DNA from: Spirochaetota bacterium
GTDB taxonomy: Bacteria; Spirochaetota; UBA4802; UBA5550
Direction: 5' to 3'
Assembly: GCA_963663865.1 (NCBI GenBank)
Contig: OY760686.1
Coordinates: forward strand, 608,001 to 672,000
DNA length: 64,000 bases
The notes below the pieces were generated by a model, which had not been told where the DNA came from, did not search any database, and saw only the letters and a program-made list of their open reading frames with translations. The position numbers were made by a program, and so were the translations under genes. This document shows, in pieces, positions 1 through 64,000 of the stretch (position 1 is the first letter of the stretch; every line of letters begins with the position of its first letter).

Positions 1-1782
1 ATTCGTAAGGTTATAATAGTAACTCAAAAGACCATCAGGATCACCTGTCTCGTCATTAATCCTTTCTGGAGCATCTACTGTAATAACGGTGTAGTCTGAA
101 TAGTGAGCTCTTGCCTCTTCGATTGTTGGATAAGCCCCTTCAGTTAATCCCATATCACTCCAACTAAAACTGTTGATTACAGTAGAATAACCGGAAGCTA
201 ATTGATATTGATAATCAATTTCAATTGAGCTGTACCCGCTTACATAGTAGCTGTTTGAGCCAGCTTGTTTGTAGGGTATCCCTGCATCCATTGGTAAAAA
301 TGCTTTGTTATTTTTTACTGTATTTTTAAGTAATATAATTTGATTGAGAAGAGTATCTGTTGCTCTGGAAGAGTAATCAGAATTGTCTTCAATGCTTTCG
401 GCTGAAGAAGCATCAATTACACCATCATCATTAACTATATAGGGATTGTCGAAAAGCCCCAGATTAAACATAAGTGTTAGTATTTTTTCTGAAGAAGTAT
501 CAAGGCTTCCGCTCTCAAGTTCAGAAATTCCGTTAGAAAGGGTTGCAGCATCTTCAATTTTTACATTGTTTATTACATCACACCCGGCATTGATCATGGA
601 AATAGCTCTATCCAGAGTCGAAGCTTCGGTTACGTTTAACATGTTTGTTCGATAAAGTGCGTCAGTTTCTGAAAATACCAAACCACTGAAGTCATGTTCA
701 GCCAGCTTGGTTTTAAGTATATCACTGTTATATGATATCTCCGTTGCCTGAACGTCAGAGACACCCTCTGGAGCACCATAACCGGCCATAACACCGGAAA
801 CGCCTGATTCAATAGCTTTATCAACAGGTAAAAGATGGGTGTTAAAGTTGGTGGCGTTTCCGTAGGCTATAAGTCCGGAAGAGATTGATGCTTTGGCGTC
901 AATGCCATTCTTTTGGGGCCCCATTCCCGGAAAGTGTTTAATTACACTTGCGACGCCTTCGGAGTTAAGCTCTTCTTGTCCCTGCAAACCTTTAATAATG
1001 CCAGCTGTAATTTCTCCGACAGTTTCAGCATTTTCTCCAAAGCAATTTTTACTTCCATTCCATCGTGGTTCAGTCGCTATATCGGATTGTGGAGCAAAGG
1101 CTAAACGTACGCCGATAGACCTGTAACAGTCTTTAAGGTATGAGCCGAATTCAAAAGGTAATTCAGTGTCGCTAATCGAGCCAGCGGCAATTCCAGGTGC
1201 AGGAGCGAAGTCGATCATGCCTACGGCAGTCGTCGGATATGACGGGAGCATGTCTGAAGTTAATAGAATCGGAATGCCAAGTCTTGATGATTCAGCAATT
1301 TTTTGTAACTCATTTGCATAATTTGCTCTTGCTTTGATCTTGTAATTGTTGGCATTCGTAAAAAATAATCTTGCATTTTGGTTTGTGATTGCATCATTTT
1401 CTGTGCCAATCATAGCGCCAGTGCTGTCCCCGGGCCCTGGGAGGATAGTGTTGAATAACAAACCGGCTTTCTCTTTGTTGTTCATAAGACTTAGCAGGTT
1501 ATTTACTCTTTCCGAGGTCGTTTTGGACCAATCTTCATAAATGTCAACTTCTCCGTTGCCGTTTAAATCCTTATAATAAGTAATACAGCCATTTTCATCT
1601 TCTATTTGAATGATGTCTTTAATTCCTGCATCTGGAACAAGTGTTTGTGTAGACGGACAAACAGGATTGTCATCGTCATCATTTGGTATAGGCTCGCTGC
1701 TGGTATTATCACCACAGCCCGCGAATAAAATGGAAAACAATGTTCCGAGCGCTGCCAAAAAAATTTTTTTTGATGTTAACAT
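1..1782 (-). CDS. Glycoside hydrolase family 3-like lipoprotein (3' end outside window; active-site motifs degenerate)
   Basis: Not in ORF track because it runs off the edge. ATG at 1782 with AGGAG upstream. Lipobox (LFAGC), YKDLNGNGEVDIYEDW, SRLGIP, ATEPRW..FGE, KHFPG, AGCD motifs of GH3. Confidence 0.85.
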   Translation of the reverse strand, partial: MLTSKKIFLAALGTLFSILFAGCGDNTSSEPIPNDDDDNPVCPSTQTLVPDAGIKDIIQIEDENGCITYYKDLNGNGEVDIYEDWSKTTSERVNNLLSLMNNKEKAGLLFNTILPGPGDSTGAMIGTENDAITNQNARLFFTNANNYKIKARANYANELQKIAESSRLGIPILLTSDMLPSYPTTAVGMIDFAPAPGIAAGSISDTELPFEFGSYLKDCYRSIGVRLAFAPQSDIATEPRWNGSKNCFGENAETVGEITAGIIKGLQGQEELNSEGVASVIKHFPGMGPQKNGIDAKASISSGLIAYGNATNFNTHLLPVDKAIESGVSGVMAGYGAPEGVSDVQATEISYNSDILKTKLAEHDFSGLVFSETDALYRTNMLNVTEASTLDRAISMINAGCDVINNVKIEDAATLSNGISELESGSLDTSSEKILTLMFNLGLFDNPYIVNDDGVIDASSAESIEDNSDYSSRATDTLLNQIILLKNTVKNNKAFLPMDAGIPYKQAGSNSYYVSGYSSIEIDYQYQLASGYSTVINSFSWSDMGLTEGAYPTIEEARAHYSDYTVITVDAPERINDETGDPDGLLSYYYNLTN

Positions 1783-2359
1783 ACTTATATCTCCTATGGA
1801 ATTTCTTTTCATTTGAAATAAAACACTTTAATAAAAAGATTAAATGTTTAAGCAAGATATCTTAAACATGATTTTGGTTGGAACGTTTTGACGGCTAAGC
1901 TCCAAAAGGCGAGAGGAAATTACGTCTAAATCCATAAGCATCAGGAGGCATAACCACTTCCCGTAATAAAAATGTAATTGTATTTATACCTCCTAAATAT
2001 TAATTAATTCCATAATCCCAGTTTCACCGCAATACAGTAAGCCTTAATGCGGAGTGAATTGCTTGAGACTACATTTTTGGGGCGATTTCGAATGTAAGTT
2101 GTTTGGTAATGAACATCTGACATCAAAGCAAACCCGTCTTAATATCCTATTCTATAATTTTACATTATAATTATAAAAAGGTCGTCTCATGATGAAATAT
2201 GAGTCTTGTTTTTTTAATTTCATGCCTTAGATTTAATGAATTTAATAAATATTGAGATCAAAGGTCGTGTAGTAGAAAGGAGATAAGAATTAAAATAATT
2301 CAGTTGCTATTATTTGCATTTATCTGATGAATTGCAGATTATAAATAACTCGAGGTTAA

Positions 2360-3643
2360 GTGATGGCAGACTATTCAAAAATGTGGGAAGACCTTGGTCT
2401 TGATCTGGGTGCTCATGATTCATTGTTGTCAGTACTGGGCGGCGCTTATTCGGAAATATTCCTGTCTCAGAAGAACAGACCCGAAGGAATGAAGTATTTT
2501 GATTTTGTTATGAGTGAAGTTCATGGATTGCGTATTAAGGAGATTGTTGACGCTAAAAAACAGGGCAAGAAGGTGATTGGCTCTTATTGCGTATTTGTTC
2601 CGGAAGAGCTGATTCTTGCTGTTGACGGCGTTTCCGTCGGGCTCTGTGCGGGGGCCGAGTTTAATTTTGAAGGCGCAGAGACAATGCTTCCAAGAAATAC
2701 CTGCTCGCTTATAAAATCAGCATTTGGGTTCAAGCTCGGAAAAGTATGTCCATATCTCGAAGCAAGCGATGTCGTAGTGGGAGAGAACACATGCGACGGT
2801 AAAAAGAAATCGTATGAAATGCTGAAGCCTCTTCTTAAAGACCTGTATATTATGGATATGCCTCAGATGAAGTCTGAAAAAGGACGCGAGCTCCTGAAAA
2901 CAGAATATCTCAGGTTTATTGACAAGCTTGAAGAGGTCAGCGGTAATAAGGTGACAGCAGAATCCCTCAGAAAGGGTATTGAGATAGTAAACGCTAAAAG
3001 AAAGGCTGTCAACAGGCTTTCCAGATTGAGATCTGCTGATCCTGCGCCAATTTCCGGGCTTGATGCATTGCTGGTTAATCAGGTTTTCTTTTATGATGAT
3101 CCCGTAAGGTTTACGGCTTCTGTCAACAGTCTATGCGATGAACTTGAGGAGAGGGTGAAGAACAACATCGGAGTTTTCCCAAAAGGTACTGCGCGGGTTG
3201 TTATGTCCGGCTGCCCCATGGCTGTCCCGAACTGGAAGCTTCCTTCAATCGTTGAGTCAGGAGGCGCTGTTATAGTGGGTGAGGAATCATGTGTCGGAGA
3301 AAGGGGTGTTAGATGGCTTGCTGACACAAAAAGTGAATCCCTTAATGAAATGATTGATAGTCTTACGGAAAGATATTTCAACATTGACTGTGCCGTTTTT
3401 ACGCCAAACCCATCAAGAAGTGAATACCTGCAGGAGATGGGGGACAAACTCAACGCACAGGGGGCAATCCACTATAATCTTCAGTTCTGTCAGCCGTATA
3501 TTATGGAAAGCGCCATGATGGAGAAAAAAGTCGAGAGCTCAGGCCTGCCAATGCTCCGTCTCGAAACCGATTACAGCCAGGAAGATGTTGGTCAGTTGAA
3601 GACAAGGGTCGAGGCTTTCGTTGAGCGAATAAACGGCAAATGA
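2360..3643 (+). CDS. Double-cubane cluster protein (DCCP) / 2-hydroxyacyl-CoA dehydratase D-family
   Basis: YCVFVPEE, LCAG, PRNTC, CPY, TCDGKKK, EESC, DCA.FTPN, LQFCQPY, ETDYS..D.GQLKTRVEAF; resembles DCCP of Carboxydothermus as I recall it. Confidence 0.88.
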   Translation: MMADYSKMWEDLGLDLGAHDSLLSVLGGAYSEIFLSQKNRPEGMKYFDFVMSEVHGLRIKEIVDAKKQGKKVIGSYCVFVPEELILAVDGVSVGLCAGAEFNFEGAETMLPRNTCSLIKSAFGFKLGKVCPYLEASDVVVGENTCDGKKKSYEMLKPLLKDLYIMDMPQMKSEKGRELLKTEYLRFIDKLEEVSGNKVTAESLRKGIEIVNAKRKAVNRLSRLRSADPAPISGLDALLVNQVFFYDDPVRFTASVNSLCDELEERVKNNIGVFPKGTARVVMSGCPMAVPNWKLPSIVESGGAVIVGEESCVGERGVRWLADTKSESLNEMIDSLTERYFNIDCAVFTPNPSRSEYLQEMGDKLNAQGAIHYNLQFCQPYIMESAMMEKKVESSGLPMLRLETDYSQEDVGQLKTRVEAFVERINGK

Positions 3644-4395
3644 GATATGCCGGTATTGATTTAGGTTCGCGAACAGTCAAGCTTGCCATTCTGGAAGAAG
3701 GCAGGCTTGTCTTTTCCAGAAAAGCTGCTTCATCCTACAATCCTGTTGAGACAGTGATGGAGCTCATTAACGGGGCTAAATATGATGTTATAACAGCGAC
3801 CGGGTATGGAAGGCATCTTATCAAGGAGAAGCTGGGCTGCGGAGTTATCAGCGAGATATCCGCTTTTGCCCGGGGAGGTTCTTTTCTCGAAAGCAGATGC
3901 ACAGCTATTCTTGATATAGGCGGACAGGATACCAAGGCGATATCTCTTGATCATAATGGAGGCATGTCTCGGTTCGAAATGAACGATAAATGCGCTGCCG
4001 GGACAGGACGATTTCTCGAGGTCATGGCGGCATCTCTGGGTTATTCCTTTGATGAATTTGGTGAAGCGGCCCTTGAAGCAGAACATCCCGTCAAAATCAA
4101 CAGCATGTGCACTGTGTTCGCGGAATCAGAGGTTGTTTCCCTGATTTCGCGAGGTGTTCGGCGTGAGGATGTAGCTCTTGGTATTCACAGGGCAATCATT
4201 GGGCGTTCAGTAAGCCTGCTGAAGCGGGTTGCTTCGCCTGAGGGAGCTCTGCTTTTTGCTGGAGGTGTTGCTCTGAGCAAGACCATGAAGCAATTGCTGG
4301 AAAAAGAAACCGGAAGAGACGTAGTCGTCCCTGATGACCCGCAGATTGTGGGCGCAATAGGAGCGGCGTTGTCATGCAAGCCGTCTGAATTGTGA
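3640..4395 (+). CDS. ATP-dependent activase (ASKHA [4Fe-4S]; DCCP reductase/HgdC-like)
   Basis: GIDLGSRTVK, TGYGR, DIGGQDTK, MNDKCAAGTGRFLE, MCTVFAESE; overlaps upstream stop (ATGA). Confidence 0.93.
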   Translation: MRYAGIDLGSRTVKLAILEEGRLVFSRKAASSYNPVETVMELINGAKYDVITATGYGRHLIKEKLGCGVISEISAFARGGSFLESRCTAILDIGGQDTKAISLDHNGGMSRFEMNDKCAAGTGRFLEVMAASLGYSFDEFGEAALEAEHPVKINSMCTVFAESEVVSLISRGVRREDVALGIHRAIIGRSVSLLKRVASPEGALLFAGGVALSKTMKQLLEKETGRDVVVPDDPQIVGAIGAALSCKPSEL

Positions 4396-4400
4396 GGGAA

Positions 4401-4901
4401 TTATGCTTTGATGCCGGAAATGTCTTTCTTGAAAATCAGGGCGTCGTTCCCGTCGTTGTCCAGGCATCTTTCAAGGGTACTCCATCCAAGAGAGGAATAG
4501 AAGTTGGAAAGCATTGCGCTGTCCGGGCCTGAAACGAAGAGGAAAATGCGTGTGTGTCCGGATTCCCCGGCATACAATTCGGCAGTTTCAACCAGGCGTG
4601 TGCCAATCCCCATTCTTCTGAATTTAGGATGGACATAAAGCGATGCCAGCCATGGGTTAAGGTCCTTGCGGCTCCACAGATCGTTTGTTTTCAGAGAAAC
4701 CATTCCGGCAGGAATGCCCCTGTGCAGGGCCGCAAAGCTTAGTGGAATTACTCTGCTCATTGCCCTTGCCCGGTATGACTTGAGGTTCATATCAAACGAA
4801 ATGTCACGGTTAAGATACCACTCGGTATGTGACCAGTGTGCGAGTATTGGGGCCAGGTGAGGACAGGCGCTCAGAGGGAATATTTCGATTTCAGGTTGCA
4901 T
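4401..4901 (-). CDS. GNAT family N-acetyltransferase
   Basis: WLASLYVHPKFRRMGIG motif A; FYSSLGW. Confidence 0.88.
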   Translation of the reverse strand: MQPEIEIFPLSACPHLAPILAHWSHTEWYLNRDISFDMNLKSYRARAMSRVIPLSFAALHRGIPAGMVSLKTNDLWSRKDLNPWLASLYVHPKFRRMGIGTRLVETAELYAGESGHTRIFLFVSGPDSAMLSNFYSSLGWSTLERCLDNDGNDALIFKKDISGIKA

Positions 4902-5147
4902 ATTTAAACAGAGGTAATGTCTCTTGAATTATATAGTGTCAGATGGAAGTTCGCTAACATACTGTCGAAAAAATTCTGCAAAACAACTGATTTAACAGAA
5001 TATACCTTTTAGCTGAAAAGCTCCACAGGCTTATAACAGCTCAAAAAATCTGTGAAGGGTTAACTCAGAGATGCGTAAAACGAATCTTAGAAATTAACGG
5101 GTTTGTTGCCCCAAAAGATGGGGCCCCGTTTGAAGTCAGATCAGGCA

Positions 5148-5234
5148 TTAGCCTTTTTTTGATTCAGCTTTTTTTCTTTTAATGCGGCGTTTGGCTCTCT
5201 GCCTTTTAATTCTTGCGTTGTACTGCTTGCCCAC
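5148..5234 (-). CDS. Small highly basic protein (28 aa, MGKQYNARIKRQRAKRRIKRKKAESKKG)
   Basis: Below ORF-track cutoff. GGAGG 8 nt before GTG at 5234, TAA at 5148-5150, hairpin downstream (~5097-5130). Confidence 0.6.
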   Translation of the reverse strand: MGKQYNARIKRQRAKRRIKRKKAESKKG

Positions 5235-5396
5235 GTAGTAGACCTCCGGGTTGCGGTGTAATGTTTGTTTATAAGGCATATTGATGGTGCGGGTTTGTCA
5301 ACATTTTTTGCGAAAATACGCGTGATGTGCTGCAGTAACTGTTTAATTGTTGACAAAAAAACAGGCATGAAATAAATCTGTCAACTGTTCGGCGGT

Positions 5397-6305
5397 TTGA
5401 TATTGCTAAAAGATATTGAAAGAGCGTATGCAAAGGTAAATCTTCACCTGAGGGTTTTAAACCGAAGGAAAGACGGATATCACGACATATTCTCTCTCAT
5501 GGCTTTGATTGGACTGTGCGATCTTTTAAAATTGGAAAGGTTTGAGCTGCTGGACGCTGAAGAGTCCATTGTGACTGTGGAGTGTACCGGCGGGATCTGT
5601 TCGTCAGTTATAGAGGCTTTGCCCGATCAGGACAACCTGATTGTAAAAGCCGTAAAGCGTCTTCTTGAGTCTCGTGGCCTGAAAGCCAGGGCGCACTTCT
5701 CAATTGAGAAAAATATCCCCGCAGGAGCCGGATTAGGGGGCGGAAGCGCTGATGCTGCCGCCGCTTTAAGGATGATCGGCACGCGGTTAGGGATAAAGCC
5801 GGAAGAGCTTTTTGATACGGCCGCTGGCGTTGGCGCGGATGTGCCTTTCAGCCTTTTCGGAGGAGCGGCGCTTTGTGAAGGTGTTGGCGACCAAATGACT
5901 CGCGTAACCAACCGGCTTGAGTATTTTCTGGTTGTAGCCAACTGCGGAGTGCATGTAGATACTGGATGGGCGTATAAAGAGCTTTCGCGTGGGACTGTGC
6001 CGCTTAAATCGGGCATTGAAATCCTTAAGGAAAAAGCCCTGATAGAGCAGGCGGTTGCTTCCAGTGATTTGAAGCTGCTGAAGCAGACACTGACAAATGA
6101 TTTCGAATATGCAGTGTTCAGCGCTTATCCGGAAGTGAAAGAACTGAAAAACAGACTTGACGAAGCTGGAGCGGACTTTAGTATAATGACAGGGTCCGGT
6201 TCAACAGTAATTGGCCTTTTCAAAGAACGTGTAACAGCGGAAGATGCGGTTTCTGTTTTTCCTCGTGAATGGTTCGCGTTTGTCACGGAATTTGTGAAAA
6301 CTTAA
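5397..6305 (+). CDS. ispE: 4-diphosphocytidyl-2-C-methyl-D-erythritol kinase
   Basis: AKVNLHL, DGYH, KNIPAGAGLGGGSADAA, GADVPF, NDFE, MTGSGS. Confidence 0.95.
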   Translation: MILLKDIERAYAKVNLHLRVLNRRKDGYHDIFSLMALIGLCDLLKLERFELLDAEESIVTVECTGGICSSVIEALPDQDNLIVKAVKRLLESRGLKARAHFSIEKNIPAGAGLGGGSADAAAALRMIGTRLGIKPEELFDTAAGVGADVPFSLFGGAALCEGVGDQMTRVTNRLEYFLVVANCGVHVDTGWAYKELSRGTVPLKSGIEILKEKALIEQAVASSDLKLLKQTLTNDFEYAVFSAYPEVKELKNRLDEAGADFSIMTGSGSTVIGLFKERVTAEDAVSVFPREWFAFVTEFVKT

Positions 6306-6332
6306 TGCCCTCTGCGGCAGTTAAGTATATAT

Positions 6333-6404
6333 TGAGGCGTAGCCAAGCGGTAAGGCACCGGGTTTTGGTCTCGGCATTCCAAGGTTCGAATCCTTGCGCC
6401 TCAG
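6333..6404 (+). tRNA. tRNA-Gln (TTG)
   Basis: Acceptor TGAGGCG/CGCCTCA, D arm GCC..GGC, anticodon loop TTTTGGT, T arm CAAGG-TTCGAAT-CCTTG; CCA not encoded. Confidence 0.96.
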
Positions 6405-6510
6405 ATCTCTCTTTCTTTCATATTAGCGCTGTGGTTCGGGGTTCATCATACTCCGTTGTTCAGCCTCTCGGAAAAGATCCATTGACCACAGAAAAAAAGA
6501 AGGTTAAGTA

Positions 6511-7452
6511 ATGCTTAATGGTACAATGAAGCTGTTTTCAGGTTCCTCAAACCCGGAATTAGCAAAAGATATAGCCAGATCAGTCGGAGTGGAACTCTCA
6601 AAGATTGATCTTAAGCGATTCAAGGACGGAGAAATCTCCGTTAAGCTTAAGGAGAACGTTCGCGGTCAGGATGTCTTTATCATCCAGTCAACGTGCAATC
6701 CGACGAACGACCATGTAATGGAGCTTCTCCTGATAATTGACGCGGCAATGAGGGCTTCTGCCGGCCGAATAACCGCGGTAATTCCTTATTTTGGTTATGC
6801 CAGGCAGGACAGAAAGGTAGAGCCCAGGGTGCCGATTTCCGCCAAGGTTATGGCGAATATTATACAGGTTACAGGTGCGGACAGGGTCCTTACGATGGAC
6901 CTTCACGCTGATCAGATACAGGGGTTCTTTGATATTCCCGTGGATAATCTTTTCGCCAGCCCAATAGCTCTCGACTACATAAAGTCGCTTAAGCTTGAAG
7001 ATATGGTGGTAGTTTCACCTGACTCGGGCGGAGTGGACAGGGCAAGATTTCTGGCAAGAAATCTCGACGCGGGGCTTGCAATTGTTGACAAGAGGCGTCC
7101 GGAAGCCAATGTAGCTGAGGTTATGCATGTAATTGGCGATGTAAATGGCAAGAACTGTATCATAGTTGATGACATGGTTGATACAGGCGGTTCAATATCC
7201 AAGGGATGTCTTGCGCTGAAGAAATTTGGCGCCAAAGATGTTTACTGTCTGTTCACTCATCCGGTGTTCTCCGGTGATGCCGCGGTGAAGATGCAGGAAG
7301 CCGGATTTAAAGAAATAATAACCACGAATACAATTCCTGTTCGTGATGAAAATCGAGTAGCATGCGTAACTACACTTTCGATAGCTCCACTTCTCGGAGA
7401 AGCTATCAGAAGGATTCACAAGGGTGAGTCAGTAAGTTCGCTTTTTGTATAG
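6511..7452 (+). CDS. prs: Ribose-phosphate pyrophosphokinase
   Basis: FKDGEI, PYFGYARQDRK, DLHADQIQGFFD, VSPDSGG, IVDDMVDTGG. Confidence 0.97.
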   Translation: MLNGTMKLFSGSSNPELAKDIARSVGVELSKIDLKRFKDGEISVKLKENVRGQDVFIIQSTCNPTNDHVMELLLIIDAAMRASAGRITAVIPYFGYARQDRKVEPRVPISAKVMANIIQVTGADRVLTMDLHADQIQGFFDIPVDNLFASPIALDYIKSLKLEDMVVVSPDSGGVDRARFLARNLDAGLAIVDKRRPEANVAEVMHVIGDVNGKNCIIVDDMVDTGGSISKGCLALKKFGAKDVYCLFTHPVFSGDAAVKMQEAGFKEIITTNTIPVRDENRVACVTTLSIAPLLGEAIRRIHKGESVSSLFV

Positions 7453-7490
7453 AAGAAAACCGAATAACGTTTAACAAATAGAGGTATATT

Positions 7491-8099
7491 ATGGGAGCTC
7501 AGGTTTTAACCGCAGAAAAAAGGACTGAAACAGGCAAGAACGCGGCGAGAAGGCTGCGCGGAAGGGGCTTTATTCCGGCGGTGCTCACAGCTCATGGAAA
7601 GACTGAATCTCTTCAGCTTGGAGAGAAAGATTTTTCCAAACTGTTTAAGGGTGGCATTTCAGAGAGTGTGATTTTTGAACTCAATATTGAGGGGGGGGAT
7701 AGTACTCTTGCATTTGTGAAGGACTTCCAGATAGACCCTGTTACTGACGGAATAGTCCATCTCGATCTTTATAAGATAACAAAAGGTGAGAAGATTCATA
7801 CAAGCTTGCCGCTTGAAATAACCGGAACTCCAAAAGGCGCTAAGCTGGGCGGACTCCTTGAGATTTATGAGAGACACATATCAGTTGAATGTCTGCCTAT
7901 GGATCTTCCGGAGAAATATGTTGTCGATGTTTCAGATCTTGGACTTGATGAAAACATCCATGCCAAGGATCTTAATCTCGGCGACAAAATAAAGCTTCTT
8001 TCAAGCCCGGACACGGTTATAGCAGTAATTCACCCGCCTAAGAAAGCAGAAGATGCTGATTCGTCTGAAGGCGGATCGGCTGATAATACCGGCGAGTAA
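7491..8099 (+). CDS. rplY: 50S ribosomal protein L25/Ctc
   Basis: GKNAARRLR..G.IPAV, HLD, long two-domain form; follows prs. Confidence 0.93.
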   Translation: MGAQVLTAEKRTETGKNAARRLRGRGFIPAVLTAHGKTESLQLGEKDFSKLFKGGISESVIFELNIEGGDSTLAFVKDFQIDPVTDGIVHLDLYKITKGEKIHTSLPLEITGTPKGAKLGGLLEIYERHISVECLPMDLPEKYVVDVSDLGLDENIHAKDLNLGDKIKLLSSPDTVIAVIHPPKKAEDADSSEGGSADNTGE

Positions 8100-8121
8100 C
8101 ATTTTTGAAAGTGTTAAGTCT

Positions 8122-8167
8122 AATAGAAGTAGATTTCCGGTGATGGGGGTCTACTTCTATTTTTTTT
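8122..8167 (+). terminator. Intrinsic terminator after rplY
   Basis: ATAGAAGTAGA...TCTACTTCTAT stem followed by a T-run. Confidence 0.8.
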
Positions 8168-8236
8168 GCTTAATGAAAAGACAGTAATGACTTTTCAGCA
8201 TCTGGGGCCGGAATATAGACAAAGGGAGGATCGCAA

Positions 8237-8866
8237 TTGAAGTTAATTGTAGGCTTTGGGAATCCCGGCGAGCGATATGCCAATAACAGGCAGAACATTG
8301 GTTTTAAAGTTATCGATATTGTCGGAAACAATGAGAACATTGATGTCAGAATAAAGAAGAAGAAATCCCTGATAGGCAGGGGAAAGATCCTCGGCCAGGA
8401 TGTAGTCCTCCTCAAACCGCAGACTTTTGTTAATCTTATTGGTGAATCGGTTCTGTACATAGCTTCTTTCCTCAGGATAAACGTTCGTGATATAATATGC
8501 ATAGTAGAAGACAGCTCTCTTGAACTGGGAGAGATGCGCGTTGATTACATGTATTCCAGTCTCGAACATGAAGGTGTAAAATCGATGGAAAGGGCTTTAA
8601 AGTCAGACAGGTTTGCGAAGATAAGGGTCGGTATATCCGAAAAACCTGACGGAATAACGATGGAGAACTATCTGCTGCAGGATTTTACACTTGAGGAAAA
8701 CCTTATTCTTATTGATGTCCTCAACAAAACTGAAGAGGTTGTCAGAATGCTTGTGAACAGTCCGATAGAGGAAGTCCAGGAGAAGTACAATCCGGAAGGA
8801 GCACCTAAAATCCGCAGACGGACTGTGAAGATGGTCCACATTGATCACAGGAAAACAAAAAAGTAA
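8237..8866 (+). CDS. pth: Peptidyl-tRNA hydrolase homologue with substituted catalytic residues
   Basis: MKLIVGFGNPG..Y...R.NIGF, LLKPQTF, IRVGI; usual prs-rplY-pth position. Confidence 0.85.
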   Translation: MKLIVGFGNPGERYANNRQNIGFKVIDIVGNNENIDVRIKKKKSLIGRGKILGQDVVLLKPQTFVNLIGESVLYIASFLRINVRDIICIVEDSSLELGEMRVDYMYSSLEHEGVKSMERALKSDRFAKIRVGISEKPDGITMENYLLQDFTLEENLILIDVLNKTEEVVRMLVNSPIEEVQEKYNPEGAPKIRRRTVKMVHIDHRKTKK

Positions 8867-8884
8867 ATGAGTGAACATGAATAA

Positions 8885-8918
8885 AAGAAAAGCCCTCCTT
8901 ATAAAGAGGGCTTTTCTT
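8885..8918. terminator. Bidirectional terminator between convergent genes
   Basis: AAGAAAAGCCCTC-loop-GAGGGCTTTTCTT perfect inverted repeat. Confidence 0.85.
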
Positions 8919-8932
8919 GCGAGAAAGAATTC

Positions 8933-10069
8933 TCAGGAAGCTCTGGATATAGGGAAGTCCTTTCTGTATTTTGCGAAAAGATAAATAATGACGAGGGCGC
9001 TGATGAAAAGCACCCCGGCTGCTCCCGGAAGAACGTACTCGGCGCGGCCCGTAAAGCAGACCGCCATAAAAATTATGGAAAACATCTCTTTCTTTACGAC
9101 ATATTTCATGGTTTTTGAAAAAACTACAAACGGGTCTTTTACCGGAAGCTTTTGAAGGAAGTACGTGTCAAATGCCACCAGAGAGCCGGAGTCGGTTCTT
9201 GTCCTGATAAACCGGACCATAATTCCTACGAAAACGGCAAGTGAAGCGAACATGACAGCTATTGATAAGGTTGAAACTATTCCTCCCATTCTGACCATAT
9301 TGAGATACGACGCTGCAATCAGAAACAGCAAAAGAGTCAGGTTGTCTCCAAGCGTATCAAGCCACCCGCCGAGAACTGAAAACTTAAAAGAGTATTTAGC
9401 AACCTCGCCGTCAACGCCGTCAAAAACTGAAGCGGCCTGAAACAGCAATCCGCTAACTATCATAAAAAACCATGCGTCGCGTGAGGACTCGGGACTGTTG
9501 GCTGACATTATCAAAAACGCTGAACTTGCCACGCCGACCGCGATATTGATGACCGTCAAATAGTTTGGATGAATTCTTGTTTTAACAACAAGGCGGCTTA
9601 TGGGTATAGAGATACGCTTATTGATTTTTTTTGAAATAAAGCCGCCAGTGTTCGCGATTATTGTTTTAATGACCATTTTTACGGCGGTCTTGATGTCATT
9701 CCTGCTGTTTATACAAAGGCTGTTTGTTGAATCAGAAGAGACCCAGCCTTTTCCGCTCCTGCTAAAATATCGTTCGAAATCGTTGAAATAATGCAGCTGA
9801 AGGAAGTGGTTTGAATCAAGAAGCAATGAGTCCTCAGTTGATTTTTCTATGTCACTGGATAATTCGATCAGGTCAGCCGGGACATGGCGGCTTATCTTAC
9901 TCTCATAAAACGACCTTTCTTCGTCGTTAAGCGCTAAAATGATTTTTTTAAAACCTGCTTTGAAGAGGACCATTATGTTGCGTTCCAGAACATAGAGTCC
10001 TGTAATTTTTGATCTATAGGGATATGGGGTGGATGGGCTTTGAATGACTGCAGATGCTGGGATTGACAT
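8933..10069 (-). CDS. CDP-alcohol phosphatidyltransferase family protein with soluble N-terminal domain
   Basis: HPNYLT, DGVDGEVAK...GGWLDTLGD signature, multiple TM segments. Confidence 0.88.
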   Translation of the reverse strand: MSIPASAVIQSPSTPYPYRSKITGLYVLERNIMVLFKAGFKKIILALNDEERSFYESKISRHVPADLIELSSDIEKSTEDSLLLDSNHFLQLHYFNDFERYFSRSGKGWVSSDSTNSLCINSRNDIKTAVKMVIKTIIANTGGFISKKINKRISIPISRLVVKTRIHPNYLTVINIAVGVASSAFLIMSANSPESSRDAWFFMIVSGLLFQAASVFDGVDGEVAKYSFKFSVLGGWLDTLGDNLTLLLFLIAASYLNMVRMGGIVSTLSIAVMFASLAVFVGIMVRFIRTRTDSGSLVAFDTYFLQKLPVKDPFVVFSKTMKYVVKKEMFSIIFMAVCFTGRAEYVLPGAAGVLFISALVIIYLFAKYRKDFPISRAS

Positions 10070-10279
10070 TAACTTTGTTCTCCGGAAAATAATATTAAAC
10101 AGATAATCTCCTTAATAAACAGACAGGCAGTTATAAGCGCAAGTATTATTTAAACAGGGCAATATATCCATACGGCATTTATATGTAAACACAGGATAAT
10201 GTCTATGGTAAAGTGTGGCAAGTTCAGGCATTAAAAAAAGTGAAACCCGCTTGACAGCCGTCATTTTTATGAAAATCTG

Positions 10280-11572
10280 ATGGATAAGAATCCGGAGGAA
10301 AAGATGGACATCAATATTACTGAACAGCTTAACAGCGTATTGAGAATGGCGGGTCTGTCCGCGGATTACCTTACATCGGCGGTATCGGTCATATTCTTTT
10401 CAGCCGTGCTGATAGTGGCATGGGCATCTTACTTTGTCCTTAGCAGGATAGTGCTTCACTGCATGAGAAAGGTCACAAAGAAGACCAATTCCTCATGGGA
10501 TGATATCCTCTTCAATCAGACTGTGTTCAGAAGGCTTTCACACCTTTTTCCGGCGGTAATAATATACTTCGGAGCGCCGCTGGCTCTTCCTGGCTATGAG
10601 TCGGCTGTATCTGTGATTCAGCGAGCGGCCTACCTCTACATGTGCGCGGCCGGCATTTTAATGATCGACGCTGTTATAAATGCCTTTCATGAGATATTCA
10701 CGACACTTCCTGCCGCGAAGAACCGGTCAATTAAGGGCTATGTCCAGGTAGTTAAAATATTCATCTACATAATAGGCGCGGGTCTTTTCTTTTCGATACT
10801 CCTGAACAGGGATTTCAGCACTTTCTTCGCCGGATTGGGAGCCATGGCCGCTGTGTTAATGCTGGTATTTAAGGACTCAATTTTGGGGCTTGTGGCCGGC
10901 GTTCAGCTTTCGGCTAACAACATGGTTCAGCTTGGCGACTGGATATCCATGCCGAGCCGGGGCGCCGACGGTGATGTCATAGACATCTCGCTCAACACCG
11001 TGAAGGTCAACAACTGGGACAAGACCATCAGTACTATACCGACTTACGCGCTTGTGTCCGAATCGTTCACAAACTGGCGGGGCATGCAGGAGTCTGGAGG
11101 TAGAAGGATAATGCGCTCTGTCAGCATTGACATGAAGAGCATACACTTCCTGAGCAGGGAGGAGATCGACAGGTTCAAAAAGATACATGTCCTCCGTGAG
11201 TACCTTGAGACAAGAGAAAGGGAGATTGAGCAGTATAACAGGGAAAACTCCGCTGATGAAACAATGCCGGTAAATGGAAGAAGACTTACCAATATCGGCA
11301 CCTTCAGGCGCTACCTTGTTGAATATCTCAGAAGACATCCCATGATTCATCAGGATATGACCTTCCTTGTCAGGCAGCTTGACCCGACAGATAAGGGCCT
11401 GCCGGTTCAGGTCTATGTTTTTTGCAAGGACCAGCGCTGGGTCGAGTATGAGGGAATACAGTCCGATATCTTTGACCACATACTGGCTGTCATACCCCAG
11501 TTCGCCCTTCGCGTCTATCAGAGCCCTTCCGGAGACGACATCGCTTCACTGGCCGACAGGCTGAAGCAGTAA
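10280..11572 (+). CDS. MscS-family mechanosensitive channel (YbdG-like)
   Basis: GDWI..P...ADGDV, NWDKTI, NWRGM..SGGRRI, EGIQSDIFDH. Confidence 0.93.
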   Translation: MDKNPEEKMDINITEQLNSVLRMAGLSADYLTSAVSVIFFSAVLIVAWASYFVLSRIVLHCMRKVTKKTNSSWDDILFNQTVFRRLSHLFPAVIIYFGAPLALPGYESAVSVIQRAAYLYMCAAGILMIDAVINAFHEIFTTLPAAKNRSIKGYVQVVKIFIYIIGAGLFFSILLNRDFSTFFAGLGAMAAVLMLVFKDSILGLVAGVQLSANNMVQLGDWISMPSRGADGDVIDISLNTVKVNNWDKTISTIPTYALVSESFTNWRGMQESGGRRIMRSVSIDMKSIHFLSREEIDRFKKIHVLREYLETREREIEQYNRENSADETMPVNGRRLTNIGTFRRYLVEYLRRHPMIHQDMTFLVRQLDPTDKGLPVQVYVFCKDQRWVEYEGIQSDIFDHILAVIPQFALRVYQSPSGDDIASLADRLKQ

Positions 11573-11645
11573 TAGAGATATCCCCCCTCTCTAAAGGGGG
11601 ATTTCCCGCTTTACAAATAGAACGGCGTTTCGCTTACATAGCGCA

Positions 11646-14399
11646 ATGAATTCAATTGAAAGCATTAATACTACAACAGCCGCAAGGTTCTTTTGCGGCG
11701 GCGGCGCGGCTCTCAGATCGGCAGAGTCGGTGCTTCAGGACTGTTCCATCGCCCGAATAGCCACGGCGTACTTTGAGCCCTCGGGATGGAAATGCCTGCG
11801 GAATATTCTGAGCGGCAAAGAGGTCAGGCTGCTCATCGGCAGGCCCGATACGGCAGAGGACAGGGTCGCGGCAGTAATAGAGGACTTCTTCAGTTCTCTG
11901 AACTCCGGAAGCTTCGAAGACAGGATAAGCGTTATGGAGGAACTCCGCGGCGCAATAGCCGAAGGACGCTTTCTGGTCGGAGTTTCAGGAGAGGAGACTG
12001 GTTCAACAGTCCTCACTCCGAAGTACCTGTATCACCACGCCAAGCTGTACATAGGCGACCTCAAAAAGGCACTGATAACATCGGCGAACTTCACATGGAG
12101 CGGACTCATCGGCAGCCGGGAGGCCGGCATTGTCAGCGAAAATCCGGAGGATGTGGCCTACTTTGCCGAAAGGTTTGACTTCTATTTCAGCAGGGCTGTA
12201 CCTCTGGCGGAATTGCTTCTGGAAAGGCTTGATGAGTGGCTCAGAACATATTCCCCTTTTGAAATATACATGCTTTCTCTGATATCACTTTACGGACTTC
12301 CTTCGGACGAGAAGCCAGGCAGGCTGCCCCCGCTGGCGGGATACCAGCGGCCTGTGGTGTCAAGGCTGATAAGAAACATAGAGGATTTCGGCGGCACCAT
12401 GCTTGTCGCTTCGACAGGGCTTGGTAAAACAATAATGGCCGCTCATGTAGTAGCCAATCTCAGAAGCCGCGGGCTTGTCGATTCTGCCATTGTGCTTTGT
12501 CCCTCCGGACTCAAGGCTATGTGGCAGCGAACTATGAGGGCGTCAAGGGTTTCGAGCATTGAGTTTTCTTACTATGTTATGTCGGTGGAAGACTGGAGGC
12601 GGGTCAGGGATGTTGCCGTTCTTGAGAGGGAGATCAGACACGCTGATTCAAACACCATCATAATACTGGATGAAAGCCACCATCTCAGAAACGCTGAGAA
12701 TGCCGGGGAGATAAGGCTCAGGCATGAGCGCATACTGAGCATGGTGGGGCAGAAGGCCAGGGTGCTTTTAATGACTGCGACACCGTACAGCAAAAGTGTT
12801 GAGGATATCAACTCGCAATTGAGACTGCTTCCGCTGCATGACGGTGGACAGTCACTGTTCGGAGGGCAGAGTCATGACCACTGGCGGGTACAGAATCCGC
12901 AGGAGCTCTCAGAGCTGAAATGCGGAGTTGTTCTTACAGCACCGAGCGTGGTCAGGCATTTCAGCTCGCGTGATGAAAACGGCAACAGGTATGTTGTCTT
13001 CAATTCCGACGAGAAGCGATATTTTCCGGGCAGGATAAACATAAGCAATATCGAATACCATAACCCGGTAGATGAATATCTTTCCCGGATGCTCAGCGAG
13101 AGGCTTCTTTATGTCAGAGACGATTCGGATGAGAGTTCTTTCTCACTCTTCGGCGATTTTGAGAAGGGCATCAGAAGGCCTCTTTTTGAGGCGCATCTGG
13201 TGCACCGTCTCTGCTCATCACTGGGCGAGGCTGAGGTCGTCCTTGAAAAGATGTGCGATGTGAACGGATTTGAGAAGATGAGGTTTGAGAGGTGCGACGA
13301 GCTGAAAGGACTTGCCTTCGAGGCAAGGAGGCACATTCAGAGATCAGCTTCTGAAGTCTCCGGCGGCCCCGGCGATGAGAAGATCCGGGCGGTGATTGAT
13401 ATACTCAAGAAGTATGAAGACGAGAAGGCGGTTATATTCTGTGTCTACAAGGCGACTGCCGATTATATAGTAAGCCAGATTGAGAGATACATGCCCGGAA
13501 CCGGGATCAAGTCGACTGTCAACCGAAACGCTGATGAGCTTGAACAGATAATCCAGGAGTTCGCTCCGGTGGCGAACAGCATTGATCTCGGCGACAGTGA
13601 CGAGCCGGACCCTCAGACAGAAGCAGGCGGAATAAGGGTACTTGTGGCCACAACGGCCATGTCAGAGGGCTTCAACTTTCAGGATGCCTCAATCATGATA
13701 AACTTTGACCTGCCATGGACCGTCCTCGTGCTTGCCCAGAGGATGGGGCGCATCCTGAGGCCGTGGAAGAGCCCGCGCGATATCAATATATTCACGCTTA
13801 TCCCTTCAACAATGAGCAGTCCTTCAATCAGCCACGCGCTTAACTGGAACAGGAGACTGCATCAGCGCAACAGGGATTTCAGCTCATTCGCGGATATTCC
13901 TGTCATCGTGGAGAGAAGCGACGAGTTTGAGATGTTTGATCTCGCGAGGACAATGAAGCAGTTTGACCGGGTGGAGCTGAATCTTGATGAGGTCTACAGC
14001 TTCATAGAGAAGGCGGACGGGCTGCACACAAGCGGATTCCTCGACGACCTGGCTTCACTCAGCGACGATGATTTCAGGGAGTTAAGACGCCTTCCGGACG
14101 GGGTGCGCAGCTTCAAGGAAAAGAGTCTTGAATCGGAGTTTCTCTACATGCTTATAAGGTTCAGAAACGCTAACTATCCGGCCCTGTTTGATGATAGCGG
14201 CAAATTGATAGTAGACCATGACAGAATTGACGATATTATGGGAATGATACGGTCATCCAGGGATGAAGCATGCTCTCTGACAATACCCGATGTCGACAGA
14301 CTCGACAGCTGGCATGACAGGGCCATCCAGAACTGGGCCCTCGCCAAGGATGTAAGTCCTGAAGAGATTGCCGTAAGGTGCCTGATGGTGCTGAAATAA
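11646..14399 (+). CDS. PLD-like nuclease fused to SF2 (SNF2-like) helicase
   Basis: HAKLYIGD..ITSANFT..G...E; STGLGKT, DESHH, TATP, SEGFNFQ, QRMGRI.R. Confidence 0.85.
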   Translation: MNSIESINTTTAARFFCGGGAALRSAESVLQDCSIARIATAYFEPSGWKCLRNILSGKEVRLLIGRPDTAEDRVAAVIEDFFSSLNSGSFEDRISVMEELRGAIAEGRFLVGVSGEETGSTVLTPKYLYHHAKLYIGDLKKALITSANFTWSGLIGSREAGIVSENPEDVAYFAERFDFYFSRAVPLAELLLERLDEWLRTYSPFEIYMLSLISLYGLPSDEKPGRLPPLAGYQRPVVSRLIRNIEDFGGTMLVASTGLGKTIMAAHVVANLRSRGLVDSAIVLCPSGLKAMWQRTMRASRVSSIEFSYYVMSVEDWRRVRDVAVLEREIRHADSNTIIILDESHHLRNAENAGEIRLRHERILSMVGQKARVLLMTATPYSKSVEDINSQLRLLPLHDGGQSLFGGQSHDHWRVQNPQELSELKCGVVLTAPSVVRHFSSRDENGNRYVVFNSDEKRYFPGRINISNIEYHNPVDEYLSRMLSERLLYVRDDSDESSFSLFGDFEKGIRRPLFEAHLVHRLCSSLGEAEVVLEKMCDVNGFEKMRFERCDELKGLAFEARRHIQRSASEVSGGPGDEKIRAVIDILKKYEDEKAVIFCVYKATADYIVSQIERYMPGTGIKSTVNRNADELEQIIQEFAPVANSIDLGDSDEPDPQTEAGGIRVLVATTAMSEGFNFQDASIMINFDLPWTVLVLAQRMGRILRPWKSPRDINIFTLIPSTMSSPSISHALNWNRRLHQRNRDFSSFADIPVIVERSDEFEMFDLARTMKQFDRVELNLDEVYSFIEKADGLHTSGFLDDLASLSDDDFRELRRLPDGVRSFKEKSLESEFLYMLIRFRNANYPALFDDSGKLIVDHDRIDDIMGMIRSSRDEACSLTIPDVDRLDSWHDRAIQNWALAKDVSPEEIAVRCLMVLK

Positions 14400-14411
14400 A
14401 AGGAGGACACA

Positions 14412-14735
14412 ATGGCTTCAAGTGAAGACTTTGTAACCTATATCGCGGGACAGATAGAGGATGCCGGCGTAATATCATGGAGAAAGATGTTCGGGGAATA
14501 CGCTATTTACGCTGACGGCAAGGTCGTTGCCCTGATCTGCGACAACATGCTTTTCGTGAAACCAACCGAAGCAGGACGGGCCTTCATTGGCGATGTAACC
14601 GAGGCCCCGCCCTATCCAAAGGCTAAAAACTCGTTTCTCATAGAGGACGGGATAGACGACAGGGAATGGCTGTCCGAGCTTGTCAGGCTCACGGCCTCGG
14701 AACTGCCTGAGCCGAAGAAGAAAAAGGGGCGGTAG
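14412..14735 (+). CDS. TfoX/Sxy N-terminal domain protein
   Basis: RKMFGEYAIY..GK..ALICDN.LFVKPT, PPYP.AK. Confidence 0.9.
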   Translation: MASSEDFVTYIAGQIEDAGVISWRKMFGEYAIYADGKVVALICDNMLFVKPTEAGRAFIGDVTEAPPYPKAKNSFLIEDGIDDREWLSELVRLTASELPEPKKKKGR

Positions 14736-14803
14736 AGTGGTAGTGTTATCCCCCCGAATTTGGAATATAGAATTGAAAAAATGTGTAACAAACAATAAAA
14801 AGC

Positions 14804-14820
14804 TTTACCTTATGGGTTAA
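14804..14820 (+). promoter_or_regulatory. Imperfect palindrome upstream of higBA (candidate autoregulatory operator)
   Basis: TTTACC-N5-GGTTAA directly before TATAAT. Confidence 0.4.
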
Positions 14821-14840
14821 GTATAATAATTTATCATTAA

Positions 14841-15173
14841 ATGGACATTGCTTTTAAGACGAAAAAATTAGAGAAAACCTTTAACTCTTTTCGCGAACTG
14901 AATAAGTCTTTTGGTGAAAACAGTGACAAGATAAGGAAAAGAATGGCTGTTTTACGGGCAGCACCTTCACTCGGCGATGTGCCGCATGAAAAGCCAATCA
15001 GAAGACATGAGTTAACCGGGAATAGGGCAGCTGAATTTGCTGTTGATTTGAATCACCCGTTTAGACTGGTGTTTGTACCAAATAATGATCCAATACCCTA
15101 TAAAAAAGACGGAGGCATCGACCTGTTCAATGTAACATCTATTTGTATAACAGGAGTGGAGGACTATCACTGA
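14841..15173 (+). CDS. higB: HigB/RelE-like toxin
   Basis: HELTGNR...FAVDL.HP.RLVF.P, C-terminal EDYH; toxin-first order. Confidence 0.85.
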   Translation: MDIAFKTKKLEKTFNSFRELNKSFGENSDKIRKRMAVLRAAPSLGDVPHEKPIRRHELTGNRAAEFAVDLNHPFRLVFVPNNDPIPYKKDGGIDLFNVTSICITGVEDYH

Positions 15174-16255
15174 TGATAACTAATACAAACACATATAATC
15201 CCGATTACGCGGTTCATCCGGGTGAAATACTTGAGGAAACTCTGGCTGCAAGAGATATTAAAAAAAACGATCTTGCGGAAAGATGCGGTCTGTCAGCAAA
15301 AACGATCAGCCAGATTCTCAATAAAAAGGCCCCATTAACCGCTGATACGGCTGTACAGCTTGAGCGAGTATTGGGAATTTCTGCTGATATATGGAATAAT
15401 CTTGACGCTCAATATCGTCTTTTTGAAGCAAAAACAAAGGAAAAAGAGAGAAATGAAGAATATGTGCAATGGGCAAAAGATTTCCCAATAAAGTCTCTGC
15501 AAAAGATGGGTATCATACCTCCAGGGAATGATACTTCACATGTTATAGAAAGCCTGCTTTGCTTTTTCGGTGTAAATACGCCCAAATCGTGGGAGAAGGT
15601 GTACGGGAAGATATATGCTGCATACAGAAAATCTGAAAGGTTTACAGCTTCAGATAAATCAATCATTTCATGGCTTAGAATTGGTATTAAGCATGCTGAA
15701 AGTATAGATACTGAAAAATATGATAGTGAAGTATTTATCAGGAATTTAAAAAGAATTCGAGAGTTGACAATGCAGAAACCTTCAGAATTTGAGCATAAGA
15801 TGAAAGAGTTATGCAGGGAATCAGGAGTCGTTCTGGTTTTTGTCCCAGAACTTCCACGGATGCATCTTTGTGGTGCAACAAAATGGCTGTCCAAAGGGAA
15901 GGCATTGATAATGCTAACTTTTCGATATAAAAGCAATGATCAGTTCTGGTTTACATTTTTTCACGAAGCAGCCCATATATTGTTACATGGGAAGAAAGAA
16001 AATTATATTGATCAAAAGGATACGACACAAAATAAAGAGGAAGATGAAGCTAATAAATTTGCCAGAGACTTCCTGGTGCCGCCTGCAAGATACAAGGATT
16101 TCGTAAAAGACAGCGGAAAAATCCTTCAAAGTGATATTATCAAATTGGCTGCTGAAATAAATATTGATCCAGGGATCATTGTTGGACGCTTACAGCATGA
16201 TAAGCTATTACCTTATAGTTATTTTAATAACCTTAAAATAAAATATTCTCTGTGA
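15173..16255 (+). CDS. higA: HigA antitoxin (HTH) fused to ImmA/IrrE-type metallopeptidase
   Basis: AVHPGEILEE HTH; FWFTFFHEAAH (HExxH), E.EANKFA; TGATG coupling at 15171-15175. Confidence 0.88.
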   Translation: MITNTNTYNPDYAVHPGEILEETLAARDIKKNDLAERCGLSAKTISQILNKKAPLTADTAVQLERVLGISADIWNNLDAQYRLFEAKTKEKERNEEYVQWAKDFPIKSLQKMGIIPPGNDTSHVIESLLCFFGVNTPKSWEKVYGKIYAAYRKSERFTASDKSIISWLRIGIKHAESIDTEKYDSEVFIRNLKRIRELTMQKPSEFEHKMKELCRESGVVLVFVPELPRMHLCGATKWLSKGKALIMLTFRYKSNDQFWFTFFHEAAHILLHGKKENYIDQKDTTQNKEEDEANKFARDFLVPPARYKDFVKDSGKILQSDIIKLAAEINIDPGIIVGRLQHDKLLPYSYFNNLKIKYSL

Positions 16256-16428
16256 TTTTATAATAATTTATTATGCCTGTTCCATTCCGTCGTTGAATTC
16301 AGACCGGGCGATGTCTTAACACCCCCTTTTATCTTGACTCATAAATCCTCTGATAAAAAATGACCATGTGTTGATGTCTGAGCGCCATGCGCTGCCGGGC
16401 AGTATTTATCATACGAGGAAAGTGAAGA

Positions 16429-17553
16429 ATGAGAAATATAATATTTAAATTAAACATATTGTTGGCTATCGCTGTTTTTTCGCTAATGGCCTGCGATAGT
16501 TCTTCCGGGGGAAATGCCGGAGCCGATCTACCGGGTGATGAGACCCCCGTTGAAGAAACACCTTCAGATGAAACACCGACAGACGAAGAGCCTTCAGAAG
16601 AAGAACCGGACGAAGACACAAGACTTTTTGCGGATCCGGTGCTTGAAGCTGCCGTGAGAAGGACAATCCATAAACCTGAAGGGGAGTTAACGCTGGACGA
16701 CTGCAGAGGCGTGGATGCGCTCAGTATTAATAATTCTGAGTTGAGTGACCTTTCTGGTATAGAGAAGCTGACATCGATGATGTCGCTGTATATTACGAAT
16801 TCAGAGATTAACGATATCTCAGGGCTCTCCGGGTTAACGAATCTTTCTGTTCTGGGGCTTTCTGGAAACAGGATTGCCGATATCTCGCCACTTGAGGGGC
16901 TGATAATGCTGCAGAACCTTGATCTTGAAGACAATCAAATTTGTGACATCGCTCCTCTTCGTAATCTGACTGAACTTCGGCAGCTCAAGCTGAACAACAA
17001 TCTCATCGGGAATATCACTCCGCTTAAAAAGCTGAATAAAATACTGAAGCTGGATCTTTCAGATAATGTAATTCAGGATGTGGCGGTATTTGCCGGTTTG
17101 ACCGATATTAAGGCCGTGCGCCTGAGCAATAACAGCGTTAGTGATATGAGCCCAATTGCCTCTATGACCCAGCTGGAATCGATAAACCTGGCTTATAATC
17201 AGATTGAGAGTGTTCCATCATTGAGCGGGCTTGTAAATGTTACTTCGGTCGAGCTTAACGATAACAGTATTCAGGACATAAGCCAGTTGTCGTCGTTAAG
17301 TGGGCTCCGTTATCTGGATCTGGATAATAACAGCGTATCAGACTTATCACCTCTTTCGGGGATAGAGTACCTTCAGGTACTGCACATAAATAATAACGCG
17401 GTGGAAGACCTTGAGCCTCTGACAGCCTACTTCGGATTGCACAGCATCTACTATTACCTGGACGCCAGGAACAATCCTTTGAGCGAAGCGTCCAGGGATG
17501 TGCATTATCACACACTGCGAGACAGAGGGGTGAATGTAGATATCGATTCTTAA
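16429..17553 (+). CDS. Leucine-rich repeat (internalin-like) lipoprotein
   Basis: Lipobox LMAC, acidic Pro linker, FADPVLEAAVR cap, 22-aa repeats L..L.L..N.I.D.SPL. Confidence 0.9.
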   Translation: MRNIIFKLNILLAIAVFSLMACDSSSGGNAGADLPGDETPVEETPSDETPTDEEPSEEEPDEDTRLFADPVLEAAVRRTIHKPEGELTLDDCRGVDALSINNSELSDLSGIEKLTSMMSLYITNSEINDISGLSGLTNLSVLGLSGNRIADISPLEGLIMLQNLDLEDNQICDIAPLRNLTELRQLKLNNNLIGNITPLKKLNKILKLDLSDNVIQDVAVFAGLTDIKAVRLSNNSVSDMSPIASMTQLESINLAYNQIESVPSLSGLVNVTSVELNDNSIQDISQLSSLSGLRYLDLDNNSVSDLSPLSGIEYLQVLHINNNAVEDLEPLTAYFGLHSIYYYLDARNNPLSEASRDVHYHTLRDRGVNVDIDS

Positions 17554-17760
17554 TTTGTCGTATAACCGCTCCACTGAGGCAAAAATTCTTCTTGCAAATT
17601 CAAAAGAGCTGTTTTAACAAAGGGTATCCTGTTAAGGAAGCTGATTTTTTAGCCCGGGTGAGTCCGGGCATTTTTGGAGAGTGTTGATCGCAGAATAGTT
17701 TTCCGGTTATTGTTTTCACAGTTCCCTTAACAAAATTCTATGTTCAGGAAGGGGGATTTT

Positions 17761-18294
17761 ATGGCTGATGCTGTTGTGAAGAAGATGGATATTCCCGCGG
17801 CCGATTTGAAAAGGCTGGACGGGATTATTGATTCATGCGCCGGTAAAAACGGGGCCCTGCTCTCAATACTTGAGGAGGCCCAGAAGATTAGCCGGCACTC
17901 CTACCTTCCGGAGGATGTTCTCGAGTACATCTCAATGAAGACAGCGACACCGCTGTCCAGAATCTACAATGTCGTAACATTCTATTCGTTCTTTAACCTC
18001 AAGCCCCAGGGCGAACACGTTATAACCATCTGCCGCGGAACAGCCTGTCACACCAGAGGTTCCAGGTCTCTTCTCAACGATATAGCCTCACGATACGGCT
18101 GCGCTGATGAGCTTGAGGGCGGCGAGGCCTCATTCACCACGTCAGACAACAGAATTACAATACAGACAGTTGCATGCTTCGGCCAGTGCGCGCTCGCTCC
18201 GGTAATTGCAGTAGATGGAATCATATACAGCAACGTAACTGCAGCGAAGCTTCAGAAGCTTCTCAACTCCCTTGATAAGGGGGGTAAAAAGTGA
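17761..18294 (+). CDS. hydC: [FeFe]-hydrogenase gamma subunit (NuoE-like, 2Fe-2S)
   Basis: VVTFYSFF, CRGTAC, CFGQC.LAP. Confidence 0.9.
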   Translation: MADAVVKKMDIPAADLKRLDGIIDSCAGKNGALLSILEEAQKISRHSYLPEDVLEYISMKTATPLSRIYNVVTFYSFFNLKPQGEHVITICRGTACHTRGSRSLLNDIASRYGCADELEGGEASFTTSDNRITIQTVACFGQCALAPVIAVDGIIYSNVTAAKLQKLLNSLDKGGKK

Positions 18295-21200
18295 TGGAGA
18301 AAATACAGACAGTTGAAGAGCTTCAGGGGAGGAGCGCGGAGTTCCGCTCGGCGCTGTTCCCCGACTACCCGGTCTTTTCAGTGGGGATGGGGACCTGCGG
18401 AATCGGCAACGGCGCCGAACAGGTCCATGAGGCCATTGGCAGGGAGATCAAGTCGCAGGGCACGCGGATAGGCCTGAAGGTAACAGGGTGCTTCGGCTAC
18501 TGCGCCGGAGAGACACTCGTCAACCTGTACATGCCGGGCCAGCCGCTTGTGATATTCAGCAAAGTTAAGCCCAGGGATGCCGCGGGACTTGTAAAGTATG
18601 TCCTTAAGGGCGATGTCCCTGCAGGAAGGGCGTTCTGCAAAGTCGAGGACTGGGACTTTGTTACCTCGCGGCACAGCTTCGGAACCGGCTATGATAAAAT
18701 CCCCATGTGGAATGAGGTCCCCTTTTTCAAGGGTCAGAAGAAGTTCGTTTTGCGCGATGCCGGCATTATAGATCCGGAGAGCATTGAGGAGTACATCGCC
18801 GTCGGCGGCTACGGGGCCCTCGGAAAAGCACTCGGAGAGATGGGACCTGACAATGTAATAGACACTGTCAACAGGTCAAAACTCCGCGGTCGGGGCGGAG
18901 CGGGTTTTCCGACCGGATTCAAGTGGAAGCTTATGAAAAAGCAGGAGGCCCCCAAAAAGTATGTTGTCTGCAATGCCGACGAAGGGGACCCCGGCGCATA
19001 CATGAACCGCAACGAGATTGAAAGCGACCCTCACGCTCTGCTTGAGGGCATGGCCATCGGTGCTTATGCCATGGGCTCCGACGAGGGCCTTGTCTACGTC
19101 AGGGCCGAATATCCCCTCGCGGTTAAAAGGCTTACCAGAGCGATAGATGAGGCCCGCGCGGCCGGACTTCTCGGCGAAAATATACTTGGTTCAGGGTTCT
19201 CGTTTGACGTGAGCGTAATTGAGGGGGCCGGGGCCTTTGTCTGCGGAGAGGAAACCGCGCTTATCTCATCGGTTGAAGGCCGCGCGGGCCGTGCCTTACC
19301 GCGTCCGCCATATCCCGCGGAAAAGGGGTTAAACGGCTGCCCTACCAACATAAACAATGTTGAGACGTGGATCAATGTGCCCGCTATTATCAGCGCCGGC
19401 CCGGAGAACTTCGCGTCAATCGGCACGGAGAAGAGCCCCGGGACAAAGGTCTTCTCGCTTGTCGGGAAGGTGAAGAACACGGGGCTTGTTGAGCTTCCTC
19501 TCGGAACCAGACTGATCGACATAGTCTACTCGATGGGAGGGGGAACGGGAAGCCGCAAGAAGATCAAGGCCGTCCAGACAGGAGGGCCGTCGGGAGGCTG
19601 CATACCCGCCTTTCAATTTGACACGCCTGTCGATTATGAGTCGCTTAACGCGCTGGGCGCCATCATGGGGTCGGGCGGTATGGTCGTAATGGACCAGGAC
19701 AACTGTATGGTTGATGTCGCCCGCTACTTTGTCGAATTCACCCACTCAGAGTCATGCGGCCGCTGCACTCCCTGCCGTGAGGGGCTTTCCCAGATGCTCG
19801 AGATACTGAACAGGATAACAAAGGGACGGGGAAGGTCTTCAGACCTTGCCACGCTTGAGAAGCTTGGGGGCGTCATAAAGGATTCGTCGCTCTGCGGCCT
19901 GGGGCAGACGAGCGCAAACCCGGTGCTCACCACGCTCAGATACTTCCGAAACGAATACGAGGAGCACATTGACAGCGGGCGCTGTTCATCAGGGGTCTGC
20001 GAAGACTTGTTCCTTGCGCTGTGTGAGAACAGCTGTCCGATGCACATGAATATTCCGGGGTATCTGCAGCTGCTGAAAGAAGGACGCCTTGAAGAGGCCT
20101 TTGAACTCACTCTGCGCGACAATCCGCTTCCGGGCACCGTGGGGCGAATATGCTACTTCCACTGCAAGATGCAGTGCAGACGCGAGGCAGTGGACGAGCC
20201 CGTATCACAGGGCGAGATTCACCGCTACCTTGCGGATACAATGTATAAGATGGGAAAGGAGAAGGCGGTCTACCGCAGGCTCGTGAAGGAAAAGCTGCCT
20301 CCGACCGGAAAGAGGATCGCCATTATCGGAGCCGGGCCGAGCGGCCTTGCCGCGTCATTTTACCTTGCCCGCCTGGGGCACGATGTGACGGTCTACGACA
20401 GGCACGCTAAACCCGGCGGGATTCTCAGATACGGAATACCGGCGTACCGTCTTCCAAAAGACGTTCTGGATAAGGAGCTCCAGGTTTTCAGGAGCCTTGG
20501 AGTAAAGTTCGAGATGAATACTGATGCCGGAAAGACAATCGGCTATGACAGGCTTCTGTCGGACAACGATGCGATTTTTGCCGCGGTCGGGGCGCAGAAG
20601 GACATTATGCCTGGGATTGAGGGCGAAGACCTCAAGGGTGTCTATCCCGGATATGAGTTTCTTGAGGATTTCGCCATGGGAAAGGTTAAGAAACCGGGCA
20701 AAAAGGCGCTGGTCATCGGCGGCGGAAATGTTGCCGTAGACGCGGCGCGTACGCTTCTGAGACTGGGGACCGAAGTCACAATCGTTTACAGACGCGACAG
20801 AAATGAGATGCCGGCCAATGAGCATGAGATACTTGATGCTGAAGCCGAGAAGGTCAGGTTCATGTTTATGAGGGCCCCTCTAAGAATTCTGGGGGATGAT
20901 GGGGGCCGTGTCAGGGCGCTCGAAGTGGAGAAGATTAGATTCGAGGGATACGATATTTACGGACGTAAGAAGCCCGTCTGCTGCGGTGAGACGGAAGTCA
21001 TTAAATGCGACATGATCGTTCTGGCCGTCGGTGAGAGAGTGCACTTTGAGCAGGCCGATGAGCTTGGTGTTAAAGTCAGAAAGAACGGTTCGATAGACGC
21101 GGACCCGATTTCATTCAGAACGTCTCATCCCCGGATATATGCGGGTGGAGACGCTGTCAGCGGTCCCGCAACTGTTTCGGAGGCGATGGGGATGGCCGTG

Positions 21201-21482
21201 AGGGCGGCACAGTCAATTGACTTTGACCTGATGAAGGAACACCGTTTCGGAAAGCTTTACAGAGAGTTTGACTACAAAAACGAGGCCCCCTTGAAGCCTG
21301 AGGGCGGACGGCAGAGCAGGCCTAAGCCGCTTCCGGTCAAAGAACGAGTAAACAACTTCCAGGAGGTGTTGCCGGGCTATACGGGAGAGCAGGCACTTCT
21401 TGAGGCGGTGAGATGCCTCAGGTGCGATGTGAAGGACTGCGGAGTACAAAACAGGCCCGGGGAGGTTAAGCATGTCAGATAA
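18291..21482 (+). CDS. hydB: [FeFe]-hydrogenase beta subunit (NuoF-like) fused to GltD/NfnB-like FAD/NAD(P)H domain
   Basis: LRGRGGAGFPTG, CNADEGDPG, GAFVCGEE, ESCGRCTPCREG; then CENSCP, GRICY..C...C.R, GAGPSG, GGGNVAVD..YRR, AGGD, RCLRCD. Confidence 0.9.
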   Translation: MMEKIQTVEELQGRSAEFRSALFPDYPVFSVGMGTCGIGNGAEQVHEAIGREIKSQGTRIGLKVTGCFGYCAGETLVNLYMPGQPLVIFSKVKPRDAAGLVKYVLKGDVPAGRAFCKVEDWDFVTSRHSFGTGYDKIPMWNEVPFFKGQKKFVLRDAGIIDPESIEEYIAVGGYGALGKALGEMGPDNVIDTVNRSKLRGRGGAGFPTGFKWKLMKKQEAPKKYVVCNADEGDPGAYMNRNEIESDPHALLEGMAIGAYAMGSDEGLVYVRAEYPLAVKRLTRAIDEARAAGLLGENILGSGFSFDVSVIEGAGAFVCGEETALISSVEGRAGRALPRPPYPAEKGLNGCPTNINNVETWINVPAIISAGPENFASIGTEKSPGTKVFSLVGKVKNTGLVELPLGTRLIDIVYSMGGGTGSRKKIKAVQTGGPSGGCIPAFQFDTPVDYESLNALGAIMGSGGMVVMDQDNCMVDVARYFVEFTHSESCGRCTPCREGLSQMLEILNRITKGRGRSSDLATLEKLGGVIKDSSLCGLGQTSANPVLTTLRYFRNEYEEHIDSGRCSSGVCEDLFLALCENSCPMHMNIPGYLQLLKEGRLEEAFELTLRDNPLPGTVGRICYFHCKMQCRREAVDEPVSQGEIHRYLADTMYKMGKEKAVYRRLVKEKLPPTGKRIAIIGAGPSGLAASFYLARLGHDVTVYDRHAKPGGILRYGIPAYRLPKDVLDKELQVFRSLGVKFEMNTDAGKTIGYDRLLSDNDAIFAAVGAQKDIMPGIEGEDLKGVYPGYEFLEDFAMGKVKKPGKKALVIGGGNVAVDAARTLLRLGTEVTIVYRRDRNEMPANEHEILDAEAEKVRFMFMRAPLRILGDDGGRVRALEVEKIRFEGYDIYGRKKPVCCGETEVIKCDMIVLAVGERVHFEQADELGVKVRKNGSIDADPISFRTSHPRIYAGGDAVSGPATVSEAMGMAVRAAQSIDFDLMKEHRFGKLYREFDYKNEAPLKPEGGRQSRPKPLPVKERVNNFQEVLPGYTGEQALLEAVRCLRCDVKDCGVQNRPGEVKHVR

Positions 21483-23244
21483 GGTGAACATTACAATAAA
21501 CGGAATATCCTGCTCAGCCGGCAGGGAAGCCACAATACTTGAGGCCTGCCGTGAGGCGGGAATTGAGGTCCCTACACTTTGCTTTATGGAGGATGTGGCT
21601 TCTAACGCCTCCTGCGGTGTCTGCGTTGTTGAGGTCAAAAACGCAAAATCTCTTGTGAGGTCATGTGTCACAAAGGTCTCAGAGAACATGGAGATAATGA
21701 CAAACACGGAGAGGGTCCGCACGGCGAGAAAGACAAACGTGGAGCTTCTGCTGGCCAACCATCCCAAGGACTGCCTTACCTGTATGAGGAATCAGAACTG
21801 CGAGCTTCAGACGATTGCCTCAGACCTTGGCATTAAGGAGACATCGTTTGTCCCGACACGCGGGGTCTACGAGTTTGACGAGACATCCCCTTCAATCATA
21901 CGCGATCCAAACAAGTGCATACTCTGCGGCCGCTGCGTTGAGGTCTGCTCCCAGGTACAGACGGTGCACGCCATCAACCTGTCGGGGCGGGGGGCCAAAT
22001 CGAAGGTGTCGACCTTCATGGAAAGGGGGCTTGGCAATATTGCCTGCACAAACTGCGGTCAGTGCGCCCTTGTATGCCCTACCGGAGCTATCGTCGAGCG
22101 CGATGACACCGAAGAGGTCTTCAGGCACATCATGGACCCGAAAAAGGTCGTGATCGTGCAGACCGCGCCTGCCATCAGGGTCGGCATCGGCGAGGCGATG
22201 GGCATGGGGCCGGGGGCGCTCGTCACGGGGCAGATGGTTGCCGGGCTCAGAAGGCTCGGATTTGACCGCGTATTCGATACCGATTTCGCCGCCGACCTGA
22301 CAATAATGGAAGAAGGAAACGAGCTTATCCGGCGCATAAAGGGTAAGGGCGTTCTGCCTATGATAACATCGTGTTCGCCGGGCTGGATAAAGTTTGCCGA
22401 GCACTTTTTTCCCGGTCAGCTTGAGCACCTGTCGACCTGCAAGTCTCCGCAGCAGATGTTCGGTGCTGTCGCCAAGACCTACTACGCGGAGAAGGCGGGG
22501 ATAGACCCGCGCCGCATGGTTGTTGTCTCTGTCATGCCGTGCACGGCAAAGAAGTACGAGGCGAAACGCCCCGAGATGCTGGGAGCGTTTGAGTACTGGC
22601 AGTCGAAAGAAGGCTTCGGGGGCGATGATGTCTTCTACGACATTGACTGTGTTTTAACCACAAGGGAGCTGGCGCGCATGTTTAAAGAAGCCGGCATCCG
22701 CTTTGACAGCCTTCCGGAAGAGAACTTCGACAGCCCGCTTGGTGAGTCAACCGGGGCGGCGGTAATTTTCGGCGCGACCGGCGGCGTCATGGAGGCGGCC
22801 GTCAGGACTGCTTATGAGGCCGTGACGGGCGAGGCCCTTCCAGGGATTGAGCTCAGGGCGGTGCGGGGCTTTCAGGGTATACGGGAGGCCGAGCTTGACC
22901 TTGCCGGAACGAAGATAAAGGTCGCGGTTGCTCACACTCTCGGAAATGCCCGCGTACTGCTTGAGCAGATTGAAAGGGGCGAGTCTCCTTACACGTTTAT
23001 CGAGGTCATGACCTGCCCGGGAGGATGTCTGGGCGGAGGCGGACAGCCCATTCCTACGACCTGGGCTGTCAGGCAGAAGAGGGCCGAATCCATTTACCGC
23101 GAAGACAGCGGAAAGGCGATACGCAAGTCTCACGAAAACCCGGAGATCAAGGCGCTCTACGATGAGTTCCTGAAGGAGCCTCTGGGCGAGAGGTCTCACA
23201 GCCTTCTTCACACAGAATACACTAAGCGCGGCGTCTACGTTTAG
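21472..23244 (+). CDS. hydA: [FeFe]-hydrogenase catalytic subunit, group A
   Basis: H-cluster motifs TSCSPGW, MPCTAKKYE, EVMTCPGGCLGGGGQP; N-terminal 2Fe-2S, His-ligated and 2[4Fe-4S] motifs. Confidence 0.96.
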   Translation: MSDKVNITINGISCSAGREATILEACREAGIEVPTLCFMEDVASNASCGVCVVEVKNAKSLVRSCVTKVSENMEIMTNTERVRTARKTNVELLLANHPKDCLTCMRNQNCELQTIASDLGIKETSFVPTRGVYEFDETSPSIIRDPNKCILCGRCVEVCSQVQTVHAINLSGRGAKSKVSTFMERGLGNIACTNCGQCALVCPTGAIVERDDTEEVFRHIMDPKKVVIVQTAPAIRVGIGEAMGMGPGALVTGQMVAGLRRLGFDRVFDTDFAADLTIMEEGNELIRRIKGKGVLPMITSCSPGWIKFAEHFFPGQLEHLSTCKSPQQMFGAVAKTYYAEKAGIDPRRMVVVSVMPCTAKKYEAKRPEMLGAFEYWQSKEGFGGDDVFYDIDCVLTTRELARMFKEAGIRFDSLPEENFDSPLGESTGAAVIFGATGGVMEAAVRTAYEAVTGEALPGIELRAVRGFQGIREAELDLAGTKIKVAVAHTLGNARVLLEQIERGESPYTFIEVMTCPGGCLGGGGQPIPTTWAVRQKRAESIYREDSGKAIRKSHENPEIKALYDEFLKEPLGERSHSLLHTEYTKRGVYV

Positions 23245-23385
23245 GTCAGCCGGATTACAGGCGGGGCGCCGCGTTCGGTGTCCCCGCAAAATAGAATTTG
23301 AAAACCCTGCTAAAAAGTACTTGAAAACAGCCGGAAAAAACCTGACCAGTTAAATGCTGTATTAACAAAATCGGAAGGACGCTTG

Positions 23386-23805
23386 ATGGAACACGATGTG
23401 AGATGGATGCAAAGGTTTTCAAATTTCAGTCGGGCATTTATGCTTCTTCGGGAGGTCCTTGATTCAACCGACGATGTACTCTCTCTTGAAGCCATTGTTA
23501 AGGAAGGGATAATTCAGCGGTTTGAATACACTTTTGAACTTGCCTGGAACACGCTTAAAGACAAAATGATTGCAGATGGCCTGTTGATTGAAAGGGTATC
23601 TCCGAAATATGTTTTTAAGGCTGCCTACCAGGGCAGATACATTGAAGAAGTTGAAATATGGATAGAAATGGCAAATGACAGAAACCTCATGAGCCATACC
23701 TATGACTTCGCCAAATTTGACGAAGTGGTCGTGAAGCTGAAGGAAAGATATCTGTCGCTTTTAAATAGTCTATACAGCTATTTTAACTCGGAACTGGAAA
23801 AATGA
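23386..23805 (+). CDS. HEPN-like nucleotidyltransferase substrate-binding protein (HI0074 family)
   Basis: GIIQRFEYTFELAW, RNLMSHTY (Rx4H). Confidence 0.9.
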   Translation: MEHDVRWMQRFSNFSRAFMLLREVLDSTDDVLSLEAIVKEGIIQRFEYTFELAWNTLKDKMIADGLLIERVSPKYVFKAAYQGRYIEEVEIWIEMANDRNLMSHTYDFAKFDEVVVKLKERYLSLLNSLYSYFNSELEK

Positions 23806-24110
23806 GTTTCGGCCTGTCAGAGAAGAATGAGGATATCCTGAAAAGAATTCTGTCGAGGAATATAGCCTCAGGGCAGGTCATTGTGTACGGCTCAAGGGCG
23901 AAGGGAAACTTCACTGAAAGGAGCGATATCGACCTCGTTATAAAGGGAAGCGGAAGAATTGATGACCAGATTATCGCTGAGATAAAAGAAGAGATTGATG
24001 AATCTGATTTTCCGTATCTCGCCGATGTTCAGTACTATGAAAGCATTAAGAACCCCTCGCTCGTAGAGCATATTGACAGGGCCGGGAAGCTTCTTCTCAA
24101 GATTAGCTGA
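23802..24110 (+). CDS. Minimal nucleotidyltransferase (MNT)
   Basis: YGSRAKG....SDIDL; overlaps the HEPN gene. Confidence 0.9.
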   Translation: MSFGLSEKNEDILKRILSRNIASGQVIVYGSRAKGNFTERSDIDLVIKGSGRIDDQIIAEIKEEIDESDFPYLADVQYYESIKNPSLVEHIDRAGKLLLKIS

Positions 24111-24256
24111 ATATCCCCCCCCCCCAATAATAGACAAAAAACCAATAATCCGCTTTTTTTTACGTCTTATCCTGCAAGGAGGGACGATTTTGCTCCTCTC
24201 AGGTGTTACATTAATAGGATGATATGATGCCGACCTTCCGGTAAATTTTTTTTAAG

Positions 24257-24754
24257 GTGCTGCTGATGCGAAAGGAATCACTCCAGTTCAACGAAAACAT
24301 GATATATCTGTGGAACAGGGTAGGAGGCGAGGTGGAAAGGATTGCCGACTGTCTGCAGGGAGAAAAAAATCTCCTTTACGGGCTCTTTGATAAGGAGAGG
24401 ATTTGCACTGAGCTCAAGAATCTCGCGATGTTCCATATCCTGTCTGAATACCGCGACTATGTGAGGGAAAGCAAAGCCGCGGACACGGGAATCATGGCGG
24501 GTGATGAGCTGTTCAGGCCCGGGAGCTCCGGGTTCTCATCGCTGAAAACGGCCTTTGAGAAGGGAAATCCCCCGGGGGAGAGCGGGCTTTGCGCCGCTGC
24601 GATTCAGAGGCTTAACGAGGAGAAGATGTTTCCCGATGAATTTCTGGATGAGGAAATCGGCCGCATTGAATTGTACTCTTTCTTCCTGAAGGGATACATC
24701 AGAAGCTTCATTGAAAGGTATTCGTGTCTTTCAGATGATGACGCCCCTCTCTGA
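24257..24754 (+). CDS. Hypothetical protein
   Basis: 165-aa ORF filling the gap; no motif recognised. Confidence 0.55.
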   Translation: MLLMRKESLQFNENMIYLWNRVGGEVERIADCLQGEKNLLYGLFDKERICTELKNLAMFHILSEYRDYVRESKAADTGIMAGDELFRPGSSGFSSLKTAFEKGNPPGESGLCAAAIQRLNEEKMFPDEFLDEEIGRIELYSFFLKGYIRSFIERYSCLSDDDAPL

Positions 24755-24898
24755 TGGACAAAGAAGACCAGATCATTAAACTACCCGCATTGGCGGCCGC
24801 TTGCCGCCCCGCGCAAAGGACCCTGAGGGCCTGGTGAAACCCGCAGCGCGGAAGATAAATGGCGTCCGTGACGCCTGATAAAGGAAATTGAACTTTTT

Positions 24899-25789
24899 AT
24901 GAGAAAATTACTGATTGCTTGTGCCCTTCTGTGCGCGGCGTTATCGCAGGCCTTCGCCGGAGAAAAAAGACCCAATCACTTTTACGAGTTCGATTTTGGA
25001 GTAAGGGACGGGGGATATGCTGAGCGTAATTACGGCATCTCTCTGTTCGACAGCTACGGGAACGACGGACTGCGTTTTACAGACAGGGCGAGTCTCAAAA
25101 CCGTACGAAACGGCGGTGAGTCCATGATAGAGCGATATGATGCAATGGCCCTGATGCTGGGGCTGAAGGCTGGTAACAATTCGTTTATGACCGCGCTCAG
25201 GGCCGCCAGCGAAAGAAGGGAAGACCTGTTCAGGGACTCCTATTATCTTCTGGGATGGAACTATACGATCAAGATCAGCTCTGATTTCACGGTTGAACCG
25301 GGCATACTGCTTTCCAATGAGTTCAGCTACTGGGACTATTTCGGATTCAACGAAGATATTCCGGGAATCATTCCTCTGGTGTCGCTGACATGGATGAAGC
25401 CCCGCTATGTCGTAAAGGTGGGGGCGTTCAACATGTTCCACTACAGGACTTCCGGGTTTGAATTTATGGTGAGATATATCCCCGTATATGAAGCGGCTGT
25501 TTCCCTGAAGTATAATCTGTCAAAGGGACTGTACCTTGAGGCGTTCGCAGATTCCCATCTCGACACGGTCAACACCTCTGAGATCGAGGAAGACAAGCTC
25601 TGTGTACTGACCGCGCGCACCGGTCTGAGAGCGGGCACTTACCTGAGCAGTAACATCGGTATCTCGGCTGATGGCGGTTATTCTCCTTTTCAGAGCGAAT
25701 GGGAGGGCGATTCGCTTGAGCAGAAAGGCGGGGTCAAGAGGCTCGACGGTTTATGGTTTGCTGACTTGAAGGTGTCGCTGTTCTTTTAA
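24899..25789 (+). CDS. Exported protein, probable outer-membrane beta-barrel
   Basis: Signal peptide (AFA), alternating beta-strands, C-terminal Phe. Confidence 0.65.
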   Translation: MRKLLIACALLCAALSQAFAGEKRPNHFYEFDFGVRDGGYAERNYGISLFDSYGNDGLRFTDRASLKTVRNGGESMIERYDAMALMLGLKAGNNSFMTALRAASERREDLFRDSYYLLGWNYTIKISSDFTVEPGILLSNEFSYWDYFGFNEDIPGIIPLVSLTWMKPRYVVKVGAFNMFHYRTSGFEFMVRYIPVYEAAVSLKYNLSKGLYLEAFADSHLDTVNTSEIEEDKLCVLTARTGLRAGTYLSSNIGISADGGYSPFQSEWEGDSLEQKGGVKRLDGLWFADLKVSLFF

Positions 25790-25976
25790 CCGGGAGCAGT
25801 GAGCTTTGTGTCTCGCTGGTACTAAAAAGTCCTTGCTTTCAACTCGCGTTCTAATATAATGCAAAAAATGTCCAAAGTGCGGCTGATTGGCCCATTCAGC
25901 AGAGTTCTTTAAACCCCCGGCCCTGTGCAGAAGCGCCTTTCTCCGGTCGTGCGGTTTTAATTCGGAGGATCGTGTT

Positions 25977-26768
25977 ATGAAAGTCACGGAGAGATTCCTG
26001 CTCAGTCTGTTTATCACATTTATCATGATATCTTTTTCTGCCGATGCGTTCGCGGAAACCCCTTCAGAGATGATCGATAACTTCTACACCGCCAGAAAGT
26101 TCATGCGCGGTACAATGCTTGAAATAATGGCATCAAAAGGTCTCTCGACTGCGGGAAGGAAAACCGCCTCGGAGATTCTTTACGACTATACAGTGGTGGA
26201 AACAGCTGAAGAACAGGGCTCTGCCGCTTATGCCGAGGTTGATGTGAAGTTCAGGTCAGTCGAAGAGGGCCTCAGAGACAGGACCGAGTTCTGGAAGCTT
26301 ACCAGGCAGGACGGAAGATGGATCATTGACAATGTTTACATCCCGCTTGACTGGCAGCTCCGCAGGGCTGTCAGGCCCGGAAGTTCGCTCAAAGAGAAGG
26401 TGGAGGCCGTGGCAGCCTTCAGATATCAGTATACAGTAGAGGACGTTCCACCCGGCCCGCCTCTGGTCAAATGCGCGGCATACATAAGGAGAATGGACAT
26501 AGGCAGGGCCTACTACTGGGCCGATGCCGCGGTGAGGCAGACCGGTTCAGCTGAGGCCTACTTTTACAGGGGAATTCTGGGTGCCGCGCTTGGAAGGTCA
26601 TCAGCGGGAATGCGGGACCTGATGACGGCAATCAGAAAAGACCGGCGATATTACTATGTCCTGATGCAGCTGGTTAACTCGTCCAAAGGCGGAGGCGGCA
26701 GCCGCGGCGGTTTCAGTCCTGAGAGTACTACGAGGATAATTCAGGGCGGTGTTGGAAGCCTGTTTTAA
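25977..26768 (+). CDS. Exported hypothetical protein with TPR-like C-terminus
   Basis: GGAGG then ATG 25977, signal peptide (AFA), AEAYFYRG motif. Confidence 0.65.
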   Translation: MKVTERFLLSLFITFIMISFSADAFAETPSEMIDNFYTARKFMRGTMLEIMASKGLSTAGRKTASEILYDYTVVETAEEQGSAAYAEVDVKFRSVEEGLRDRTEFWKLTRQDGRWIIDNVYIPLDWQLRRAVRPGSSLKEKVEAVAAFRYQYTVEDVPPGPPLVKCAAYIRRMDIGRAYYWADAAVRQTGSAEAYFYRGILGAALGRSSAGMRDLMTAIRKDRRYYYVLMQLVNSSKGGGGSRGGFSPESTTRIIQGGVGSLF

Positions 26769-26893
26769 CAGAGGGGGCCTGCACCGCAGGAACGATGGAA
26801 ATACCGCGGGGGACTGACGCGTTTTGCGCCGCCGGCGCTGAACAAAAGGCCTGTCGTGAGGTATATAGAACGTAAATTACAGAGAGGGCAGTC

Positions 26894-27499
26894 ATGACAA
26901 AGCTAAAACTTTTTAAGGTACTTTTCTTCGCGGGGATCGCGCTCATGGGTACCGCTGTATTCGTTGATTCTTTCAAGGTCGCGCTTTTATCGGACGCCAA
27001 GAGCAGCGAGAAACGATTGAAACAGGAACTGAAAGAGGCTTACGATGTGGAAGCACCCGACAGACCGCTTAACGAGGCCGATTATACTCTTGCCCCGGAA
27101 AAGCCCGGAGATGAGGCTTCAGAAGCGGAAAAGGCCGCCTACGAAAAGGCGTTAAAGGAACACGAGGGAAAAACAGAGGCCCTGAAAAAGAAATACGAGT
27201 CCGATCTTGAAAAGTATAAGGCTGATTACAGGGAGTATCAGAGAAAGCAGAAAGAGATGAACTTCAGGCAGACTCTTGACAGCCGCGTCAATAAAGACAG
27301 GGCAGAGGAAATCGATAAGAGCATTGAGTCCTATCAGCTCTGCGTCAACGAGTTCATATTCTCGTCGATATTGAGATTTTTTGGAATGCTCGTTTTCCTG
27401 ACGGGATCGCTTGGAGTACTGGTTCTCGGAGACAACTACGAGAGGCTTGGTGTACTGGCCGTGATAGGATTCGGCTTTAAGACCATACTCGGATTGTAG
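26894..27499 (+). CDS. Membrane protein with coiled-coil loop
   Basis: N-terminal TM, K/E-rich helix, two C-terminal TMs. Confidence 0.65.
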   Translation: MTKLKLFKVLFFAGIALMGTAVFVDSFKVALLSDAKSSEKRLKQELKEAYDVEAPDRPLNEADYTLAPEKPGDEASEAEKAAYEKALKEHEGKTEALKKKYESDLEKYKADYREYQRKQKEMNFRQTLDSRVNKDRAEEIDKSIESYQLCVNEFIFSSILRFFGMLVFLTGSLGVLVLGDNYERLGVLAVIGFGFKTILGL

Positions 27500-27555
27500 A
27501 TATTCCTACCTTGCTTTCCTGCTTTCTCCACGGGGCTTGAAGGAAGCAGGGCGCT

Positions 27556-27751
27556 TTTACTCCCCCCACGATGCTTGAAGTAGTGAGGTTGCTTCTGCAG
27601 CCCCCTCTTGAAAGAGGGGGAGGGAGGTAGCTCTGTGTGGTCATGCTTTTCAAGAGGGGGAGGGAGGTAGCTCTGTATGGTCATGCTTTTCAAGAGGGGG
27701 AGAGAGGAGGCTCTGTGTGGTCGTGCTTTTTAAGAGAGAGGAGGTCGGGGT
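27556..27751. repeat. Left repeat block: 67-bp unit plus 40-bp tandem repeats
   Basis: AAGAGGGGG at 27612, 27652, 27692 (variant 27732); hairpin CCCCCTCTT-GA-AAGAGGGGG. Confidence 0.92.
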
Positions 27752-27757
27752 TTAACT

Positions 27758-28126
27758 ATGACATTAATTTTTAACAGAACATCGACAAAGATCTATAGAC
27801 GACTTTTGCGTTCGAACATGACTGAAGCTGAAAAAGTGCTCTGGAAAGTGATTCGGAGGGATTCGCTTGGTGTCAGATTTAGACGACAGTATGGCATTGG
27901 CAAATTTATTGCTGATTTTTACTGTCCTTCCTTAAAACTGGTCATTGAGGTTGACGGCGGTGGCCATTTTACTGTCAGTGGTAAAAAGTATGACCGGGTA
28001 AGAACAGAATATATGAACTCTATTGGTATTGAGGTTATTCGTTATAAGAACCGTGATGTGCTTAATAACATGCAAAGTGTTATTGATAGCTTGCTGGATG
28101 TAATAGATAGATTGAAGAAAACGTGA
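27758..28126 (+). CDS. DUF559 / Vsr-like endonuclease domain protein
   Basis: LR.NMTEAE..LW, FRRQY.IG.FIADFYC..LKLVIEVDG..H, D..R. Confidence 0.92.
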   Translation: MTLIFNRTSTKIYRRLLRSNMTEAEKVLWKVIRRDSLGVRFRRQYGIGKFIADFYCPSLKLVIEVDGGGHFTVSGKKYDRVRTEYMNSIGIEVIRYKNRDVLNNMQSVIDSLLDVIDRLKKT

Positions 28127-28172
28127 CACTGGACTTGTCCGCTCCAGACGGTGCGGGAAGGAGCGAGGCGGC

Positions 28173-28411
28173 TTTACTCCCCCCACGGTGCTTGAAGTAG
28201 TGAGGTTGCTTTTGCAGCCCCCTCTTAAAAGAGGGGGAGGTACAGGGCTTTTTGTAATCGTGCTCTTGTAAGAGGGGGAGGTACAGGGCTTTTTGTAATC
28301 GTGCTCTTGTAAGAGGGGGAGGTACAGGGCCTTTTGTAATCGTGCTCTTAAAAGAGGGGGAGGTACGGGGCTTTGTGTGATCGTGCTTTTTCAAGAGGGG
28401 GAGAGACGGGG
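28173..28411. repeat. Right repeat block: 67-bp unit plus 41-bp tandem repeats
   Basis: 28173-28239 nearly identical to 27556-27622; AAGAGGGGG at 28229, 28270, 28311, 28352, 28393. Confidence 0.92.
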
Positions 28412-28494
28412 CTCTCCGTAAAAAAATCTTTGACATTTGCATTAAAACATCTTAACCATGCTGTTAAACAAGCTGCAATAAAGAGGTGTGTTCT

Positions 28495-29418
28495 ATGCAG
28501 ACCAGCCTTGCGGAATCTTCACTTATATCCAAAACGAACTTCAGCGTTTTCAGGCGGTCTCTCCATATACTTGCCCTCATTCAGCATTCCACTGAAGAAA
28601 ACTGGAATGCCACGACCCTCGCGGATTTGCTCTCTCAGGTCCCCGGAGAAGAAGTCCTCGATTCAAAAGCAATAAGCACATGCCGCAAAAAGCTCGCTGA
28701 GATGGGTTTTCATCTGAGCATCGGGAAGGGCGAAAAACGCCTCTGTCTCGACAGGCCGCTTGAAGACAGCGACGTGCTCGAGATAATGAACTACTACATG
28801 AATAATGTCGTTCAGATGATGGGTGTGCGCGACTGCTTCTCGTCCTATGTGGCCAGCGCCGGGACAAAATCGCTGTGGATTATCGGGCGCATATACTTTG
28901 CCGCGATTGAGCAGCGCACCATTATCGTAGACTACCGCTCTGAAAAGAGCGGACTGCTCAAGCAGTACACGCTTAATCCCTATTACTGGGTTTACAGGGA
29001 CAACGCTGTCTACCTGGTTTCGGAAGAGCATGAAAGGGGCATACTTCTCCTGAGGCTTAACCGGATTGAGGATTTTGAACTCACCGACCATCATTTTAAC
29101 GCCAACCCTCCTGAACCGTCCGAGCTCTTTGCCAACAGCCTCGGGGCATTCCTTGGTGAGGATATTTACAACATAGTGATAGAGTTTCCTGAAAATCTGA
29201 GCAACAGGGTCACCGAAGACTTCGGCAGGCTTGAGCTTCTTGACGTGCCTGGCGCCCCGGAAGGCTTCTGCCGCGCGGGGTTCAGCGCCTGCGATCTGCT
29301 GAGCGTCTGCACCCGGGTCTTTGCATTCGGCGGCGGAGTGAAGCTCATTGCTCCGGATGAAGCGAAAGATGAAATGCGACGGCTCTGCGGGGGCGTTCTT
29401 GCCGCGCATTGTGAATAA
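28495..29418 (+). CDS. HTH-WYL-WCX transcriptional regulator
   Basis: N-terminal HTH-like (ATTLADLL), YRS....YTLNPY......VYLV....LRLNRI, C-terminal FGG.V.LIAP. Confidence 0.85.
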   Translation: MQTSLAESSLISKTNFSVFRRSLHILALIQHSTEENWNATTLADLLSQVPGEEVLDSKAISTCRKKLAEMGFHLSIGKGEKRLCLDRPLEDSDVLEIMNYYMNNVVQMMGVRDCFSSYVASAGTKSLWIIGRIYFAAIEQRTIIVDYRSEKSGLLKQYTLNPYYWVYRDNAVYLVSEEHERGILLLRLNRIEDFELTDHHFNANPPEPSELFANSLGAFLGEDIYNIVIEFPENLSNRVTEDFGRLELLDVPGAPEGFCRAGFSACDLLSVCTRVFAFGGGVKLIAPDEAKDEMRRLCGGVLAAHCE

Positions 29419-29466
29419 TAAAAGTGAATACTTCAACGCCCTATGCCTTCTGGACCTTGCTAACAA

Positions 29467-29502
29467 TCCCGCGCGGAACAGCCGTCCGTAAACCGCGCGG
29501 GA
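29467..29502. terminator. GC-rich hairpin between convergent genes
   Basis: TCCCGCGCGG...CCGCGCGGGA. Confidence 0.6.
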
Positions 29503-29514
29503 AGATACGGATGA

Positions 29515-30144
29515 TTACGCTCCGGCAGTAACAGGGGTCTCCGTGTTGACAGACCGCGATACTGACAGGGCCTCAGAGTACTCCCTGTCCGAGGTCAGTG
29601 CGTAAACAAAGTACTGCACGCCGGGCACAAGGCCGGTGATCGTAACGGACGAGTTTTCCGGAAGTATATGCGCCTTGTGGGACGCGGCTTCGTTTTCAGC
29701 CCGGTCGACCGGAACAGCGAAGACCGTAACATGGGATGAGCTGTCGCCTTCAGGCCGTGTGACTGTGCAGGAAATTTCGCCCGATGCCGCGCCTTCAGCG
29801 CTGATCGACGCGGGAGGCTGCATGCCGTATTCGAGCGAGATTATCATGGGGCGGCCCGACTTGAGAAGCGGAACGTTTTTGCCTATGAAAAGGTTGTATC
29901 CGCTTATCTTTCTTTTTCCGGCTTCCATGATCCATGGTGCACGAATTGCTTCGTCAAGGGTTTTCCATACGGCGATTGCTGTAGTGAAGGCCTCTCTTAC
30001 GAGTCTTTGACGTGGGGTGTTAGGATTGGACGGTTGTGTTGTCTTTCTCGCGTGGGTCTTGCCGTTACGGATGTAGTAGGTTATTCCCTGAATGGTGGCC
30101 GAGTATTCAGGAAACGCAACGTTTGTGATAAATGGTTTTCTCAT
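29515..30144 (-). CDS. Basic N-terminal (putative DNA-binding) domain plus fibronectin type III-like domain
   Basis: SNPNTPRQ...R..F.....W..L, SGYNLF; C-terminal ITGLVPG.QY Fn3 signature; GAGG upstream. Confidence 0.75.
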   Translation of the reverse strand: MRKPFITNVAFPEYSATIQGITYYIRNGKTHARKTTQPSNPNTPRQRLVREAFTTAIAVWKTLDEAIRAPWIMEAGKRKISGYNLFIGKNVPLLKSGRPMIISLEYGMQPPASISAEGAASGEISCTVTRPEGDSSSHVTVFAVPVDRAENEAASHKAHILPENSSVTITGLVPGVQYFVYALTSDREYSEALSVSRSVNTETPVTAGA

Positions 30145-30241
30145 GACAGTACCTCTAATTATTTTTCAGCAATTGCTGAACATGCCGTAACCGCTGCTGC
30201 GGAATCTGGCATTTATGATTAATACGAATGTGGGAAAGCAA

Positions 30242-30376
30242 AACGGAAAAAAAAACGGATGAAGCGGGAATTTTTTTTAACGGACGATACTGGAGCACAA
30301 ACGGTATTGAAACGGTGTACGACTGGAGCAGTAACGGAGATATAACGGAGCAGTAACGGAGCTGTAGAGGTTAACA
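30242..30376. repeat. 11-bp-phased AACGG/ACTGG array
   Basis: Units start at 30289, 30300, 30311, 30322, 30333, 30344, 30355; consensus A(A/C)(C/T)GGAGCAGT; extra AACGG at 30242, 30254, 30279. Confidence 0.85.
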
Positions 30377-30656
30377 TGGGGCTCTTGAGGGGGCTGAAAT
30401 GCCCGGAAATGGGCTCTTCGAGCGAAAATCTGGCGGGAAAAGTACAACGTCGACAGTGAAGGGATAGGTTTTGGGGTAGGAGTGGGGTATGATGTGGGGT
30501 GGAGTTTTTAATTTTTCAGGAGGCTTTATGTATCACAGTTCAATAACTTTATCTAAAGCCGATTTTTATAATTATATCACTTATGTATTCAGGGGCATTA
30601 TCGGAACTTATACTTCCAGGATTTCCACGCAAGGCTATGACATGCTCAAGAGATGA

Positions 30657-30759
30657 TAGTACCCAATGAGAAAGTCATGGTGAGGCAACTGCGAAAACCT
30701 CAATGAAATTTTTAGCTTATCCGGTAGATATTCGAAAGGCAATTTATTCAATCAAAGCT
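30657..30759 (+). pseudogene. IS256-family transposase fragment
   Basis: YPMRKSW*GNCENL then frameshift FLAYPVDIRKAIYS, resembling the IS256 YP...SW..NW..L..FF.YP.EIRK.IYTTN segment. Confidence 0.6.
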
Positions 30760-30958
30760 TAAACGAATATTTTATGATGTTTGTATTACTTTTTTCAGAA
30801 TAATAATAGATATAGTTTGATTTATATATGTGTTACCTCCAAAAATATTGAATGAGGTTTTTGTGCAGAGAATGATAGTTAAGTGCAAAAAGCGCGAAAA
30901 CTTTTTTAATCGGCCATCCGTGGCCTCACAAAATATATTATTCATAAGGAGTAATTAA

Positions 30959-31585
30959 ATGGCATTACCAAACAGTTACACACAAAAACCGAATTCCCTA
31001 CCTGATTATTTTGAAGCAATTCTTAACGCCGAACCTCCAGAACGTTTTACAAATAAATTTTTGTCTCAGCTTGATTTTAAAAGTACAAATGATATAATGT
31101 TTATTGGAATATTAAAAGAACTCGACTTCTTGGATGCTGATGGTGCTCCGAAACAACGATATTACGATTTTCTTGATAGAAGCCAATCAAAAATTATTTT
31201 AGCAGAAGGTATACGAGAAGCATATGAGGATTTATTTAATGTAAATAAAAAAGCTTATGAAATGTCCGCGGAAGATGTTAAAAATAAACTTCGAACTTTG
31301 TATGCTGGTTCTAAAAAAGATGAAATAATAAATAAAATTTCTAAGACATTCACTGCTTTATGTGAATATGCAGATTTTACATCTATTATTAAAAAACATG
31401 AATCAAAAACAGAAACACCGAAAGATACAACTACTCCAGAATCTGGTGCGGAATTGAGTGACCATAGCAAGCCAAAACTTGGATTAAAAACCCTTCAATA
31501 TCATATTAATATTGTTCTTCCAGAAAGTCGTGATCAAGCTGTATATGATGCAATTTTTAAAAGCTTAAAGGATCACTTGGGTTAA
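30959..31585 (+). CDS. DUF5343-like protein
   Basis: MALP..Y, A..PERFT..FL..L.FKS.ND, TF.ALC.YADF, LQYHINIVLPESRD..VYDAIF. Confidence 0.75.
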   Translation: MALPNSYTQKPNSLPDYFEAILNAEPPERFTNKFLSQLDFKSTNDIMFIGILKELDFLDADGAPKQRYYDFLDRSQSKIILAEGIREAYEDLFNVNKKAYEMSAEDVKNKLRTLYAGSKKDEIINKISKTFTALCEYADFTSIIKKHESKTETPKDTTTPESGAELSDHSKPKLGLKTLQYHINIVLPESRDQAVYDAIFKSLKDHLG

Positions 31586-31589
31586 TAAT

Positions 31590-32159
31590 ATGAATGATTT
31601 ATATACATTCGTTTACAAAGGAATTCTAACTGATGAAAGTCTTGATAAAGCAGGTAGAAAACGTAAATTACATTTTAATAAAGAAGAAGTAGAATCAATA
31701 AAAAAAGTACTGTCTTTTGAAATGTTAGATCAAGAATTAATAGTTAATGCTGAAAAAATGTCTGTTATATATATAGCAATTCATACATTTGAAAACATGG
31801 TAAGAGATTTCGTAAAGAAGGCTCTAATTGAAGTTTATCATGAAAACTGGTGGGAAAAAGTACCATCAAAAATTATCGAAAAAGTATCAAAGAGAATGGA
31901 AGATGATTCGAAATTTCGTTGGCATGGCGCACGAGGTGGTACAGAAATTGATTATTGTGATTTTGGAGATCTATCATCAATAATAATCACAAATCGTAAT
32001 GTGTTTGAAGAGATAATAGTCGATATGGAATGGTTAAAATCTTTGATGAGCATTTTGGAAAGATCAAGAAATATTATAATGCATGGTGGACTTCTTGCAA
32101 GGCAAGATATCGAACGTATAGGAATAAACATAAGAGATTGGGTAAGACAAGTTGGCTGA
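31590..32159 (+). CDS. Swt1-like HEPN domain protein
   Basis: FEN.VR.F, WW, Y.DFGDL..II, RNIIMH (Rx4H). Confidence 0.8.
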   Translation: MNDLYTFVYKGILTDESLDKAGRKRKLHFNKEEVESIKKVLSFEMLDQELIVNAEKMSVIYIAIHTFENMVRDFVKKALIEVYHENWWEKVPSKIIEKVSKRMEDDSKFRWHGARGGTEIDYCDFGDLSSIIITNRNVFEEIIVDMEWLKSLMSILERSRNIIMHGGLLARQDIERIGINIRDWVRQVG

Positions 32160-32217
32160 ATCAAGCTCCGCATCCGTGCTACGCTTGTACAAAACTTTTT
32201 GTAATCGCGCTTTCAGC

Positions 32218-32315
32218 ATATAACAAAGCTTACCCGCGGCGTTCGGAGTACCTCACTTGGGCTTCGCCACATTGCGCAAAAGGCCGCGCAACGTCGGGTA
32301 AGCAAGACGTTATAC
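32218..32315 (+). mobile_element. Integron attC site 1
   Basis: R'' ATATAAC, L arms GCTTACCCG/CGGGTAAGC, R' GTTATAC. Confidence 0.8.
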
Positions 32316-32357
32316 ATCATTGCGAGTTAGTTATCTATTTATTAGGAGTTTGTTATA

Positions 32358-33035
32358 ATGAATACAACTCAGATAATTATTGAATTCATTAAAACTACAT
32401 TTTCTGCGGCAACACTAATTATTGCCATATATGGAATAAATACATGGCGCAAACAGTTGAAAGGCACAAATGAATTTGAACTTTCAAAGGAAATATTGGA
32501 AAATGTTTATAAAGTAAAAAGAGCTTTTGCTTATGTAAGAAACCCTGGAATTTATAAATCTGAATATCCAAAGGAACTCCAAGATATATTAACTTTAAAT
32601 ACTGAACAAAAAGCTTATGCAACACAGTACTATTATAATAAACGATTAGAAATACTTCATAATGAGTTTGAAAAACTTGAAAATTCATTTTTAAAAGGAA
32701 TTGTATTGTTTAATATTACTGATGAGATTATTTTGCCTTTACGGAAATGCAGAGCATCATTAATAATTGCATTGCAAGATCTTTACGAGTTTACTAAGAA
32801 TCCTGAATATATGAGTTCCGACAGAATACATGATGTTTATAAAATCATATATGATAATTTAAGCTTAAATGAAGATGATAAAGATCAGTTCTCAAAATAT
32901 GTAATAGAAGCAGTTGATTTGATGATTCATTGGTTAAAGCCGATGTTGTTAAAGTCAAAGATCAATAATAAAGAATTTCAAAATATTCTTAGAAGAACAA
33001 AAAGCTTTGAAATTATAATTCGCAACGACGTATAA
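32358..33035 (+). CDS. Hypothetical cassette protein with N-terminal TM helix
   Basis: AT-rich ORF, AGGAG RBS, stop codon inside R'' of attC2. Confidence 0.8.
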   Translation: MNTTQIIIEFIKTTFSAATLIIAIYGINTWRKQLKGTNEFELSKEILENVYKVKRAFAYVRNPGIYKSEYPKELQDILTLNTEQKAYATQYYYNKRLEILHNEFEKLENSFLKGIVLFNITDEIILPLRKCRASLIIALQDLYEFTKNPEYMSSDRIHDVYKIIYDNLSLNEDDKDQFSKYVIEAVDLMIHWLKPMLLKSKINNKEFQNILRRTKSFEIIIRNDV

Positions 33036-33099
33036 CTGCGGCTAAAAGCTGCGCTCCGGTTTGCTTCGCAAAAACGTCATTTAGCCGCGTTCGTTGTAC
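33030..33099 (+). mobile_element. Integron attC site 2
   Basis: R'' GTATAAC, L arms GCGGCTAAA/TTTAGCCGC, R' GTTGTAC. Confidence 0.8.
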
Positions 33100-33249
33100 G
33101 AAAGGCAGAGCGCCGTCTTATTGTGAAATGAAATATTTATTGTAGATGTATTTCTTAACCCCGCCCCAAGAACGCCCGCCGTCCACTTTGACAGGCTCAG
33201 TGCGGCGCGTGTGGCGCTCATGAAATGATAAGTTATGTATGGAGAAAAC

Positions 33250-35259
33250 ATGGCAAAGAATAAAGAAAACAATAATAACGAACCAATAGAAAAGCAGCTC
33301 TGGAAATCAGCTGACAAACTCAGAAAAAACATAGACGCTGCTGAATACAAACATGTTGTTCTCGGTTTAATATTCCTGAAATACATTTCAGACGCTTTCG
33401 AAGAACTGCATTCAAAATTGAAAAGCGGTAAAGGCGATTATGCCGGAGCAGACCCGGAAGATAAAGACGAATACAAAGCGGAAAATGTCTTCTTCGTGCC
33501 GGAGCTTGCCCGCTGGTCGTATCTGCAATCAAAAGCTAAACTTCCCACCATCGGCAAAGAAGTAGACAACGCTATGGATGCCATTGAGAAGGAAAACCCT
33601 TCTCTCAAAGATGTGCTTCCTAAAGTCTACGCCCGGGGTAACCTTGACCCGACAAGTCTCGGAGGTCTTATTGACCTGATTGCTAAAATCGCCCTTGGCG
33701 ACGCAAAAGCTCGCAGTGCTGATGTACTTGGTCATGTTTTTGAATATTTTCTCGGAGAATTCGCCCTTGCCGAAGGTAAAAAGGGAGGCCAGTTCTATAC
33801 TCCCAGAAGTGTTGTCGAGCTCCTGGTCGAGATGCTTGAGCCCTTCAAGGGCCGGGTCTTTGATCCCTGTTGCGGTTCGGGTGGTATGTTCGTGCAGTCG
33901 GAGAAGTTCGTAGCGGAACATCGGGGTCGCCTTGATGACATTGCCATTTATGGGCAGGAGAGCAACCAGACGACCTGGCGCTTGTGCAAGATGAATCTTG
34001 CGATCCGGGGTATCGACAGTTCCATGGTCAAGTGGAACAACGAGGGTTCGTTTCTGAACGACGCGCACAAGGATCTCAAGGCGGACTTCATTATCGCGAA
34101 TCCCCCGTTCAATGTAAGCGACTGGTCGGGCGAGTTGTTGCGAAACGACGGCCGCTGGAAGTTCGGTACTCCTCCGGCGGGGAATGCGAACTATGCCTGG
34201 ATTCAGCATTTTCTTTATCATTTGAGTCCCAGCGGTATTGCCGGTTTTGTTTTGGCAAAAGGTTCTCTTACCTCTAAAAGTTCCGGTGAAGGAGAAATCC
34301 GCAAGGCATTGGTTGAAGCGAGGCTGGTTGACTGTATTGTTAATCTTCCGGCAAAGCTGTTTTTGAATACGCAGATTCCGGCGAGTCTGTGGTTTTTAAG
34401 AAGAGCCCCTCAGTCCCCTAAAGGGGATGAAAGAAATGAGATTCTTTTTATTGATGCCCGCAACCAAGGTCATTTGATCAATAGACGCACACGGGAACTT
34501 TCACATGAAGATATCCAGAAGATTGCCTCAACCTATCGTGCATGGAAGGCCCCCCGGCCCCCTGAAGGGGGAGTAGAAGGGAAGAAGCCTTCGGTGTTAC
34601 ATTCTGCGGATACGGCTTTTTATAGACAGCTTGAACAAAAAGCAAAGGAAATGCGTGCTCATCCAACAGAAGCCGAACGCTTGCTATGGGAGAAATTGAG
34701 CAACAAACAGCTTGGTGTCAAATTCAGGCAACAGCATGTGATCAATAAGTTTGTCGTAGATTTTTGTTCTATTGAAAAAGCACTGGTTATTGAAGTTGAT
34801 GGAGAAATACATGATACACAGAGAGAAAGAGATGAGGAAAGAACCAAAATACTTCAGGATGAAGGATATTCAATAATCAGATTAAAGAATAATGAAGTGA
34901 TCAATAATATTGAAAAGGTCATTGATAGTATCAAAAAATCTCTCCAAGCCCCCCGGCCCCCTGAAGGGGGAGACAAAAAAGGGAGTGATGCTCCCATGTC
35001 CCCTTTAGGGGATTTAGGGGCCTATGAAGATATAAAAGGTTTCTGCAACTCAGCGTCGATAGAACGTGTCAGGGAACTTGATTATGTGCTCACTCCCGGA
35101 AGATATGTCGGTCTTCCGGATGATGAGGATGACTTTGATTTCAAGGAGCGGTTTACTGCTCTTAAGCAGGAATTCATGGAGCAGTTGGAAGAAGAGAAGA
35201 TACTGAACAACCTGATACTTGAGAATCTTGAAAAGGTGAAATTTACACCAGGCTCATGA
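33250..35259 (+). CDS. hsdM: Type I R-M methyltransferase with in-frame DUF559 insertion
   Basis: [27 protein letters not shown]; insert ~34549-35021 with PTEAE.LLW, FRQQH, VIEVDG.IH. Confidence 0.95.
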
Positions 35260-35615
35260 TGGAGGCTGATTTGAAAGGATGGATGTACATTCTGGAATGC
35301 TCTGACGGGAGTTATTATACCGGCAGTACCAATAATCTGGAAAAACGCATCAGTCAGCATCAAAGCGGTGAGGGTTCAAATCACACGAAGAAACGCCTGC
35401 CTGTAAGGCTTGTGTATTTTGAGGAATATTCGAGAATTGATGAAGCTTTTTACAGGGAAAAAAAGATACAGGGATGGAATCGAGCCAAAAAGAAGGCACT
35501 AATTGATGGAGATAATGATCTGTTGCCTGAGCTGGCTAAGGCGTATAGGGATAGAGCCGGTGGCTTCGAGGGCCTCAGCCACCGCCGAGAGCCTCAGCCA
35601 CCGTCGAGAGACTGA
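35256..35615 (+). CDS. GIY-YIG nuclease family protein
   Basis: [36 protein letters not shown]. Confidence 0.92.
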
Positions 35616-35712
35616 AGAGCAGTGAGAGGAAGCGTGGCTTCGAGAGCCTCAGCCACCGTTGAGGGACTCAGCCACCGTCGTGGTTCGCTGCCTGAGGCTC
35701 TCGAAGGCAGCG
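35558..35712. repeat. Cluster of TTCGA-GAGC-CTCA hairpin repeats
   Basis: Copies at 35558-35584, 35585-35603, 35634-35656, 35661-35677; inverted copy 35686-35712. Confidence 0.88.
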
Positions 35713-35724
35713 GGAGGAATTATC

Positions 35725-36282
35725 ATGCCGGACAGCGAAGTTAAAACGATTAGTGATCTTATTTTCTATCAGTACGCCAAAATAATCGCCAAAAGCGCAA
35801 TGGGGCCAGACGCGAAGAAAAAAGCCTACGGGTTTATTAAAATAAAATTCCGGGAACTGAGGGATGATGAGATGAAATGGTCTGACATCCTGCGGGAGGA
35901 CAAACAGCTTGTCGATGCTGAGAAAAAATGCGCTTACTGCGCTTCAACCGAAAACCTTCAGTGGGAGCATATCGTTCCCAGGTCGCTGTCAATAAACGAA
36001 AGATGTTCTTCGTGTGAACATATTCAGGGGATTCATAATCAGATTCTGGCGTGTAAAACGTGTAATACGCGAAAGGGAACAAAGGGGATGTATCGTTTTA
36101 TGAAGGAGATGTATCCGGATGCCAAACCATTTTCTGACATTATCGCGCCGCTTCTTGAGAAGAAGTATCTGAAGACAATATGGCACTGTCATATATGCAA
36201 CGGAACGGTGGAATGGGACGGCAGCGGCCGGTCACTGGATGTGTTTGACCTTGATTTTCCATGCGAAGGAGGGGGAAGATGA
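35725..36282 (+). CDS. HNH endonuclease
   Basis: GGAGG then ATG 35725; CAYC, EHIVP, HNQILACKTCN..KG. Confidence 0.85.
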   Translation: MPDSEVKTISDLIFYQYAKIIAKSAMGPDAKKKAYGFIKIKFRELRDDEMKWSDILREDKQLVDAEKKCAYCASTENLQWEHIVPRSLSINERCSSCEHIQGIHNQILACKTCNTRKGTKGMYRFMKEMYPDAKPFSDIIAPLLEKKYLKTIWHCHICNGTVEWDGSGRSLDVFDLDFPCEGGGR

Positions 36283-37505
36283 AAGTGGTTCGACAGGCTC
36301 ACCAACCGTGGAAGGAATGTAAATTGGGGGATGCACCTTTAGAAATCATAGATGGCGATAGGGGCAAAAATTATCCTTCACAAAATGAATTTTCAAAAAA
36401 TGGTCATTGTTTATTTTTAAACACAAAAAATGTAAAAGAAAATGGTTTCGATTTTTCTGATTGCCAATTCATATCAGAGGAACGAGATAAAATGTTGCGT
36501 AAAGGCAAAATAAATAGAAATGATCTTGTTTTGACGACACGAGGGACGATTGGGAATATCGGCTTTTATAATCGTAACGTGTTATTTGATAGAATTCGTA
36601 TAAATTCAGGAATGGTAATTATTAGACCTGATACTCATGAATTATTACCTGAATTTAACTATTATTTATTTAGAAAAATGCAAAATGATTTCCACGTTTA
36701 TGTTTCTGGTAGTGCTCAACCGCAATTACCGATTAAAGATTTGAATGAAATGACCATTTTTCTCCCCCCGCTCCCTGAACAAAAGGCCATTGCAGGCGTG
36801 CTATCCAGCCTTGACGACAAGATTGATCTATTACACCGGCAGAATAAAACCCTGGAGGCAATGGCCGAGGCGATGTTCAGGAAGTGGTTTGTGGAGCCGT
36901 GCAAGGACGGGCTGCCGGAAGGGTGGGAGGAAGGTGCAGTTTTAAAATATTGCGATCACTGTAAAATATCTCTCAATCCACAAGCCTATCCTGATAGGGG
37001 ATTTATACATTTTAGTATCCCATCATTTGACGATAATAAGAATCCCGTAATTGAAAAAGGTTCACAGATACAGAGTAACAAATACATCATTTCCCCTAAT
37101 TGCATATTATTTTCAAAATTAAATCCTAATAAAACTAAGCGAGTCTGGCTTATTCTTAATGAATTAGATAATAATTCTATTTGTTCGACTGAGTTCCAGG
37201 TCGTAAAACCAAAGGATAAAAAATATCTATATTTCTTGTTCGGCTGGCTTACTATCGCACAAAATTATAAAGAAATTGCATCCGGTGTTGGTGGCACAAG
37301 TGGCAGTCATCAACGTATTGATCCAACAGATATTTTTTTATTTAACAGTCCAGTTATACCAGATGAATATATTGAAAAATATAATTTGTTTATTCAACCT
37401 ATATTTAGAAAAATACATGAGAATCGGAAACAAATATTTATTATTGAAAATTACCGCAATGTTCTTTTGCCAAAGTTGATGAGCGGAGAAGTAAGGATTG
37501 ATTAA
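36279..37505 (+). CDS. hsdS: Type I R-M specificity subunit
   Basis: Two TRDs, PPLPEQKAIA.VLSSLDDKIDL, R..LLPKLMSGE. Confidence 0.93.
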   Translation: MKVVRQAHQPWKECKLGDAPLEIIDGDRGKNYPSQNEFSKNGHCLFLNTKNVKENGFDFSDCQFISEERDKMLRKGKINRNDLVLTTRGTIGNIGFYNRNVLFDRIRINSGMVIIRPDTHELLPEFNYYLFRKMQNDFHVYVSGSAQPQLPIKDLNEMTIFLPPLPEQKAIAGVLSSLDDKIDLLHRQNKTLEAMAEAMFRKWFVEPCKDGLPEGWEEGAVLKYCDHCKISLNPQAYPDRGFIHFSIPSFDDNKNPVIEKGSQIQSNKYIISPNCILFSKLNPNKTKRVWLILNELDNNSICSTEFQVVKPKDKKYLYFLFGWLTIAQNYKEIASGVGGTSGSHQRIDPTDIFLFNSPVIPDEYIEKYNLFIQPIFRKIHENRKQIFIIENYRNVLLPKLMSGEVRID

Positions 37506-37518
37506 AACATTACAATAG

Positions 37519-40086
37519 GTGAGCGAAATGAATAATAGTCCTGAATTGAAATTGTTTATTAGTTATTCTCATGCAGATCATGTACATGTTGATAAATTTA
37601 GAAGGCATATTGCACCATTGAAAAGCAATGGTTTGATAAAGGACTGGATTGATAGAGAAATAATCGCTGGAGAAGAATTTCAGAACAGCATTGATAATAA
37701 TCTTGAAGATGCTGATATTATATGTTTGTTCATTTCAGCAAACTTTTTATCTTCAAATTCATGTGATAAAGAAAAAATTGATGCATATGAGCTTAATCGT
37801 AAAAAGGGAGTTTCTGTTGTGCCGGTAATATTATCAGAATGTGGTTGGTTGGATGTTAAAGATTTGTCAAAAAAACTTGCTCTTCCAGAAGATGGTAAGG
37901 CTGTTACTAAATTTGATGATGAAAATTCAGGATGGCATAATGTTTATGAAGGCCTAAAGAAAGTAATTGAGAGTGAAAATCTATTAAGGGGAATAAAAGT
38001 TAGCGAAAAATTTAATTTATTTCTAAATGATGCTGAGTTGTTAACAAAAGCTCATTCAAAAAAAGAAGAAATAAAAATAGATGACATATATATTTATCCG
38101 GATTTGTTGAAATATGATGAGATTAGAGGTGTTGAGAAAAAAATAAATGCAGAAGATGTTATTGTTGAAATATTTGAATATAATAAGATCTTAATTGCTG
38201 GAGAAAATCAATCAGGTAAAACTACACTTTGTAAAGTTATTTATAAAAATTTATTCAGTAAAAAATATTATCCAATTTACCTTTCTGATGAAAAATATGA
38301 TGGCCAATTGATAAATAAAATAAAGAAAGAATTTGAAAAACAATATCAAGGATGTTCCTATGATTTAATTTGCAAGTCTAATCGTATTGTAGTAATAGTA
38401 GATAATTTTCATCATGTTTTACAAAAAGATAGAATTATTGATGAGTTATCTACCTTTGATAATCAGTTATTAATTGTCGATGAAATATTTAGCTTAAACA
38501 TCAGAGATGAGAATATATCAAAAAATTATAAGAATTATAAAATTAAAGAATTTAATCCAATTTTGCGAAATGAATTAATTAAAAAATGGATTTGTCTTGA
38601 TGGAACTTTTATTCACCGCTGTCATGACAATGAATTATATAAATCTCTTGATGATGCAACCGAGTTGGTCAATTCGACTTTAGGTAAAGTAATAAATAGT
38701 GGAATAATGCCATCCTACCCGTTTTTTATATTATCTGTATTAAGTACATATGAATCATTTGCAAAACCACTTGATCAGGAAATAACTTCGCAAGGATATT
38801 GTTATCAATCATTGATTTATTTATATCTAAGGAAATCAGGAGTTAAGACTGATGAAATCGATACTTATGTAAATTTTTTGTCGGTAATAGCTCATCAAAT
38901 ATTTAAAATGAAATTAAATGAATTAAATTTGGAACAATTTAATTCATTTATTGACTCATATAATGTACAATATAATCTTTCTGTTAACTTAACTAAATTA
39001 TTACATCATCTTAAGCTGACAAAAATATTCTCTCAAAATAGCTGCGGAAATTATTGCTTTGTCTACCCATATCTTTACTACTATTTTGTAGCAAAGTATT
39101 TAGCTGAGCACCTTGAACAAAATAAAGAAATAATTAATCGTATTTGTGCAAATTTGCATGTTGATGTAAATGCATACATAGCAATTTTTATTACTCATCA
39201 TACAAAAAATGATTGTGTGCTCGAAGAAATTGTTTTGAATTCTACCGATTTATTTTATGACAATAAACCAGCTGACCTTTCATTAGATGAATTATCTTTT
39301 TTTGATGATGAAATTGAAACATTAATAAGTGCTGCATTGCCAGCAGATTATTCTAATCCGGAGGCAGCTAGACAAAAGCGCCTTGAGTTGCAAGACAAAA
39401 TTGAACAGGATCAGGCTGGTGGTGATAAGGAAGAGTTAAATGATGAATTCGCTATCGAGTTGAGACGTAGTATTAAAACTGTTGAGGTAATGGGTAGTAT
39501 CGTAAAAAACAGGGCAGGTTCATTAAAGAAAAAGCGTATCGAAGAGATAATAAATGAAAGTATGGATGTTCATTTAAGGATTTTATTTTCTTTCTTTGAA
39601 TTTATTCGAGATAAAAATCAACAATCAAATATGATTGCTTATCTTTCATCTCGAATTAATGAATTTATATCTGACCAAGAAAAGAAACCTAGTGAAGAGA
39701 AATTAAAAAAGATTGCTCATAAAATATTCTGGAATTTAAATTACTCTGTTATTTATTCATTAATAAATGTTATTATAAACTCAATTGGTTCAGATAAATT
39801 ACAAAGTATAATAAACAAAATTTGTGATATAAAAAATACTCCAGCATCTTTTTTAATAAAGCATGGAACTCTTATGTGGTTTTCAAAAAATATACTTGTT
39901 GATGAAATGGCTGATAGAATTAAGGAAAATGATTTTTCAAAAACATCAATAAAAATTCTTAATCATCTGGTAGTAAATCACTGTTCGTTACATTCTATAG
40001 ATTTCAAGGAGAAGCAAAAAATATCTTTAAAGTTAGGTATTCCAATAAAAAGCTTACTAAGTATTCAAATGCAACGGAATCAGTAA
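37519..40086 (+). CDS. TIR domain fused to STAND/NACHT-like NTPase
   Basis: LFISYSH.D, FISANFL.S..C..E; Walker A GENQSGKTT, IVDNFH; AT-rich. Confidence 0.85.
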   Translation: MSEMNNSPELKLFISYSHADHVHVDKFRRHIAPLKSNGLIKDWIDREIIAGEEFQNSIDNNLEDADIICLFISANFLSSNSCDKEKIDAYELNRKKGVSVVPVILSECGWLDVKDLSKKLALPEDGKAVTKFDDENSGWHNVYEGLKKVIESENLLRGIKVSEKFNLFLNDAELLTKAHSKKEEIKIDDIYIYPDLLKYDEIRGVEKKINAEDVIVEIFEYNKILIAGENQSGKTTLCKVIYKNLFSKKYYPIYLSDEKYDGQLINKIKKEFEKQYQGCSYDLICKSNRIVVIVDNFHHVLQKDRIIDELSTFDNQLLIVDEIFSLNIRDENISKNYKNYKIKEFNPILRNELIKKWICLDGTFIHRCHDNELYKSLDDATELVNSTLGKVINSGIMPSYPFFILSVLSTYESFAKPLDQEITSQGYCYQSLIYLYLRKSGVKTDEIDTYVNFLSVIAHQIFKMKLNELNLEQFNSFIDSYNVQYNLSVNLTKLLHHLKLTKIFSQNSCGNYCFVYPYLYYYFVAKYLAEHLEQNKEIINRICANLHVDVNAYIAIFITHHTKNDCVLEEIVLNSTDLFYDNKPADLSLDELSFFDDEIETLISAALPADYSNPEAARQKRLELQDKIEQDQAGGDKEELNDEFAIELRRSIKTVEVMGSIVKNRAGSLKKKRIEEIINESMDVHLRILFSFFEFIRDKNQQSNMIAYLSSRINEFISDQEKKPSEEKLKKIAHKIFWNLNYSVIYSLINVIINSIGSDKLQSIINKICDIKNTPASFLIKHGTLMWFSKNILVDEMADRIKENDFSKTSIKILNHLVVNHCSLHSIDFKEKQKISLKLGIPIKSLLSIQMQRNQ

Positions 40087-40114
40087 GAACTAGACAGTGG
40101 AATTATTAATTACC

Positions 40115-40267
40115 ATGACCACTAAAATCACCGAATCCTCCATCGACTCCTTCTCCCTCAATCTCCTTGAGAGGCAGTGCTTTCAGTATTTCTACAGCCA
40201 TTTCGGCGCGTCGGTCGACGATGACCTGTTTCCCGGCAGTTCTGACAGAGGTTTAAGCCATGACTGA
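40115..40267 (+). pseudogene. Decayed hsdR 5' fragment
   Basis: MTTKITESSIDSFSLNLLERQCFQYFY vs HsdR MTTSKITESAIETFAIELLVKHGYHYIY. Confidence 0.7.
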
Positions 40268-41256
40268 CAATATGACAGATTTTCTTCTCTACAACAGCCC
40301 TGACGGAAGCATTAAGGTCGAGGTTTTTGTTCAGGACGAAACCGTATGGCTCACTCAAAAACGAATGGCTCTTCTGTTTTCAGTTGATGTCCGTACGGTA
40401 AGCGAACACCTTCGCAATATATTCAGCAGCAACGAGCTGGATGAAGCCTCAACTATCCGGAAAATCCGGACAGTTCAAAAAGAAGGTTCGCGCGATGTTT
40501 CACGGGAGCTTGACTATTATTCCCTGGATGCTATCATCGCGGTCGGTTATCGGGTTAATTCCTACCAGGCAACGCGATTTCGCGTATGGGCCACAAAAAT
40601 CCTGAAAGAATTCATAATTAAAGGTTTTGTTCTGGATGATGAACGCCTCAAACGGGGAAAAACTGTTTTCGGAAAAGATTATTTTGATGAGCTTCTGGAA
40701 CGCGTCCGCGAAATACGTGCAAGTGAACGGCGATTCTATCAAAAAATTACAGATATATATGAGCTGGCTGCTGATTACGATAAGAACGCTCCGATTACAA
40801 AAGATTTTTTTTCAGCAGTACAGAACAAACTCCACTGGGCTATAACCGGCAAGACAGCGGCTGAAATCATTTATGATTCAGCGGATTCAGCGAAAATCTA
40901 CATGGGTCTTACCAGTTGGAGGCATGCTCCGGAAGGGAAAATATTAAAATCTGACGTCAATGTCGCTAAAAATTATCTTAATAAAGCTCATATGGATGAA
41001 CAGAATAGTCTCGGCTTATCTTGATCTTGCAGAAAACCAGGCAAGGCGTCAGATAGTCACGCGGATGAAAGACTGGGTCCAATATCTGGACAAATTTCTG
41101 GCTCTTTCAGATTATCCCATCCTGTTGGAGAAGGGTAAAGTCTCAGCTCTGGAAGCGAAAATTAAAGCGGAAGCCGAATACGATAAATTTCGAGTGATCC
41201 AGGATAAACAGTACATATCCGATTTTGACGAAGAAGTCAGAAAACTGATTGGGTAA
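40260..41256 (+). pseudogene. RhuM-family protein, frameshifted near 41000
   Basis: ETVWLTQK, VGYRVNS..AT.FR.WAT, IRASERRFYQK; C-terminus continues in the 40960..41256 frame. Confidence 0.85.
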
Positions 41257-41272
41257 GAAACAGGCGGTAACA

Positions 41273-41521
41273 ATGACGACATCTAAAATAACTGAATCCG
41301 CCATTGAAACCTTTGCTATCGAACTTCTCGAAAAACACAGCTATCAATATATCTACTGCCCTGATATTGCACCGGACAGCGAAAATGAATCCACACCCCC
41401 TTCAGGGGGACGGGGGGCTTCAGGTGAGGCAGACAATAAACTTTCAGAATATCAAGTATGCGCAAGTTTCGTACATACCATCAACTTATCAGTTAACTGC
41501 CGAGGAATTCTCGGCGGTTGA
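41273..41521 (+). pseudogene. Duplicated hsdR 5' fragment
   Basis: MTTSKITESAIETFAIELL...[10 protein letters not shown] then unrelated sequence. Confidence 0.85.
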
Positions 41522-41532
41522 AGGAAAATAAA

Positions 41533-42585
41533 ATGAGCGATAAAAACCTTCCTGAAAAATTCCCCAACTTCGTCCTCTTTAAAACTGCCGACGGCAAGGT
41601 CAACATTGATGTCTATTTTTACAATGAAACTCTGTGGCTTAGTCAGAAGCTCATTGCCGAATTGTTTCAGAAAGACCGAAGCGTTATCTCCAAGCATTTG
41701 AAAAAAATCTTTAAGGAAGGTGAATTGGATGAGCAAGTGGTATGTGCAAAATTTGCACTAACCACTCAGCACGGCGCTATCGAAGGCAAAACTCAGCAAA
41801 AAGACGTTCTTTACTATAACCTACGAGCTATAACCGCCGTGGGCTACCGAGTCAATTCTCACCGGGCTACGGAGTTCCGCAAATGGGCCACCGAGATTCT
41901 GCATGAATACATTATCAAAGGCTTTGCCATGGATGATGAACGCCTCAAGCAGATCAAACACTTTGGACAGGACTACTTCGATGAACTTCTGGAACGCATT
42001 CGGGAAATCCGCCTGAGTGAGCGCAGACTCTACCAGAAAATCACCGATATTTATGCCCTGTCTGCCGATTATGACCGGAATGATGAAACCACCAAAGAGT
42101 TCTTTGCCACCGTGCAGAACAAAATGCACTGGGCAATACAAGGTAAAACCGCTGCCGAAATTATCTATACCGAGGCAGACGCACAAAAGCTCTATATGGG
42201 GCTAAAAACATGGAAGAATGCTCCCGGTGGTAAAATCCTGAAATCCGATGTAACCATTGCCAAGAACTACCTGAATCAGGAACATCTCAGAGAATTGGAG
42301 CGGATCGTCTCAGCCTATCTGGATTTAGCTGAAAACCGCGCCCGCCGAGGCATTGTGACCAACATGAAAGACTGGGTCCAATATCTGGACAAATTTCTGG
42401 CTCTTTCAGATTATCCCATCCTGTTGGAGAAGGGCAAAGTCTCAGCTCTGGAAGCGAAAATTAAAGCGGAAGCCGAATACGATAAATTTCGAGTGATCCA
42501 GGATAAACAGTACATATCCGATTTTGACGAAGAAGTCAGAAAACTGATCGGGAAAGAAACAGGCGATAACAATGACGACATCTAA
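41533..42585 (+). CDS. RhuM-family protein
   Basis: ETLWLSQK, VGYRVNS.RAT.FRKWAT, IRLSERR.YQKITD, VQNKMHWAI. Confidence 0.9.
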   Translation: MSDKNLPEKFPNFVLFKTADGKVNIDVYFYNETLWLSQKLIAELFQKDRSVISKHLKKIFKEGELDEQVVCAKFALTTQHGAIEGKTQQKDVLYYNLRAITAVGYRVNSHRATEFRKWATEILHEYIIKGFAMDDERLKQIKHFGQDYFDELLERIREIRLSERRLYQKITDIYALSADYDRNDETTKEFFATVQNKMHWAIQGKTAAEIIYTEADAQKLYMGLKTWKNAPGGKILKSDVTIAKNYLNQEHLRELERIVSAYLDLAENRARRGIVTNMKDWVQYLDKFLALSDYPILLEKGKVSALEAKIKAEAEYDKFRVIQDKQYISDFDEEVRKLIGKETGDNNDDI

Positions 42586-45500
42586 AATAACTGAATCCGC
42601 CATTGAAACCTTTGCTATCGAACTTCTTGTAAAACATGGCTATCATTATATCTACGGCCCTGGTATTGCACCGGATAGCGAAAATGAATCCACACCCCCT
42701 TCAGGGGGTCGGGGGGCCGTAGAGGTTCGGCATTCCTTTGAAGACGTACTACTTCTGGAAAAATTAAAAACCGCTGTTTCCCGCATTAACCCTGATATTC
42801 CAGCAGAAGCTCGTGAAGATGCCATAAAACAAATAGAACGCCTCAACTCACCCGAACTGATAGCCAACAACGAAACCTTCCATCGTATGTTGACCGAAGG
42901 CATTAAAGTGACATACCAAAAAGACAGAAACAGTCGCGGTGATTTAGTCTGGTTAATTGACTTTGATGAACCGGAGAACAATGACTTTATAGTTATAAAC
43001 CAGTATACCGTTATCAATTCCTCCCCTTTAGGAGACCGAGGTTCTGACGACTGTGAAACTTCTCCCCCTTCAGGGGGTTGGGGGGCCAAACGGCCTGATG
43101 TCATTTTATTCGTCAATGGATTGCCTCTTGTGGTTATTGAACTTAAAAATCCAGCTGATGAAAACGCCACTGTACATTCGGCATTTAAACAATTGCAAAC
43201 CTATAAACAGGCAATCCCCTCCCTGTTTACTTACAATGGATTTTTAGTTATTTCAGACGGTCTTGAAGCAAAAGCCGGTACAATTTCTTCCGGGTACAGT
43301 CGTTTTATGGCATGGAAAACCTCTGATGGCAAAGTTGAAGCCTCTCCGCTAATTGGTCAGTTGGAAACCTTAATTCGCGGTATGCTCGACAAAAAAACAT
43401 TACTGGATATTCTCAGGCACTTTATCGTATTTGAAAAATCCACCTTGTCATCCCCTTCAGGGGACCGAGGGGCCGTCATAACCATCCAAACCGTAAAAAA
43501 ACTGGCAGCCTATCATCAATACTATGCGGTAAACAGAGCTGTTGAGTCAACACTTCGTGCTTCCGGTTACATCAGAAAAAATGTCAATAATTCCGAAGGT
43601 TTTACCGTTCAGGAATCGCCTGAAAGTTATGGTGTTCCAGGTGTGAATTCCCAGCCTGTGGGCGATAAAAAAGGCGGTGTTGTCTGGCATACTCAGGGCT
43701 CTGGAAAATCCTTATCTATGGTTTTTTATACTGGAAAGGTAGTTCTCGAAATGGATAATCCGACCATTCTTGTAATCACCGACCGCAATGACCTTGATGA
43801 CCAGCTTTTTTATACCTTTGCCTCATCTAAACAACTTCTCAGGCAGGAGCCGGTTCAGGCCGGGAACAGGGAGCAATTAAAGGAATTATTGAAAGTCGCA
43901 TCCGGCGGCGTGGTCTTCACCACGATTCAGAAGTTTCAACCGGAAGAAGGAAATGTTTACGAAAAACTGTCTGACAGAACCAATATTATAGTTATCGCCG
44001 ATGAAGCCCACAGAACTCAATACGGTTTTAAGGCAAAAACAATCGATGATAAAGACGAGAATGGCAAAGTAATTGGTAAGAAAGTTGTTTATGGATTTGC
44101 AAAATACATGAGGGATGCCCTCCCCAACGCGACTTATCTCGGTTTTACCGGAACGCCCATTGAAAACACCGATGTCAACACCCCAGCTGTTTTCGGAAAT
44201 TATGTTGATGTATATGATATAGCACAGTCCGTTCATGACGGTGCAACTGTCCGCATCTATTACGAAAGCCGTCTCGCAAAAATTGTATTAAGCAGTGAAG
44301 GCAAAAAACTTATAAAAGAACTTGATGATGATCTTGCACAGGATGAACTTTCCGAAACACAAAAGGCAAAAGCCAAATGGACTCAGCTTGAGGCTCTTAT
44401 CGGCAGTGCTGACAGAATAAAGCAGGTCGCTAAAGACATTATAACGCATTTTGAACAGAGACAGGAGGTTATAGACGGCAAGGCAATGATTGTCACTATG
44501 TCTCGTCGCATTGCTGCTGAACTGTACAAGGCTATTATTGAAATCAAGCCAGAATGGCATAAAGATGATTTGAAGAAAGGCGTTATCAAAGTTGTCATGA
44601 CTTCTGCTTCTTCAGATGGCCCGGAAATATCCAAACACCATACGAAAAAAGAGCAAAGACGTTCTTTAGCAGACCGAATGAAAGAACCCGAAGATGAACT
44701 GAAACTGGTAATCGTAAGGGATATGTGGCTCACCGGTTTTGATGTGCCTTCCCTGCATACACTCTATATTGATAAACCGATGAAAGGCCATAATTTAATG
44801 CAGGCAATCGCCCGTGTTAATCGTGTTTATAAAGACAAAACCGGCGGACTCATAGTTGACTATCTTGGAATAGCTTCTGACCTGAAAAAGGCTCTCTCTT
44901 TTTATTCTGACGCTGGCGGTAAAGGTGACCCGGCTGTTAATCAGGAAAAAGCCGTACAGCTTATGCTGGAAAAACTGGAAGTTGTGTCTCAATTGTTCCA
45001 TGGTTTTGCTTACGAAGAATACTTAGAAGCTGAAACCGGTAGAAAATTATCACTTATTCTTTCGGCAGAAGAACATATACTTGGGCTTGAAAATGGAAGA
45101 AAACGATACATTGATGAAGTAACGGCCTTATCTCAAGCATTTTCAATAGCTATACCACATGAACAGGCAATGGACGTCAAAGACGAAGTGGCCTTTTTTC
45201 AGGCAGTAAAATCACGTCTTGTTAAGTTTGACAGTACCGGCTCTGGAAAAACTGATGAGGAAGTTGAAACCGCAATTCGTCAGGTCATAGACAAGGCACT
45301 TGTTACTGAAAGAGTAATTGATGTTTTTGATGCTGCTGGTATTAAAAAGCCGGATATTTCCATATTGTCAGAAGACTTCCTTCTTGAAGTTAAAAATATG
45401 GAGCACAAGAATATTGCTCTTGAAGTTCTGAAAAAACTCCTTAACGATGAAATAAAATCCCGGACAAAGAAGAATTTAATTCAAAGCAGAACCTTAATGG

Positions 45501-45916
45501 AAATGCTTGAAAATTCAATTAAGAAATATCACAACAAAATCCTTACTGCTGCGGAAGTAATCGAAGAGCTTATTGAATTATCAAAAGAAATTCATGAAAT
45601 GGACAAAGAGCCAAAAGAAATGGGTCTTTCGGATTATGAATACGCATTTTATACAGCCATTTCGAATAATGACAGTGCAAAACAGGTCATGGAACAGGAT
45701 AAACTCAGAGAGCTTGCAGTTGTACTTTATGAAAAGGTAAAAGAAAACGCTTCTATTGACTGGACGATAAAGGAAAGCGTTAAAGCAAAATTAAAAGTAA
45801 TTGTTAAAAGAATTTTAAGACAGTATGGTTATCCGCCAGATATGCAAATGTTAGCAACAGAAACTGTATTAAAACAGGCTGAACTAATTGCTGAGGAATT
45901 AACACATGGTGAATAG
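42572..45916 (+). CDS. hsdR: Type I R-M restriction subunit
   Basis: RPD..LFVNGLP...IELK, WHTQGSGKS, DEAHR, FTGTP, MWLTGFD, QAIARVNR. Confidence 0.96.
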   Translation: MTTSKITESAIETFAIELLVKHGYHYIYGPGIAPDSENESTPPSGGRGAVEVRHSFEDVLLLEKLKTAVSRINPDIPAEAREDAIKQIERLNSPELIANNETFHRMLTEGIKVTYQKDRNSRGDLVWLIDFDEPENNDFIVINQYTVINSSPLGDRGSDDCETSPPSGGWGAKRPDVILFVNGLPLVVIELKNPADENATVHSAFKQLQTYKQAIPSLFTYNGFLVISDGLEAKAGTISSGYSRFMAWKTSDGKVEASPLIGQLETLIRGMLDKKTLLDILRHFIVFEKSTLSSPSGDRGAVITIQTVKKLAAYHQYYAVNRAVESTLRASGYIRKNVNNSEGFTVQESPESYGVPGVNSQPVGDKKGGVVWHTQGSGKSLSMVFYTGKVVLEMDNPTILVITDRNDLDDQLFYTFASSKQLLRQEPVQAGNREQLKELLKVASGGVVFTTIQKFQPEEGNVYEKLSDRTNIIVIADEAHRTQYGFKAKTIDDKDENGKVIGKKVVYGFAKYMRDALPNATYLGFTGTPIENTDVNTPAVFGNYVDVYDIAQSVHDGATVRIYYESRLAKIVLSSEGKKLIKELDDDLAQDELSETQKAKAKWTQLEALIGSADRIKQVAKDIITHFEQRQEVIDGKAMIVTMSRRIAAELYKAIIEIKPEWHKDDLKKGVIKVVMTSASSDGPEISKHHTKKEQRRSLADRMKEPEDELKLVIVRDMWLTGFDVPSLHTLYIDKPMKGHNLMQAIARVNRVYKDKTGGLIVDYLGIASDLKKALSFYSDAGGKGDPAVNQEKAVQLMLEKLEVVSQLFHGFAYEEYLEAETGRKLSLILSAEEHILGLENGRKRYIDEVTALSQAFSIAIPHEQAMDVKDEVAFFQAVKSRLVKFDSTGSGKTDEEVETAIRQVIDKALVTERVIDVFDAAGIKKPDISILSEDFLLEVKNMEHKNIALEVLKKLLNDEIKSRTKKNLIQSRTLMEMLENSIKKYHNKILTAAEVIEELIELSKEIHEMDKEPKEMGLSDYEYAFYTAISNNDSAKQVMEQDKLRELAVVLYEKVKENASIDWTIKESVKAKLKVIVKRILRQYGYPPDMQMLATETVLKQAELIAEELTHGE

Positions 45917-45950
45917 GAAAGACGCATTCGGCGTCCTGACTCCGAAGGTG

Positions 45951-46012
45951 GGCGTGAACTCAAACCTCAAACTCTGCGTGTAGAGCCGCCCAATTTGGGC
46001 GGCTCTACACGC
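45951..46012. repeat. 62-bp repeat with GTAG-type REP palindrome (copy 1)
   Basis: GCGTGTAGAGCCGCCCAA-T-TTGGGCGGCTCTACACGC; identical to 46971-47032. Confidence 0.9.
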
Positions 46013-46207
46013 CTGTGACAGCAACTGATTGCTACATAACTCAACCGGGCGGCTCTACCCGCTCTGTATTTACTGACAGATATGGGCCCGCAAAACGCGA
46101 TAGAGAAAAATGTCCGGTAAAAAAAATTACATAACCAGAGGAGCGCTAAACACAAACAACGAAAACTGAAACCAGTTATGTCGAGTTATATCGCTATTAT
46201 TGTAAGT

Positions 46208-46606
46208 TCACCATAAAAGCTTAAGCCCATCTTTTACGTATTCCTCAAACGACCTGTCCTTTGATATCATGATAAGCCCTTCATTGATAGCTTGCCAGAT
46301 TAACATTCGGTCAAAAGGATCACTATGTCCGTATTTCTTTAATCGATAAAAAGAACTTACAGTTTTTTCATCAATATTTATAATTTCAAAACCTGATTCA
46401 GCTGCATAAAAAGGGAGTTCATCCGGGGTTACATTTTTAAGATTGAGCTTGCCGATGCTGTACTTTAACGAGATTTCCCAGAAAGTAATTGTACTTACAT
46501 AAACATCATTCTCAATTTTCTCAATTTTTCTTGCTACTTTCCCGGGTAATTTTTGAGGGTCAAAAATCGACCATAGAAAGGTATGCGTATCCAATAAATA
46601 CTTCAT
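46208..46606 (-). CDS. vapC: VapC/PIN toxin
   Basis: YLLDTHTFLW, S..TFWEI..K, H.DPFDR.LI.QA, S.D. Confidence 0.92.
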   Translation of the reverse strand: MKYLLDTHTFLWSIFDPQKLPGKVARKIEKIENDVYVSTITFWEISLKYSIGKLNLKNVTPDELPFYAAESGFEIINIDEKTVSSFYRLKKYGHSDPFDRMLIWQAINEGLIMISKDRSFEEYVKDGLKLLW

Positions 46607-46842
46607 GAATTGAAAAACTCATCATCAGAAAGCTTAAATGTATTTGTAATGGTAAAGCCAGCCTTGTTTTGCAGGATTCCCAGTTTTCTGTTGTTTCGTT
46701 TTATATATTTTGAGTAAGGAATTAATACAGCTATTTTTTCCTTCTTTTTGCCAAAGGAAAGAGTTATTTCTTCACCATCCTTTAATTCATTTATAATCTC
46801 AGATAAACGGGACTTAAATTCGCCGACTTGTAGTGTTTTCAT
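46603..46842 (-). CDS. Phd/YefM-family antitoxin
   Basis: MKTL.VGEFKS.LSEI...L..GEEI; overlaps vapC start. Confidence 0.88.
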   Translation of the reverse strand: MKTLQVGEFKSRLSEIINELKDGEEITLSFGKKKEKIAVLIPYSKYIKRNNRKLGILQNKAGFTITNTFKLSDDEFFNS

Positions 46843-46849
46843 GATAAAA

Positions 46850-46878
46850 ATAATAGCAAAATGTAGTCAAGTTGTCAA
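46850..46878 (-). promoter_or_regulatory. Sigma70 promoter of the TA operon (probably leaderless)
   Basis: TTGACA-17-TATTAT ending 7 nt before the ATG; no RBS. Confidence 0.7.
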
Positions 46879-46970
46879 GAATAAAATGAATGGCGGAAAT
46901 GCACATCAACCTGAATTCAACAGTGAAGTGCAACAGAGCCCCGACTGCTCTATGAAATTGTTTTGCACAC

Positions 46971-47076
46971 GGCGTGAACTCAAACCTCAAACTCTGCGTG
47001 TAGAGCCGCCCAATTTGGGCGGCTCTACACGCTTATGACAGCGGCTCTGCACGCCTATAACAGCGGCTCTACACGC
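46971..47076. repeat. 62-bp REP-like repeat (copy 2) plus 22-bp half-site tandem
   Basis: Identical copy, then GCGGCTCT(A/G)CACGC at 47041 and 47063. Confidence 0.9.
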
Positions 47077-47218
47077 TTATGATAAAAAAAATTTATTCTT
47101 CCAACCTCTCCATCGAACATCTATGTTTTCTGAAGACATTTCACTAAATTAAATCCATAAATTTTCATTAATGCCGCTGCTGCCTACCGGCGGGGCAGCC
47201 GGTATAAAAGGAGGCGTT

Positions 47219-47464
47219 ATGCGTTACTGTGAAATGTGCAGATCTATCACCAGGCATAAAGTAGAGGTCATCCATCCTCAGATAACACTCCTCACCTGTA
47301 CTAATTGCGGCATCTTCGGTCATATTGACAGTCCTCTTTCTGATGAAGAGACCTTCAAATATGTAACCGAGTATCTGGACAGAACTCTCGGAAAAGCGGA
47401 CGGAACGGCGATAATCGATCATTCCCCGATTGATCCCGTGACGGGCAAGTTTACTTTGCGTTGA
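47219..47464 (+). CDS. Small zinc-ribbon protein
   Basis: AGGAGG then ATG 47219; CEMC...CTNC. Confidence 0.7.
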   Translation: MRYCEMCRSITRHKVEVIHPQITLLTCTNCGIFGHIDSPLSDEETFKYVTEYLDRTLGKADGTAIIDHSPIDPVTGKFTLR

Positions 47465-47519
47465 GTCGCAGGGAAGTGGGAATTTATTTTTAAAATATAA
47501 TGAGTATAATAAAGAGAGG

Positions 47520-48185
47520 ATGGTTATGAATGTAAGTTATGGAAGTGTCTTGTCGCTTTGTTGTTTTCTGTCATGTGTTTCAACTAATATCTCTGCATTT
47601 AAAACTCCCGATGAGTTCACGCCATTGAAGAAGGTAATGATCTATGCGGAGGGAAACAATCTCATGACTCAGGAAGCAGTTGAAGAATCTGTTATGAATT
47701 CATTTCTGGCCGATGGCATAGATGCTGTCCCATCCCTGGAAATCCTCGTACCGACTGAAGAGTACACAGCAGAAAAGGTAAAAGCAATTCTGATAGAAAA
47801 GGGAATCGATGGTGTTTTAAGAGTGGATCAGGTTGCTGCCGATTATCACAGACAGCATATACCAGAGATGAAGATCGGTCCAAGCAGAACCGAAGGACAG
47901 ATACAGACTTATGGGAAGAGGTCTCAATTCTCCATGCAAACCTATCAGAATACTGTTGGAGGATTTGATGTTGAAAAGCCAAGAGTTGATTACACCTATG
48001 ATTTATATGAAGCTGTATCCGGGAAAAAGCTGTGGACGGCCCGGGCGTTTACAGGCGGAAACAGTTGCGTCTCTTTGAGAGAGGCTAAATCACATACCCA
48101 TGAGGAGATTGCTGAAAGGCTGATCAAAGAAGGAGTCTTAACAGCTTCAATAAAAAGCAGGAGGAATGCTTATAAAAGAAAGTAA
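47520..48185 (+). CDS. Putative lipoprotein
   Basis: FLSC lipobox-like; AGGA RBS. Confidence 0.65.
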   Translation: MVMNVSYGSVLSLCCFLSCVSTNISAFKTPDEFTPLKKVMIYAEGNNLMTQEAVEESVMNSFLADGIDAVPSLEILVPTEEYTAEKVKAILIEKGIDGVLRVDQVAADYHRQHIPEMKIGPSRTEGQIQTYGKRSQFSMQTYQNTVGGFDVEKPRVDYTYDLYEAVSGKKLWTARAFTGGNSCVSLREAKSHTHEEIAERLIKEGVLTASIKSRRNAYKRK

Positions 48186-49764
48186 TCCTGTGAAAAGAAT
48201 CCTGAAAATAATCTTCAACCTCTCCCTTAAACCTCTACGTCTAAACATGGAATTGCGTTACCCTGTAAGGTTTGCAGTGAATACGCAAAGGCTTTTCGAA
48301 TTTGATGTCAACAGTATCCTGTCAGGGATGGTGTTATCACAGAGGATTATGGCTGATTCAAAGGAGATAGAGATGATTATTCTGAGGTCATTCGTTCTTC
48401 AAGTCCAATTTAAAAGAAACCCGTTTAATTTTTCGGCTTCGGCAATATTAATACTGCTGCTGGTAAATACTCCTGAGGCGTGGGGAAATGAATGCTGCCT
48501 ATTTCATGGAGGGGCGGATTACTGCCTTTCGCAAAGCGGTAAGGTTGTATGTAAGGATGGGACTATCTGCAGTTCATGCGAATGTGTGGCCGCTTGTAGC
48601 TATTACGCGGGGAAAGAGCATAGCTTATCCTCAAGCGATCTGTATAATAAATACGTGCTGGTAGAAAAAGGCTACAGAGACAAACTGAGATTGGGCTATT
48701 ATAAATTTGCTGAAAGCAGCCGAGGGCAGGACAAAAACGAAAAGAATAAAGCTGAATACAATAAGAGCAACTACCTTCTTTTTGAAATATTCGGCGGATT
48801 TGAAACTTACATGTGCCACATAAATTCGAAGCCGCGATACAACGCAGTTCAGGAAATCGAAGCTGAAATAGAACCGATCTATCTCGGCAATCTCCAGATA
48901 AATGCTTCGATACCCTTAATATTTTTCAGGGGGGTCTACAAGTATGACTTTAAACAAAAGGGCGGAACAATAAACAGTAAGAGAGAAAATTATATCAATG
49001 AGTATGTAGACAGGGATAGGCTGAAGTATTTTCTGAATATTGTCGGAGGCATAATCGGCTTTGAGTTTGGATTTCAGACGGAAACCTTTGAGTATGGGAA
49101 GTATCGTTATTATACATCAGATTACGGTTATGGAAGTGAAAGAGATGACCTGCAGGGAGTATATCCCTTTCAGATATCTTCAGATCAGCTTCAGGTCAGG
49201 TATCACTTCTGGTGGTACAAGACCCCGAGGCTCGGAGGAGTAACCGGAGAGAATTATCCGTTTGATATCTATGTCGGATACAGGTACAGAAGAATGAATC
49301 TGCCTGGTATCATCTATGAGCTCGATGAAAACAAGATTCCGGTCGGCGAATCCCTCCCCCAGAATATTGAGTACAGAGTTCACTACGCCGGTATAGGCTT
49401 CGGGAATCAGGAAAAACTGCCCGATAAGGGGAGCAATCTTTACTGGGAGCTGGAGCTGTTCGCGGGTAAAGGTAAGACCACAGTAAACGTAAATGATTAT
49501 AACGGGGGAGTGTACTCCTTTAGCGGGGCTTATTCTTCCAGCCGTGAAAACATGGACATTCTTGCCTTCGATATAGGGCTTCGGCTTGGCTGGCTTGTAA
49601 ATTTTATTCACTCGGGTATTTTTATGAGCATAAAGCTGGAATACAGCGCGAATCTGGGCATGCAGTTCATAACGACATCGAAAGGGACACACACCTATGA
49701 AAGGTCTGAAGATGACGGTTCCATTTTTCATTCAGTAGAGCTTTCAGGGGAAATAACATTTTAA
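48166..49764 (+). CDS. Exported protein: Cys-rich N-terminal module plus probable beta-barrel (true start likely ~48349-48373)
   Basis: CCLFHGG..YC...VVCKDG..C..C.C; C-terminal Phe; AAGGAG before 48373. Confidence 0.65.
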   Translation: MLIKESNPVKRILKIIFNLSLKPLRLNMELRYPVRFAVNTQRLFEFDVNSILSGMVLSQRIMADSKEIEMIILRSFVLQVQFKRNPFNFSASAILILLLVNTPEAWGNECCLFHGGADYCLSQSGKVVCKDGTICSSCECVAACSYYAGKEHSLSSSDLYNKYVLVEKGYRDKLRLGYYKFAESSRGQDKNEKNKAEYNKSNYLLFEIFGGFETYMCHINSKPRYNAVQEIEAEIEPIYLGNLQINASIPLIFFRGVYKYDFKQKGGTINSKRENYINEYVDRDRLKYFLNIVGGIIGFEFGFQTETFEYGKYRYYTSDYGYGSERDDLQGVYPFQISSDQLQVRYHFWWYKTPRLGGVTGENYPFDIYVGYRYRRMNLPGIIYELDENKIPVGESLPQNIEYRVHYAGIGFGNQEKLPDKGSNLYWELELFAGKGKTTVNVNDYNGGVYSFSGAYSSSRENMDILAFDIGLRLGWLVNFIHSGIFMSIKLEYSANLGMQFITTSKGTHTYERSEDDGSIFHSVELSGEITF

Positions 49765-49904
49765 AATTTGGCGGAAAAACCCGCTTATAACGGTAATATC
49801 CCTTTAATAATACCATAAAAATGAATTGAACAATGTAACGAGCTGTAACATATATAGTAACACGAGATGAACCATTCACGGCATTATAGCACAAAGGAGT
49901 TAAG

Positions 49905-50654
49905 GTGAAAGATATCGATAAAATGCTTGAACAAATCGACTCTCTCAAGTCAAAGCTCGATTCAGCCCGTCCCATTATAGACAGATCAATTCTCGACGCT
50001 ATGGATATTGAGTACACGTACGACAGCAACCGTATTGAAGGCAATACCCTGACTCTGCGTGAGACTGACATAATCATAAACAAGGGACTCACTGTCAGCG
50101 GGAAGTCTTTGCGTGAGCACCTTGAGGCTACTAACCATTATGAGGCGATTGGTTATATTAGAGAGCTTGTTGAGAAAAAGGAAGAAATTACTGAAACTCT
50201 CATTAAGGATATTCATGCTATAATTCTCAGAGGTATAGACCGTCTGAACGCAGGCGTTTATCGTTCTGTGCCTGTTGCAATTTCGGGCAGCAGACCTGTT
50301 CCTCCGCAGCCTGTGGAGATTGCCGGGCTTATGGAAGATTTTATTCTATGGCTCAGGAATGAGTCTTCAGGTCTTCATCCTGTAATTCTGGCGGCTGAAG
50401 TGCATGAGCGTATTGCGACCATTCATCCATTTATTGACGGAAATGGCCGAACCGCCCGGCTTCTTATGAACCTTGTACTGATAATTCACGGGTATCCCAT
50501 TGCGAGTATTCCCGGTGATTCTGAAAGCCGTCTTGCTTATTACGATACCCTTGAATCGTGTAATATGACAGGGGATACAAGCAAATTCCATGTCTTTATA
50601 GCAAATTGTGTTTTTGAAAGTATGAATGGTTTTATTCGCAAGGCAGGGTTGTAA
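49905..50654 (+). CDS. Fic family protein (class II, N-terminal inhibitory motif)
   Basis: HPFIDGNGRTAR; SNRIEGN. Confidence 0.93.
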   Translation: MKDIDKMLEQIDSLKSKLDSARPIIDRSILDAMDIEYTYDSNRIEGNTLTLRETDIIINKGLTVSGKSLREHLEATNHYEAIGYIRELVEKKEEITETLIKDIHAIILRGIDRLNAGVYRSVPVAISGSRPVPPQPVEIAGLMEDFILWLRNESSGLHPVILAAEVHERIATIHPFIDGNGRTARLLMNLVLIIHGYPIASIPGDSESRLAYYDTLESCNMTGDTSKFHVFIANCVFESMNGFIRKAGL

Positions 50655-50715
50655 TATTACACTCTATTATGCGCTAATGAAACAACGTTACCAACAAATA
50701 CCGTACCCCTGCCCC

Positions 50716-50744
50716 TTGACTTTTATGGAATAATGCAGCATAAT
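50716..50744 (+). promoter_or_regulatory. Sigma70 promoter
   Basis: TTGACT-17-CATAAT upstream of 50803. Confidence 0.55.
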
Positions 50745-50802
50745 ACGAGCCAGTTAAAACGGTCGTGGTAAAAAACAATCTGTCTCAAAAGAGAGGTTTT
50801 AC

Positions 50803-51450
50803 ATGAAAAGAATTCTGGTTCTCATTTTATTCACTGCAATTGCGGGTACTTTTTCCTGCAAAAAGAATAACCCGGTTGATGCCGTCATCAATGATTATCT
50901 GGGAACACTTAAACTCAACGGCAGCATCGTTAAGGAAAAGGGTATGGCTGTCAAATACGGAGACCGTCTCGAAACGGGCGATAAATCATTCTGCACAATT
51001 ATAGTCGGAGATAAAAACATATTCCGTCTCGGGGCCAATTCAGAGCTGGTTTTCAATGTTTCCAGTGAAAGCAACTCTCTTGACCTTGAAAAGGGCTGGT
51101 TCAGCGGTGTTACCCGCAAGATCTTTACAAAGCAGGCAAATTACCTTGTTAAAAGTCCAACAATCACGGCAAGTATCAGAGGAACGTCGTACTGTGTAAA
51201 GGTTGAGGACAAAAATAATACATACTTTTGTGTCTGTAACGGAACAATCAGCCTGGCTGACCCCCATTCAGGAAACAAGGACAACGTGACTTCATCGCAT
51301 CATACTGCCCGAAGATACAGCAGTGACGGGAAAGGGGAAATCACCGTTGATGAAAATCCCGGAATGCTGTACCATGATGACGCCGGGGTCGAAGCCCTGG
51401 CTGCCGCAATAAACGAGAAGATCGACTGGAGCTCACCTGACAAACATTGA
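50803..51450 (+). CDS. FecR-domain lipoprotein
   Basis: FSC lipobox; GD.LETG..S, L.ANSEL, SPT.TASIRGT.Y.V. Confidence 0.8.
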   Translation: MKRILVLILFTAIAGTFSCKKNNPVDAVINDYLGTLKLNGSIVKEKGMAVKYGDRLETGDKSFCTIIVGDKNIFRLGANSELVFNVSSESNSLDLEKGWFSGVTRKIFTKQANYLVKSPTITASIRGTSYCVKVEDKNNTYFCVCNGTISLADPHSGNKDNVTSSHHTARRYSSDGKGEITVDENPGMLYHDDAGVEALAAAINEKIDWSSPDKH

Positions 51451-51669
51451 TTGTGACTGCTGAAGGTCTTTTCTCTATCTAACGCGGTACGGCACACGTT
51501 CGCGGGTCCGTACCGCCGCCCTGTTCCGGTGATATGATATCATTCAGTGATTTCTATTTCAAACTCACCCAATCCCATGTTCTTCACTTTTTAAAAAAAT
51601 ATTGGACTATGCAGCTGAATTATATTTTGTGAATCATGCTGTATATATAGATTCAGAGGATGGGATCGC

Positions 51670-52560
51670 ATGATGAAAAGAACAGTTTTATCGGCCGCGG
51701 CTGTTTATCTTCTCGTTGTATCTGCTGCCGCAGCTGACAGAAGTGTATTTCTTGACACGGCCTATGCCAATCAGAACTATTATCTGACTGACGAACAGAA
51801 GGCGGAGAGATGTCCGGCAGCAAAGCAGTTCTTCGACAGGGCGTACGCTCTGTACAAGCAGAAACAGGATATTGAGGCCGTTGCATGGTATGAAAAGTCT
51901 CTTCAGAAGTATTCTTCACCGGAAACATATTATCACTACGCAAACAGCCTTTCGAATATTGGCGAATTTGAGAATGCTGTAAAGGCTTACTCGGTGAGTG
52001 TTTCGATGAACTTTGACAGGCCTGAACTGGCCTGCTACAACATGGCCTGTTCATACAGCAAATTGAAAAACAAAGCGGCAGCTTACGAACATCTGAAGCT
52101 CGCCTTGCTGAACGGCTATCCTCAGCTGTCATACATCGGCAAAGACCCCGACCTGGCATATATCAGAAAGAGCGAAGATTATAAAACAAAGTATGCCGAA
52201 CTGGAAGGGCTTTATCATAAGGGAAATATTGACTTTGTAAAGGGCAAAAAGCTGGTCCACGAGGTTGCAAGCTCGGAAGACGTCTACTCGTTCAAAACTG
52301 ACGGAACAGTTGAAGTCCGGTTCATGGTTTCTGAGGATATTAACCACAGAAGGACCGGTACTTACACCGTTAAGAACTATATTGTCCACATTCAATGGGA
52401 ATACGAATCCGGTGAAAAGGGAGTCGGCAAACCGGAGAACTGTGCTTCAGCCTGTTTATATTCAAAGTACGAACCATACAGAAAAAAGATCACTCTGCAG
52501 GAAAAGCTGAGATGGACAGTAATCAACTCGGACGAGGATGGCCAATGGAGTTTCAGGTAG
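51670..52560 (+). CDS. Exported TPR protein
   Basis: Signal peptide, TPR pattern, YNMACSYS...DPDL. Confidence 0.8.
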   Translation: MMKRTVLSAAAVYLLVVSAAAADRSVFLDTAYANQNYYLTDEQKAERCPAAKQFFDRAYALYKQKQDIEAVAWYEKSLQKYSSPETYYHYANSLSNIGEFENAVKAYSVSVSMNFDRPELACYNMACSYSKLKNKAAAYEHLKLALLNGYPQLSYIGKDPDLAYIRKSEDYKTKYAELEGLYHKGNIDFVKGKKLVHEVASSEDVYSFKTDGTVEVRFMVSEDINHRRTGTYTVKNYIVHIQWEYESGEKGVGKPENCASACLYSKYEPYRKKITLQEKLRWTVINSDEDGQWSFR

Positions 52561-52609
52561 TCTGCATCTGCGTGCCCATCCCCCGATTGATTGAGAGGAA
52601 ACAAAGCTG

Positions 52610-53701
52610 ATGGAAGTCTCAGCCCATTACTACGGACTGTACGCCATGGCCCTGGCCTGCGGAATAAAAAACAGCACTGCGCGCCGCATTGCCTGCGCTT
52701 CGCAGTACGTGGATGATGCCTTAACAAACACGATTGTTTTCGAAACTGCTGCATCGGACGGCGCCTCAGCCGCTACGGGTCTTGCCTCGTGTCACTCGTA
52801 TTATTCGGTGAAAGACCTGTATCTTGACAACATGATTTTCAACACCTCAGCCTTCCACTTCTTCCCTGGTAACAGGGGCAGCTCCTTCAGTGAAAGGATG
52901 CTTTGCCGCGAAGACCCTCAAATACTGAGAGACCTGATTTCAGAGACCGTTTCTGCCCCCGGGCTTTCCCCCGAGAGACTGGGGATACTGCTTCACGTGT
53001 ATATGGATTCATTCTCCCATCAGGGCTTTTCCGGACTTATGTCGAAGGAAAACGACATAAAGGACCTTGTCCGATACGGTGAGATAAAGGCTTTGTCGAA
53101 GGCCAAGCTCTTTATCAAAAAGACGGTGGACCGTAAGTACAGATATTTCGACCGCTTTGTGCCTGCCTACGGGCACGCCCAGGCCTATCACTATCCGGAC
53201 ATCCCTGATGCTATATGGGGATATGCCTATGACCGTTCAGACGGACTTATTGCTGATGCGGAGGCCGTAAAAATTGACAATGCAGAACGGTACAGAAGGG
53301 CCTTCGCAGCTGTTGCCGGTTTTCTTCAGGGCATTAGTGACAGGAACATGTATTTTTCAGCAGTGAAGACCGATGGCCGCCTTATTGAAGAGGTAATCAG
53401 CCTGATGATCAGAAAGGAGGGCATAAGGCGTAAAAACCGCAGGCTTCTCCGCTTTATGAAAGATCTTCTCGCCCGAAGCGGGGAAAGCCCCGAAGTGCCG
53501 CGATACCGGCGTTCAGACTGGATGAAAGAGACATTCGTGAATTTCAGGAGGTCATGGTCTGACAGCCGTGTTGTGACAGGAGCGGTACCAGCTCCGGAAT
53601 TCGAGAGTACCGCCTGGTTTTTATTTATGCAGGAGATGCAATGGTACCGCGGCGAGTTTGTAAAGCGATTGCGGGAAAGCGGCCTCATCCTGCCGGTATA
53701 A
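52610..53701 (+). CDS. DUF6765-like protein
   Basis: HYY..Y..A..CG, SQYVDD, FHF.PG, GI.LH.Y.DSFSHQ.FSG, GHAQA...PD. Confidence 0.7.
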   Translation: MEVSAHYYGLYAMALACGIKNSTARRIACASQYVDDALTNTIVFETAASDGASAATGLASCHSYYSVKDLYLDNMIFNTSAFHFFPGNRGSSFSERMLCREDPQILRDLISETVSAPGLSPERLGILLHVYMDSFSHQGFSGLMSKENDIKDLVRYGEIKALSKAKLFIKKTVDRKYRYFDRFVPAYGHAQAYHYPDIPDAIWGYAYDRSDGLIADAEAVKIDNAERYRRAFAAVAGFLQGISDRNMYFSAVKTDGRLIEEVISLMIRKEGIRRKNRRLLRFMKDLLARSGESPEVPRYRRSDWMKETFVNFRRSWSDSRVVTGAVPAPEFESTAWFLFMQEMQWYRGEFVKRLRESGLILPV

Positions 53702-53799
53702 CGCGGTATAATTTAACCGCAAAGTATCATGGGGGTGATGGGGCAGCATCTTTTCGTCGTCCGCTGTTTTAATTTGCCGAACATTATGACGGTCGTTTT

Positions 53800-55113
53800 T
53801 TATTGAGCGTTGTTCTGACTGTTCATGCAGCACTTTTTGTATTTCAGTCCGCTTCCGCAGGGGCAGGGCCCGTTTCTGCCGGGGCTGTCAGTACTGGAGC
53901 TTTCGGGCAAAGTCTTCTGTGCCGGGTGCGCTGCCCTTTGTTCCTCTTTCCATTTTGCAGCGAGTTTTTTGAACCTCTGATCAGCGTGGCTGAAAAATAT
54001 TTCGTAAGATTCGCAAAGATGGTTCATGTTAAAGCCGTTATGATCTTTGATGCGGTCTTTAAGGCAACCGCCCCGGCATAGTTTGAGCCACTTGCAGCTG
54101 AGACATTTGTTCGGCATGGCTGACTTTTTCGCACCGAAGGCTGTCTGTTCAGGCGAGTTGAGCATGTCCGAAAGAGACTCCGTATTGATATTGCCTAACT
54201 TCAGATGCTCTTCAACAAAGAAGTCGCATGGAAACACGTCACCGTTATGTTCCACAACCACATACAGCCCGCATTCTTTCGCGAAAATACATTCCGGAGG
54301 ATTCATTCCGGCATAGTGATAAAAGATAGAATCAAAGAACCTGATTGAGGTTGAAGGTCGTCCATGTTTGAAATCAGCCAGCCAGCAGTCGAACAGCCTG
54401 CACAGAAAATGACCATAAGCCTTCGGAGGCACACAGAAAGGCGCGGGCATGCCGTCAGGGCCTGTTTCAACGCAGGGAATAAACTGCATGTAATTGAGGC
54501 CCAAGTCTCTGTAGTATGAGTACAGCTCATCGGGGAAGTCCACGGAATAGTCGTTTGCCACACAGAGGGCGTTGACTTCAGCTCCTTCATCAAGCATGAG
54601 CTTCGCATTGTATTCCACTTTTTCCCAGGTTCCAGTGCCCTTAACGCGCGTCTTTCTGTATTTATCGTGTATGTGCCGCGGGCCGTCGAGAGAGAGCCCC
54701 ACAAGAAATTTGTTGTCGCGAAGGAATCGTGCCCATCGGCGGTTTAGGAGGACTCCGTTTGTTTGAAGGCCGTTTGCCACGGTCTGGTCCCTTCCGTACT
54801 TTCGTTCAAGATCGACAGCTTTTTGAAAGAAGTCAAGGCCCATGAGAGTCGGCTCGCCTCCCTGCCAGCCAATGTACGACTGCCTGTCGGTTTGTTCCAT
54901 GAACTGCTTAATAAGGACGTCGAGCGTCTCATCGGACATCCTGTGTGTGGTGCCGGTAAAGAGGTCGGCTTTCTCGTAGTAGAAGCAGTAAGTGCAGGCA
55001 AGGTTGCAGTCAGGCCCGGCCGGCTTAATCAGAATATCTCTAAGTTTTTTCAAATCAGACCCCTGCGAAAGGGCATCCCCATGCGGGGATGCCAGTTTTC
55101 TCGCGAATAACAA
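53800..55113 (-). CDS. Anaerobic sulfatase maturase (radical SAM/SPASM) with SEC-C motif
   Basis: KPAGPDCNLACTYCFY, WQGGEP, SLDGP, PCDFFV, C..C.....C.GGC, GRNGPCPCGSG.KYKKCC. Confidence 0.93.
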   Translation of the reverse strand: MLFARKLASPHGDALSQGSDLKKLRDILIKPAGPDCNLACTYCFYYEKADLFTGTTHRMSDETLDVLIKQFMEQTDRQSYIGWQGGEPTLMGLDFFQKAVDLERKYGRDQTVANGLQTNGVLLNRRWARFLRDNKFLVGLSLDGPRHIHDKYRKTRVKGTGTWEKVEYNAKLMLDEGAEVNALCVANDYSVDFPDELYSYYRDLGLNYMQFIPCVETGPDGMPAPFCVPPKAYGHFLCRLFDCWLADFKHGRPSTSIRFFDSIFYHYAGMNPPECIFAKECGLYVVVEHNGDVFPCDFFVEEHLKLGNINTESLSDMLNSPEQTAFGAKKSAMPNKCLSCKWLKLCRGGCLKDRIKDHNGFNMNHLCESYEIFFSHADQRFKKLAAKWKEEQRAAHPAQKTLPESSSTDSPGRNGPCPCGSGLKYKKCCMNSQNNAQ

Positions 55114-55118
55114 CTTTC

Positions 55119-56681
55119 TCAGTCAAACAGCTTCCTGTATTGGTTGTCTATCCTCTTTTTTGTTTCTTCCTCAGTCTCGTTAGACCATCGTGGACGGATG
55201 CCTGACGTAATCTCCGAGTTCAGAGAATCCGCGGCATTCTGTAGTTCACGCACCTTCTGCGGATCGTAATCAGCGATGTTTCGGGTTGAGCTGATATCCT
55301 CGGGAAGATAATAAAGCTCATTGACCTCGTTGCCCTGCTCGTCCTGGAGTTGCAGCTTGTAGCCTGCCGAATCCCTTATTGCCCTGAGAACCTCACCATC
55401 GCCGTCATAGTACAGAAAGTACTTGTGGGGGGATGAAGCCGTTTCAGGATTTTCGACCAGCGTTTTAACCGATTTGCCGTCGATCACAGGGTTCTGTGAA
55501 ATATCAATTCCGGTGTATTCCGCGATTGTAGGCAGAATGTCCATATTTGATGCAAGCCCGTCTGTAACTGTGCCTGCCGGAATAGATTCAGGGAACCTCA
55601 TGATGCAGGGCACCCTCTGGCCGCCCTCATAGGTTTCGCCCTTCCATCCGAACAGTGGCAGCGCGCTTCCGGTGCTTCCGTCTGATGAAGCGCTCCAGTT
55701 GCCCATTGCGTCAGGGGCCATATCGAGTACGAACTTCCATGGGCCGTTATCCGAAGTGTAAATGACTATTGTGTCATCGTCGAGGCCGTTTTCTTCAAGC
55801 GCCGCTAACACCTGCCCTACGGACCAGTCTATCTCCTGAACCGCGTCTCCATAACGGCCGCGCGAGCTTGTGCCTGCCCAGTCGGGGCTGAAGTAGTTGG
55901 GGAAGTGAGGCTGGTTGTGAGCCATGTAAAGGAAGAACGGCCTGCCTTTGTTTTCTTCAATAAATTCAACGGCCTTTTCCGTGTATTTCACGGTCAGATA
56001 TGTCTGGTCGATTCCATAGCTGCCTTCAACGCCTTCATCGATAACGGTTTCATTCTCCATAAGCGGCAGATTAGGCCATGGCCCGCCCAGGTACATCTGA
56101 TAAGGGTGGTCGGGGGTCATGTCGTTGCTGTAAGGAATGCCGTAGTAGGAATCAAATCCCTGTGACGTAGGCAGGACCTCGTTGGGACGCCCGAGATGCC
56201 ATTTACCGATGCACTTGGTTGTATAGTCCCTGCCCTTAAGCATGTCGGCAATTGTTACCTCCGAAGGGTTCATGCCGAACTGGTCGTTTGGGAAGCAAAC
56301 GCCGTTGCCCATTTCGATGCGTTTGGGGTAGCATCCGGTCATGAGTCCCGCCCTTGACGGCGTGCATACGGGTGCAGAGGCGTAAAAGTTTGTAAACTTT
56401 ACGCCTTCATCGGCCAATCCGTCAATATTGGGGGTGCTGATGTCGGTTGATCCGTATGAGCTGAGATCGGCGTATCCCTGATCGTCGGTAAAAATCAGAA
56501 CCACATTAGGGGTTTTTGTGACACCACCGCTTTCTCCGTCATCGCTGCAGGACGTGACAGCTCCGGGCAGGGCAGCTGCCGCGGCGAGAAAAGCTGTCCT
56601 TTTGAACCAGCTTTCTTTGAAAAGCGGCCGGTTCTCTGGACGGCTATGTGCATAGAAGCCGTTTTTGTTTTGATCCTTCAT
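55119..56681 (-). CDS. Cys-type arylsulfatase, probable lipoprotein
   Basis: DDQGY.D, CTPSRAGLMTG, GKWHLG, SDNGP; GGAGG before ATG 56681. Confidence 0.93.
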   Translation of the reverse strand: MKDQNKNGFYAHSRPENRPLFKESWFKRTAFLAAAAALPGAVTSCSDDGESGGVTKTPNVVLIFTDDQGYADLSSYGSTDISTPNIDGLADEGVKFTNFYASAPVCTPSRAGLMTGCYPKRIEMGNGVCFPNDQFGMNPSEVTIADMLKGRDYTTKCIGKWHLGRPNEVLPTSQGFDSYYGIPYSNDMTPDHPYQMYLGGPWPNLPLMENETVIDEGVEGSYGIDQTYLTVKYTEKAVEFIEENKGRPFFLYMAHNQPHFPNYFSPDWAGTSSRGRYGDAVQEIDWSVGQVLAALEENGLDDDTIVIYTSDNGPWKFVLDMAPDAMGNWSASSDGSTGSALPLFGWKGETYEGGQRVPCIMRFPESIPAGTVTDGLASNMDILPTIAEYTGIDISQNPVIDGKSVKTLVENPETASSPHKYFLYYDGDGEVLRAIRDSAGYKLQLQDEQGNEVNELYYLPEDISSTRNIADYDPQKVRELQNAADSLNSEITSGIRPRWSNETEEETKKRIDNQYRKLFD

Positions 56682-56750
56682 AACATCCTCCTGTGTTATA
56701 AGTGTTGATGTCAGAAACATGACACAGGGAAGCCTGGCTGTCGTACGGCC

Positions 56751-57983
56751 TTATAAGGAGACACCGTCATTGGGAATTTTTTTTAAAGTTTCGCGGAATT
56801 GTGAAGGGGTCAGGCCGGTATGCTTTTTGAAAAAAACATTGAAGGTGGTTTTGGAATTGAAGCCTGACTCCATGGCTATGTACAGCAGGTTTTTGCTGTC
56901 GATCTGCTTATCGCGGTTCATAATTAGCTCCCTTGCGTACTGAACACGGTAGCTGTTTACGAAGTTGTAAAAATTACGGTTGAGCTTTGAGTTAATTATC
57001 AAAGAAAGGTGGTGCGCCGGAATACCGGTTTTGTCCGAAAGATCTTTAAGCGTAAGAGTACTGGAAAGAAACGGTTTCTCTCTATCCATGTATTCAAGTA
57101 GGGTTTTCAGATGTCTGTTAATATCCTCATCTTTTATCGTGAGCTTCTCGTATTTGGCTTTGTATTTTTCAGCATCTGTTTTCTCTTCCAGCGGTTCAGT
57201 GCCGCCTGAATCCGCAATTTTCAGGTCATAAAATGAGAGAGGCTGATAAAACGTAATGAAGACCGCGGAAAAAACAATGAAATCGATGGAAAAATCCCCG
57301 AGGATTGAAGCGGTAATAAAGAAATTTAAGTCTGTCAGTCCTGCAAGATGTGTCCAGAATCCTGTGTTCCTTGTGATATAATTCGCGAGCATTGAGATCA
57401 GGAAGATATTCAGCCAGAGACTTTTAATTCTGTTGATATTTGAAAAGTTGTTTTTCATTATTCTGTTGAATTTGTATGTATTGACAATAGAGACAATCGT
57501 GTAGATCAAACCTGACGTTATTATTACTGCGACCCAGGAGGTCAAAAAGGGAGTTGTAAAAAAAATTCTGAATGCCCCCTCAGGGGTGGTCGGTGAAGGC
57601 GCCCCGGTTTTTCCGTGTGAATCAATGAAAAATGGGATTACCAAAAACACAAAAAAAGGGAGAAGATGTAACAGATATGCCGGTCTGAGACCTGTTATTC
57701 GGCCGATGACAGATGAAGAATAAAAGAAGATCAGGCAGGGGAGAATCATATTAAACGGCATAACAACCGCGGAGGTTAATGAAAAGACCTTTGCCGCCGC
57801 AGGCGGGAGGGCATGGAAGTTGATTATGGAAAATCCGAGAAGACGGAAATATGAAACAAGAATGAAAAATACTGAAAGCAATATAATCGAAAGGTTTTTT
57901 TTGCGGAACAGGAGAGTGAAGCCGAAAAGGAATCCAAGAAACGAGCTAAGATAATTAACGTGGGATATGATTTCTTTTATCAT
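56751..57983 (-). CDS. AraC-family regulator with N-terminal membrane sensor
   Basis: Several TMs; NFYNFVNSYRV, ESGFNSKTTFN..FKK.TG.TP..FR. Confidence 0.92.
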   Translation of the reverse strand: MIKEIISHVNYLSSFLGFLFGFTLLFRKKNLSIILLSVFFILVSYFRLLGFSIINFHALPPAAAKVFSLTSAVVMPFNMILPCLIFFYSSSVIGRITGLRPAYLLHLLPFFVFLVIPFFIDSHGKTGAPSPTTPEGAFRIFFTTPFLTSWVAVIITSGLIYTIVSIVNTYKFNRIMKNNFSNINRIKSLWLNIFLISMLANYITRNTGFWTHLAGLTDLNFFITASILGDFSIDFIVFSAVFITFYQPLSFYDLKIADSGGTEPLEEKTDAEKYKAKYEKLTIKDEDINRHLKTLLEYMDREKPFLSSTLTLKDLSDKTGIPAHHLSLIINSKLNRNFYNFVNSYRVQYARELIMNRDKQIDSKNLLYIAMESGFNSKTTFNVFFKKHTGLTPSQFRETLKKIPNDGVSL

Positions 57984-58161
57984 AATACTATTCGTCTACG
58001 AGGATACCTTTATGAGTGTATATTTTAAAAACGGCCCTTTGTCTATCCAAATACAATATAGCAAACGGGAATTGCGTGATAAAATATACACTGGATAATT
58101 GTATGTGTCGTTCGGCCTTATAAGAACGAACATATTTTTAACAGGACGCCGCACCTGCCCC

Positions 58162-58812
58162 CTAATCCGCGTTGTTCTTCAGCCATTCAAGCCGCCGCTG
58201 GTCCGGAAGATGCTTAACCGTGAAATTCTCAAAGCTTACGTTAAATCCCCTGCCGTCAGGGCTCGCCGCCATCAGTCCGACCATGATCGGACAGTTGTCC
58301 TTCATCCAGGCATTGCGCATCATCGTATATTTTTTACCGTCAAAGGAGTAGAAGACTTCAACGGCGTCGAGCCTCCGGACGGCCTTGATCCAGATTGAGC
58401 TGACCGGTTTTTCAAGGGTTATGACGCTCCAGTCGCTTGTCGTGTGGGTGACAACGGTGCTGAGGTTGTACTTTCCGTCTACGTATTCAATCCCGGCCTT
58501 GATGTAGTTCTCGTGGTCTATCCGTATCATTAAGCCGGCCTGGTCAAAGCGTTCTATGTAGTCTCCGCTTATTCTGACGCTTGCCTCAAATTCACCGCCC
58601 CGCGTTGTGTAAAAAAATGGAGCGTCATCTACCGTGAAGCCGTAATGCGAGATGCGCCAGTAATCGCTTTGCGGGGTAACAAACATCTTCAGCGTATCGC
58701 CCTTGACTTCCCACTTTTCGGGTTCGTTGAACCACTGCATTTTCTCAAGCGACTGTGAGAAAACTGTCTGACCAAGCAGCAGTATCAGAGCGGCAAAGGT
58801 TGTCTTTTTCAT
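58162..58812 (-). CDS. DUF1349 domain exported protein
   Basis: WFNEP..W, DYWR..HYGF..D.APF, FDQAGL, IKAGIE, G.MAASP. Confidence 0.88.
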   Translation of the reverse strand: MKKTTFAALILLLGQTVFSQSLEKMQWFNEPEKWEVKGDTLKMFVTPQSDYWRISHYGFTVDDAPFFYTTRGGEFEASVRISGDYIERFDQAGLMIRIDHENYIKAGIEYVDGKYNLSTVVTHTTSDWSVITLEKPVSSIWIKAVRRLDAVEVFYSFDGKKYTMMRNAWMKDNCPIMVGLMAASPDGRGFNVSFENFTVKHLPDQRRLEWLKNNAD

Positions 58813-59092
58813 AATGGTCTCCTGAATGTTTATGTGTAGTATGATTAACAAAATTATAATTGATGTCAATTTAAATTTAAACGCAAAAATATTCCGTATT
58901 GCCTGATGCGCTTCCTGACATCCATTGTAAAGCCATTCACATTTATCCCGGGGAAAGGGGGGGTAAAACAGTTAGACAAATAAAACAAAAATAGTTGACA
59001 AAAGGTTGCGTGAAAAGTTGAGGTATTAGAAACGGCTAAGCAAGTTAGTATTGCAATGCTATTCTATTAACTTTTCTTTTTACTGGTGGATT

Positions 59093-59710
59093 ATGTTTGA
59101 GCTGTTAAATCAGGGCGGATGGGTAATGTATGTGATCTTTGCGGCTTCAATTGCTGCGCTGGCCCTCATCCTCGAAAGGGCCCTCTATTTCTACAGGACT
59201 TCGGTCCCATATCATCTTTTCTCCGACCGGTTGCGGTCCGAATCAGAAACCGTCTGTGTCAGTGAAGCTTTACCGGATAGCGGGACTTCTTCAAATTACC
59301 TCGAAAACATTGCCGCGGTTTACAGGGCCAATATTAATAAAGATAGAGTGTTGCTGGAAGAGATCGTCGTTAAAACGGGCGATATGAGCATTAGAAAAAT
59401 GGAGTCCGGAATTTCCGTCATTTCAATGATAGCTGTAATGGCCCCACTTATGGGACTTTTTGGAACGGTGCTCGGGATGATTGACTGCTTCAGGAAGATG
59501 CAGGCAGTGGGCGGGGCGGCGGACATGACAGTCCTTGCCGGAGGTATATGGGAGGCCCTGCTTACAACAGCCTTTGGGCTGCTTGTTGCGATGCCGGCTA
59601 CAGCCGCGGCACACTTCTTCGAGAAGGCAATTGACCGCAGGCAGGAGGACATGAGGCATCTGATTGCCGACCTTGACGCGGTATACGCAAATCGGGAGGA
59701 AGAAAAGTGA
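59093..59710 (+). CDS. exbB: MotA/TolQ/ExbB proton channel
   Basis: GG.VM, APLMGLFGTV.GMI..F, GI.EALLTTA.GL. Confidence 0.92.
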   Translation: MFELLNQGGWVMYVIFAASIAALALILERALYFYRTSVPYHLFSDRLRSESETVCVSEALPDSGTSSNYLENIAAVYRANINKDRVLLEEIVVKTGDMSIRKMESGISVISMIAVMAPLMGLFGTVLGMIDCFRKMQAVGGAADMTVLAGGIWEALLTTAFGLLVAMPATAAAHFFEKAIDRRQEDMRHLIADLDAVYANREEEK

Positions 59711-60105
59711 GAGATTTCAGCCGGAAGAGAACAAGAAAGCATCCGGCCATTAATGTGACCTCCCTGATCGATGTGATGTTTATGCTCGTTCTCTTTTTCA
59801 TGCTCACATCTTCATTTGTAAGGCCTTCAATACGGATAAGCCTTCCCGAGGCTGGAAACAGGGAGAAGACGGAAAAACAGAACCTTGTTGTTTCTGTGTC
59901 CGGCGACGAAAGAGTCTATCTTGACAGCAGAGAGGTCGCCGTTGACTCGCTTGAGGATGAGATCAGGCGGGAGGTCGGCGCGCGCCCCGGAAGCAGGCTT
60001 CTGTTTCAGGGAGATGAAAACATCAGGTACAGCATCTTTGTACGGGTCATGGATATAATGAAAAGGACCGGAGTCAAAGAGGTCAATGTTGTTCATAGAA
60101 ACTGA
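59707..60105 (+). CDS. exbD: ExbD/TolR
   Basis: INVTSLIDVMF.L..FFM, LPEA, GD....Y..VMD. Confidence 0.92.
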   Translation: MRDFSRKRTRKHPAINVTSLIDVMFMLVLFFMLTSSFVRPSIRISLPEAGNREKTEKQNLVVSVSGDERVYLDSREVAVDSLEDEIRREVGARPGSRLLFQGDENIRYSIFVRVMDIMKRTGVKEVNVVHRN

Positions 60106-60121
60106 ATAAGTGTGAAGGAGG

Positions 60122-60733
60122 GTGGGAATAATGAATGCTTTCAGGTTAACCGCAATCGCGATGTCGGTTCTTCTGCACGCCGGAGTTCTTCTGGCCATGA
60201 AGGCCAATATTGTCAGAACAGAGGCTCCGCTTGAGGCGGCAAAGTCGAATCAGACATATATAAACTTTTCTGTTGATATGAACTATGAAGGAAGCCGCAG
60301 CCCGGCAAGGCAGGCTGACCGGGGCCGGACTGAGGTAAGGCCGCAAGAAGGAGACCTCTCCGCGGAAAAAGCAAAGGCTATGCCCTCTAAAAACACACGG
60401 CATGCTGGAAGCACAGCACGTTCAGTTTCAGAGGAGCAGATCAAGATATTAAACAACTACTACTCAAAGGTTTTAAAGCGGATACACCGCATGAAGTACT
60501 ATCCGGCTTCGTCCAGGAAGAACAGGGAGCAGGGGACGGTCGCGCTTCGATTCGTGCTTAATCGAAATGGCGAGCTTAAGGGGAATGTAGTGCTTCTTCG
60601 CGAGTGCTCGTACAGAGCCCTGAATACGGCGGGCATTGAGACAATTTTGAAGGCAAGTCCCTTTCCGTCGCTTCCTGAAGACCTTGGTAAGGATGAGCTG
60701 GTCCTGAGCGTCGAGGTTGATTTCGTAATATAG
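60122..60733 (+). CDS. tonB: TonB family energy transducer
   Basis: S..LH TM motif; YP..SR..REQGTV..RF, PFP.LP. Confidence 0.85.
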   Translation: MGIMNAFRLTAIAMSVLLHAGVLLAMKANIVRTEAPLEAAKSNQTYINFSVDMNYEGSRSPARQADRGRTEVRPQEGDLSAEKAKAMPSKNTRHAGSTARSVSEEQIKILNNYYSKVLKRIHRMKYYPASSRKNREQGTVALRFVLNRNGELKGNVVLLRECSYRALNTAGIETILKASPFPSLPEDLGKDELVLSVEVDFVI

Positions 60734-60858
60734 CTGCGCCCTGCTGCACGCGGGATTGGCAGCACTCCGCTGCTGGCGGGGAAGGGGCAGAGTTTTCATG
60801 CTGCGAGTTTGCAAAGAGTGTTCTGGAACACTGAATATATATCTTAAGGAGTTAAACA

Positions 60859-63405
60859 ATGAAAAAATGGCTGCTTATGCTGTTAACGCTGTCAGCCCTA
60901 CTATTTGCCGGATGCGGCGATTCTGACAGCGGATCGGAAAATGTTCCGGGAGGGAATGACCCTGAAAACCCGGTTGTTGAAGAAGAACCCGCGACAAGGG
61001 AAGAGCTGATATCGGCTTTACAGGACGTTCTGAGCACCGACCCGGATTACGATGCGTCCAGCGAGGTGTTTACCGCCAATCTGACGGCGCTGGTTGAAGA
61101 CATCTTCACCGCCGCGGGCGAAAGCGGAATTAAAAAATCCTACACCAATCTCAACAGGATTGCCAGGTATGTGATGTACGCCTACAGCCTCACAGATTAT
61201 GCTGCGTTCGTAGCCGACGGATTCAGTGATGTAGTTTCCGGTATTACAGCTGACACAATGATTGCCCGTATAGCCCAGAGCACGTCGACTTACAGTGTTG
61301 CGGTACCTCTCGAGTCAGGCGACCTGCCGGGTAATGACAACGAAGCCCGGATTGCGTACTATTTCAATTCTGATATATCATTCTACTATACGGCTGAGGC
61401 TCTCATCAATCTCGTGCGTGATGATACCGTTAACGACGCCATTATGTACGAAGTGGCTCGGGTCAAAGCTGAGTACGGCCTTTTTGATGACGCAGAGCTT
61501 GTTGTGGATGCAATGATATTCGGCACGCAGGCAAAGGGTGACGCATGTCTGAGCATCGCAAGCCGTCTTCTCGATTATGGGAAAACGGACAGGGCCCTTG
61601 AGCAGATTGGCGAAGCCGAATCGCTGTACATGAATCTTATAGAGGCAAAAGGAGAAGAGAACTTCTCAACGCAGGATTCATTTAATCTACAGATGCTTTC
61701 TACTTATTACAGGCGTGCGGGAAATAACGAAAAATCTCAGGAGCATCTTGATTATCTTGAGCATCTCGCGGAAACATATCTGCTTACAACGACAACATAC
61801 GGCCGTTTGACTGTAGCGACGCGCAATCAAATCGATGAATACATTGAGGAAGGAGACCTGGAAACCGCTGACGAGCTGGCGGAAGCACTTCTTGAATACG
61901 CCAAGAAGATGCCGGCCAATATGAGCGACGGCCAGCCGACGAGCTATAAGATGAAAGTTTACACTCTATGTGACGCGTCGCTCCGCTTTGCCGAGCTCGG
62001 TAACGCTGAAAGTGTCCTTGAGATATATCAGCTCGTGGAGTCGATAAGGGACGATGACGGACTTCCGAACAACGAGACAGGAAAGGGGACATGGGTTTAT
62101 ATGTCAGACCTCCTTTATTCGTTGTTTGCCACTGAATGCTATGACGAGGCCATGGTGCTGGGTACGTCTCTTGCGGAATCTACAGACGCAAGCGCCAACA
62201 GCAAGTCCTCCGGATTTAAGGCGATTGCCTCTTCTCTTGCACTCGCCGGCGGGCTCGGTGAGCTTTCAGCGTTTGAGCCAGCCTCTCTCAGTGAGATGAG
62301 CGCGATAGATGTTATTACCTACAAGCTGACCTCGGACAGGGACAGGGTGGAAGCACTAACTTACTACGGTGTAAACACTGGAACCGCGTACGTGGCCCTC
62401 TCGCTTATAGAGGCCGGCGGTGAGCAGAATATCGTATGGGCAAAGGAGGCGCTCTCGAAGGCGAACCAGCTTCTTGGCTCGTATACGGAGTCTTCGGATG
62501 CGCTTACAGTTCTTTACCGGATAACCAGGGGCTACGCCAAGCTTGCGAAGCTTTACATTATGATAGGCGATTCAGAGTCACTTGCGCTTGCTGCAGAGGC
62601 CCTGCTTGCCGGTGAGTCTGTTGCAGCCGGATTGAACGGAGCCTCTCCCCGTGTTGACGCCTACATAGCCCTGGCGGCAGCCTACCGGGAATACGGAGAT
62701 GAAGCGAAGGTCGAGGCTATGCTCGCGAACGCCCAGGACTATGCCGATGTGTACGCCTCAACTAATCCTTCCGAATACGAGGACATCGCCGAGCTTTACA
62801 AGGATGTTATAGACGCATGTCTGGATAACGATGTTAATGATTCGCTCTCAACTGTTATCTCCAAATTCTTTACCAACTCTGAAATGATTCATGTCGCCGG
62901 AGGAACGGAAGATCAGAAGATAACAGAGGTTGAGTATCTCGTTGATGTTGCTGAAAGATGTGTGGATATTAATGACATTGATATGATGAATACAGTTCTC
63001 GCAAAAGCTGAGAAGCTGGCTGAAACAGTGGCAAACGAGACTGACAGGGTAGATCTTTTTGTCTATCAGTATGACTCAGACGCTCATGAGGACTTTGACA
63101 GCATCATCGAAATATACGCCTACGGCGGGGAATTTGATAAGGCTGTAGAACTTGCCTACGAGATTGAAACACTGCCGGAAAGGTATCTCGCCGTCAGAAG
63201 AATCGCCGAGATTTACTGCAGGCTTGATCTTTTCCCGAATACAGCGTCAGCAGTGGCTGACACAGACAGGGACGGCAAACCGGACTTTTTCCATCCGCTT
63301 GCATTGGCTGAAGACATTGCCGCTTCTGGCCTTGTGCTTGACGACGATTGCGACGGTGACGGGATTGCAGATGTTTCTGACATCAGGCCCTGGTACGCGG
63401 ACTGA
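60859..63405 (+). CDS. Large acidic helical-repeat lipoprotein with C-terminal Ca-binding DxDxDG motifs
   Basis: LFAGC lipobox; DTDRDGKPDFF, DDDCDGDGIAD..D. Confidence 0.8.
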   Translation: MKKWLLMLLTLSALLFAGCGDSDSGSENVPGGNDPENPVVEEEPATREELISALQDVLSTDPDYDASSEVFTANLTALVEDIFTAAGESGIKKSYTNLNRIARYVMYAYSLTDYAAFVADGFSDVVSGITADTMIARIAQSTSTYSVAVPLESGDLPGNDNEARIAYYFNSDISFYYTAEALINLVRDDTVNDAIMYEVARVKAEYGLFDDAELVVDAMIFGTQAKGDACLSIASRLLDYGKTDRALEQIGEAESLYMNLIEAKGEENFSTQDSFNLQMLSTYYRRAGNNEKSQEHLDYLEHLAETYLLTTTTYGRLTVATRNQIDEYIEEGDLETADELAEALLEYAKKMPANMSDGQPTSYKMKVYTLCDASLRFAELGNAESVLEIYQLVESIRDDDGLPNNETGKGTWVYMSDLLYSLFATECYDEAMVLGTSLAESTDASANSKSSGFKAIASSLALAGGLGELSAFEPASLSEMSAIDVITYKLTSDRDRVEALTYYGVNTGTAYVALSLIEAGGEQNIVWAKEALSKANQLLGSYTESSDALTVLYRITRGYAKLAKLYIMIGDSESLALAAEALLAGESVAAGLNGASPRVDAYIALAAAYREYGDEAKVEAMLANAQDYADVYASTNPSEYEDIAELYKDVIDACLDNDVNDSLSTVISKFFTNSEMIHVAGGTEDQKITEVEYLVDVAERCVDINDIDMMNTVLAKAEKLAETVANETDRVDLFVYQYDSDAHEDFDSIIEIYAYGGEFDKAVELAYEIETLPERYLAVRRIAEIYCRLDLFPNTASAVADTDRDGKPDFFHPLALAEDIAASGLVLDDDCDGDGIADVSDIRPWYAD

Positions 63406-63443
63406 TTGGAAGCCATTGTTTTGAATTGAAGTGAAGATATTCG

Positions 63444-63471
63444 CAGCCGCCCGGAATTATCCGGGCGGCTG
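63444..63471. other. GC-rich intergenic hairpin
   Basis: CAGCCGCCCGGA-ATTA-TCCGGGCGGCTG; no T-tail. Confidence 0.6.
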
Positions 63472-63509
63472 GTGAAAAGTGAATCTGTTTAGTTTGGAGT
63501 TGTGAATTG

Positions 63510-64000
63510 ATGATTAAGACCGGTCAGACTATGGCAGGCCTGACAGTATGCGTGTTTTCGATTCTTGTGTTTTTCATTTCCGCGTACGCGGAAAATGAAG
63601 CAGGGTCGGCAGATATGCAGTATGATAACGGCGGAGCGGCTTCTCTTGGAAAGGTTACTGTAAAGGGCAGTGAAGGGAAGAGCGGAGCTAACAGGCAGAA
63701 TGTAAAATCGGACAGAATTGAAAGTACTCCCGCGCGGAACAGTTCAATAAACGATGTTATAGGCACTCTCTCCAATGTACAGACCGGCGAGGGCAGCTTT
63801 TCTTCATCTAACGGCGGTGAGATTAAACCGTCGGAGGTTTCAATATCTGGAGGGAAAACCTACCAGAACAATGTCATGATAGACGGGATGAGCATCAACA
63901 ACCGCATCGATCCGGCGGCGGACAATCCTTCAGACTTTGACTCTGTGGCGTCGCATTCTCAGACAATGTTCATTGATCCCAGGGTGCTGGGTTCAATTAC
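63510..64000 (+). CDS. TonB-dependent receptor (5' part)
   Basis: Not in ORF track. Signal peptide (AYA), KVTVKG TonB-box-like, GEI.P..VSISGG..YQNN.MIDG.SINN..DP plug motif. Confidence 0.85.
   Translation, partial: MIKTGQTMAGLTVCVFSILVFFISAYAENEAGSADMQYDNGGAASLGKVTVKGSEGKSGANRQNVKSDRIESTPARNSSINDVIGTLSNVQTGEGSFSSSNGGEIKPSEVSISGGKTYQNNVMIDGMSINNRIDPAADNPSDFDSVASHSQTMFIDPRVLGSI

What the first reader, a model, noticed from the sequence alone, without database searches (positions are those of the whole stretch)
34405..43473. Palindromic repeat colonising hsdM and hsdR in frame
Seen: nine copies of a ~23-25-bp unit GCCCC(C/T)nnnCCCCT(G/A)AAGGGG. In hsdM: 34405, 34549, 34948 forward, 34999 reverse. 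In hsdR, all reverse: 42694, 43022, 43063, 43451, plus 41395 in the duplicate. They give [56 protein letters not shown] with frames intact. Known: Rickettsia palindromic elements insert in frame, but without a linked nuclease. Inference: the resident DUF559 seeds its target repeat locally, adding to or replacing loop sequence.
Basis: partly seen in the sequence, partly recalled or inferred. Interest (0 to 1): 0.85.

Follow-up and report, generated by a model that had tools for sequence, protein, structure and literature searches.

The report
Nuclease-cassette repeats inside restriction genes
A short G/C-rich hairpin repeat and a small nuclease gene that it brackets sit in frame inside two restriction-modification genes, and the same kind of repeat-bounded nuclease cassette turns out to live, unspliced, inside many essential genes of other bacteria.

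Summary
Nine copies of a 23-25-nt unit (C-block, C-block, loop, G-block) lie in frame in hsdM and hsdR. In the 3.16-Mb genome the core occurs 8 times, all in this locus. Alignments with homologues show that each copy adds to or replaces a variable loop.

The units are not only "RPE-like". Two of them are the inverted ends of a DUF559 (Vsr-like nuclease) cassette that sits in frame in HsdM. Cassettes of this build (C-block + hairpin, DUF559, hairpin + G-block) are common. Of 102 DUF559 genes examined, 61 have such inverted ends. Of 82 metagenomic copies, 50 lie internally in frame in large genes such as LeuRS, MetH, RecG, HsdM and HsdR.

The closest described repeats are the BoxC/PIT/TMECO "intrastrand triplex" motifs. 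Their means of spread is unexplained.

The unit family is rare in the window's own phylum, where the three intragenic copies found in other genomes all lie in hsd homologues. It is abundant in Bacteroidota, so it probably arrived with the mobile hsd genes. Two hsdR copies (R1, R3) were gained after the split from an 87%-identical HsdR.

That the resident DUF559 itself seeds the solo copies is plausible but not shown. Most solo units elsewhere lie far from any DUF559.

The parts
33235..35259 (+). hsdM (674-aa frame; homologues start at MAK, 33250) carrying four repeat units and an in-frame DUF559 cassette
   Evidence: ORF. Pfam N6_Mtase 5.5e-102, HsdM_N, DUF559 6.5e-32. Alignment with 26 homologues.
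34405..34427 (+). Unit M1 (TCCCC-stem subtype), read as APQSPKGD. It replaces the baseline loop NKANGGYRNRT between two strands.
   Evidence: Baseline loop seen in P0034, P0036 and L261.
34549..34573 (+). Unit M2 = left inverted end of the DUF559 cassette (CCCCC-stem subtype), read as APRPPEGG
   Evidence: Same end in L249, L142 and L261.
34574..34947 (+). Cassette interior. The DUF559 / Vsr-like PD-(D/E)XK nuclease domain (Pfam match 34627-34944) keeps all 18 columns that are invariant in 13 aligned DUF559 domains.
   Evidence: PDB 3hrl 8.3e-13 and 3r3p (mobile intron protein) 0.0043.
34948..34972 (+). Unit M3, an extra direct copy identical to M2 (25/25). With the next 26 nt (34973-34998, a small GGGAG..CTCCC hairpin) it forms a 51-nt addition that is absent from L249 and L142.
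   Evidence: A degenerate counterpart is present in P0002.
34999..35022 (-). Unit M4 = right inverted end of the cassette (TCCCC subtype), read as SPLGDLGA
   Evidence: (I12).
41394..41418 (-). Copy of unit R1 inside the duplicated 5' stub of hsdR. The duplication 41005-41304 / 42304-42603 is 91% identical.
   Evidence: D1, D3.
42572..45916 (+). hsdR (1114 aa; baseline homologues are 1077-1080 aa) carrying four units in three N-terminal loops
42693..42717 (-). Unit R1, read as PPSGGRGA. Absent from the closest homologues (P0121, L250).
43022..43044 (-). Unit R2a (degenerate), read as SPLGDRGS
   Evidence: (I13).
43062..43086 (-). Unit R2b, read as PPSGGWGA. The identical peptide, at the same site, is found in L250.
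43451..43473 (-). Unit R3, read as SPSGDRGA. It replaces the baseline KKEDKETG. In P0146 and P0168 the same loop holds a DUF559 cassette of another subtype.
27545..28426 (+). The second DUF559 gene of the genome (27758-28126), free-standing. It is bracketed by private repeats: a 106-nt direct repeat, the hairpin CCCCCTCTTNAAAGAGGGGG on each side, and 40/41-nt tandem arrays.

Best explanation
The nine units belong to a G/C-rich three-block repeat: an outer C-block followed by a C-stem/loop/G-stem hairpin. This is the build of the BoxC/PIT 'intrastrand triplex' motifs.

Units of this kind form the terminal inverted repeats of a large family of small selfish cassettes that encode a DUF559 (Vsr-like) nuclease. 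hsdM holds one complete cassette in frame, in a loop near its C-terminal end. The other units in hsdM and hsdR are nuclease-less solo copies lodged in variable loops. Because the unit is a multiple of three, lacks stops in 5 of 6 frames and codes Pro/Gly/Ser-rich peptides, insertions that survive read as flexible linkers and the host protein stays whole.

The repeat family is foreign to this genome's phylum. It came in with the horizontally mobile hsd genes, in a low-GC defence island. At least two hsdR copies were added later in this lineage.

Shown here: the anatomy, the insertion-or-replacement nature of each copy, the cassette architecture, its spread as one unit, and its tolerance inside sole-copy essential genes.

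Inferred: the nuclease cuts at or near unit-bearing or empty sites, and repair copies the cassette or single units in, in a homing-like way.
For: Locus:
- All 8 core copies of the genome lie in this locus.
- Each copy replaces or extends a loop that is plain in close homologues.

Cassette ends:
- In hsdM, W(+) - DUF559 - W(-) is shared by the window, L249 and L142. L261 and P0045 carry the two ends without the nuclease at the same site.
- The same unit brackets DUF559 in an RfbB-like gene, in 1400-aa frames read by eye as PurL-like (no family scan), in MetH, and upstream of HisF.
- 61 of 102 DUF559 genes have flanking inverted repeats scoring above the 99th percentile of 490 random controls.
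- The third block lies on the outer side. Left, C fraction 0.50 outside the hairpin against 0.21 inside; right, G fraction 0.52 against 0.20 (55 flanks each).
- In L149 and L161, two cassette copies 1.8 kb apart are 93% and 97% identical. The similarity runs exactly from the first W(+) unit to the last W(-) unit.

In-frame life:
- Of 82 metagenomic DUF559 hits, 50 lie internally in frame. Hosts include LeuRS (20 loci), MetH, RecG, IleRS, ValRS, MetRS, Tgt and TsaB.
- In two complete genomes the only leuS above the family cut-off is the one with the cassette.

Nuclease:
- It matches PDB 3hrl, and 3r3p, the I-Bth0305I homing-endonuclease domain.
- All 18 columns invariant among 13 aligned DUF559 domains are kept.

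Other points:
- No rival mobiliser was found: 0 of 24 Y1-transposase loci in five unit-rich genomes have the unit, against 5 of 19 DUF559 loci.
- Foreign origin: the core is in 20 of 300 other genomes of the phylum, at most 9 copies each, against 50-58 copies in three Bacteroidota genomes. All 3 intragenic true units found among 20 fetched sites of same-phylum genomes are in hsd homologues. The island has 27-45% GC against 50-57% in its flanks.
Against: - No cleavage or mobility was tested.
- Most solo units lie far from any DUF559: DUF559 is within the held flanks in only 4 of 120 loci, and 40 of those loci hold only 300 nt a side.
- One unit-rich genome (G043, 53 cores) has no DUF559 bracketed by this unit.
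- On the DUF559 tree the end-type is clustered (15 changes against a shuffled mean of 23; 0 of 500 shuffles as low). It still changes at least 15 times, the tree is poorly resolved (47 of 98 forks open), and kinship confounds the test.
- 41 of 102 DUF559 genes show no clear inverted ends.
- No target-site duplication could be defined.
- The hairpins are no more stable than shuffles.
- The structure model is poor (mean pLDDT 57), so the loop mapping rests mainly on alignments.
Confidence: 0.6

Rival explanations
1. The DUF559 resident in hsdM is active in this genome and has itself seeded the solo units into nearby loops of hsdM and hsdR.
For: - All copies of the genome lie within 9 kb of the cassette. 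That is about 1 per kb, against about 0.009 per kb in unit-rich genomes.
- R1 and R3 are absent from an 87%-identical HsdR that keeps the baseline loop.
- R1 also predates a local duplication.
- Cassettes do copy to sites 1.8 kb away in L149 and L161.
- Hairpin copies are about 6-10 times denser within 2.5 kb of 49 cassettes than at 2.5-10 kb.
Against: - The near-cassette excess comes mostly from loci with two whole cassettes; only about 6 solo copies remain.
- The solo units here differ from one another as much as copies in other genomes do; only M2 and M3 are identical.
- The R2 unit and the HsdM end pair also occur in a locus without DUF559 (L261 with P0144).
- The related DUF559-bearing locus P0003/P0136 has only one unit in hsdR (the pairing is inferred from equal contig length).
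Confidence: 0.25
2. The units are an independent repeat of the BoxC/PIT triplex-motif or REP kind. They spread by replication slippage, template switching, recombination or an unlinked enzyme. DUF559 genes merely land between them or are trapped there.
For: - Thousands of such motifs exist with no nuclease nearby. TMECO is always intergenic in E. coli K-12, and its authors found no link to mobile elements (PMC4666352, sections 16 and 18 read).
- 63 of 123 units are solo. The 54 pairs enclose 12-124 nt of unrelated sequence.
- G043 has 53 cores and no cognate cassette.
- End-type switches often on the DUF559 tree.
Against: - Pairs always have the cassette's polarity: 54 have the inverted partner downstream and 0 upstream.
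- Cassette copies share their unit arrays end to end.
- 61 of 102 DUF559 genes from unselected contexts carry such ends.
- No unit lies next to any of 24 Y1 transposase genes.
- Each small nuclease gene in this genome has its own private flanking repeats.
Confidence: 0.2
3. The insert is a domesticated working part of the R-M enzyme, for example an added nicking or repair nuclease, and the Pro/Gly peptides are selected linkers or loop variants (for example to escape phage anti-restriction proteins). On this view it is not a selfish element.
For: - 38 of the 120 best HsdM relatives carry DUF559, and 3 of 120 HsdR relatives do.
- The domain keeps its conserved residues.
- The same loops are hit again and again in different lineages.
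- A DUF559 protein is active in vivo in Caulobacter (PMC12907096, passages read).
Against: - The same cassette sits in unrelated housekeeping enzymes such as LeuRS, MetH, RecG and Tgt, where a nuclease has no evident role.
- It occupies two different HsdM loops in different lineages, with different end families.
- Close relatives at 87-90% identity lack it.
- HsdM is an adenine methylase, so a T:G-mismatch Vsr role does not fit (established knowledge of Vsr).
Confidence: 0.08

Closest known systems
BoxC / PIT elements / TMECO 'intrastrand triplex motifs' (Holder et al. 2015, PMC4666352; abstract, sections 15, 16, 18 and part 1 of 20 read)
   Same: - Three consecutive G/C blocks with short loops: C-C-G on one strand, C-G-G on the other.
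- Dispersed in many copies, and often as inverted pairs of two subtypes.
- Variable between strains, with no known function or means of spread.
- The ends of many DUF559 cassettes found here fit the TMECO pattern CCCTCNCCC..GGGNGAGGG..GGGNGAGGG.
- One such motif lies beside E. coli ycjD, a DUF559 gene.
   Different: - The window's unit has blocks of only 5-7 C/G, below the 6-15-nt stems of that paper's search and unlike its 9-nt consensus.
- It lies inside genes in frame, whereas TMECO is reported as always intergenic in K-12.
- It brackets a nuclease gene. That paper's text holds neither 'endonuclease' nor 'DUF'.
- Triplex formation was not tested here.
Vsr-like (PD-(D/E)XK) homing endonucleases: I-Bth0305I and the 'fractured gene' family (Dassa et al. 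2009, PMC2677866, passages read; PMC3424549, one table row read)
   Same: - Same nuclease fold family (3r3p match).
- Sits in conserved sites of DNA-metabolism and other conserved genes.
- Presence/absence polymorphism at one site.
   Different: - Those genes sit in group I introns, between split-intein halves, or break the host gene in two.
- Here there is no intron, no intein (no Hint domain among the Pfam hits) and no break.
- The nuclease is translated as part of the host protein and is bounded by inverted hairpin repeats.
REP elements with their RAYT transposase (REPtrons), and intragenic REPs (Di Nocera et al. 2013, PMC3733652, passages read)
   Same: - A short G/C hairpin repeat dispersed genome-wide.
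- A small enzyme gene bracketed by inverted copies of the repeat.
- Some copies lie inside replication and repair genes.
   Different: - No GTAG or CGTC tag.
- The bracketed enzyme is a PD-(D/E)XK nuclease, not an HUH tyrosine transposase.
- 0 of 24 Y1-transposase loci in five unit-rich genomes hold this unit; they have REPs of their own.
   Same: Palindromic repeats inserted in frame in genes that stay functional.
   Different: - RPEs are roughly 100-150 nt and confined to Rickettsia (recalled).
- The unit here is 23-25 nt, found across phyla, and linked to a nuclease cassette.

Membership tests
BoxC/PIT/TMECO intrastrand triplex motif | Three consecutive triplex-compatible blocks (two pyrimidine blocks and one purine block, or the complement) separated by short loops | tested here: met
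   The unit is G-CCCCCC-GN-CCCCC-TGAA-GGGGG. The outer block lies on the outer side in 30 of 55 left flanks and 36 of 55 right flanks of other cassettes, against 1 of 55 on the inner side.
BoxC/PIT/TMECO intrastrand triplex motif | TMECO consensus CCCTCNCCC N3-6 GGGNGAGGG N3 GGGNGAGGG, with 9-nt stems (ITxF stems 6-15 nt) | tested here: not met
   The window's blocks are pure C/G runs of 5-7 nt. The consensus is met by the ends of other DUF559 cassettes and by the motif beside E. coli ycjD, not by this unit.
BoxC/PIT/TMECO intrastrand triplex motif | Forms an intrastrand triplex in vitro | not testable with these tools
   Only hairpin folding could be computed. It was no better than shuffles.
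Homing endonuclease gene (Vsr-like family) | Nuclease of the Vsr / PD-(D/E)XK fold with conserved catalytic residues | tested here: met
   Pfam DUF559 6.5e-32. PDB 3hrl 8.3e-13 and 3r3p 0.0043. All 18 invariant columns kept.
Homing endonuclease gene (Vsr-like family) | Presence/absence polymorphism at the same site of a conserved host gene | tested here: met
   For HsdM loop 2, filled in the window, L249 and L142; ends only in L261 and P0045; plain in P0034 and P0036. HsdR loop R3 is filled in P0146 and P0168.
Homing endonuclease gene (Vsr-like family) | Housed in a self-splicing intron or an intein, or free-standing between genes | tested here: not met
   One uninterrupted 674-aa frame, with no intein (Hint) family among the Pfam hits. 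Rfam was not searched for introns. No RNA runs were available.
Homing endonuclease gene (Vsr-like family) | Cleaves the empty allele and is copied in by repair | not testable with these tools
   Needs biochemistry and genetics.
REP/RAYT (REPtron) | GTAG- or CGTC-tagged palindrome associated with a Y1 (HUH) transposase | tested here: not met
   No such tag in the unit. 0 of 24 Y1_Tnp loci carry the unit.
MITE | Terminal inverted repeats plus a target-site duplication; an internal sequence shared among copies; derived from a transposase-bearing IS | tested here: inconclusive
   Inverted pairs of fixed polarity are seen in 54 of 123 units. But their internal sequences are unrelated apart from a 9-of-51 subfamily, no duplication was found, and the autonomous partner encodes a nuclease, not a transposase.
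Rickettsia palindromic element | Palindromic element of about 100-150 nt found in Rickettsia genomes (recalled) | tested here: not met
   The unit is 23-25 nt with sharp borders. It is found mainly in Bacteroidota records.

The most novel reading that the evidence does not exclude
The BoxC/PIT-type three-block G/C repeats have had no known origin since the 1990s. They may be the ends, and the nuclease-less miniature derivatives, of a very large family of DUF559 nuclease cassettes. These cassettes would represent a third way, besides introns and inteins, for a homing-type nuclease to live inside coding sequence. They would stay in the mature protein as an extra domain, joined by repeat-coded Pro/Gly linkers, even in sole-copy essential genes such as leuS and metH. 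The hsd locus of this window would be a site where both the cassette and its miniatures have accumulated.
Probability: 0.4. Interest if true: 0.85.

Novelty: new variant of a known kind. Interest (0 to 1): 0.72.

Why it matters
If the link holds, it gives a testable origin and mobiliser for a class of bacterial repeats (BoxC/PIT/triplex motifs) that has been described for decades without one.

It would also show that a selfish nuclease can persist inside essential proteins with neither RNA nor protein splicing. That bears on how new domains and linkers enter proteins, on annotation (oversized LeuRS, MetH, RecG and Hsd proteins), and on how restriction-modification genes vary their surface loops.

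The Pro/Gly-rich units also mark loops that tolerate insertions, which is useful for protein engineering.

For this window alone the practical result is more modest. The hsd locus is a horizontally acquired defence island whose genes carry a foreign repeat family and three small nuclease cassettes.

Tried and rejected
- **Hairpin stability.** DNA folds of six unit-bearing stretches were no better than shuffles, so "palindrome strength" was dropped as an argument.
- **Regex classing of cassette ends.** This failed for 62 of 103 elements. It was replaced by local alignment against controls and by stem extraction.
- **Inner-side conservation of paired units.** This was a test of descent from DUF559 cassettes by deletion. 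Only a 9-of-51 subfamily shares "ATCAAAAG", so the test was not decisive.
- **HsdM structure.** The AlphaFold model from 27 sequences reached only mean pLDDT 57, pTM 0.49. No fold search was run on it. It is used only to note that DUF559 (residues 460-571) folds on its own and that the repeat-coded stretches are low-confidence.
- **Sequencing runs.** No RNA holder was listed. Contigs of four runs laid on hsdM showed no joint that removes the cassette. One unrelated hsdM in X9 carries the plain loop 1. This is no evidence either way on expression or splicing.
- **E. coli.** ycjD is present in 3378 of 5426 complete genomes. The ycjD-less strain examined (Nissle) has a different neighbourhood, so no clean empty site was obtained. 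Motif number could not be correlated with ycjD because per-genome counts are not returned.
- **Rejected readings.** Chance. A genome-wide native repeat. An intein (no Hint domain). A RAYT-driven REP.
- **Literature.** Searches found no paper on DUF559 cassettes bounded by such repeats or lying in frame in host genes. 25 papers hold "DUF559", judged by title and abstract listing; four of them were opened at the passages that hold the word. Subscription journals and supplements were not visible.

Full report
**1. The observation**

The region is a type I restriction-modification locus inside a low-GC island (27-45% GC between 30 and 48 kb, against 50-57% on either side). Its genes, in order:
- hsdM, 33235-35259
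- a GIY-YIG gene, 35256-35615
- an HNH-like gene, 35659-36282
- hsdS, 36261-37505
- a TIR-STAND NTPase, 37519-40086
- a truncated RhuM gene, 40260-41024
- a duplicated 5' stub of hsdR
- a full RhuM gene, 41518-42585
- hsdR, 42572-45916

- The degenerate pattern gives 7 matches, against 0.01 expected. The two remaining copies align in register.
- The unit is G-CCCC(C/T)-NNN-(C/T)CCCC-T(G/A)AA-GGGG(G/A). That is an outer C-block followed by a 5-bp C/G hairpin with a 4-nt loop.
- There are two subtypes, and the pair at the base of the stem co-varies with them: CCCCC...GGGGG in one, TCCCC...GGGGA in the other.
- In the complete 3,156,400-nt genome the core occurs 8 times, all in this locus.
- The hairpins are not unusually stable.
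- By eye, 5 of the unit's 6 frames are stop-free, so an open frame is expected, not remarkable.

**2. Insertion or replacement**

HsdM. Of the 120 best relatives, 38 carry DUF559 and most of the rest are plain 515-aa proteins at 85-90% identity. In an alignment of 27:
- Unit M1 replaces the loop NKANGGYRNRT.
- The stretch from APRPPEGG to SPLGDLGA replaces about 4-6 residues between "TYHxWR" and "YEDIKGF".

HsdR. Baseline relatives are 1077-1080 aa and the window's protein is 1114 aa. The units sit in three loops:
- R1: TPE becomes [15 protein letters not shown].
- R2: ENH-V becomes NSSPLGDRGSDDCETSPPSGGWGA.
- R3: KKEDKETG becomes TLSSPSGDRGA.

The same loops hold other Pro/Gly-rich repeat peptides in other lineages. 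In P0146 and P0168, loop R3 holds a whole DUF559 cassette of another subtype. P0135 holds a GIY-YIG domain in frame.

An HsdR from another genome of the same phylum (L250) is 87.3% identical over 395 residues.
- It shares the R2b unit.
- It has plain R1 and R3 loops.

A deletion could hardly restore the baseline sequence exactly. So R1 and R3 were gained in the window's lineage. R1 predates the local duplication of the hsdR start.

**3. What the units are**

At the DNA level the HsdM insert is W(+) - DUF559 - W(-), where "W" is the window's unit.
- The left end is of the CCCCC subtype and the right end of the TCCCC subtype.
- This is shared by the window, L249 (same phylum) and L142 (metagenome).
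- L261 and P0045 have only the two ends, 16 nt or less apart, at the same site.
- The window alone has an extra 51 nt (unit M3 plus a small hairpin) before the right end.

The exact unit is widespread.
By record title they are nearly all Bacteroidota, such as Mucilaginibacter and Paludibacter.
- The 25-nt borders are sharp, and the flanks show no conservation.
- In those genomes the unit occurs in all frames, both at gene ends and inside conserved genes. Examples from Pfam scans of 56 spanning frames are RadA, ThyA, XseA, HsdS, PhoH and a rhamnosidase.
- Of 123 units, 54 have an inverted partner 12-124 nt downstream and none has one upstream. The fixed polarity, C-block outward, is the same as at the cassette ends.

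**4. The cassette family**

- In five Bacteroidota genomes, 10 of 19 DUF559 hits lie in open frames longer than 380 aa.
- A metagenome scan with 13 aligned DUF559 domains confirmed 587 of 604 candidate stretches. The best 78 loci hold 82 DUF559 hits: 50 internal and in frame, 10 at the N-side of a frame, 1 at the C-side, and 21 free-standing.
- 52 of the 61 non-free frames were scanned against NCBIfam. Nine frames were left out for size:
  - two were duplicates;
  - seven were recognised as MetH only by peptide.
- Hosts found in that scan:
  - LeuRS in 20 loci, MetH in 5, RecG in 4;
  - one each of IleRS, ValRS, MetRS, Tgt, TsaB, acetyl-CoA synthetase, IcmF, phosphoglycerate mutase, HsdM and HsdR;
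  - two LegC-type aminotransferases;
  - frames in which DUF559 precedes SufS, Gmk, RNase H, IspF or HisF.
- In two complete genomes the only leuS above the family cut-off is the cassette-bearing one, with frames of 1120 and 1113 aa. So the interrupted protein must work.

Nearly every cassette is bracketed by a C-block plus hairpin on the left and a hairpin plus G-block on the right.
- 61 of 102 elements score above the 99th percentile of 490 random pseudo-elements from the same loci. The median score is 14 against 7.
- The third block is on the outer side.
- The stems fall into families: CCCCC, CCCCTCTCC, CCCTCCCC, CCCTTTCC and CCTCCC.
- In L149 and L161 two copies of one cassette fill successive intergenic gaps of a sugar operon. 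They are 93.3% identical over 614 nt and 96.8% over 436 nt. The similarity begins at the first W(+) unit after the upstream stop codon and ends at the last W(-) unit before the next start codon. The unit arrays are therefore the ends of what gets copied.
- Viral contigs hold 66 DUF559 hits. Of these, 55 are free-standing and 18 have long hairpin ends.

In this genome the second DUF559 gene (27758-28126) and the GIY-YIG gene each have private flanking repeats that are found almost nowhere else in the genome.

**5. The nuclease**

- The insert matches PDB 3hrl (8.3e-13).
- It also matches 3r3p, the catalytic domain of the group I intron homing endonuclease I-Bth0305I (0.0043).
- It keeps all 18 columns that are invariant among 13 aligned DUF559 domains, including E-x-D-G-x-x-H.
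- Vsr-like nucleases are established as homing endonucleases in introns and in "fractured" genes (PMC2677866, passages; PMC3424549, one table row).
- A DUF559 protein causes an SOS response in a Caulobacter methylase mutant (PMC12907096, passages).
- "DUF559 domain-containing protein" is enriched 14-fold among predicted inversion targets (PMC9881135, table passage). That is what flanking inverted repeats would produce.

**6. Origin in this genome**

- The core is found in 9 of 40 relatives, at 0-9 copies.
- It is found in 20 of 300 other genomes of the phylum, mostly at 1-2 copies.
- Three Bacteroidota genomes hold 50-58 copies each.
- Among 20 fetched sites in same-phylum genomes, true three-block units inside genes occur three times: in HsdM+DUF559 (L249), HsdR (L250) and HsdM (L261). 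The others are chance hairpins or an intergenic family in one genus.

So the repeat travels with this hsd family across phyla. The window's phylum is not named by the tools, and I make no claim about it.

**7. Who moves the units?**

- None of 24 Y1-transposase loci in five unit-rich genomes has the unit; they have REPs of their own. By contrast, 5 of 19 DUF559 loci in the same genomes do.
- On a DUF559 tree of 101 sequences the end-type needs 15 changes, against a shuffled mean of 23 (0 of 500 shuffles as low). The tree is weak and near-copies inflate the signal.

Against a strict link:
- Only 4 of 120 unit loci have DUF559 in the DNA held.
- G043 has 53 cores but no cognate cassette.
- 41 of 102 DUF559 genes lack clear ends.

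Local seeding by the resident nuclease has suggestive support only (section 2). There are also counter-examples: L261 with P0144, and P0003 with P0136.

**8. Comparison with what is known**

The closest described repeats are the BoxC/PIT/TMECO intrastrand-triplex motifs (PMC4666352). Points in common:
- three G/C blocks;
- inverted pairs of two subtypes;
- variation between strains;
- no known function or mobiliser.

That paper reports TMECO as always intergenic in K-12 and as unlinked to mobile elements. Its text has no mention of endonucleases. In E. coli K-12 a TMECO-type motif lies about 190 nt downstream of ycjD, a DUF559 gene. A degenerate motif lies at the ycjD stop codon and a partial duplicate of the gene's 3' end lies between the two. 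ycjD is present in 3378 of 5426 complete genomes.

REP/RAYT, MITEs, RPEs, inteins and intron-borne homing endonucleases each share some features, and each fails at least one defining feature (see the membership table).

**9. Verdict**

"Local seeding by the resident copy" remains a hypothesis. Six literature searches found no description of hairpin-bounded DUF559 cassettes living in frame in host genes. Subscription journals and supplements could not be checked.

Noticed in passing
window 27545-28426: A free-standing DUF559 gene (27758-28126). It is bracketed by a 106-nt direct repeat (83% identical), by the hairpin CCCCCTCTTNAAAGAGGGGG on each side (its only 2 copies in the genome), and by 40/41-nt tandem arrays (3 copies on the left, about 5 on the right).
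   Followed up: partly
window 35256-35710: A GIY-YIG nuclease gene directly after hsdM. Its 3' end and downstream region are built of GCCTCAGCCACCG-type repeats (4 local copies, 2 elsewhere in the genome) that include an inverted pair. An HNH-like gene follows at 35659-36282. So three small nuclease genes sit in or beside hsdM.
   Followed up: partly
window 40260-42603: A tandem duplication. The 3' end of a RhuM-family gene plus the first 150 nt or so of hsdR (41005-41304) repeats at 42304-42603 with 91% identity. This leaves a truncated RhuM gene and an hsdR stub that already carries unit R1.
   Followed up: partly
window 28486-33035 and 37519-40086, 46208-50654: Other contents of the defence island: a WYL-domain protein, a DUF5343 + Swt1-like HEPN pair, a TIR-STAND NTPase between hsdS and hsdR, a PIN-domain gene and a Fic gene.
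   Followed up: no
P0135 (HsdR homologue): An HsdR relative of 1173 aa carries a GIY-YIG domain (PF01541) in frame. So nuclease families other than DUF559 may also live in frame in these genes.
   Followed up: no
L220, L221, L225: RAYT-like Y1 transposase genes in Paludibacter-type genomes are flanked by arrays of their own REPs: TCCCCGTAGGGGA, and in L225 CCCCCTGGAAGGGGG inside a longer repeat. The second hairpin differs from the window's core by one base, but the unit is otherwise different.
   Followed up: partly
L334 3541-4340 (E. coli K-12 fabI-ycjD-sapF): Downstream of ycjD (DUF559) lie a degenerate three-block motif at the stop codon, a partial duplicate of the ycjD 3' end, and a full TMECO-type motif. 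ycjD is missing from about 38% of complete E. coli genomes.
   Followed up: partly
L252-L260 (G039, G028; same order as the window): One genus carries an intergenic family of the unit with extended conserved flanks (AGCCCCCTAACCCCCTGAAGGGGGCATAATTGG), often as inverted pairs 65-160 nt apart.
   Followed up: no
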